Shown here: positions 1 to 26,329 of the stretch, one piece after another
Position numbering within the stretch: the stretch's first letter is position 1
Layout: each line of letters starts with the position of its first letter
Notes under the pieces: generated by a model
Database searches by the model: none
Seen by the model: the letters and a program-made list of their open reading frames with translations, nothing else
Told to the model about the DNA's origin: nothing
Made by a program: the position numbers and the translations under genes
Origin: Candidatus Hodarchaeota archaeon
GTDB lineage: Archaea; Asgardarchaeota; Heimdallarchaeia; Hodarchaeales; Hodarchaeaceae
DNA length: 26,329 nt
Assembly: GCA_016840035.1 (NCBI GenBank)
Contig: JAEOTC010000020.1
Coordinates: 1-26,329 of the forward strand
Direction: 5' to 3'

Positions 1-15
1 AAGGATTGTTTCTTT

Positions 16-714
16 CTAATAAATTCTTGGGAGAAGGCGATACTGAACTTCTTCCATATACTCCTTATAACCAGGAAGGTGATCTATAAGCATTCTTTCC
101 TCAATTCGGATCCTAATTATTAGTATTATAGGAAAAAACCAAGATACGATAAATGATAAAAACGATCCTAAGGCTATTGGCAAACTGATCATCATAAGTA
201 TGAATCCGACATACATCGGGTGTCGAATATAGCGATAAGGGCCGGTTGTTATTAAATCATGATCTTTATGAATTACTAAACCTTTTGAGGCATATCTATT
301 AACCTGATTCACGTATGTGATAAAGATTAATGAGAATATCATTCCAATAAAACCTAAAATTTCTATTTCAAAGGTTATAACAATCGGAGAAATTGCTAAA
401 CCATGATCAATCCCTGGAAATAAAAGAATGAATAAGAAAACCAATGAGAGAAGAGCTAAAGATGTTTTATCAGGAAAAGATTTGGTATTTGGATCGTCAG
501 TAATATATTTTCCTCTTTTTACGAGGGTATCTGGATCTGTAATTAGATAATAAAGTACGTAAATTACGATATAGCTAAGAAAGATAAAAATAAATAACCA
601 TCCTTCCAACCAAGTAAAGTCATTAGAAGGTGCAAATAACAACAATGCCATACCGGTAAAAAGAATCGGAACACCAATAATTACACGCAATATTATATTG
701 ACAAGAGGTTTCAT
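16..714 (-). CDS. Isoprenylcysteine carboxyl methyltransferase / PEMT-family membrane methyltransferase
   Basis: About 5 TM helices. C-terminal ICMT/PEMT motifs HDLITTGPYRYIRHPMYVG, RIEERML and YKEYMEEVQYRLLP. GAGGT SD upstream. Confidence 0.85.
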   Translation of the reverse strand: MKPLVNIILRVIIGVPILFTGMALLLFAPSNDFTWLEGWLFIFIFLSYIVIYVLYYLITDPDTLVKRGKYITDDPNTKSFPDKTSLALLSLVFLFILLFPGIDHGLAISPIVITFEIEILGFIGMIFSLIFITYVNQVNRYASKGLVIHKDHDLITTGPYRYIRHPMYVGFILMMISLPIALGSFLSFIVSWFFPIILIIRIRIEERMLIDHLPGYKEYMEEVQYRLLPRIY

Positions 715-759
715 AAAGAGTTACCTCTGCATTAAGATTTAAGAAGTTGATGATTGATA

Positions 760-792
760 AATTATGTAAGTCCAATTATGTAAGTCCAATTA
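760..792. repeat. Tandem direct repeat, 14-bp unit AATTATGTAAGTCC x2.4
   Basis: Exact copies at 760-773 and 774-787, partial AATTA at 788-792. Intergenic. Confidence 0.85.
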
Positions 793-802
793 GTACTCCA
801 TG

Positions 803-1378
803 TTAATTCACAAAATATTCTTTTTTCGAATTGACGTAAGCAATGACAATCCCACCGAGAACAACTTCAATTAATAGGGCCATTGTTAGCATATTCTGGA
901 TGTTTTGCCTGGTGGCTACCTCATCGATCCTAAAACCGTACGGTACTTCAGTATTTTGAATAGCAATTTCAACAAACATATCTAGCATTGTAAATGTCAT
1001 TATAGCCGATACGACAATACTTATACAATATAATGCGATAGCAGCATTTCCTCCCCACGTCTTCATATTCCATAATCCATATATAGCAAAGATTCGAAAT
1101 ATGACAAACATAAGGCAAGAAATTCCGTAAACAGGGATCAGATTTAGGCTTGTCACACCATCTGAGAGATTTCCGATGATTCCCAATGCGATTAGCACAG
1201 ATACAATCGTAATTCCAGTTGGTCTTCCGTATTGTCGATCTGGATCATAATGCGGTTCATATGCTGGGGGAGCCTGTGGTTTAATCAGATCATCCTGTGA
1301 TGGAATTCTCTGATTGCAATCAGGACAAATTGTAACGAAGTCGTCAAGTTCTTTTCCACAATTAGTGCAGTATCTCAT
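803..1378 (-). CDS. Zinc-ribbon domain membrane protein
   Basis: N-terminal CTNC...CPDC zinc ribbon, Pro-rich linker, then about 4 TM helices starting RPTGITIVSVL. Confidence 0.75.
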   Translation of the reverse strand: MRYCTNCGKELDDFVTICPDCNQRIPSQDDLIKPQAPPAYEPHYDPDRQYGRPTGITIVSVLIALGIIGNLSDGVTSLNLIPVYGISCLMFVIFRIFAIYGLWNMKTWGGNAAIALYCISIVVSAIMTFTMLDMFVEIAIQNTEVPYGFRIDEVATRQNIQNMLTMALLIEVVLGGIVIAYVNSKKEYFVN

Positions 1379-1436
1379 CCATTACCCTCTTTAGAGTAGG
1401 TTATGTTAGAAGTGAACATCATCTCAGTATTTGCAA

Positions 1437-1450
1437 TATTTAAGGCTTTT
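1437..1450 (-). promoter_or_regulatory. Putative archaeal BRE+TATA promoter of the zinc-ribbon gene
   Basis: Minus strand reads AAAAGC-CTTAAATA about 60 nt upstream of the ATG at 1378. Confidence 0.5.
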
Positions 1451-1640
1451 GGGAAGTGTAATTCTCCTTATATATTATTTAAACCATTTTTAAAAGGAAC
1501 CTGACTTCTTCATAATCTCCTTGGTTTTCACTTCTTGAAGAATCCCTTTTGAGAGGTAAACGAATAAACATCTAAGCTTAGGATACCGAAATTCACATGG
1601 AAACGAAATGACAATATGTCAGAATAAAAAACAAGTAAAA

Positions 1641-2930
1641 TCATTGTAATGATTTAGTAAATTCTTCTAGAATATTAGAAGCTGTGACAAGATTGGGAGC
1701 GTAATTCCTAATGAACTCTACAGGATTCTTTTCGATCTCTAAGGATCTTTCCATATATTCATTTAAAATGAGGCCTCCATCATAGTCAACTGTTGATAAA
1801 CGAAGACAAAGATTCTTTCTTGGCATACCAAATTCAGAACCTGGTAAGCTAGCTAAGTTATATTTCTTTAGCAAATATTTCGCTAGCATCTTTGAAGTTC
1901 TTATTCCCATTTCTTTCAACGTTTTTTTGTGGTTATTCCAATCCGGAAATAAATAAAATCCCCCTTTTGGAGGTAAACATGAAATTCCAGCTTTTTCCAT
2001 ACGCTCATAGACATAATTAGTCATTATTTTATGAATCGCTGTGCATTTTTGAATGAAAGTAAGCATTTCTTTATCAGGAGTATACGCCTCAATTGCTGCA
2101 TATTGGATTGGGGAAGATGCAGAGGACCAAATCTCGCTAATAATGGATAAAATGGATCGTTTAACGTCATCATTTCTTTTAGGGAGTAAGAGAACCCCTA
2201 GTCGATATCCACCCAATGAACGATCTTTTGAGAACCCTCCGGTTATTATTGTCCCTTCAGGATAGAATTCTGCCATAGAATGATGATCTTGTCCATTATA
2301 ACTAATTAACGAATATATTTCATCAGAAATCACAATCACATTGTGTTTTCTTAGGATTGGGACTAAAGCCTCAAGTTGTTCTTTGGAGTATGATTGAGCA
2401 GTCGGATTACCTGGATAATTCAGTAGTAAAAGCTTCTGTGTGGATAATTCCAAATGTGTTTTTTCTAAGGCTGCTAATAGCAACGATGGAGTTAGTAAGT
2501 ATGAGTTTTCAGGGGATGTTTCAAGGAAAAGGACTTTTTTATGAACTAAATAGGCCTGATGTTGGTAACTTACCCAAGAAGGTGTTGGGAGTAAAAGTGG
2601 GCCTTCCAATGCAGCAATAGCATGAAAAATTAGTGATTTGCTTCCAAGAGCAACAATTACTTGTTTTGGTTTGAATTTTAATCCAAAAGCTTTCTTATAG
2701 AACACACAAATCTGTTTTCTAAGGGCAAGAAATCCCTGTGTGGGTGAATAATACTTTTTATCCGCATGAGTACAAAGTGCCTGTTTAACTCTAGGGTGTA
2801 CTGGAAAAGGAGATTCTCCAAATCCCATATGATAAATTTTTTGTCCTTTCTGACGTTTTTTAACCACTAGTTCGTTAATTGCTAGAGTAGCTGAGGGTTT
2901 TAGTTTCTTAATCTCTGGGACTATTTCCAT
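1641..2930 (-). CDS. PLP-dependent class I/II aminotransferase (aspartate aminotransferase-like)
   Basis: Motifs HMGFGES, GSK (subgroup Ib acidic-substrate Lys), NYPGNPT, SDEIY, GFSKDRSLGGYRLG (PLP Lys), PKGGFYLF, PGSEFG and LRLS. Confidence 0.9.
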   Translation of the reverse strand: MEIVPEIKKLKPSATLAINELVVKKRQKGQKIYHMGFGESPFPVHPRVKQALCTHADKKYYSPTQGFLALRKQICVFYKKAFGLKFKPKQVIVALGSKSLIFHAIAALEGPLLLPTPSWVSYQHQAYLVHKKVLFLETSPENSYLLTPSLLLAALEKTHLELSTQKLLLLNYPGNPTAQSYSKEQLEALVPILRKHNVIVISDEIYSLISYNGQDHHSMAEFYPEGTIITGGFSKDRSLGGYRLGVLLLPKRNDDVKRSILSIISEIWSSASSPIQYAAIEAYTPDKEMLTFIQKCTAIHKIMTNYVYERMEKAGISCLPPKGGFYLFPDWNNHKKTLKEMGIRTSKMLAKYLLKKYNLASLPGSEFGMPRKNLCLRLSTVDYDGGLILNEYMERSLEIEKNPVEFIRNYAPNLVTASNILEEFTKSLQ

Positions 2931-3099
2931 TTTTTATTTTCCTGCTCAATGTAAAGCATTTCACATTTGAGAGTATCGATATCGCTTCTGAAGTAGTATC
3001 TAACCCGTTACAACCCCTTATAAAAAGGTGATGAATGCTGATTTCGAAAGGATGGAGAAAAGAAGAATTTCAATTTTTCATGTCATTTCATTCATCTGA

Positions 3100-3115
3100 G
3101 AAATATTAATATTTC
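3100..3115. promoter_or_regulatory. Perfect 16-bp palindrome GAAATATTAATATTTC, candidate operator
   Basis: Self-reverse-complementary. Lies in the divergent aminotransferase/aminomutase intergenic region. Confidence 0.4.
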
Positions 3116-3214
3116 ACGGAATTCAGAAAGAAAATTAGATATTCTCCTTATAACTTGGATTTATGTCAAAATTATCTAATGATTTTTGAAAGTAAAAGGA
3201 CAGGAACATTAATA

Positions 3215-5029
3215 ATGTTAACAAGTACCGAAAAAATCAAGCCTAAATGGGAAAACTGTTGGAATGCTGATCCTGCAATCTATATGTTGCTTAAGAGAAG
3301 TAATACTGTAAATGAAGCCAGAGAAAAATTGCTACACTATTTGGAGGGACTAGAGTGGGCATATAGGAGAGATGTCACAGAAATTGCATCTTGGGATTAT
3401 ATTATACTCAAAGAGGCTGTTCGATGCTTGAAAAATATTATTTCTCCGCGTAATGAGAGACTAGCTCTTTGTTCCTCATTAGAATTGCTTTGGAAAGCTG
3501 CTGCTACAGGAGATGCAGAGGTCGAATATGGCTTTATCCAAGAATTTTATCATCTTTTCAACGCAATTAATGGGAATGCAAAAATTTATCCCCCTTTGTA
3601 TTTGGATAAATTGAGTATTCCTAATTTTGAAGGTCTTTATGGACAAGAAGCTAGTATCAAAAGATCAGACTACTTAGACCAGCTTTCGCAGAGTATGCAG
3701 TCCCGTGTTAAAAGATATCCAAGTGGATTTAATCCCGAGATTATCCAAGAGAGGATTCAACATAAAATAAAGATATTAGATGCATTAGGAGGGACTGAAG
3801 ATGATTGGATGGATTGGAGATGGCAATTTAAACATGTTTTCAAAGATTTGGATAACTTTGAAGTATTAAAAGACCTTATCGAATTAACTTCAGAGGAGGA
3901 GTCAGCTATACAGCTTGCTCTCGAGAATAACATACCTTTTGGAATCACTCCCCATTATTTACATCTAATGGACGAAAAACCAAATTCAAAAGATCTAGCT
4001 GTACGTAGACAAGTTATCCCACCTATTTCATATGTAAAAAAGATGATTGATGTTGGAGATGATCGCTCATCTCTTGATTTCATGCGTGAATCAGACACTA
4101 CTCCAATCAAGCTAGTCACTCGGAGGTATCCAAAGGTCGCAATTATCAAACCTTATGATTCTTGTCCGCAAATTTGTGTTTACTGTCAAAGAAATTGGGA
4201 GATCACTTCCCCATTTATGCCTAGAGCCATGGCTGATAAAAAAGACTTGGAAAATGCCTTAAATTGGTTTAAAGAGCATCCTGAGATTATGGATGTATTG
4301 ATCACTGGCGGGGATCCTTTAGTAATGTCAAATGATCGGATTAAATATATAATAGATGCTTTATCCAGAATTGAAACAGTTCGAAGCATTCGTATTGCCA
4401 CTAGAATACCCATTACTGTTCCAATGAGAATTACAAAGGATTTATGTGAGATTTTTGCGAAATATCAAGAAATAGGGAAGAGATACCTTAGCATGGTGAT
4501 CCATGTAGAACATCCGTATGAAATCACTTTTCATATGGCTGATGCGATTAAGAAGGTTAAGCAAAGTGAATTAGATGTATATAACCAACAGGTTTTTACT
4601 TTTTACAACAGTAAACGATTTGAAACTGTTGCATTAAGACTTAAACTTAAAGAAATCGGAATTGATCCATACTATAGTTTTAATATGAAAGGTAAAGATG
4701 AAATCAAGGACTATTCAGTTCCCATGGCTAGGATTTTACAAGAAAGAAAAGAAGAAGCTCGTCTACTACCTGGAATCTTCCGTGGTGATGAGCCAGTATT
4801 CAACGTTCCTTTTCTAGGGAAGAATCACTTACGTGCATGGCAAGATCACGAATTAATTTCCATACTTCCTGATGGAAAAAGAATGTACTCTTTCCATCCT
4901 TGGGAAAAGAATCTGGCGAAAGTAAAACCTTATCTCTATGTTGATGTTAGTATTCAATCCTACCTAGATAAATTATTAGAAGCGGGTGAGGATCCATCTG
5001 ATTATCGAAGTATCTGGTACTACTACTAA
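3215..5029 (+). CDS. eam: KamA-family radical SAM/PLP aminomutase, long form; probable glutamate 2,3-aminomutase
   Basis: WMDWRWQ, FGITPHY, RRYP, CPQICVYCQR (CxxxCxxC plus Arg), LITGGDPL, RIATR and PLP Lys in VPFLGK. Lys (PYYSFNMK) and Asn (PVFNVP) sit where lysine aminomutase has Asp293/Asp330. The ATG at 3215 with AGGA upstream is preferred over the TTG at 3155. KamA family about 0.95 certain; substrate call about 0.7. Confidence 0.8.
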   Translation: MLTSTEKIKPKWENCWNADPAIYMLLKRSNTVNEAREKLLHYLEGLEWAYRRDVTEIASWDYIILKEAVRCLKNIISPRNERLALCSSLELLWKAAATGDAEVEYGFIQEFYHLFNAINGNAKIYPPLYLDKLSIPNFEGLYGQEASIKRSDYLDQLSQSMQSRVKRYPSGFNPEIIQERIQHKIKILDALGGTEDDWMDWRWQFKHVFKDLDNFEVLKDLIELTSEEESAIQLALENNIPFGITPHYLHLMDEKPNSKDLAVRRQVIPPISYVKKMIDVGDDRSSLDFMRESDTTPIKLVTRRYPKVAIIKPYDSCPQICVYCQRNWEITSPFMPRAMADKKDLENALNWFKEHPEIMDVLITGGDPLVMSNDRIKYIIDALSRIETVRSIRIATRIPITVPMRITKDLCEIFAKYQEIGKRYLSMVIHVEHPYEITFHMADAIKKVKQSELDVYNQQVFTFYNSKRFETVALRLKLKEIGIDPYYSFNMKGKDEIKDYSVPMARILQERKEEARLLPGIFRGDEPVFNVPFLGKNHLRAWQDHELISILPDGKRMYSFHPWEKNLAKVKPYLYVDVSIQSYLDKLLEAGEDPSDYRSIWYYY

Positions 5030-5081
5030 TTATCTTTTATAATGAATCAAGAAGAATCAAACTGAAGACTGTGGAATGTAA

Positions 5082-5471
5082 ATGGTAGAAATAATAAAAA
5101 CTGATAAGGGGACTCCCCCTGGTGGATATTATAGTCAAGGAGTGAAAGCTGGAGATTTTGTTTTTATTGCTGGACAAGTTGCGGTCGATCCAGAAACTAA
5201 GAAATTAGTAACCGAAAATATCGAAGCTGAAACAAATCAAATCATGCAGAATCTCTCTGCAATTGCGAAAGCAGCTGGTACGTCTTTAGAACACACCGTT
5301 AAAACTACAGTTTTTTTGACAGATATGAGACTGTTTGAGAGATTCAATAAAACTTATGCAAAATATTTTCCTAAAAACCCTCCTGCACGGTCAACAGTTC
5401 AGGTTGGTCCCTTACTAAGAGAATTTCACGTAGAAATTGAAGCTATAGTTTATTGTCCTCCTAAATCTTAA
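5082..5471 (+). CDS. ridA: RidA-family reactive intermediate/imine deaminase
   Basis: YSQGV, FIAGQV, VKTTVFL, FNKTYAKYF, PARST (catalytic Arg) and VEIEAIV. Confidence 0.92.
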   Translation: MVEIIKTDKGTPPGGYYSQGVKAGDFVFIAGQVAVDPETKKLVTENIEAETNQIMQNLSAIAKAAGTSLEHTVKTTVFLTDMRLFERFNKTYAKYFPKNPPARSTVQVGPLLREFHVEIEAIVYCPPKS

Positions 5472-5478
5472 GAAATTC

Positions 5479-6711
5479 TTATTTCTTATTTTTTATAGGT
5501 ATTAACGTAAGAAATGCCCCCATCGAGAAAATGATTCCAAATATAAATATCAGAAGATAATTACTTGGAAATAGTGTAATTAAAAAACCATCTAATGTTG
5601 GTCCTACAGCTCGTACAACATTTACGGTCAACATGAACCCACCAAAGGCACTACCAATTTGTATTGTGTTTTGAGCTAAGAAACTATTCGTAACTGGCCA
5701 GAAAATTGCATTAACAACAAATAATACCATATATAACAAAAATAACACTAAAGGAATATTGAAAACAAAAATTCCAAAAATTACAATGCCTTGAAGAGCG
5801 GATGCAAACAAAAGAGCAGTTTTCTCAGAGAACCTATCTGCCATACTACCACCCAATAGTTGACCTGAAGCTCCGAATAGATGTGAAACCCCAATAAATA
5901 AAGCGGCATCAGAGATTTCAAACCCCTTGATTTCAGAAAGGAAAGGTGCAAGTATAAAGTTAATCATTCCCCATGTTAGGGACATTAAAAACATAAATAC
6001 AAATATTATTAATAAATTGGAGTTTATCTTAAATTTTAGGTTAGAAGTCAGAATATTTCCACTATTCTTTTTATAATTGACTTCTGATTTAATTCTTGGG
6101 GATTCATGTCTGGCAACAAAAACCCAAAACAACAAACTTAAAAGAAATAACGGAAACGACCACATTATATATATTTCATGCCAAGTCATGACATCTATTA
6201 AGAAAAAAACAGAAATCGGTCCAATTGAAGATCCAATTGTACCTCCAACACCGTGAATACCTAAAATTCTGTTTAAATAAGCAGAATATTCTCCTTTTTC
6301 TTCATTTTTGTAGGCTGAAGTTACCCATGATAAACCAGGTGGATGATAGAGTCCCACTCCTAATCCTACCAGGCTAAATCCAAAGGAAACACCAATGAGG
6401 GAGGGGCCCACTAATCCAATAATGAATGCACCTGAGGCACTAAGGATTAAGCTCAAACACATCATCTTACCACGTTGAATATGATCTGATAACCATCCGA
6501 ATAGAGGTGCTGGTAAACCTGCAGCTAATGTTCCAATTGTACCAATGGTTCCTAGACCAATCCAAGTATATTCCCCTAAGTTTAGGTCTTCTCCAACCGT
6601 AAGAACTAGCACTGGAAAAATAAAATAGGGGATTTCAACTGTGAGGTGAACAAGAAATGCAGAAACAAGGCTAGACCTTGCAGATAGTGTCTTCTTATAA
6701 GGAATAGACAT
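5479..6711 (-). CDS. MFS transporter
   Basis: About 12 TM helices, motif A twice (GWLSDHIQRG, GSMADRFSEK), GLYHP. Starts 15 bp after the LivG-like gene. Confidence 0.9.
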   Translation of the reverse strand: MSIPYKKTLSARSSLVSAFLVHLTVEIPYFIFPVLVLTVGEDLNLGEYTWIGLGTIGTIGTLAAGLPAPLFGWLSDHIQRGKMMCLSLILSASGAFIIGLVGPSLIGVSFGFSLVGLGVGLYHPPGLSWVTSAYKNEEKGEYSAYLNRILGIHGVGGTIGSSIGPISVFFLIDVMTWHEIYIMWSFPLFLLSLLFWVFVARHESPRIKSEVNYKKNSGNILTSNLKFKINSNLLIIFVFMFLMSLTWGMINFILAPFLSEIKGFEISDAALFIGVSHLFGASGQLLGGSMADRFSEKTALLFASALQGIVIFGIFVFNIPLVLFLLYMVLFVVNAIFWPVTNSFLAQNTIQIGSAFGGFMLTVNVVRAVGPTLDGFLITLFPSNYLLIFIFGIIFSMGAFLTLIPIKNKK

Positions 6712-6726
6712 TTTAGTCGTCTTAGA

Positions 6727-7608
6727 TTAATAATCTGCCCCTAAATAAGCCTCAATTACTTCTTTATTAGTTTCTATTTCTTTAGGAGTACCTTGAGCAA
6801 TGATTTTTCCTCTGGCCATTACATAGATTTCATCGGAGTAATTAAACACTACATCCATATTATGTTCAATAAGAAAAATCGTAGAGTCTGACTTGAGCTC
6901 TAAAATCTTGTCCATAATCTTATTCCCCAAAGTAGGATTTACTCCAGCCATTGGTTCGTCTAATAGGATTAATCGTGGAGCAGTCATCAGCAGTCTACCA
7001 ATGGCAAGAAGTTTTAATTGTCCTCCGGATAGTTCTTCCCCTAATTGATCACGGATGTGAGTAATCTCAAGGAAATCTAGTATCTCAAGTGCTTTCAAAA
7101 CATTTCGACGTTCCTCTTCCCTTATCTTCCTTTTACGGAAAAATATGTTGAAAAAACCTTCTCCTGTTTGTTTATGAGGGGCAACAAGTAGATTTTCCAA
7201 TACCGTTAACTTTGGCCAATTACGAGTAGTCTGGAATGTTCTGAGCATGCCTGTTAATGCTGCTTCATGAGTGTTCATACCATCAATCCGAACATCCTCA
7301 AATTGGACATGTCCAACATCTTCATGTTCTACCTTTGGAGATCGATCAAATCTTTGAGAAAACCAATTGATAATGGAATTACTGTATTCCTGCGATTCCA
7401 TCTCCTCGTGTTCCTTGGGAATTGTTTTTTCTAGCCACGCTGTAACTACATTGAAAAAAGTTGTTTTCCCAGAGCCATTAGGGCCAATTAATGAGACTAG
7501 TTTGTTCTTTGTTACTAATATACTTGCACCTTCAAGAGCTCGTACGCCTCCGAAGTATTTATGAAGATTTTGTGCATCTAAACTTAAATTCTTTTCAGTT
7601 GAAGTCAT
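6727..7608 (-). CDS. livG: Amino-acid (Liv-type) ABC transporter ATP-binding protein, LivG-like
   Basis: Walker A GPNGSGKTT, RTFQ, LSGGQ, LLDEPMAGVNP, IEHNM and C-terminal VIEAYLG. About 34-aa insertion after Walker A. Confidence 0.9.
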   Translation of the reverse strand: MTSTEKNLSLDAQNLHKYFGGVRALEGASILVTKNKLVSLIGPNGSGKTTFFNVVTAWLEKTIPKEHEEMESQEYSNSIINWFSQRFDRSPKVEHEDVGHVQFEDVRIDGMNTHEAALTGMLRTFQTTRNWPKLTVLENLLVAPHKQTGEGFFNIFFRKRKIREEERRNVLKALEILDFLEITHIRDQLGEELSGGQLKLLAIGRLLMTAPRLILLDEPMAGVNPTLGNKIMDKILELKSDSTIFLIEHNMDVVFNYSDEIYVMARGKIIAQGTPKEIETNKEVIEAYLGADY

Positions 7609-8985
7609 TTAAGCACCTTCCTTAGCCGGAGCTTTATCTTCTTCGTCGATCCTTTCTCTCTCTGTTAAACTTTGTCTTCGACTCACGGCTAAATCTGAAT
7701 CCTCCCTCTCTTCGGTAGTAAGTAGCTTTAGATACTTCTCATTATCCGTTTTCGGTTCCCGAATTAATCCAGCGGGTTTGAAGAGAAGAAATAAGACCAA
7801 AATTATACCTAGAATTACGAATCGAAGATTAAATGGGTTTATAAAAACATCTAATTGCAGAAATTCCAATATTGGGCCTAGAAGAGGAGTATCTGGACCA
7901 AAGTAGAAGCTGAAATTTTCCTTAACAGCATCTACCTGACCAGCACGCAAAAACATCGTCACTAGTGCTGTTCCAGCAAACGCACCTTTACTATTCCCTA
8001 ATCCACCAATTATAATGAACATATATAGTTGAAATGTTAAGGCAGGTCGAAATTCAGCTGCTTCAAAAGCCCCAAAAGTTGTAGCATACATGACACCAGC
8101 TAAACCAGCTAATAAGGCAGCTACGGTTGTAATTTGCCAGCGAAAGCGCGCAACATCCTTTCCTACAGAGGTTACCGTGATATCATCCTCACGAATCGCT
8201 CGAATGGTTCGACCATAAGGTGATTTCCGAATTTGTTGAACAAGCCAGTAAGTCAATAGACTGATCAATAAAAATACCCCTACTAATAGGATTTCCCATA
8301 AGAAGACATTCCCCCATGTAAAATCAGTAACTTTCCAACCAGCAGGTATCAGGTTAGATCCAAGTAATGAATCAAATAATTCTATTGGTATTATTATAAT
8401 TCGGATAATGAGAATAGTTACTCCATTAAAGGGCGTTAGGTCGATTACTTGATCGAAGAACCCGGTAAATTGGATTTTAAACTTGTTTGTTATTACCTGA
8501 GTATTAGTTCCCGCTGGAGAAAGTACCCATAACCATCTTTTTTCATATGCTAGCATAAGACGGATAATTTCTCCTCCAGCAATTGTCATAATTGCAAAAT
8601 AGTCTGCACGCAATTTCACTGTAGGGATTGAGATGAAATATCCCACAACAGCAGAGAGAAGCAGTGCCAATAATACCGCAATTGGAAAAGGAACACCCCA
8701 TTCACTATAGAGGAGAGTAGATGTATATGCACCAATTGCAAAAAATCCCACTTTACCGAAATTTGGTAGTCCCATACTCCCCACTTCAAGATCAAGACTT
8801 ATTGCACCTACAAAAAAAACCATTATAGTTGTTAGTGTCCCTACTATCCATGTTCCTCTAATATCGATCCCAAACAAAAACGCATATAAATATAGTATTA
8901 AAATCGGGACAGCTAAAGCCAAACCAATGTATAATTCTGATCTTCCTTCTACTAAGTTACCCACACTTTCCGAATTTTTCTTCAT
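7609..8985 (-). CDS. livM: Liv-type ABC permease, LivM-like
   Basis: GLPNFGKVGFFAIGAY, LRADYFAIMTIAGGEIIR, SPYGRTIRAIRED and IIGGLGN. Confidence 0.9.
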   Translation of the reverse strand: MKKNSESVGNLVEGRSELYIGLALAVPILILYLYAFLFGIDIRGTWIVGTLTTIMVFFVGAISLDLEVGSMGLPNFGKVGFFAIGAYTSTLLYSEWGVPFPIAVLLALLLSAVVGYFISIPTVKLRADYFAIMTIAGGEIIRLMLAYEKRWLWVLSPAGTNTQVITNKFKIQFTGFFDQVIDLTPFNGVTILIIRIIIIPIELFDSLLGSNLIPAGWKVTDFTWGNVFLWEILLVGVFLLISLLTYWLVQQIRKSPYGRTIRAIREDDITVTSVGKDVARFRWQITTVAALLAGLAGVMYATTFGAFEAAEFRPALTFQLYMFIIIGGLGNSKGAFAGTALVTMFLRAGQVDAVKENFSFYFGPDTPLLGPILEFLQLDVFINPFNLRFVILGIILVLFLLFKPAGLIREPKTDNEKYLKLLTTEEREDSDLAVSRRQSLTERERIDEEDKAPAKEGA

Positions 8986-9006
8986 ATTGTGTTTCCTCCT
9001 GAAAAG

Positions 9007-10074
9007 CTATACCCGAGCTCGTGTTGCCTCCACACTTCCATAGATACCTTGAGGCCTCACAAGTAAAACAATGATAAGGACCACAAATGCAATTGCATCA
9101 GCATATGCAGGTGCAAAGGTTACAGTAAACCCAAGCGTCTGTTCAATAGTATCTTCGAGTCCATTTGGTTTCTGGATTTCGGTTAAAACGATTAGAGCGA
9201 TTTCTCTACTAAAAGCTATAATAAATGCGGCCACGATCCCTCCTCGGAACGATCCGACTCCTCCAAGGATGACAACAGTGAATATAGGAAGAAGTAAAAA
9301 GAATCCATCAAGCGAACTAAAGCGAGCTTGAGTAGCACGGACAAATGAAGCCCCCATTCCTGTTATACCTGCTGCCAGAAACCATGTGTAAAGTATAATT
9401 CGTTTTGTATTAATTCCGCACACATCAGCAAGTTCAAAAGAATCAGAGGTAGCTCGCATGGCAATACCAAATTTAGTTTTCTTGAAAACATAATCAATAA
9501 CGACTACAGTCAGTATACTAATGATAATAATCAGAAGTTGAAAACTAGTAATAAAGATTCCTTGACTGCCAAAGATTGGATGTCTTCGAATAAATTGAAG
9601 CTTGATATCAAAATTAAGATTAAATGGTAACGAAGGTGTACTTGTGCCTCCAAGTCCATGTTGAGGGAAATTGCCGAAAATCATTGCTAAGAAATTCCGA
9701 ATAATAAGCCCTATACCTATTGAGGCAACGGTAAAAGATCTCGAAGAGGCATCGAAACTCCGTAATCTACCATAAACAAGAACTTCTCCTAGTACTCCAA
9801 TTATTCCGACCATCACAAATGCAAAAGTAGCTTGAATAAACAAATTATTGATGAGATGTTCTCCTGTAGTATCCCAAGGGATCGCAAACGTTAGAATTTG
9901 TAAAACCCACCAAGACATGAACATCCCTGCGGTAACAAACTCAGCATGTGCAAAATTTGAGAATTTTAAAACAGAATACACCATATTTAGACCGATTGTC
10001 AATATGATTAAGGTTCCTGCATAAATTAAAGCCAAGCCAGTATGACTAAATATGTCAAATGAAAAGAGTACCAT
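9007..10074 (-). CDS. livH: Liv-type ABC permease, LivH-like
   Basis: GLNMVYSVLKFSNFAHAEF, TKFGIAMRATSD, VILGGVGSFRG and LLVRPQGIYG. Confidence 0.9.
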   Translation of the reverse strand: MVLFSFDIFSHTGLALIYAGTLIILTIGLNMVYSVLKFSNFAHAEFVTAGMFMSWWVLQILTFAIPWDTTGEHLINNLFIQATFAFVMVGIIGVLGEVLVYGRLRSFDASSRSFTVASIGIGLIIRNFLAMIFGNFPQHGLGGTSTPSLPFNLNFDIKLQFIRRHPIFGSQGIFITSFQLLIIIISILTVVVIDYVFKKTKFGIAMRATSDSFELADVCGINTKRIILYTWFLAAGITGMGASFVRATQARFSSLDGFFLLLPIFTVVILGGVGSFRGGIVAAFIIAFSREIALIVLTEIQKPNGLEDTIEQTLGFTVTFAPAYADAIAFVVLIIVLLVRPQGIYGSVEATRARV

Positions 10075-10092
10075 ATATTTTTCACCTTCTAT

Positions 10093-10851
10093 TCAAGTAT
10101 TATTTTCGTTCCTGTCTCTAACTCCTAGATAGAGTTTTCTTATCTTATCTTCAGCTAATAATTCACTAGCTGGACCTGTAGCTGCTACCTCACCAGTGAC
10201 TAGTACATATCCCCGATCTGATAACTCTAGGGATCTTCTAGCTCGTTGTTCAACAAGAAGGATAGCGATTCCTAGCTCTTTCTTTAGAGTTACAATTAGT
10301 TGTAACATTTCCTCCGCAATGTTTGGTTGAATTGCTGCGGTAGGCTCGTCTAAAATTAACATATCGGGTTCAGGCATTAATGCACGTGCTAGTGCAAGCA
10401 TTTGTCTTTCTCCACCACTAAGTAAACTTGCTTTCTGATCCATTCGCTCTCCTAATATTGGGAAAAGAGCAACCATTTTATCGATGTTCTTACTATAATC
10501 TGCATCCCATTTCTTAGTATAGAATCCCATCTTCATATTTTCTTCAACAGTCAAACTGGGGAAAACGTTGGCTAATTGAGGAACATAACCCAAGGGAATA
10601 CCTGTTCTAATTATTTCATGGGGTTGAAGGTGACTTACATCGTGATCACGAAGGAAAACTTGTCCTGAAAACATTTTAACAAGGCCTATCATGGTTTTTA
10701 TTAATGTGCTTTTACCACTACCATTAGGGCCTATTATTGTAACAAGTTCATTTTCATTTACGTGAATATCGATTCCATTGATTACTTGAAGCTTCCCATA
10801 ACCAGAAACTATGTTTACTCCCCGCAAAACTGTTTGACTCATAAAAAACAT
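10093..10851 (-). CDS. livF: Liv-type ABC ATP-binding protein, LivF-like
   Basis: SGYG, GPNGSGKST, GYVPQ, LSGGERQMLA, ILDEPT and LLVEQ. Alternative start at ATG 10842. Confidence 0.9.
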   Translation of the reverse strand: MFFMSQTVLRGVNIVSGYGKLQVINGIDIHVNENELVTIIGPNGSGKSTLIKTMIGLVKMFSGQVFLRDHDVSHLQPHEIIRTGIPLGYVPQLANVFPSLTVEENMKMGFYTKKWDADYSKNIDKMVALFPILGERMDQKASLLSGGERQMLALARALMPEPDMLILDEPTAAIQPNIAEEMLQLIVTLKKELGIAILLVEQRARRSLELSDRGYVLVTGEVAATGPASELLAEDKIRKLYLGVRDRNENNT

Positions 10852-10915
10852 TTCCTCTAAGCTGACCTAAAAATACTTTGTGTGATTTGATTACTATGAT
10901 TGAAAACAGTGACTG

Positions 10916-10951
10916 AAAAAAAAGAAAAGGGGGGATTGGATATTAATCCAA
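10916..10951 (-). terminator. Hairpin plus C/U tract after the binding-protein gene (internal terminator or mRNA stabiliser)
   Basis: Minus strand TTGGAT-TAAT-ATCCAA then TCCCCCCTTTTCTTTTTTTT directly after the stop. Confidence 0.6.
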
Positions 10952-10952
10952 G

Positions 10953-12341
10953 TTACTTTCGTCGTTTTCTGATTATGACTAAAACTCCTCCAACAAAAAG
11001 GAGACTTAGATAACCAAATCCTGGAGCACCAGCTCCAGCTTCTTTCTCTAGCGTGACTACGTTATCAGCAATACTCCATTCCGAACCATCAGCTAATTCA
11101 AGCAGATCGGTGTCATCTAGAATAGGTGAAGCGGTAGTTGCACCAGAAGGAATATCATATGTTCCAAATGAAGTGTAAGTTTCGTCTTCTAACTGTACAT
11201 AGTCATAGCGACCGACAACTTCTCCAAGGGCGTTGAATACGATATTACCTGACGCACCAGGATGAGTAACATCGTATAAAGCAGCTAATAAGTCATCACC
11301 ATCAACAGAATCAGCGGCAGCCAATCCTTTCGCTGCGACATACACTGCATCGTATGCAAAAGGTGCATATGAGTTGAAGTGAGCGCCACCACCTTGACTG
11401 CGTGCGGGGCCTTCTAACCAGGCAGAAGCGGCGTCATACCATGTGTCATTAAAAGTTTGATATCCAGCTGCGGTTATAGGAGCGGGTGTTGTCCCAATTT
11501 GCATTTGCATTGCTGATTTAACATCATCATCCGTTGCGAATGTGGCTGTAGTTGACCAACCATCAGTCATCAACCAGGGGATATTATCAATTCCCAATTC
11601 GTGAGCTTTCTTCATACATGTTGCTGCATCAACATCGATAAAGTTACCTACAACAAACTCTGGGTCTGCATCTTTTATTGCTTGGACTTGAGAAGAAACA
11701 TCAGTTGCTCCAGCATCAAATTGTTGAGCTGTGGCAATTGTACCATCCCAATTCTGATCGAATATGTCAATCAGTCCAGTTCCATAGCTATCACTAGTAG
11801 AGATAGTTGCTCCAGTTTCCCAACCAAATTTCTCAACTAAATCTGCAATTGCTTTTCCTTGATCAGCATCTGAGGCTGCAACTCGCATGAAGTATGGATA
11901 CAATGTTCGATCACTTAATGCTGGTGAGGAGGAAGCATAGGATATTTGTACAATCTTTTGAGGAGTTAATTCTGTTGCCATGGCAGCGCTTACACTACTA
12001 CCAGAGGAACCAATTACAATATCAGCTCCCCAGCTGATCAGTGTTTGGGCTGCAGCTGTTCCTCCAGCGGCACTATTATCGTCGTCTTGGACATTCGGAA
12101 GAAGGGTTGTTTCTTCAGGGAGAATTCGTGAAGGTCCTGATTGATTGTTAATTTCGGCAATCGCAAGTAAAAATCCGTCTCGTCGATCAGGTCCTGCATC
12201 AGGCCGTTGAACTATTGGAAACACGCCTCCAACTCTAACTTCAGCTGGTAAAGCACTGGTTTTTGCTTTTGTTTCAAAAGTCATAACCGACAATACCATT
12301 ACTGCTAATAGAAGAAGGGTTAATTTTTGTCTTTTCATCAA
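10953..12341 (-). CDS. ABC amino-acid substrate-binding protein (ANF-receptor/Venus-flytrap fold) with signal peptide and PGF-type C-terminal anchor
   Basis: N-terminal signal peptide. Motifs VGGVFP, AIAEIN, VIGSSGSSVS, QISYASSSPALSD, YPYFMRV, AYDAVY and GASGNIVFN. C-terminus APGF-TM-RKRRK. First gene of the liv operon. Alternative start at ATG 12338. Confidence 0.9.
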   Translation of the reverse strand: MMKRQKLTLLLLAVMVLSVMTFETKAKTSALPAEVRVGGVFPIVQRPDAGPDRRDGFLLAIAEINNQSGPSRILPEETTLLPNVQDDDNSAAGGTAAAQTLISWGADIVIGSSGSSVSAAMATELTPQKIVQISYASSSPALSDRTLYPYFMRVAASDADQGKAIADLVEKFGWETGATISTSDSYGTGLIDIFDQNWDGTIATAQQFDAGATDVSSQVQAIKDADPEFVVGNFIDVDAATCMKKAHELGIDNIPWLMTDGWSTTATFATDDDVKSAMQMQIGTTPAPITAAGYQTFNDTWYDAASAWLEGPARSQGGGAHFNSYAPFAYDAVYVAAKGLAAADSVDGDDLLAALYDVTHPGASGNIVFNALGEVVGRYDYVQLEDETYTSFGTYDIPSGATTASPILDDTDLLELADGSEWSIADNVVTLEKEAGAGAPGFGYLSLLFVGGVLVIIRKRRK

Positions 12342-12441
12342 TATCTACCTTAGGTATTTTTTTGATCTTGGTCTTACATGTCAGAAAAATCTGAGATTTG
12401 AACTGAGATTAAATACCAATTAATGACAATGTAGCCAAGAT
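12342..12441 (-). ncRNA. Candidate structured 5' leader (riboswitch-like) of the ABC operon
   Basis: Inverted arms at 12424-12441 and 12365-12383 (about 16 bp with bulges). SD-masking mini-hairpin at 12346-12356. Loop GGUAUUU is complementary to the anti-SD AAAUACC. Confidence 0.4.
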
Positions 12442-12465
12442 AATTTCCTAAGTGCTCAATACTGA

Positions 12466-12479
12466 TATTTAAGTTTTTA
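12466..12479 (-). promoter_or_regulatory. Putative BRE+TATA promoter of the liv operon
   Basis: Minus strand TAAAAA-CTTAAATA; predicts a TSS near 12442. Confidence 0.55.
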
Positions 12480-12707
12480 CCCCAGAATAAAGTAATTAAC
12501 ATTTTAAAGGCAAACTTGCAGCAATATCATGTTCTTTAAATGAATCCGGTATATTTCTTTGAATCGATAATTTTCAAGCTTCTTATGGAATGAAACACAA
12601 TCTCCTTAGATATTACGTGGAATTATATTTATTGCACATATCTAGGTGATTATAAAATCCCCTCAAACTATCAATTATATCTTTCAGTTCTATATGGTGA
12701 TAAAAAA

Positions 12708-14129
12708 ATGAACAAAACAAAGGAATTTCTCTTCATTCTAATCTTCTTCAGTATTCTTCATACTGGGCAAATTCTTGGACAGAATTCGATTAAATTAATA
12801 GATTTTTCTGAAAATAAGTTACTCTCAACAAGTGATTCTCCGTATACTCATCATGTGGAACCTACAATTGCTCTAAGTGATAATGGAATCATTTTTGCAG
12901 GATGGAAAGAGGCCTACACGCACAATGGAGGAGGAGTGCGAGTTAGCTTTTCTAAATCATTAGATAATGGACAAACTTGGTCTACACCATTTAATATGCC
13001 ACATTTCATACCAGATACTGGCCAATCCGATCCGTGGTTAGTCTGGGATGATGGAAGTCAAAGTTTGTTCTATACCTATTTAGAATTTGATCTTAATGGG
13101 CCTTTGGGAAAGAGTTTTTCTCAGATGACTGTTGCAAAAAGTATAGACTATGGCGAAACTTGGAGTAAAGTAACGGCTACGTATGGAGTAGGTTTTGCAG
13201 ATAAAGAGACTATGACAGTGAGTAATGACGGAACACTCTATGTAGTTTATGATGATATAAATATGACCTCTGGAGCTACTTATGTACGTTTAACTAGATC
13301 TGATGATGGTGGTAGTACTTTCAATGAAATAAGTACTATCGCTGATTCTATCTCAAATCCAATAGATCATCTTGCTCCTTACATCACAACGGACAGTAAT
13401 GATAATGTCTATGTTGCTTGGCTATGGTTTACAGATGGTATGTGGGGGGATATTTATGTTACCTCCTCAAGTGATCAAGGACAATCATTTAGTAATCCAG
13501 TTGATATCAACCAAGAAAGCGAAAATGGGACATTCGAAACTTCTATTGACCAACGTCCAACAAAAGGATCAATTCCTGTTATCCGTTTTGATCCAAACGG
13601 CCGACTATATGCAATCTGGGCCGGTAGATATGTGGAAAATGGTCTTTGGGATATCTTCATCAGATTTTCAGATGATCAGGGGTTGACTTGGAGTGAGCGA
13701 TATCAAGTCAATCCTAATAGCGCTGGGAATCAATGGATGCCAGATCTTGATATAGACTCTCAAGGAAATGTCCATGTAGTTTATTATGATGACAATGGGG
13801 GACCATCCTTCAAACCATATTATCGGATACTAGAGTTTCCAACAACAGGAGAACCGATATTTAGTGACCCAATGGATATTTCAAATGGAATTTCTACATC
13901 AAATACGTTCACAAGACCAGGTGATTACTTTACAATCCGACTTGACGCTCAAGATTTACCTCATGTCGTATGGTCGGATGGTAGGAATGATGAGATGGAT
14001 ATTTACTATGCACACGGTCTTACTTCTGATGATAAATCAGAAACTACGGCTAAAAAATCTTCGTTCAATTTTCCTGTCTTAATGCTCCTACTAGGCATTG
14101 TCCTGATCAATAATAGGAAAAAAAGGTAG
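12708..14129 (+). CDS. Secreted, membrane-anchored BNR/Asp-box beta-propeller (sialidase-fold) protein
   Basis: Signal peptide, five Asp boxes (SLDNGQTW, SIDYGETW, SDDGGSTF, SSDQGQSF, SDDQGLTW), C-terminal GDY motif, Thr/Ser linker, TM and RKKR tail. GGTGA SD. Confidence 0.85.
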   Translation: MNKTKEFLFILIFFSILHTGQILGQNSIKLIDFSENKLLSTSDSPYTHHVEPTIALSDNGIIFAGWKEAYTHNGGGVRVSFSKSLDNGQTWSTPFNMPHFIPDTGQSDPWLVWDDGSQSLFYTYLEFDLNGPLGKSFSQMTVAKSIDYGETWSKVTATYGVGFADKETMTVSNDGTLYVVYDDINMTSGATYVRLTRSDDGGSTFNEISTIADSISNPIDHLAPYITTDSNDNVYVAWLWFTDGMWGDIYVTSSSDQGQSFSNPVDINQESENGTFETSIDQRPTKGSIPVIRFDPNGRLYAIWAGRYVENGLWDIFIRFSDDQGLTWSERYQVNPNSAGNQWMPDLDIDSQGNVHVVYYDDNGGPSFKPYYRILEFPTTGEPIFSDPMDISNGISTSNTFTRPGDYFTIRLDAQDLPHVVWSDGRNDEMDIYYAHGLTSDDKSETTAKKSSFNFPVLMLLLGIVLINNRKKR

Positions 14130-14224
14130 ACGTTGATTTAATCTTAATCTATTTGATTTAATATCCTTTTTGCCTACTTCTGAATTTTCTTAAATCTAGG
14201 ATTTCTAAGAATTTTAGAAAACTT

Positions 14225-14500
14225 ATGAATACCAGAGGAATGAAGGAGGAGAAAGAATGGGTAATTCGTGGGTTTTCTGAGGAAATTACGAAAAAAATCA
14301 ATTCAAAGTTAATGAATGATCAGTTCAGCTATTGGTTTCGTTACAGAAGTATCTCTTGGTATAGAAAACGGAGAATTAAAGGATCCTCACCAATTAATAC
14401 AATTCTTCTTGCACTAAAAGAGCTCGGAATTAAAGGAGAAGTAACAAAGGAAAAAGTAGATACACACACCTCATTTTATTGGATAATAGAACCAATGTAA
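14225..14500 (+). CDS. Hypothetical basic protein (91 aa)
   Basis: Fills the intergenic gap; possible start at the second Met behind GAGGA. No recognised motif. Confidence 0.55.
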   Translation: MNTRGMKEEKEWVIRGFSEEITKKINSKLMNDQFSYWFRYRSISWYRKRRIKGSSPINTILLALKELGIKGEVTKEKVDTHTSFYWIIEPM

Positions 14501-14521
14501 ATAGAGATGAGTCGTACATTG

Positions 14522-15046
14522 TTATGATATCTGTCGTAATACCTTTTGAACAATATCCTGAAAGATTAGGGGGATAACTTTCCCTCCAAATTTTGCTGAA
14601 GCTTCATAGAAGCTAGATCCTTTGGATCTGGCATATCTTTGTCCGTCAATTTGTTTGACCTCTCTTCGTTCAGCTAAATCAATCTTATTTCCAATAATCG
14701 AAATAACTTTATCCTTCCCCGCTACTTCCTGATATTCTCGAATCCATCTATTCAAATCGTTTAAAGTATCAGGTCGAGTTATGTCATAAACAGCAAGACA
14801 ACCTAAGGAGCCTTCAAAATAGGTTCGTCGCAAACTACCGAATTTTTCTTCTCCAGCTGTATCCATGAAAACCAAACGAATGGGTTTTGCATCAATGATA
14901 ATCCCTCGCTTAACAGTAATATCTACTCCCAGAGTCGGTAAATAATCTTCGGAGAATGAATTTTCTGTATACCTCCGAATAAGAGAAGTTTTGCCAACAG
15001 CAAAAGTACCCACAGAATTGAGTTTGATAATTACCTCGTTGGACAT
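14522..15046 (-). CDS. Rab-like small GTPase (Ras superfamily, eukaryotic signature protein)
   Basis: G1 GTFAVGKTS, G2 YLPTLGVD, G3 DTAGEE, G4 NKID, G5 EASAK, and RabF-like AVYDIT. The ATG at 15046 follows a GGAGG SD. Confidence 0.92.
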   Translation of the reverse strand: MSNEVIIKLNSVGTFAVGKTSLIRRYTENSFSEDYLPTLGVDITVKRGIIIDAKPIRLVFMDTAGEEKFGSLRRTYFEGSLGCLAVYDITRPDTLNDLNRWIREYQEVAGKDKVISIIGNKIDLAERREVKQIDGQRYARSKGSSFYEASAKFGGKVIPLIFQDIVQKVLRQIS

Positions 15047-15283
15047 CAAAAACTCCTCCAACACACCTATTTTTCTTTAGTGTTAAAAGGAATTCCAAAT
15101 GATGAGAAAATGCTTCGGAATTTAGCTCGAAGTCGATGAATTCTATTAAACCATCAATAAATCGTAATAAGTCTACTGCTTGATTATTCTTCCTGAGAAA
15201 AAACAGTTCACAATTGATAAGGCTATAAAATGACTATCAGGCGTTATAATTATAAAATATGTATGTTATCTTACTAAAAAGTG

Positions 15284-15304
15284 GAAAAACAGATACTTTA
15301 TATC
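15284..15304 (+). promoter_or_regulatory. Putative TATA promoter of the sdh operon
   Basis: Purine-rich run then TTTATAT at 15297-15303, about 60 nt before the ATG at 15363. Confidence 0.4.
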
Positions 15305-15362
15305 GTATTTCGTTGAAAAACGGATTCTACTGATAAATAATTGTGAAGAAGTGAGGTCACTC

Positions 15363-15791
15363 ATGAAATTAAGTCCTTCTCAAGAAAGAGTAAAGTTATT
15401 CATTCCAAAACATTCGGGTTCATCAGCATTTTGGTGGGTCCTACAAAGACTCTCGGGATTTTTTGTTTTCGTCTTTGTATTCCTTCATATGGTAATTAAT
15501 CATTATTTAACATTACTGATGGAAACAGAGGATATTCCTGAGTTAGCGAACGGTATTGCTTCATTCCAAGCAGTCCAATGGAAGATGCAAAACCCCTTAT
15601 ATTTCTGGGTCTCCATTCTATTTGTTGTATTTCTCATAATACATATGCTTAATGGATTCAGAATGGTGGTTCTTGATGTAGCAACAGGACATTCATTCCG
15701 AAAGATTTTCGGTATTCTTTTAATTTTGGTTGGTATCCTAATTGTGCTGTATGCTTTTGTTCTCAATTCAACGGTGTTATCTCTTGGGTGA
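15363..15791 (+). CDS. sdhD: Succinate dehydrogenase hydrophobic membrane anchor
   Basis: 3 TM helices; WVLQRLSG, FLH and IHMLNGFRMVVLD. GAGGT SD before the ATG at 15363. First gene of the sdh operon. Confidence 0.75.
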   Translation: MKLSPSQERVKLFIPKHSGSSAFWWVLQRLSGFFVFVFVFLHMVINHYLTLLMETEDIPELANGIASFQAVQWKMQNPLYFWVSILFVVFLIIHMLNGFRMVVLDVATGHSFRKIFGILLILVGILIVLYAFVLNSTVLSLG

Positions 15792-15797
15792 TGTAAA

Positions 15798-16313
15798 ATG
15801 GCTGAAAAAGAAGTAATAGTAGATCAAGCACAAGCTACAACAGGTAGTAAATTATCAAATTTACTTAGCTGGTTTAATCCATTCTCCCGAGGGGTAGGTA
15901 TGTGGGCATGGATAGCTCAACGATTAACAGGTCTGTTCCTCGTTATGTATGTATTTATTCACCTTGGAATTATTGGGACTATGTTATTAGATGATTTCCT
16001 TGGATTCAATACTGGACAATTATACAATAGTATCACATCAGCCATGAGTTCGCCTTTAATTGAAGTAACGGGCCTCCCAAGTATTTTTGAACATGTATTT
16101 TCCTTTGCATTCTTCATTGATGCGGCTTTATTAGCTGCACTAGTGTACCATGGTTATAATGGGATCCGAGTTGTTCTCTTCGATTTAGGAATTGGAATTC
16201 GTAAACAGAAAACAGTTTTCTGGATACTGCTCATCCTCGGTATTATATCTTATTTCTTGGCAATATGGCTTATTCTTAGTGTCCCCGCCATTGTCTTGTC
16301 ATCAGGAGCGTGA
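15798..16313 (+). CDS. sdhC: Succinate dehydrogenase cytochrome b subunit
   Basis: GMWAWIAQRLTG, FIHL and YHGYNGIRVVLFDLG; 3 TM helices. Confidence 0.8.
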   Translation: MAEKEVIVDQAQATTGSKLSNLLSWFNPFSRGVGMWAWIAQRLTGLFLVMYVFIHLGIIGTMLLDDFLGFNTGQLYNSITSAMSSPLIEVTGLPSIFEHVFSFAFFIDAALLAALVYHGYNGIRVVLFDLGIGIRKQKTVFWILLILGIISYFLAIWLILSVPAIVLSSGA

Positions 16314-16319
16314 AAGAAT

Positions 16320-18038
16320 ATGATTAAAAAGCATTCAGTTTTAGTAGTGGGTTCTGGTCTTTCAGGAATGAGAGCTGCTATAGCGGCTAAAGAAAGTGGT
16401 GTAGATTGCGCAGTTATATCAATTTGTCAACCTGTGAGAAGTCACAGCGTAGCAGCACAAGGAGGAATTAATGCTCCGCTAGGAAATGCTCCTGAGTCAA
16501 AGGACGATTCAGTTGAACGTCACGCTTTTGATACGGTAAAAGGTTCAGATTATCTTGCTGACCAACCAGCCGTATTGAAAATGATTGGTTTAGCGAAAGA
16601 AACTATCTACGAGCTTGAACACTGGGGTTGCCCATTTTCACGATTTGAAGATGGAAAGATAGGTCAAAGACCTTTTGGAGGAGCCGGATATCCGAGAACT
16701 TGCTTTGCAGCAGATAGAACGGGTCACTCTGTTATTCATGTGTTGTGGGAAAGATCGGTCAAACTTGGTGTTCCAGTTTATGAAGATAGATTTGTAGTTA
16801 AATTAGCCACCAAAGATAAAAAAGTTACAGGGTTAATTGCATTAAACTTTGTGACTGGCGAACTAGAAATGTGGGAATGTGATGCGGTTGTTTTCGCAAT
16901 TGGAGGTGCAGGCCAAATTTATGGAGCTACTTCAAATGCACTAAATTGCACTGGATTTGGTATCGCAGTTGCCGCATGGGCTGGTGTTGCTATGAAGGAT
17001 ATGGAATTTATTCAGTTTCATCCAACATCACTCTACGGGAATAATGTACTGATCAGCGAAGCAGCCCGAGGAGAAGGTGGATATCTTCGTAACAACAAGG
17101 GAGAACGCTTCATGGAAAAATATGCACCTGAAAAAATGGAACTCGCACCTAGAGATATCGTTTCAAGATCGATCTATCAGGAAGTCCTTGAAGGACGTGG
17201 TTATGGGACAAAAGAGAATGGTTATGTCCATCTTGACCTTACCCACCTACCAGAATCGCAAATACTAGAACGACTTCCACAAATTCGAGAGCTTGCCTTG
17301 AGATTTTCAGGTCAGGATATGGTCAAGGATCCAATTCCTGTACAGCCAGGTTTTCATTATTTGATGGGTGGAACCCATGTTGATGAGAATTGTGCTAGTC
17401 CAGAGGTAGCAGGTTTCTATGCTACTGGTGAAGGAGCTTGTATTTCTGTTCATGGTGCTAATCGTCTTGGAGGAAATTCATTATTGGGTTGTGCTGTTTT
17501 CGGTAAGGTTGCTGGTTTAGAAGCAGCTAAATACGTCAAAGAAAACCCTTCAGTTTCCGATGCCCAATATTCAATTTTTGATGCGTATAAAAAACAACAA
17601 GAAGAAGTTGATTACTGGTACAGTGGCGAAGGTCAGAATGATCCTTTCGAAATTATGGAAGAAATGCGAAATGTCATGAAACTCAATGTATTCGTCTATC
17701 GTAAGGAAGACCAACTTCAAAAAGCTCTTGACAGTATTAGAGCATTAAAGAAGAAATTCAATGACGGAGTTTTTCTTAAATCGAAAGTTAGACACTATAA
17801 TCGAGAGTTAGAATGGGTTTTTGCTCTTAAAGGAATGCTTGACGAATCAGAGGCGATTTGTATAGGTGCTCTTGCTAGAAAAGAGTGTCGTGGTAGCCAT
17901 TGGCGTCTTGACCATATGAAGAGAGACGATGATAATTTCTTAAAGCATTCGCTAGTGAACTTTGTTAATGGCGAAGCAAAACTTAGCTATCAGGATGTCC
18001 AAATAACTAAATGGCAACCTGAAGAGAGGAAATACTGA
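16320..18038 (+). CDS. sdhA: Succinate dehydrogenase/fumarate reductase flavoprotein subunit
   Basis: GSGLSG Rossmann motif, [10 protein letters not shown] (covalent FAD His), [25 protein letters not shown] and [11 protein letters not shown]. Confidence 0.96.
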
Positions 18039-18047
18039 GGTGAAATC

Positions 18048-18791
18048 ATGAGTTCGACTAAGGAAACTAAAATGTTAACTTTCAAAATAAAACGTTTTAA
18101 TCCAGCGGTAGATGATAAACCTTATTTCGATACATTTGAATTGGAGTGTAACGAAGGAACCACGGTTCTAATTGCAATTCAGGAACTTATTGCCAAGCAA
18201 GATGGTTCTATTGCCATGAGATACAATTGTCGTGCTGGAGTTTGCGGTAGTTGTGCCGTTCTAGTGAATAAAAAATATGCTTTAGCTTGTGAGACTCTTG
18301 TTTTACAGTTGAATAAGAAAGAGATTAAGTTAGAACCTCTTCCCTTCTATCCTGTGATTAAAGATCTTGTTGTTGATATGTCACAATTCTACGAGAAATT
18401 ACTAGCTATTGAACCCTACTTGAAACGAGATCATTCTAAGGATCCTGAAGCTGAAATCCTTCAAAGTCCAGATGATTTCCATATCATTGAGGAATCTACC
18501 AAATGTATTCTCTGTGGAGCCTGTCACTCCTCGTGTGTCTCTGTTTGGACAGATAAAAACTATTTGGGTCCAGGTGCTTTATTGAAGGCATTCCGTTTTG
18601 CTAATGATACTCGTGATGAAGATAAACGTCAGAGGATCAAACGGGTTACTGCTGAAGATGGAGTTTTTCGATGTCATACCGCTTTTAACTGTGTGGAAGC
18701 TTGCCCCAAGGAACTTAATCCCACAGAAGCGATTCAGACATTGAAACGTCAATCTGCAAAACAAACATTGAAATTTTGGTCGAGAAGGTGA
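18048..18791 (+). CDS. sdhB: Succinate dehydrogenase iron-sulfur subunit
   Basis: CRAGVCGSC..C (2Fe-2S), CILCGACHSSC and CHTAFNCVEACP (4Fe-4S/3Fe-4S). GAGGTGA SD. Confidence 0.96.
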   Translation: MSSTKETKMLTFKIKRFNPAVDDKPYFDTFELECNEGTTVLIAIQELIAKQDGSIAMRYNCRAGVCGSCAVLVNKKYALACETLVLQLNKKEIKLEPLPFYPVIKDLVVDMSQFYEKLLAIEPYLKRDHSKDPEAEILQSPDDFHIIEESTKCILCGACHSSCVSVWTDKNYLGPGALLKAFRFANDTRDEDKRQRIKRVTAEDGVFRCHTAFNCVEACPKELNPTEAIQTLKRQSAKQTLKFWSRR

Positions 18792-18795
18792 CCAA

Positions 18796-18813
18796 AATCC
18801 CCTTTTTTTTCTT
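18796..18813 (+). terminator. C/U-tract terminator of the sdh operon
   Basis: AATCCCC followed by a T8 run and CTT directly after the sdhB stop. Confidence 0.6.
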
Positions 18814-19014
18814 AAATTCTCAACAATATTGAACGACTCTTTTCTAAATTATATTCTCTCATTGAGAGGGTTCGGGAATAAGATTACACTATTTTTCTCA
18901 TTCCCATAGCTGATGACTGACCTGCAGAAGTCTAAATATATAAATAGCTCTTTGCTGCAACACATATATTCAAGATATTTTGTTTAATCAGAATGAACAT
19001 AAGATTGGTTTACT

Positions 19015-19962
19015 ATGGATGTAACTGACAGATTACGCTATAGAGCTCGTCAAAGAGAATCTACGGATTTATATAATTCTGGCAATTACGAAGAAGTCCT
19101 GAAAAGTGATATGAAATTAGCCAAAGAATATCCAGAGCAAAAAACAGCTATTTATTATTCAATGATAGCTGCAGCAGCAAAAATGGAAGATTACACCCTT
19201 TCTTGTAGGTTTATCAAAGAAATACTAGATGAGGGGGGTTGGTATTCAGAGATGATCTTGCGTCAAAGTCCTTCATTATACCCTCTTCAAGGATTATCTG
19301 AATTTGAGGACTTGGTAACTACAAGCATTGCCCGATCTAAACAATCCCAAAAACCCAAAAGTATTACAGTTATTCCAGAGAGTAAAAATCCTCCTTATCC
19401 ACTAATAGTTAGTTTACATGGAGGAGGTGGATTTATTGAAGATGAATATGAACACTGGAAGCCAATAGTAGATCAGGGGTACATTCTAGGGATACCACGC
19501 TCTAATCAACTCTTCTGGTCAGGAAAAGATAACGCTTACTGGCCAGATTACGAAACAACGGTTAAACAAACAAAAAATTATATAGCAAAAATCAACGAGG
19601 ATATTCTTGATCCAAAACGTATGATTCTTGGAGGATTCTCTCAGGGAGGAAGTCTTGCCCTTCAGATGGTATTAACTCACGATATCTCTGCATTTGGTTT
19701 TATAGTTGTAGCTCCTGGAGGAGGAATGATTGATGAACCTGAAAAATGGCAATCTCTGATCGATAAAAATAAACCTCATAATATTCGTGGAATAATCATT
19801 CGTGGTACAGAAGATCTGGTTATCCCCCGAGATAGGTTAAGAAGCCTTTCTATATTGCTGAATGAACATAAAATCCCATGTGAGTTCCTTGAGTACCCTA
19901 AACTGGGTCATTGGTATCCTCCTGATCTAATTAATCTAGTATCTTCCTACAACATGTTTTAA
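19015..19962 (+). CDS. Alpha/beta hydrolase (phospholipase/carboxylesterase-like) with helical N-terminal domain
   Basis: LHGGGG oxyanion region, GFSQG nucleophile elbow, GTED Asp and LGHW His. Confidence 0.85.
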   Translation: MDVTDRLRYRARQRESTDLYNSGNYEEVLKSDMKLAKEYPEQKTAIYYSMIAAAAKMEDYTLSCRFIKEILDEGGWYSEMILRQSPSLYPLQGLSEFEDLVTTSIARSKQSQKPKSITVIPESKNPPYPLIVSLHGGGGFIEDEYEHWKPIVDQGYILGIPRSNQLFWSGKDNAYWPDYETTVKQTKNYIAKINEDILDPKRMILGGFSQGGSLALQMVLTHDISAFGFIVVAPGGGMIDEPEKWQSLIDKNKPHNIRGIIIRGTEDLVIPRDRLRSLSILLNEHKIPCEFLEYPKLGHWYPPDLINLVSSYNMF

Positions 19963-20093
19963 AGTCTTTTAGAAAGAAGAAAGTATCGTTTATTCATTAT
20001 CACGGAAGAGAAGAGAAAATAATGAATGATTGATAAAAGGCAATAAAAATAAAAGCCAAATACTCATTTTGATGTCAATCTGGAGATGTCACC

Positions 20094-20888
20094 ATGAGTT
20101 CATATTTAAGTAAAAGATTTCTGATTCCGCTTTTTCTTGGAAGTATAGGTTTTTTAACAATTCTAGTTTCTGAGTGTATCGTCTATGATCAAGGAGAAAA
20201 AATTATCGAAGTTACATGGCTTGCCAGTTTATTTATAGTCATTTCTACAATTGTCATTCGATTTTATTCTATTGATGAAGGACGCGTGCATCAAATAATG
20301 ACTGAGTCCAATCCTATAAAGAATGTTGAATTGCACCCCACTCGATATTTGAATTGGATGGTAATATCTATGCTAGTTGGTTTCATTTCTACGGTAGTAA
20401 TTGCTTACGACTTTATTTATGGAATGCTTTCATATTTAGTTATGCAGTTATGTCTGATCATTGCTTTCTCTGGAATCATTCAAATTAATCCTTTAGGTTA
20501 TAGAAGTAATTCCTCTACCTTTCGGAAAATCATAATATTCACCATTCTCTGGGTGTTATTAATTCCAGCACTCTATTTTGTTTTAATTTTTAGTGGTCCC
20601 GATTCCCTTATTGTTGTCCCTTACGTAATTGCTATTGGTGCTATGGCCTGTATTTCTTGGTTTGGAGTCGCGTATGAACGTAGAACAGGACTCTTTCGGT
20701 GGTTAATGATTATCGCAACTGGGTTGTTTGTGTTTTCTGATACTCTTATCGGTAATAATCGATATGGAAACGTAGAAATTGATTTGAATTTCCTGATTGA
20801 TGTTACTTACGTTCTAAATATTTTCTTGTTATCTCACGCAATCTTATTCTTACGTAGTAAGCTGGGTATGATTCCGCTTAAGGATTGA
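20094..20888 (+). CDS. YhhN/lysoplasmalogenase-like membrane protein (divergent)
   Basis: About 8 TM helices. PYVIAIGAM, GLFVFSDTLIG and VTY match the YhhN C-terminal half; N-terminal half motifs are degenerate. Confidence 0.6.
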   Translation: MSSYLSKRFLIPLFLGSIGFLTILVSECIVYDQGEKIIEVTWLASLFIVISTIVIRFYSIDEGRVHQIMTESNPIKNVELHPTRYLNWMVISMLVGFISTVVIAYDFIYGMLSYLVMQLCLIIAFSGIIQINPLGYRSNSSTFRKIIIFTILWVLLIPALYFVLIFSGPDSLIVVPYVIAIGAMACISWFGVAYERRTGLFRWLMIIATGLFVFSDTLIGNNRYGNVEIDLNFLIDVTYVLNIFLLSHAILFLRSKLGMIPLKD

Positions 20889-20930
20889 ATTGTTAGTGAT
20901 TCTTTTTCCTAACACAATTGATTAGTTCTA

Positions 20931-20946
20931 GAAAGGTATTTATATG
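20931..20946 (+). promoter_or_regulatory. Putative BRE+TATA promoter
   Basis: GAAAGG-TA-TTTATAT about 50 nt upstream of the ATG at 20996. Confidence 0.5.
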
Positions 20947-20995
20947 AATAAATATCTTTGTTCAAATAAGATATCTTATTTGAATAAGGGTAATT

Positions 20996-21481
20996 ATGAT
21001 GCAGAAAGACATAAGATACTTGCAAGAGAGAAGTGTGAATATTAACCGAATAACAGATAGATTGGTTTCAACATTTGATAAATTCGCAGATGAATATTTG
21101 AAAGTCGAAGGAAAGTTTGACCCAATTTACTTTTGTAGAGATGATGAAGTTGTTCAATATATTACATTGGAGTATCAGGGAGAGCCCGAAAAATCAGTAG
21201 TATTAGCTTTAGATTCATCAGGATTATGGATTCTGAAAGCTTATCCTCCTGATGTAAAGTCTAATTATCTACCGACATTAAGAAAGGGTAAACAACTAAA
21301 ATTTATCGAGTTACCCTCAAAAGTCCAATTTCAGTTGGTTTCTGATCTACCTGAAATGGTAAAATTCTTCGCTCAAGAGTTAATGAAAAGGGAAGAGCAG
21401 GCACAGGAGCTACTAGATAAGCTTGAAAAGATTGTGGAAGAAACCAATTTTGAAAATGATATGGAAAAAGATCTATCATGA
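20996..21481 (+). CDS. Hypothetical protein with C-terminal acidic coiled coil
   Basis: 161-aa ORF with its own promoter-like element. No recognised family. Confidence 0.7.
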   Translation: MMQKDIRYLQERSVNINRITDRLVSTFDKFADEYLKVEGKFDPIYFCRDDEVVQYITLEYQGEPEKSVVLALDSSGLWILKAYPPDVKSNYLPTLRKGKQLKFIELPSKVQFQLVSDLPEMVKFFAQELMKREEQAQELLDKLEKIVEETNFENDMEKDLS

Positions 21482-21498
21482 TGAGTAAGGGTTAGAAG

Positions 21499-21657
21499 AT
21501 GTTTAAAATGTCACCTAAATCTGACTCCCAATCCAATCTTAAACTCAAGTCAAGTCTAAATCATCAAAAGCCACTGATACAAAGTGAAACTGAGATTTAT
21601 AATTATTTGGCCGACGCAAAGGAATTGTTAAAAGAACATAGCCAAAAAAATCGTTGA
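21499..21657 (+). CDS. Small hypothetical protein, 52 aa (not in ORF track)
   Basis: ATG 21499 to TGA 21657 gives MFKMSPKSDSQSNLKLKSSLNHQKPLIQSETEIYNYLADAKELLKEHSQKNR. Fills the gap between the 161-aa gene and the nitrilase. Confidence 0.4.
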   Translation: MFKMSPKSDSQSNLKLKSSLNHQKPLIQSETEIYNYLADAKELLKEHSQKNR

Positions 21658-21688
21658 ATAAGTACTTAATTAAGAACTATTCAATTAG

Positions 21689-22615
21689 TTAATCTTTTTT
21701 CTTTAGAGGGTAGTTAAAAATGTCAAAACGAGAATAATGGCCAGAATAGTCAAAATTCTGTCTTTCTTCAATGGCTTTAAGGAAATCGATATCAGCATAG
21801 ACAATTCCTTCCTTCTCAATGAAAGGTTCTTCAACGAAATTTCCTTTCGGATCAGCAATGACTGTTCCCCCATTCTGCCAGAATTTCCCCTTATTCTCTT
21901 CTAGATTTAGGTATTTCTTAACGGGAAAGTCAGAATCAGATAGATCAAGAAGGTCCTCTGTTCGAAGTAGACCTGATACAGATAGCACCCAATACCGACC
22001 CTCTAAAGCAATAAATTTGGTTATGTCTTTCGTTAAACCGTCGCTTCCTGGCCACACAGCAATATGTAAGAGCTCGTTTTGTTTATGTAGAGCGGCGCGG
22101 GTATACGGGATCCAGTTTTCCCAACAGTTCAATCCACCAATCTTGTATCCATGGAATGGGACGGTACGCAATCCTTCGCTATCACCATCTGCCCAAACTA
22201 AGCGCTCTTCATAAGTGGGTTTGATCTTTCGATGTCTATTGATGAGCTCCCCATTTTCGTTAATAGTAATAAGAGTGCAATATGTGGAACCACTTGATTT
22301 CTCAGTTATTCCACCCATCATCATTATCTTCAACTCTTGGGCTAATTGTTTCATTTCACGCAAAATAGCAGAATTAGATAAGTCAAGAGCTTCACACCAA
22401 TATGTACTGTACGTTTTCTTCTGTTCAGGATCGCTCCACTTTGCCCCTCCAGTCGGAGAAGGCCAAAAAGGATACCCTGGAATAAGTGTTTCCCCCCAAG
22501 CAACTAATTGTGCATCATTCTCTTGTGCTTCTTGGATAAATTCTTTCAATTTTTCCCAAGTCTTTTTACTGTTCAGAAACACTGGAGCAATTTGTATCCC
22601 GGCAATACGAACCAA
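21689..22615 (-). CDS. Nitrilase (carbon-nitrogen hydrolase, branch 1)
   Basis: Glu-Lys-Cys triad in ETLIPGYP, HRKIKPTYEER and LNCWEN; C-terminal DYSGHYSR. TTG start with GAGGT SD. Confidence 0.9.
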   Translation of the reverse strand: MVRIAGIQIAPVFLNSKKTWEKLKEFIQEAQENDAQLVAWGETLIPGYPFWPSPTGGAKWSDPEQKKTYSTYWCEALDLSNSAILREMKQLAQELKIMMMGGITEKSSGSTYCTLITINENGELINRHRKIKPTYEERLVWADGDSEGLRTVPFHGYKIGGLNCWENWIPYTRAALHKQNELLHIAVWPGSDGLTKDITKFIALEGRYWVLSVSGLLRTEDLLDLSDSDFPVKKYLNLEENKGKFWQNGGTVIADPKGNFVEEPFIEKEGIVYADIDFLKAIEERQNFDYSGHYSRFDIFNYPLKKKD

Positions 22616-22659
22616 ATCAAAACCTCTGTATCTATAAAGATGAAAAATAAATTATTATC

Positions 22660-23185
22660 TTAATGATTGGTATTCACTCATAGACGTGATTAATTTTGTA
22701 TGAAAAAGACTGGATTAAAATCCGAAGAGTTGGTTATTTTCGACGTTTTCACTGCTCTCTCTGTCTCATATCCTTATATAATCCGAGATGGAAACAGCAA
22801 TGTACCCTCGGAAAGCGGACCAATCAAACATTTGTTCAAATCCCGTTCTTAAGATTTATACAAATGCTGGAATATAAGGGAAAACTAGTAGGAATAACTA
22901 TGGTTCGAGTCACTGAAACTTATACTTCCCAGCAATGTAGCCTTGCGGTTATCGTCATAAATGGAATAGACTCTCCCAAGGGTGCTTCCATTGTCTGGCC
23001 TGTGATTTTCAGATGAATGCTGATTAGAATGCTGCACGAAATATTTTTCAGCGGTTCAAAAGAAAATTCCAAGTAATCCCAATGGATACTTCCACCCGCG
23101 AAGGATCTCTACCGGATAGAGGAGTTGTGACTTCTCCCGTCCAGAACTTGTTTTAAGAAGTTGTCTGACAAATTTAGTCATAAGT
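22660..23185 (+). mobile_element. Non-autonomous IS200/IS605-family remnant (boundaries approximate)
   Basis: tnpB pseudogene without tnpA. 3' hairpins at 23114-23142, 23142-23167 and 23166-23180 resemble right-end/omegaRNA structure. Confidence 0.65.
22696..23156 (+). pseudogene. tnpB: Truncated, frameshifted tnpB (IS200/IS605/IS1341 RNA-guided nuclease)
   Basis: YNPRWKQ..LGKRTNQTFVQIPF..MLEYKG..ETYTSQQCS, then a 1-nt frameshift at about 22942 into CGY..FHCLAC..NAD*NAARNI..DRGVVTSPV. In-frame TAG at 23025; final TAA at 23154-23156. Confidence 0.88.
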
Positions 23186-23264
23186 CTTTTCTTTTCATTA
23201 TTTGTTTTCAAGATTCTATACGAATTCTAATTATGAATAGTTCAAGTTATTTGGGGAATTGATC

Positions 23265-24008
23265 ATGTCTAATAAACCATTGCAACCTCATATAAAGGTA
23301 CGAGAAGTTGACAAGATTTGTTTTATTGCTGGAAATCCTGATAGAATTTCTGTTATTGCATCTCATCTAGAAAATGCAGAAAAACTAGCTGAACATCGAG
23401 GACTTGTTGCATATAAGGGTGTTACTCCTTCTAAAAATATCCCTGTGACTATTTTAACCACAGGGATGGGGTGCCCGAGTACAGCGATCGTATTAGAAGA
23501 AGCTTATCGAGCAGGAGGACGTATTTTTATCAGAATAGGTTCTACTGGATCTCTTTTGCCAGGAGAAAAACATGGTATTGGTTCCATCTATATCCCATAT
23601 GGTGCGATTCGTGACGATGGTACCTCTCCAAAGCTTGCCTCTATGAAGGTTCCTGCAATTGCCTCCCCATCGATTTTCCAAGCTTTATGTCAAGCTGCCG
23701 AGAATTTGAATATTTCATTTAATACAGGTTTGGTATGGACCTCTGATGTGTATTATTTTGAGGATCCCAACCGATTCAAAGAATGGAGTAAAGTGGGTGG
23801 AACCTGTGTCGAAATGGAGTCTGCTCTTCTTTATATTTTTGGATTATTGAAAAAAGTACAAACAGGGACAATTCTTACATCTGATGGGAATCTTAATGAT
23901 CCTGATAGCATTTATGTAGGATCAGTTGAAGAAAATCTTAAGAAGTTCGAAGCTGGGGTAGTTAATTCTATAAAATGTGCTATTGAAGCTGTAGAGCTTC
24001 TTAGTTAG
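23265..24008 (+). CDS. Nucleoside phosphorylase (uridine phosphorylase/PNP_UDP_1 family)
   Basis: QPHI, GNPDR, TTGMGCPS, IRIGSTGSL, AIRDDGTS, WTSDVYY and VEMESA. Confidence 0.9.
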   Translation: MSNKPLQPHIKVREVDKICFIAGNPDRISVIASHLENAEKLAEHRGLVAYKGVTPSKNIPVTILTTGMGCPSTAIVLEEAYRAGGRIFIRIGSTGSLLPGEKHGIGSIYIPYGAIRDDGTSPKLASMKVPAIASPSIFQALCQAAENLNISFNTGLVWTSDVYYFEDPNRFKEWSKVGGTCVEMESALLYIFGLLKKVQTGTILTSDGNLNDPDSIYVGSVEENLKKFEAGVVNSIKCAIEAVELLS

Positions 24009-24044
24009 CATAATATGAGATTTTCTTAAAGGATTTGTTTAATA

Positions 24045-25352
24045 TTGCCAAGTAATGAAAAGGAAACTATTGATATTAACCTTAAAAATTCCATTCAGAA
24101 AGTGATCTCCTCTGGATATGATCCGATAAAGCATTTAGAGAAATTAAATTACCCAAGAAGAGCTGGTTCACCAGGTGATAAAAAAGCAGTAGAGTACATA
24201 AGTTCTACTCTTCAAAATTTAGGTTACAATCCCGAAATTCAAGAATTTAAATATCTTGCTTCATCAAAACCTACAAGCTTGCGTTTTCCACTCGTGATAT
24301 TTAGCTGGGGAGTTCTTACAATCTTAAATATACTTTATCTAGAGAATAATCCCATTATTAGTTTGATAACACTCATTCTTCCTACAGTAATTTTGATAGG
24401 TATATTTAATTTTGAATTTTTTGTGAAATTCTTTTTTAAACGAAGAAGAAAACAATCAGAAGAATTAGAGTTAAATATTAAACAGGAGAAACTGACAGAA
24501 CATGAACTGAAAAGGATTAACACAAGTCAGAATGTAATTGCGGAAATTGGTGATCATAATGCTACTCATCACTTTTTATTCACTGCACATTTGGATTCCA
24601 TTTCCTCTAAACTTCCAATGAGATTTACTAAAATCGCTGGAATTTTCGGCTTCGGCTCCTTCTGTCTCTTTTCATTAGGTTATACTTTGAATTTTCTGTT
24701 AGTAATCATCTTTGATTCGTATTTTATGAATTCTTGGACACTTTTCTATCTTATACTTGTACTGACATGTTTGATTCTGTTGGAAACTATAATATTCTTA
24801 CGTAGTTTTCGTGGTAACGAATCCCACGGGATTATCGATGATGGAAGCGGAGTAGCTATCTTGTTGGAACTTGCAAAATATCTTAAAAGTCAGAAACTTA
24901 TCAACCACAAGTTTACTCTTGGATTTTTTGGTGCAGAGGAAGCGGGTTTAATTGGTTCATCATATTATCACAGACATTCTTCTTTACCCCATAATACTCA
25001 TATTATTTCTGTAGATATGATCGGTGAGAAAGCTCCTTTGAAATTTGTCAAAGGGATAAATCCACTTATCAAAACTAAGTTAAACTCCACTTTTAATAAC
25101 AAACTCATATCAATAGCAAATCAATTGGAGATAGAACTCAAAGAATCAAGTTTTCCGTACCCAGGATCAGATTTTGCTCATTGGTTATATGATGGATATC
25201 AAACAAACTGGCTAATAAACAGTAGTAGGTTTATCCATTCCAAAAACGATCACTTTGAAAATGTAGATGAGACCTTAGTTACTGATGCACTGCGATTATT
25301 ACTAGCATATATTTATCTTGAGTTATCTAATGGCTCAAATACGAACATTTAA
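24045..25352 (+). CDS. Membrane-embedded M28-family zinc metallopeptidase
   Basis: PRRAGSPGD, AHLDS, DDGSG, AEEAGLIGS, SVDMIG, GSDF and IHSKND. Two inserted TM hairpins. Confidence 0.85.
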   Translation: MPSNEKETIDINLKNSIQKVISSGYDPIKHLEKLNYPRRAGSPGDKKAVEYISSTLQNLGYNPEIQEFKYLASSKPTSLRFPLVIFSWGVLTILNILYLENNPIISLITLILPTVILIGIFNFEFFVKFFFKRRRKQSEELELNIKQEKLTEHELKRINTSQNVIAEIGDHNATHHFLFTAHLDSISSKLPMRFTKIAGIFGFGSFCLFSLGYTLNFLLVIIFDSYFMNSWTLFYLILVLTCLILLETIIFLRSFRGNESHGIIDDGSGVAILLELAKYLKSQKLINHKFTLGFFGAEEAGLIGSSYYHRHSSLPHNTHIISVDMIGEKAPLKFVKGINPLIKTKLNSTFNNKLISIANQLEIELKESSFPYPGSDFAHWLYDGYQTNWLINSSRFIHSKNDHFENVDETLVTDALRLLLAYIYLELSNGSNTNI

Positions 25353-25362
25353 TGTGAAATCT

Positions 25363-26109
25363 ATGCAAAATACTTCCCCCCTTCAAATTCAACTACTAGC
25401 TAGCGCCATTGACAATGCTGGAATGAATATTTTAAAATATATTAATAATCCTCTGAAGGATGAGACTATAGTCATTCAAGGGGAGTCAATATTCGCAGAT
25501 AAAGAACTTGCATCACATGTAACCAGTGAAAGCAGTAGCATTATCTTCTTATCCCGCCATCGGGCTAAAAGCGGACGACCTAGCTTAACTCTTCATCCAA
25601 TTGGGAATTTCTCCAAGGCTGAATTTGGCGGAAAAGACAATACTCTGATCAAATGCAATTCTTATATTCAAAAACGTTTATTCTTGAACATAATCCAGCT
25701 TCACTCCTCTGGGGAGTATGATCTAGAGTATGAGTACGAAACAAGCGTTGAAGTGACTCATCATGGTCCTTATACACCCAATCCTCTTACTTATATTGAA
25801 GTTGGCTCTTCAGAAGATCAATGGAATGATTTAGAGGCGTGTAGGTTAATTGCTGATGCAATAAATTTAACCGATTTTCAATCACTAAAAGAGAGCGATT
25901 CTTGGATTTCAAGTATTGGATTTGGTGGAAATCATTATCCTCAAAAATTTACAAAACAAATGAGTGAAACAGATTATGCCCTCGGGCATATGTGTGCAAA
26001 GTATGCCATTCCTTTTTTAACCCAAGATTCCCTTGTTTTTAATGACAAAAAATCAGTCATATTAACCACATCTGCAATTAATCTACACGCTTCTAGATCA
26101 TTCCATTGA
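25363..26109 (+). CDS. dtdA: Archaeal D-aminoacyl-tRNA deacylase (DTD2/DtdA), C-terminally truncated/chimeric after about 26030
   Basis: SRH..SGRPSLTLHPIGN, EVTHHGP, EVGS, GFGGNHY and GHMCAKY. The last ~26 codons are the antisense of the second copy. Confidence 0.9.
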   Translation: MQNTSPLQIQLLASAIDNAGMNILKYINNPLKDETIVIQGESIFADKELASHVTSESSSIIFLSRHRAKSGRPSLTLHPIGNFSKAEFGGKDNTLIKCNSYIQKRLFLNIIQLHSSGEYDLEYEYETSVEVTHHGPYTPNPLTYIEVGSSEDQWNDLEACRLIADAINLTDFQSLKESDSWISSIGFGGNHYPQKFTKQMSETDYALGHMCAKYAIPFLTQDSLVFNDKKSVILTTSAINLHASRSFH

Positions 26110-26329
26110 TCTTCTGAGGATCCAACTTCAATATAGGTAAGAGGATTGGGTGTATAAGGACCATGATGAGTTACTTCAACACTTGTTTCGTATTCATACA
26201 TGAGATCATATTCCCCAGAAGAATGGAGCTTGAGGATATTCAAGAACAATTGCTTCTGAATGAAGGAATTACATTTGATAAGGGTATTATCTTTTCCACC
26301 AAACTCGGCCTTGGAAAAGTTACCAATTG
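25598..26329. repeat. Diverged 311-bp inverted repeat (25598-25908 vs 26019-26329), 110-bp spacer
   Basis: Manual alignment gives 56 mismatches in 311 nt (about 82% identity) and no indels. Confidence 0.9.
26019..26329 (-). pseudogene. dtdA: Inverted partial second dtdA copy (runs off the window end)
   Basis: The reverse complement encodes IGNFSKAEFGGKDNTLIKC...EVTHHGP...ACRLIAD...ESWV, collinear without gaps with 25598-25908. Confidence 0.88.

Follow-up and report, generated by a model that had tools for sequence, protein, structure and literature searches.

Members of the Hodarchaeales carry a previously undescribed four-part gene cluster, composed of an ABC importer, an aminotransferase, an apparently glutamate-type aminomutase and an MFS carrier, that probably makes or salvages beta-glutamate. 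The copy described here lies on a contig of a Candidatus Hodarchaeota archaeon (JAEOTC010000020.1), of which a stretch of 26,329 nucleotides was analyzed, referred to as the window. Gene calls combined with Pfam/NCBIfam profile matches confirmed all nine genes where the first-pass annotation had placed an aminotransferase, an aminomutase, ridA, an ABC operon and an MFS gene:

1641..2930, minus strand: class I/II aminotransferase, subgroup Ib-like (429 aa; PF00155 E 1.5e-51)
3215..5029 (ORF 3155-5029), plus strand: apparent long-form glutamate-type 2,3-aminomutase, KamA-family radical SAM (604 aa; TIGR00238 328 bits)
5082..5471, plus strand: RidA, Rid family enamine/imine deaminase (129 aa; TIGR00004 137.6)
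5479..6711, minus strand: MFS_1 carrier, last gene of the transporter operon (410 aa; PF07690 E 1.6e-41)
6727..7608, minus strand: livG-like ABC ATPase (293 aa; PF00005 and PF12399 BCA_ABC_TP_C)
7609..8985, minus strand: livM-like permease (458 aa; PF02653, BPD_transp_2, E 6e-38)
9007..10074, minus strand: livH-like permease (355 aa; PF02653, BPD_transp_2, E 2e-28)
10093..10851, minus strand: livF-like ABC ATPase (252 aa; PF00005 E 5e-33)
10953..12341, minus strand: surface-anchored Venus-flytrap binding protein, ANF_receptor/Peripla_BP_6 (461-462 aa; PF01094 153 bits)

The host genome belongs to the Heimdallarchaeota/Hodarchaeales, in line with the Asgard origin initially proposed for this DNA. 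Close relatives carry the titles Heimdallarchaeota or Hodarchaeales, a Ras-family GTPase gene is present in the window, and a Heimdall-CTERM-like tail of PGF, a transmembrane segment and RKRRK closes the binding protein (21.3, below the cut-off of 24).

The start of the aminomutase was reassigned to the ATG at 3215 in an ORF that opens at 3155, giving 604 aa, in line with its relatives, which span 598 to 604 aa. The KamA core is preceded by roughly 190 aa of N-terminal extension, with profile position 191 aligned with residue 12 of lysine 2,3-aminomutase 2A5H. The protein passes the KamA family model TIGR00238 (328 bits; cut-off, 199) and keeps the CxxxCxxC motif (nt 4163-4186), an Arg134-type Arg and the PLP Lys (Lys536; 4820-4822). 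Lys492 (4688-4690) is aligned with Asp293 of 2A5H, and Asn530 (4802-4804) with the Asp of DAPGGGGK (the Asp330 position) in two lysine aminomutases that pass TIGR03820. This Lys/Asn pair is invariant across an alignment of 14 long forms, as are CPQICVYC and the Lys of FLGK in the long-form alignment, which bears out the glutamate signature claimed at first pass. The best equivalog score is for a glutamate model (TIGR04368, clostridial Eam; about 215 bits [214.8-216], under the cut-off of 650), compared to 172 bits for the lysine AblA/KamA model TIGR03820 (cut-off, 525). Because of the residue pair, the equivalog ranking and the long-form build, the substrate type looks to be glutamate and not lysine, as the first reading of the sequence had it. 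The Heimdall/Hodarchaeales aminomutases form a single clade in the tree with support of 100/100, and at least 596 species-level genomes, all from anaerobic archaea or bacteria, encode the long form.

Clostridial Eam (Ruzicka & Frey 2007; TIGR04368) has the same Lys/Asn at the Asp293/Asp330 positions and is the best-scoring equivalog, but the window protein falls far under its cut-off, carries the extra N-terminal domain and differs in its C-terminal part. Lysine 2,3-aminomutase KamA/AblA (2A5H and the methanogen ablAB osmolyte operon) shares the fold family, the cluster motif and the PLP Lys, and the ablAB system follows the same logic of a beta-amino acid as osmolyte; in contrast, the window enzyme has neither the Asp pair nor an ablB partner, and its TIGR03820 score is under the cut-off. 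The enzyme type alone is not new, as its description in methanogens dates from 2022, when Tunckanat et al. reportedly described a long-form glutamate 2,3-aminomutase from Methanococcus maripaludis C7 (Biochemistry 61:1077), whose archaeal role is said to be production of the osmolyte beta-glutamate for salt tolerance. That enzyme is likewise reported to place a KamA radical-SAM/PLP core after an N-terminal extension of roughly 160 to 200 aa, with glutamate-type residues where lysine-binding enzymes have their Asp pair; any orthology of the window protein to it would be indirect. It is not reported to have an importer, transaminase or MFS partner, whereas the Asgard gene is part of a conserved cluster of four parts. 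As for the earlier remark that default annotation hides this biology, what is hidden was already known, since the glutamate reading of long KamA proteins was in print in 2022.

By its architecture, the predicted importer, whose five genes are co-directional (6727-12341) and all have Pfam matches (two ATPases, a pair of BPD_transp_2 permeases and the binding protein), is a HAAT-family SBP-dependent ABC system. The five-component layout is that of LIV-I/HAAT importers (LivJFGHM, BraC and Nat), but the binding protein is of the ANF_receptor type (PF01094 at 153 bits, above PF13458 at 110 bits), is nearest to class C GPCR flytraps, has two adjacent Arg residues where the pocket would receive the ligand side chain and does not reach the LivJ model NF011933 (45.1 bits; cut-off, 477). 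Its closest solved relatives by sequence and fold are mGlu4/8/7 (profile E 4e-39; TMq about 0.66), and its AF2 model has a pLDDT of 89.5. A plain Leu/Ile/Val importer is unlikely given the LivJ score, the Arg-Arg pocket and the proximity to glutamate receptors, and on this point the first-pass annotation was right.

The first-pass annotation had also held that the binding protein keeps the mGluR ligand residues, which is true in part. Asp52-Arg53-Arg54-Asp55 is invariant, and GSSGSSVS and YASS motifs are present together with Asp158, Tyr186 and Asp260. The alpha-amino-acid core (mGlu1 Ser165, Thr188, Asp208, Tyr236 and Asp318) is matched in the alignment with mGlu4, with Ser for Thr, and Arg53 falls at the position of mGluR1 Arg78 both when counted without gaps from the EIN anchor and in an alignment; the position of mGluR Lys409, however, is occupied by Tyr325. 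From these residues, the predicted ligand is probably an acidic alpha-amino acid (Glu or Asp). The Ser/Thr/Asp/Tyr/Asp motif and the Arg78-type Arg are shared with the mGluR ligand-binding domains (mGlu1 1EWK, mGlu4 and mGlu8 6BSZ), but the window protein, soluble and anchored, serves an ABC system and is no receptor, with an overall identity of 21 to 24%, and the motif core also serves flytrap domains for other amino acids.

The best solved relatives of the aminotransferase are 4MY5, Arabidopsis prephenate aminotransferase (PAT) 5WMH and Thermus thermophilus AspAT 1BJW. Its PLP Lys (Lys235, in SK) and alpha-carboxylate Arg (Arg378) match residues of 5WMH, and Lys98 (in GSK) is aligned with the Lys of GAKQ in this subgroup Ib enzyme. 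We take the distal-carboxylate Lys of the subgroup to be Lys109 in T. thermophilus numbering. The position of the subgroup Ib Lys, which had been read as a sign of a dicarboxylic substrate, was confirmed, but it discriminates little: it fits predicted Asp/Glu substrates, as in most such enzymes, and is not specific. Subgroup Ib AspAT/PAT enzymes (1BJW and 5WMH) share the fold, the PLP Lys, the alpha-carboxylate Arg and the G-x-K Lys that meets the distal carboxylate, whereas the window protein reaches no equivalog cut-off among the NCBIfam profiles (asp_aminotase_Arch, NF041091: 196.3 bits; cut-off, 550) and falls in an Asgard-wide orthogroup, which has relatives in Methanothrix, is a solitary gene in Thorarchaeota and yielded no characterized member. 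RidA passes TIGR00004 (137.6; cut-off, 106.25). Its suggested partnership with the aminomutase did not survive comparison: RidA is retained in relative G020, where the aminomutase is gone, and is absent beside the aminomutase in G016 and the L135 lineage. RidA associates with the transaminase instead.

Synteny in relatives agrees with the linkage proposed at first pass. The importer, transaminase, aminomutase and MFS genes are adjacent in three different gene orders across the Hodarchaeales: the window order is repeated in G004 and G002, G016 has a rearranged order with all parts still adjacent, and the L134/L135 lineage, with proteins 54 to 67% identical, has a third. MFS orthologues adjoin the aminomutase in G002, G004, G016 and L135. 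The ABC importer and aminotransferase form an older unit, existing without the aminomutase in three Heimdall families, other families among them, and in G023 and family f5 the aminotransferase is the final gene of the importer operon. The Arg pair of the binding protein does not differ between clusters that have the aminomutase and clusters that lack it, and because of both observations the importer and transaminase are not dedicated to a beta-glutamate pathway. Two relatives have lost parts. Aminomutase and MFS are both missing from G020, where an MFS remnant remains (E 4e-10); since the RidA gene between the two sites is intact, we infer two separate deletions. L139 has lost the ABC importer and aminotransferase and keeps the aminomutase alone, plus an MFS remnant; therefore, the aminomutase would work without the other parts. 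Genes for SDH/fumarate-reductase-type proteins and citrate synthase flank the cluster in two lineages.

Outside the Asgard archaea, the window aminotransferase is the reciprocal best hit of a KamA-adjacent Methanothrix aminotransferase (about 270 bits, versus at most 115 for paralogues). About six loci of Methanotrichaceae have this orthologue beside the aminomutase and flanked by TrkH, MscS and a Kef-type antiporter, which is an osmoregulation setting. Liv-type ABC operons adjoin the aminomutase in Thermoproteota, where the KamA-linked binding proteins have Arg-Arg at the same position, and in Anaerolineales, where importer-linked long forms occur with IclR regulators. Most long-form aminomutases of other phyla are solitary or in varied settings, and about 60 of 80 sampled loci lack both an ABC system and this aminotransferase in their neighborhood.

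Our best reading, held tentatively, is that the cluster makes beta-glutamate from glutamate that is imported or made by the transaminase. The cluster would join two units that also occur apart, one comprising the SBP-dependent ABC importer and the class I (Asp/Glu-type) aminotransferase, with RidA added in this subclade, and the other the long-form glutamate 2,3-aminomutase and the MFS carrier. Glutamate would be supplied by ABC import or by the aminotransferase from 2-oxoglutarate, and the aminomutase, through radical SAM chemistry with a [4Fe-4S] cluster and PLP, would isomerize it to beta-glutamate, a metabolically inert anionic solute that would build up alongside K+ during salt stress. 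The membrane carrier of beta-glutamate would be the MFS protein, either releasing the solute or taking it back up; its profile comparisons gave no substrate signal, with just weak NCBIfam matches to organic-anion MFS families. We favor this reading because of the glutamate-type aminomutase, the conserved clustering, the decay in G020, the recurring pairwise links and the acidic-type binding protein. The lone aminomutase of L139, the unlinked loci in other phyla, the nondedicated importer and Tyr325 at the Lys409 site sit against it.

The main rival reverses the flow, a reading that we consider possible but doubtful. External beta-glutamate would enter through the MFS protein, the aminomutase running in reverse would yield L-glutamate, the aminotransferase would pass the amino group on, and 2-oxoglutarate would go to the nearby TCA-type genes; the ABC importer would bring alpha-glutamate or aspartate to the same transaminase, with many sediment anaerobes as a possible beta-glutamate source. 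Stated specifically, that Hodarchaeales recover beta-glutamate which other anaerobes of the sediment release, through MFS import, the reversed aminomutase and transamination to 2-oxoglutarate, the proposal is rather unlikely. In favor of salvage, the importer and aminotransferase of G023 and family f5 are an uptake-and-transaminate unit by themselves, and both decay patterns are explained: loss of the aminomutase in G020 would have entailed loss of the MFS gene with the alpha-amino-acid unit remaining, and loss of the importer and aminotransferase in L139 would have let the MFS gene decay while the aminomutase stayed in a stand-alone role. The two lineages with SDH/fumarate-reductase-type and citrate synthase neighbors and the IclR regulators of Anaerolineales point the same way, and an importer-linked cluster with such flanks in a heterotroph looks at least as catabolic as biosynthetic. 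However, beta-glutamate synthesis is, to our knowledge, the only experimentally known role of the long form, and we know of no MFS-type beta-glutamate importer. Amino acids are not what Methanothrix lives on, so its setting, with the same aminotransferase orthologue, also appears biosynthetic. The osmolyte module suggested at first pass stands for the glutamate-type aminomutase and the conserved linkage, but the direction of flux is our inference, and the comparative data agree with salvage nearly as readily.

It is improbable that the parts are loosely coupled neighbors, namely, a general amino acid uptake unit, an independent osmolyte aminomutase and an MFS carrier with unrelated cargo. Units do occur singly in close relatives (G020, G005, G023, family f5 and L139), the long forms of other phyla are mostly solitary or variably placed, and the aminotransferase orthogroup extends to solitary genes in Thorarchaeota. 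Nevertheless, the four parts have remained neighbors in three gene orders at 54 to 67% protein identity, the aminotransferase-aminomutase and ABC-aminomutase links recur in unrelated phyla, and G020 lost aminomutase and MFS around an intact RidA gene through what appear to be two deletions. Least probable by far, and already disfavored, is the default annotation of a lysine 2,3-aminomutase forming beta-lysine beside a branched-chain importer, for which the titles of relatives ("lysine 2,3-aminomutase" and "branched-chain amino acid transport") and the family-level Pfam/NCBIfam matches to KamA and Liv families speak, but against which stand the replacement of both lysine-binding Asp residues, the TIGR03820 (172 versus 525) and LivJ (45 versus 477) scores, the invariant Arg-Arg of a pocket closest to glutamate receptors and the lack of any ablB-type acetyltransferase seen in the window.

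Whether beta-glutamate is made, as we tentatively prefer, or salvaged, the Asgard cluster offers a concrete setting for the long-form aminomutase beyond methanogens, with the binding protein, transaminase, aminomutase and MFS as four candidate partners. The enzyme that makes beta-glutamate, a classic osmolyte of methanogens, was reportedly identified only in 2022. Relatives provide natural "knock-outs," with G020 lacking aminomutase and MFS and L139 having the aminomutase only, and the Asgard binding-protein family is of separate interest, as among solved structures the eukaryotic glutamate receptors are closest to it. If salvage is true, this would be the first archaeal route of beta-glutamate utilization described, and beta-glutamate would be a traded substrate in anoxic sediments. 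The direction of flux would tell how these relatives of eukaryotes handle salt or feed on the solutes of others.

The first-pass annotation had described nine genes in a particular order and orientation, and all are as stated in the window:

1641-2930, minus strand: class I aminotransferase, divergent from the KamA-family gene
start at 3215, plus strand: KamA-family aminomutase gene, then RidA, both converging on the transporter operon
12341 down to 5479, minus strand: operon of binding protein, livF-like ATPase, two permeases, livG-like ATPase and MFS carrier

The KamA open reading frame opens with a TTG at 3155 and has an ATG further in, at 3215; because all close relatives are 598 to 604 aa long, we take the ATG as the real start. 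The genome is a Heimdallarchaeota/Hodarchaeales MAG, as are its named relatives. The binding protein ends in PGF, a TM segment and a basic tail, nearly reaching the Heimdall-CTERM model. An Rfam search of the window found no RNA families. The binding-protein gene is adjoined by a gene for a BNR/Asp-box repeat protein (12708-14129, plus strand), which has no evident link to the cluster, and this is followed by a Ras-family small GTPase gene (14522-15064, minus strand; PF00071, E 3e-41), of the eukaryote-like kind typical of Asgard archaea; both are syntenic in the compared genome G004. Further along lie a succinate dehydrogenase/fumarate reductase operon (15351-18791, plus strand) with two Sdh_cyt membrane subunits, a flavoprotein and an Fe-S subunit, and a short open reading frame (22696-23016, plus strand) whose sole match is a Cas12f1-like TNB domain and which is probably a TnpB-type remnant.

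With 328 bits the aminomutase clears the cut-off of the KamA family model; it clears that of no equivalog model, scoring 215 for glutamate, 172 for lysine and 153 for arginine. In a sequence alignment with 2A5H, the solved lysine 2,3-aminomutase, Asp293 faces a Lys of the window enzyme. Because this alignment ends at residue 307, short of Asp330, the second position was mapped by aligning the long forms with two TIGR03820-passing enzymes, one from a Clostridia MAG and one from an Anaerolineales MAG. In both references the DAPGGGGK Asp precedes the PLP Lys by 7 residues, the same spacing that separates Asp330 from Lys337, and this Asp aligns with the Asn in FNVPFLGK of the long forms. Short KamA-like genes from other Heimdall genomes (L006-L009) were dropped as lysine-enzyme references, since they passed no equivalog. 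Across 14 archaeal and bacterial long forms there is no variation at Lys492, Asn530, the three cluster cysteines, the Arg that follows the last of these, or the FLGK Lys. A Lys and an Asn in place of the two Asp residues are reportedly the mark of glutamate 2,3-aminomutase, and the Lys/Asn signature proposed earlier is borne out by the 2A5H and lysine-reference alignments and by the 14 long forms. The core of the window enzyme is preceded by about 190 extra residues in the 2A5H alignment; a methanogen enzyme whose N-terminal extension measures about 160 aa has reportedly been shown to make beta-glutamate, and the archaeal role of this enzyme type is said to be provision of beta-glutamate as an osmolyte. 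Common build and residues suggest that the window aminomutase may be an orthologue of that characterized enzyme. The predicted glutamate-type assignment is sound, but the enzyme is of an already known kind, and the long-form family matched at least 596 species genomes. A Bacillota MAG carries two long-form genes in tandem on one contig (L104 and L107, G043:C323).

In the binding protein, ANF_receptor outscores Peripla_BP_6, and all 60 of the 60 solved sequence matches listed are eukaryotic class C receptors, the best being mGlu4 (E 4e-39, family profile search). An AF2 model (pLDDT 89.5) ranks folds in the same order as sequence, and glutamate-bound mGlu8 matches it at TMq 0.66. By both sequence and fold, the top solved matches are all mGluR, CaSR or GABA-B flytrap domains and not bacterial binding proteins. 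Matches in a library of 1.84 billion proteins include, after Heimdall-family relatives, eukaryotic class C GPCRs, among them two with ANF_receptor plus 7tm_3 and two fish CASR tandem gene models. The alpha-amino-acid core is aligned (GSSGSSVS, YASS, Asp158, Tyr186 and Asp260), and the position of mGlu1 Arg78 is taken by Arg53, part of an invariant Asp-Arg-Arg-Asp motif, both by ungapped offset from a conserved EIN anchor and when the family is aligned to eukaryotic class C receptors from the same library. The N-terminal 83 aa alone had no match in the PDB. The second distal contact, Lys409, is an invariant Tyr. The claim that the mGluR ligand residues are kept thus stands for the core and the Arg78-type Arg but not for Lys409, and on this combination an acidic amino acid would be a reasonable guess for the ligand.

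The closest solved relatives of the aminotransferase are a Streptococcus mutans aminotransferase, the Arabidopsis prephenate aminotransferase and the Thermus AspAT. Alignment pairs its Lys98 (GSK) with the GAKQ Lys of the Arabidopsis enzyme, and the PLP Lys and alpha-carboxylate Arg are kept, residues that would fit dicarboxylic substrates. Alignment confirms the position of the GSK Lys, which had been read as an acidic-substrate signal, but nearly all such aminotransferases use Glu/2-oxoglutarate, so it lends little weight to a glutamate-specific module. The orthogroup spans Asgard phyla at 48 to 56% identity. We judged action on beta-glutamate, with breakdown via 3-oxoglutarate, unlikely, as the protein is a class I alpha-aminotransferase; the known beta-transaminases are of other classes.

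Within the genus, a search of 21 other genomes detected the aminomutase in 4, and the cluster is present in all four as far as the contigs reach. Gene order varies: in G016 the ABC operon has shifted to the opposite side of the aminotransferase and RidA was not found in the cluster, and a distant Hodarchaeales lineage (L134/L135; identities of 66% for the aminomutase, 54% for the aminotransferase, 56% for the binding protein and 54% for the MFS carrier) has a third arrangement, with the ABC operon divergent from the aminomutase, followed by the aminotransferase and MFS genes. The proposed linkage across Asgard relatives is therefore found both within the genus and in this lineage, and since the Heimdall aminomutases form one clade in the tree (100/100 support), the cluster is old and retained. 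The relative G020 has the aminotransferase, RidA and ABC operon in the order of the window and is missing the aminomutase and MFS genes. Its 175-bp RidA-livG spacer (L126, G020:C132, 2249-2423) contains the first 11 and last 30 MFS codons and is a clean internal deletion scar of the MFS gene. The G020 spacer between aminotransferase and RidA showed no trace of the aminomutase, and we read the absence of that gene as loss only by parsimony with the MFS scar. As G020 keeps RidA without the aminomutase and G016 shows the reverse, RidA follows the aminotransferase/ABC unit, and we reject the suggestion that it guards the aminomutase. The ABC and aminotransferase genes, often as one operon, likewise occur with no aminomutase in G005, in G023 and in three genomes from a different family. 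L139, a close relative of L135, has an intact aminomutase and is missing the aminotransferase and ABC operon; two MFS fragments (69 and 58 aa, about 54% identity to the window carrier) lie at 10458-10832, between its aminomutase and citrate synthase genes. An intact MFS gene was found only where both units were present. The carrier itself had no sequence match in the PDB, only weak matches to organic-anion families in NCBIfam and only generic MFS clusters in the Atlas. Both L135 and L139 have SDH/Frd-type flavoprotein genes on one cluster flank and citrate synthase on the other, and bacterial-microcompartment genes (BMC, EutN_CcmL, PTAC and aldehyde dehydrogenase) just downstream (L135 18106-18972, L139 12456-19363). 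One microcompartment-bearing record is labelled Odinarchaeota, and its aminomutase branches tightly with its Hodarchaeales counterpart.

We propose that the cluster joins two units, one that would take up and transaminate an acidic alpha-amino acid and one, the aminomutase plus MFS carrier, that would handle beta-glutamate. The genes and layout of the first-pass annotation were confirmed, and its interpretation is partly supported. We tentatively favor synthesis of beta-glutamate as a solute, as this is the one role known to have been tested for such enzymes, and on account of the Methanothrix setting. Six Methanotrichaceae loci (L029, L030, L031, L034, L052 and L095) place the long-form aminomutase in what is apparently an osmoregulation island: TrkH is directly upstream in four of the six, an MscS-type channel intervenes in L029 and L030, and some loci have downstream an aminotransferase orthologue and a Kef-type (Na_H_Exchanger plus TrkA_N) antiporter. 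The orthologue is the reciprocal best hit of the window aminotransferase, and its gene and that of the aminomutase are arranged tail to tail. Salvage of external beta-glutamate, somewhat less probable to us, would account for both decay patterns (G020 and L139), the linkage to an importer and the presence of SDH-type and citrate synthase genes on the flanks. That the parts are loosely coupled neighbors only seems unlikely; most long-form loci in other phyla have no ABC or aminotransferase partner, but pairwise links nonetheless recur. In Thermoproteota and Anaerolineales the aminomutase adjoins liv-type ABC operons, on one strand in the latter, and the Arg-Arg pair is kept in the Thermoproteota binding proteins and absent from the Anaerolineales ones. 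Two Thermoproteota loci (L087 and L090) also have a separate 362-aa radical SAM protein directly upstream of the aminomutase (approximately 8730-9830) and a 306- to 318-aa protein directly downstream, before the ABC operon. The default lysine/branched-chain annotation is very improbable, the lysine/ablAB reading being rejected by the equivalog scores and Asp-pair mapping and a plain branched-chain importer by NCBIfam scoring and the mGluR-type alignment. The four-part cluster is a new variant in Asgard archaea, and its aminomutase is of a kind known before.

What the first reader, a model, noticed from the sequence alone, without database searches (positions are those of the whole stretch)
10953..12341. 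ABC binding protein closely resembles the Venus-flytrap domain of eukaryotic class C GPCRs
Seen, compared by eye with mGluR-type motifs recalled from memory: VGGVFP (LGGLFP); GPDRRDGFLLAIAEIN..ILP (GIHRLEAMLFALDRIN..LLP); VIGSSGSSVS (VIGASGSSVS); QISYASSSPALSD (QISYASTAPDLSD); YPYFMRVAASDADQ (YxYFLRVVPSDxxQ); FGW..DSYG (YNW..GxYG); TDGW (SDGW); AYDAVY; FNALGEVVGRYD (FNENGDAPGRYD). Equivalents of mGluR1 R78, S165, T188 (Ser here), D208, Y236 and D318 appear present, while K409 is Tyr. The gene nonetheless heads a normal ABC operon and ends in an archaeal PGF-TM-basic anchor. Inference: a membrane-tethered archaeal member of the clade that may have supplied the ligand domain of mGluR/GABA-B/GLR/ANP receptors.
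Basis: partly seen in the sequence, partly recalled or inferred. Interest (0 to 1): 0.72.

Follow-up and report, generated by a model that had tools for sequence, protein, structure and literature searches.

The report
Asgard amino-acid binding protein, flytrap kin
This gene encodes the surface-anchored binding protein of an amino-acid ABC importer in a Heimdall-group (Hodarchaeales-like) Asgard archaeon, and its family is the nearest prokaryotic relative found here of the Venus-flytrap sensor domains of eukaryotic class C GPCRs, which bears on where those receptor domains came from.

Summary
Window 10953-12341 (minus strand) encodes a 462-aa protein carrying every quoted motif. Pfam scores it higher as ANF_receptor (153 bits) than as Peripla_BP_6 (110). 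Both the single sequence and a profile of its family alone hit only mGluR/GABA-B chains in the top 60 of the PDB.

Functionally it is ordinary. It has a signal peptide, a type I binding fold (AF2 pLDDT 92.7), a short beta extension and a Heimdall-CTERM anchor. It heads a livF-livH-livM-livG(-MFS) operon that is syntenic in relatives.

The evolutionary result is the interesting part. In IQ-TREE (LG+C20) trees, its Heimdallarchaeia-restricted family (H) groups with a second Heimdall family (A2) and all sampled eukaryotic flytrap domains (100/100). E. coli LivJ/K and the LivK-like binding proteins most similar to it fall outside. Rooted with distant paralogs, the topology is H,(A2+eukaryotes). 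An all-archaeal clade is rejected (AU p=0.007); eukaryote monophyly is not (p=0.52).

The direction of transfer is not proven. Predicted structure alone does not discriminate between bacterial LivK and mGluR. The ligand is untested: an L-amino acid, possibly acidic. ANP receptors were not examined.

This scan reached the same conclusion earlier on other genomes. One 2026 preprint lists an Asgard-eukaryote "class C GPCR" structural cluster without giving detail.

The parts
10953..12341 (-). Gene for the 462-aa substrate-binding protein (H family). TTG start at 12341, or ATG at 12338; stop included.
   Evidence: ORF list and translation. Pfam ANF_receptor 153.4 bits and Peripla_BP_6 109.5 bits.
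12261..12341 (-). N-terminal signal peptide region, about aa 1-27: basic KRQK, a hydrophobic run, then a low-confidence linker.
   Evidence: Read from the sequence. AF2 shows a helix at 2-20 and pLDDT below 50 at 22-27. No signal-peptide predictor was run.
11127..12248 (-). Two-lobed type I binding (Venus-flytrap) core, aa 32-405. Candidate ligand residues are R53, S115, S138, D158, Y186, D260 and Y325.
11037..11126 (-). C-terminal beta-strand extension, aa 406-435, between the flytrap core and the anchor.
   Evidence: AF2 strands 405-433 with pLDDT above 90. Structural alignments to mGluRs and AtGLR3.4 reach model residues 416-435, whereas bacterial SBPs stop at 392-405, SAR11_0655 (8wch, to 420) excepted.
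10956..11030 (-). Heimdall-CTERM tail, aa 438-462: PGF-like motif, TM helix, basic RKRRK end.
   Evidence: NF045529 scores 21.3 bits on the protein and 26.1 bits, over the 24-bit cut-off, in the genome scan. 23 ORFs in this genome carry the tail above cut-off.
10093..10851 (-). LivF/UrtE-like ABC ATPase.
   Evidence: ABC_tran; LivF model 189 bits. Syntenic next to the SBP in relatives at 68-78% identity.
9007..10074 (-). LivH-like permease.
   Evidence: BPD_transp_2. Synteny.
7609..8985 (-). LivM-like permease.
   Evidence: BPD_transp_2; LivM model. Synteny.
6727..7608 (-). LivG-like ABC ATPase.
   Evidence: ABC_tran + BCA_ABC_TP_C; LivG model 199.6 bits. Synteny.
5479..6711 (-). MFS transporter at the end of the same gene string.
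   Evidence: MFS_1. Conserved after livG in L022 and L024 at 71-74% identity.

Best explanation
The gene encodes the extracellular substrate-binding protein of a HAAT-family (LivFHMG-type, TC 3.A.1.4) ABC importer in a Heimdallarchaeial, Hodarchaeales-like archaeon.

Proposed mechanism. The protein is exported by an N-terminal signal peptide and held at the cell surface by a C-terminal Heimdall-CTERM transmembrane tail (inferred). Its two-lobed flytrap closes on an L-alpha-amino acid. S115, S138, D158, Y186 and D260 hold the amino-acid backbone. A clade-specific Arg53 may reach the side chain, so an acidic amino acid such as glutamate is a weak guess. The closed form docks on the LivH/LivM-like permeases, and the LivG/LivF-like ATPases drive import (inferred from family knowledge).

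Evolutionary placement. The protein belongs to a family (H) found almost only in Heimdallarchaeia. In the trees made here, H is sister to a clade holding a second Heimdallarchaeial binding-protein family (A2) and all sampled eukaryotic Venus-flytrap domains: class C GPCR-type, multi-flytrap and other receptor architectures from animals, amoebozoans, archaeplastids and deep protists.

The simplest reading is that the eukaryotic receptor flytrap descends from a membrane-tethered Heimdall-type transporter binding protein.
For: Function:
- Pfam and NCBIfam calls for the SBP, two permeases and two ATPases, lying in one minus-strand string with gaps of 0-101 nt.
- The same SBP-livF-livH-livM-livG(-MFS) order occurs in 10 or more related loci. 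A2 genes sit divergently beside the same operon type.
- The backbone-binding residues are conserved in every group.
- The tail is one of 23 Heimdall-CTERM tails above cut-off in this genome.

Kinship:
- ANF_receptor exceeds Peripla_BP_6 (153 vs 110 bits). E. coli LivJ/K score 86-90 vs 179-195, A2 scores 246-253 vs 113-132, and eukaryotic domains 199-209 vs 60-70.
- The PDB top 60 are all mGluR/GABA-B, both for the protein and for an H-only profile. The control P0170, a LivK-type Heimdall paralog group, hits bacterial LIV-binding proteins first.
- Careful IQ-TREE: LivK-like split 100/100, H 100/100, EUK+A2 100/99.
- Outgroup-rooted tree: (H+A2+EUK) 100/100 nested within LivK-like diversity, and EUK+A2 99/94.
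- AU test rejects an H+A2 clade (p=0.0069) but not eukaryote monophyly (p=0.52).
- Structural alignments give 25-26% identity over 360-374 residues to mGluRs, against 15-21% over 331-361 residues to bacterial SBPs.
- A scan of 185,579 species' genomes with motifs shared by eukaryotic and Heimdall sequences, confirmed against a eukaryotic query, returned 14 Heimdall/Hod/Kari/unnamed archaeal MAG loci and one weak Acidobacteriota hit.
- Eukaryote identities are named: Fabomonas, Rhodelphis, Flabellula, Cyanophora, Ancoracysta, Pigoraptor, Anneissia, Polypterus and Pocillopora.
Against: - No ligand, transport or localisation data exist.
- A profile that included six LivK-like rows ranked bacterial SBPs first.
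- Sampling is query-centred. All prokaryotic sequences in the trees were picked by similarity to this protein, and the reciprocal genome scan used only two motifs, so a bacterial lineage closer to eukaryotic domains could have been missed.
- A language-model look-up lists Thermoplasmatota and Verrucomicrobiota ANF_receptor/Peripla_BP_6 clusters as look-alikes.
- A few clade members of unknown origin were not identified (P0175, P0204, P0223, P0229).
- The outgroup branch is very long (3.8), and the AU groupings were defined after the tree had been seen.
- Distribution is patchy: 19 of 301 Asgard genomes and 4 of 20 in the same genus. One close homolog is labelled Methanoperedens.
- Arg53 is kept in only 12 of 33 eukaryotic rows.
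- The neighbouring aminomutase matches the glutamate 2,3-aminomutase model far below its cut-off, 215 vs 650 bits.
Confidence: 0.72

Rival explanations
1. The protein is an ordinary LivK/LivJ-type branched-chain amino-acid binding protein. Its receptor-like motifs are only superfamily-wide conserved positions or slow evolution, and there is no special kinship to eukaryotic domains.
Against: The LivK-like set is separated at 100/100, and the outgroup attaches within it rather than to the long H or eukaryote stems. About ten signature columns are shared only with A2 and eukaryotes. The H-only profile and the single sequence place only class C GPCRs in the PDB top 60, whereas a LivK-type control does not.
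Confidence: 0.06
2. The kinship is real, but the direction is reversed. Heimdallarchaeia acquired flytrap domains from eukaryotes, once or twice, and recruited them as ABC binding proteins.
For: A2 groups with two GABA-B-like 7TM receptors (98/93) inside the eukaryotic set in the 96-row tree. Distribution within Asgards is patchy and limited to one class. A2 scores like a eukaryotic domain on Pfam and the PDB.
Against: H branches outside all eukaryotic rows, and eukaryote monophyly is not rejected (p=0.52). Both families sit in or beside complete LivFHMG operons, which eukaryotes lack, so a receptor domain would have had to re-acquire permease docking. The next relatives outward, the P0170/own-C57 group, are again Heimdall-type proteins with the same C-terminal tail.
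Confidence: 0.15
3. The protein acts mainly as a membrane-tethered sensor, signalling to a partner, rather than as a transporter component.
For: It has a C-terminal tether like the receptors. Family members exist without adjacent ABC genes (L020, L026). Others are fused to beta-helix or HxlR-type regions, or occur as tandem flytraps.
Against: This copy heads a complete, syntenic importer operon. No signalling domain or partner gene lies in the window. C-terminal anchoring of binding proteins is usual in archaea (general knowledge).
Confidence: 0.06
4. The gene is eukaryotic contamination, or the contig is mis-binned.
For: None beyond the receptor-like sequence.
Against: It sits on a 26-kb contig with prokaryotic operons and no sign of introns. 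About 90 homologs come from many independent Heimdall/Hodarchaeales MAGs, including contigs of megabase size. It carries an archaeal sorting tail.
Confidence: 0.01

Closest known systems
E. coli LivJ/LivK and other HAAT-family (TC 3.A.1.4) ABC substrate-binding proteins (Pfam Peripla_BP_6)
   Different: Only 15-21% identity in structural alignment. ANF_receptor outscores Peripla_BP_6. Separated from them at 100/100 in the trees. Anchored by a C-terminal Heimdall-CTERM helix rather than free in a periplasm. Carries a 30-residue beta extension that nearly all solved bacterial relatives lack in the alignments; SAR11_0655 (8wch) is aligned to residue 420.
Venus-flytrap domains of class C GPCRs (mGluR4/7/8, GABA-B1/2, CaSR; Pfam ANF_receptor) and the amino-terminal domain of plant GLR3.4
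   Same: These are the best PDB sequence matches: mGlu4 at E=1e-19, or 2e-39 with the family profile. Identity is about 50% over aa 108-208 and 25-26% over 360-374 structurally aligned residues, including the C-terminal extension. Signature columns are shared, and the groups fall on the same side of the 100/100 split.
   Different: No cysteine-rich domain and no 7tm_3 domain; only one Cys in the whole protein; a single C-terminal helix. The mGluR side-chain Lys (K405/K409) is Tyr here. The gene belongs to an ABC importer, not a signalling receptor.
Second Heimdallarchaeial binding-protein family ('A2', e.g. the Kariarchaeaceae protein P0111)
   Same: Archaeal, C-terminally anchored, and next to the same type of ABC operon. 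35-41% identical to this protein.
   Different: A2 is closer to eukaryotic domains: ANF_receptor about 250 bits, mGlu8 122 bits. The trees group it with eukaryotes rather than with H, and the AU test rejects H+A2.
Asgard-eukaryote 'class C GPCR' structural cluster listed in bioRxiv 10.64898/2026.10.28.762692
   Same: The preprint reports an Asgard-eukaryote-exclusive structural cluster annotated as a class C GPCR and not previously counted as a eukaryotic signature protein.
   Different: The text gives no members, domain or phylogeny, and no supplement is held. Whether that cluster is this family cannot be told.

Membership tests
HAAT-family ABC substrate-binding protein (Peripla_BP_6, TC 3.A.1.4) | Matches the Peripla_BP_6 profile above the curated cut-off | tested here: met
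   109.5 bits against a cut-off of 31.7.
HAAT-family ABC substrate-binding protein (Peripla_BP_6, TC 3.A.1.4) | Type I periplasmic-binding fold: two Rossmann-like lobes joined by a three-strand hinge | tested here: met
HAAT-family ABC substrate-binding protein (Peripla_BP_6, TC 3.A.1.4) | Encoded with LivH/LivM-type permeases and LivG/LivF-type ATPases | tested here: met
   All four lie directly downstream on the same strand. The order is conserved in related loci.
HAAT-family ABC substrate-binding protein (Peripla_BP_6, TC 3.A.1.4) | Binds an amino acid (or other small solute) and delivers it for ATP-driven uptake | not testable with these tools
   Only the conserved backbone-binding residues are seen.
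ANF_receptor / eukaryotic receptor Venus-flytrap clade (PF01094) | Matches ANF_receptor above cut-off and better than the transporter-type profile | tested here: met
   153.4 vs 109.5 bits. LivJ/K show the reverse, 86-90 vs 179-195.
ANF_receptor / eukaryotic receptor Venus-flytrap clade (PF01094) | Groups with eukaryotic receptor domains to the exclusion of LivK-like binding proteins | tested here: met
   100/100 split, and sister to EUK+A2 when rooted with distant paralogs. Sampling is query-centred.
Class C GPCR (receptor proper) | Flytrap joined to a 7tm_3 heptahelical domain, usually through a cysteine-rich domain | tested here: not met
   No 7tm_3 or other domain in Pfam. One C-terminal helix and one Cys. 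The protein is not a GPCR.
Class C GPCR (receptor proper) | mGluR-type glutamate side-chain contacts (R78 and K409 of mGluR1) | tested here: inconclusive
   The Lys position is Tyr325 in the HMM alignment to mGlu4. Arg53 is invariant in the family, but its equivalence to R78 rests on motif register and memory.
Heimdall-CTERM surface protein (NCBIfam NF045529) | C-terminal motif-TM-basic tail matching the model | tested here: met
   26.1 bits, over the 24-bit cut-off, in the genome scan; one of 23 such ORFs. The protein scan gave 21.3 bits, just under.
Heimdall-CTERM surface protein (NCBIfam NF045529) | A cognate sorting enzyme (exosortase/archaeosortase type) in the genome | tested here: inconclusive
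   PF09721 was not found in this 87%-complete genome. The processing enzyme for this tail is not known to me.
PGF-CTERM archaeosortase A target | Match to the PGF-CTERM model | tested here: not met
   The NCBIfam scan at E<=0.01 listed only Heimdall-CTERM for the tail.

The most novel reading that the evidence does not exclude
The ligand-sensing Venus-flytrap module of eukaryotic class C GPCRs, and of related receptors such as plant GLRs, was inherited from the Heimdallarchaeial lineage that gave rise to eukaryotes. There it already existed as a C-terminally membrane-tethered amino-acid binding protein of an ABC importer. Three successive outgroups of the eukaryotic domains (A2, H and the P0170-type group) are all Heimdall proteins. 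On this reading the flytrap would count as an Asgard-derived eukaryotic signature module rather than a bacterial gift.
Probability: 0.35. Interest if true: 0.8.

Novelty: new variant of a known kind. Interest (0 to 1): 0.62.

Why it matters
Since the early 1990s the flytrap domains of mGluR, GABA-B, CaSR and taste receptors have been said to derive from bacterial periplasmic binding proteins. The papers found here still say so.

If the nearest prokaryotic relatives are instead a paraphyletic series of Heimdallarchaeial binding proteins, two things follow. The module's origin moves to the archaeal parent of eukaryotes. It also supplies tractable, transporter-coupled, membrane-tethered "pre-receptor" proteins.

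Their ligands, closure mechanics and possible dimerisation can be compared directly with those of class C receptors. As a transporter component in its own organism, the protein is ordinary.

Tried and rejected
The contigs of P0155, P0127 and the unknown-origin clade members could therefore not be inspected.
- A metagenome scan for the P0155 locus found only two 39-residue fragments.
- The two "longer" homolog searches did not retrieve named animal mGluRs. Canonical animal receptors are represented only by Polypterus CaSR-like, crinoid and coral proteins, plus PDB scores.
- A 19-row alignment was too diverse for the genome scan, so a 7-row alignment was used instead.
- The N-terminal 78 residues alone hit nothing in the PDB, so R53 = R78 was not confirmed by alignment.
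- Foldseek and VIA cannot separate bacterial from receptor folds.
- The protein atlas gave only generic ANF_receptor/Peripla_BP_6 clusters.
- One MAFFT rerun timed out, and treekit's own alignment was used instead.
- The idea that the tail is PGF-CTERM was dropped.
- No exosortase-type enzyme was found.
- Complex prediction, sequencing-run and RNA tools were not used, because no claim here depends on them.
Full report
**What is there**

Window 10953-12341 holds one ORF on the minus strand. It starts at TTG 12341, with an ATG one codon later; the identical database protein begins at that ATG.

The N-terminus is a basic-then-hydrophobic signal-peptide-like segment. The C-terminus is a Pro-Gly-Phe motif, a hydrophobic helix and a basic RKRRK end.

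Pfam gives ANF_receptor at 153.4 bits and Peripla_BP_6 at 109.5 bits over the same residues. NCBIfam gives a weak LivJ-type subfamily match and Heimdall-CTERM on the last 25 residues. In a scan of the whole genome the tail scores 26.1 bits, over the cut-off, and is one of 23 such tails above cut-off. No PGF-CTERM match and no exosortase-type gene were found; the genome is 87% complete.

**Context**

Directly downstream on the same strand, with gaps of 0-101 nt, lie:
- a LivF/UrtE-like ATPase
- a LivH-like permease
- a LivM-like permease
- a LivG-like ATPase
- an MFS transporter

The order SBP-livF-livH-livM-livG, often followed by the MFS gene, recurs in loci from related genomes at 60-78% identity. 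The divergent BNR-repeat neighbour is also conserved in one of them.

Elsewhere the window carries:
- a Ras-family small GTPase
- a succinate dehydrogenase operon
- an aminotransferase
- a KamA-family radical-SAM aminomutase
- RidA

The closest homologs are named Heimdallarchaeota, Hodarchaeales or Hodarchaeota MAGs. The organism is therefore a Heimdall-group Asgard archaeon.

**Fold**

An AlphaFold2 model built on a 41-row alignment has mean pLDDT 92.7. It shows the two-lobed type I binding fold at residues 32-405. A confident four-strand extension follows, to about residue 433, then the terminal helix.

Foldseek ranks mGlu8, mGlu4 and CaSR first (E about 1e-24), with bacterial LivJ close behind (1e-22).

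- mGluR and AtGLR3.4 alignments reach model residues 416-435, whereas bacterial proteins stop at 392-405, apart from SAR11_0655 (8wch), which is aligned to residue 420.

Structure alone therefore says "same fold as both". The higher identity and the shared C-terminal extension lean towards the receptors.

**Sequence comparisons**

| Query | Best PDB matches |
|---|---|
| The protein alone | mGlu4, E=1.3e-19, about 50% identity over residues 108-208; all of the top 60 are mGluR or GABA-B |
| Profile of its family only (31 rows) | mGlu4 138.7 bits, down to GABA-B1 about 99 bits; no bacterial protein in the top 60 |
| Profile that also held six LivK-like rows | Bacterial SBPs first (180 bits), mGluR7/8 next (about 153 bits) |
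| Control P0170, a LivK-type Heimdall paralog group | A bacterial LIV-binding protein first (81.5 bits); mGlu8 at 54.8 bits |
| P0111, second Heimdall family | mGlu8 122 bits, GLR3.4 102 bits, CaSR 81 bits |

The mixed-profile result shows how sensitive the ranking is to profile content.

Pfam score pairs (ANF_receptor vs Peripla_BP_6) form the same gradient:
- LivJ/K: 86-90 vs 179-195
- this protein: 153 vs 110
- A2: about 250 vs 113-132
- protist domains: about 200 vs 60-70

**Relatives**

About 90 proteins at 44-69% identity form the family I call H. Nearly all named members are Heimdall or Hodarchaeales. One is labelled Methanoperedens and one Promethearchaeota. Below them identity drops steeply to 25-30% with LivK-like bacterial proteins.

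Variants of H include:
- a tandem double flytrap
- fusions to parallel beta-helix repeats
- an HxlR-type fusion

A full phmmer pass over 1.84 billion representatives gave 6045 hits. Beyond family H, the best hits are dominated by long, Cys-rich proteins with one to ten flytraps, many ending in a seven-helix block.

Identities of these hits:
- Pfam confirms ANF_receptor + 7tm_3 for P0155 and P0245, and ANF + Ephrin_rec_like + TRP for P0157.
- Source names place members in Fabomonas, Rhodelphis, Flabellula, Cyanophora, Ancoracysta, Pigoraptor, a crinoid, a coral and Polypterus ("CASR").
- A second set of single-flytrap proteins with archaeal tails (A2) includes Kariarchaeaceae proteins.

Among 301 Asgard genomes, 19 have a match. 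All but one are in the window's own class. They comprise 4 of 20 genomes in the same genus and 10 of 11 in the family that carries A2-type copies.

**Phylogeny**

A FastTree of 168 domains and a careful IQ-TREE (LG+C20+F+G4 PMSF, ultrafast bootstrap/SH-aLRT) of 96 domains agree:
- LivK-like proteins (34 rows, including E. coli LivJ/K) are one side of a 100/100 branch.
- H is a 100/100 clade.
- The eukaryotic domains plus A2 form a 100/99 clade.

Three clades in an unrooted tree cannot show who is sister to whom. I therefore added three distant type I binding proteins from the same genome as an outgroup. The results were:
- The outgroups attach inside the LivK-like set, not on the long H or eukaryote stems.
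- H+A2+eukaryotes stays 100/100.
- A2+eukaryotes is 99/94.
- The nearest LivK-like group (91/64) is the P0170/own-C57 group, again Heimdall-type.

AU tests do not reject eukaryote monophyly (p=0.52). They do reject an H+A2 clade (p=0.0069, delta lnL 26.9). The groups were named after the tree had been seen, so these p-values are optimistic.

The alignment columns behave as follows:
- G39, F41, R53, F57, Y135, Y148, W174, D184, N323 and Y334 are shared by H, A2 and eukaryotes but not by LivK-like rows.
- S115, S/T138, D158, Y186 and D/E260 are common to all groups.

**Reciprocal check**

I scanned one genome for each of 185,579 prokaryotic species with two motifs shared by protist and Heimdall sequences, confirming hits against the Ancoracysta protein. 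The scan returned 15 loci. Fourteen come from archaeal MAGs (ten titled Heimdall-, Hod- or Kariarchaeota, four simply 'archaeon'), at 26-34% identity, and one is a weak Acidobacteriota fragment. This search is limited to those motifs and does not exclude bacterial relatives that lack them.

**Mechanism**

Shown:
- family membership
- fold
- operon context
- conserved backbone-binding residues
- the recurrent sorting tail

Inferred:
- export and C-terminal anchoring at the cell surface
- flytrap closure on an L-alpha-amino acid
- docking on the permeases
- ATP-driven import

Ligand identity is open. Arg53 is invariant in H and nearly so in A2. It lines up, by motif register, with the mGluR arginine that binds the distal carboxylate. 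The mGluR lysine partner is Tyr here. The neighbouring KamA-family enzyme matches the glutamate 2,3-aminomutase model best, but far below its cut-off. I treat glutamate as a weak guess.

**Comparison with the known and novelty**

As a machine this is a HAAT-family binding protein. It is not a GPCR, because it has no 7tm_3 domain and no cysteine-rich domain.

What is unusual is its position. Together with A2, it is the closest prokaryotic kin found here of eukaryotic receptor flytraps, and the archaeal families are paraphyletic around the eukaryotic ones.

The papers found here still describe the flytrap as bacterial in origin. No paper in the library links Heimdallarchaeia with mGluR-type domains. 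One October 2026 preprint lists an Asgard-eukaryote "class C GPCR" structural cluster without detail.

This scan had already reached the same reading on homologs in other genomes. I re-derived it independently here.

**Limits**

- Sampling of prokaryotes was centred on this protein.
- Canonical animal mGluR sequences could enter only through PDB scores.
- ANP receptors and iGluR amino-terminal domains were not placed.
- The direction of transfer is argued from topology and operon context, not proven.

Noticed in passing
window 14522-15064 (-): A 180-aa Ras-family small GTPase (Pfam Ras 141 bits, also Roc and Arf), a typical Asgard eukaryote-like protein. It lies two genes from the binding-protein gene.
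   Followed up: no
window 12708-14129 (+): A BNR/Asp-box repeat protein transcribed divergently from the binding-protein gene. The same neighbour occurs at 71% identity in the Hodarchaeota locus L024.
   Followed up: partly
window 1641-5471: An aminotransferase (-), a 624-aa KamA-family radical-SAM aminomutase with a roughly 200-residue N-terminal extension (+), and RidA (+). The aminomutase's best specific model is glutamate 2,3-aminomutase, at 215 bits against a cut-off of 650. This may be an amino-acid or beta-amino-acid module next to the importer.
   Followed up: partly
G000:C57:63219-64595 (-), plus C217, C287 and C90: The genome holds a second, LivK-type binding protein: 30% identical to this one and 63% identical to P0170. 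It also holds three distant type I binding proteins. Several of these (C57, C287; C217 by the profile's tail positions) end in the same Heimdall-CTERM tail. The P0170-type group is the nearest LivK-like relative of the flytrap clade in the rooted tree (91/64).
   Followed up: partly
proteins P0097, P0098, P0241-P0244, P0090, P0115/P0116: Architectural variants of the Heimdall family: a tandem double flytrap (914 aa), flytraps fused to parallel beta-helix repeats (871-1113 aa), and roughly 650-aa forms. One of the latter is annotated with an HxlR-type DNA-binding part.
   Followed up: no
proteins P0104, P0099, P0125, P0139, P0145, P0156, P0158, P0160: Eukaryotic giant proteins of 2200-3900 aa, each with four to ten matched flytrap stretches (some partial); six of the eight end in a seven-helix block. 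One is from a crinoid. P0179 carries a TIR-like tail after a single helix.
   Followed up: no
protein P0155 (850 aa, JGI metagenome): An ANF_receptor + 7tm_3 protein annotated as a GABA-B receptor. Together with P0178 it groups with the archaeal A2 family (98/93) rather than with the other eukaryotic domains. Its contig could not be retrieved, so its organism is unconfirmed.
   Followed up: partly
window 16-714 (-): A membrane methyltransferase matching ICMT/PEMT and, more weakly (26.2 bits, under the 27-bit cut-off), ERG4/ERG24-type profiles (isoprenylcysteine carboxyl methyltransferase-like). This is another eukaryote-flavoured family.
   Followed up: no
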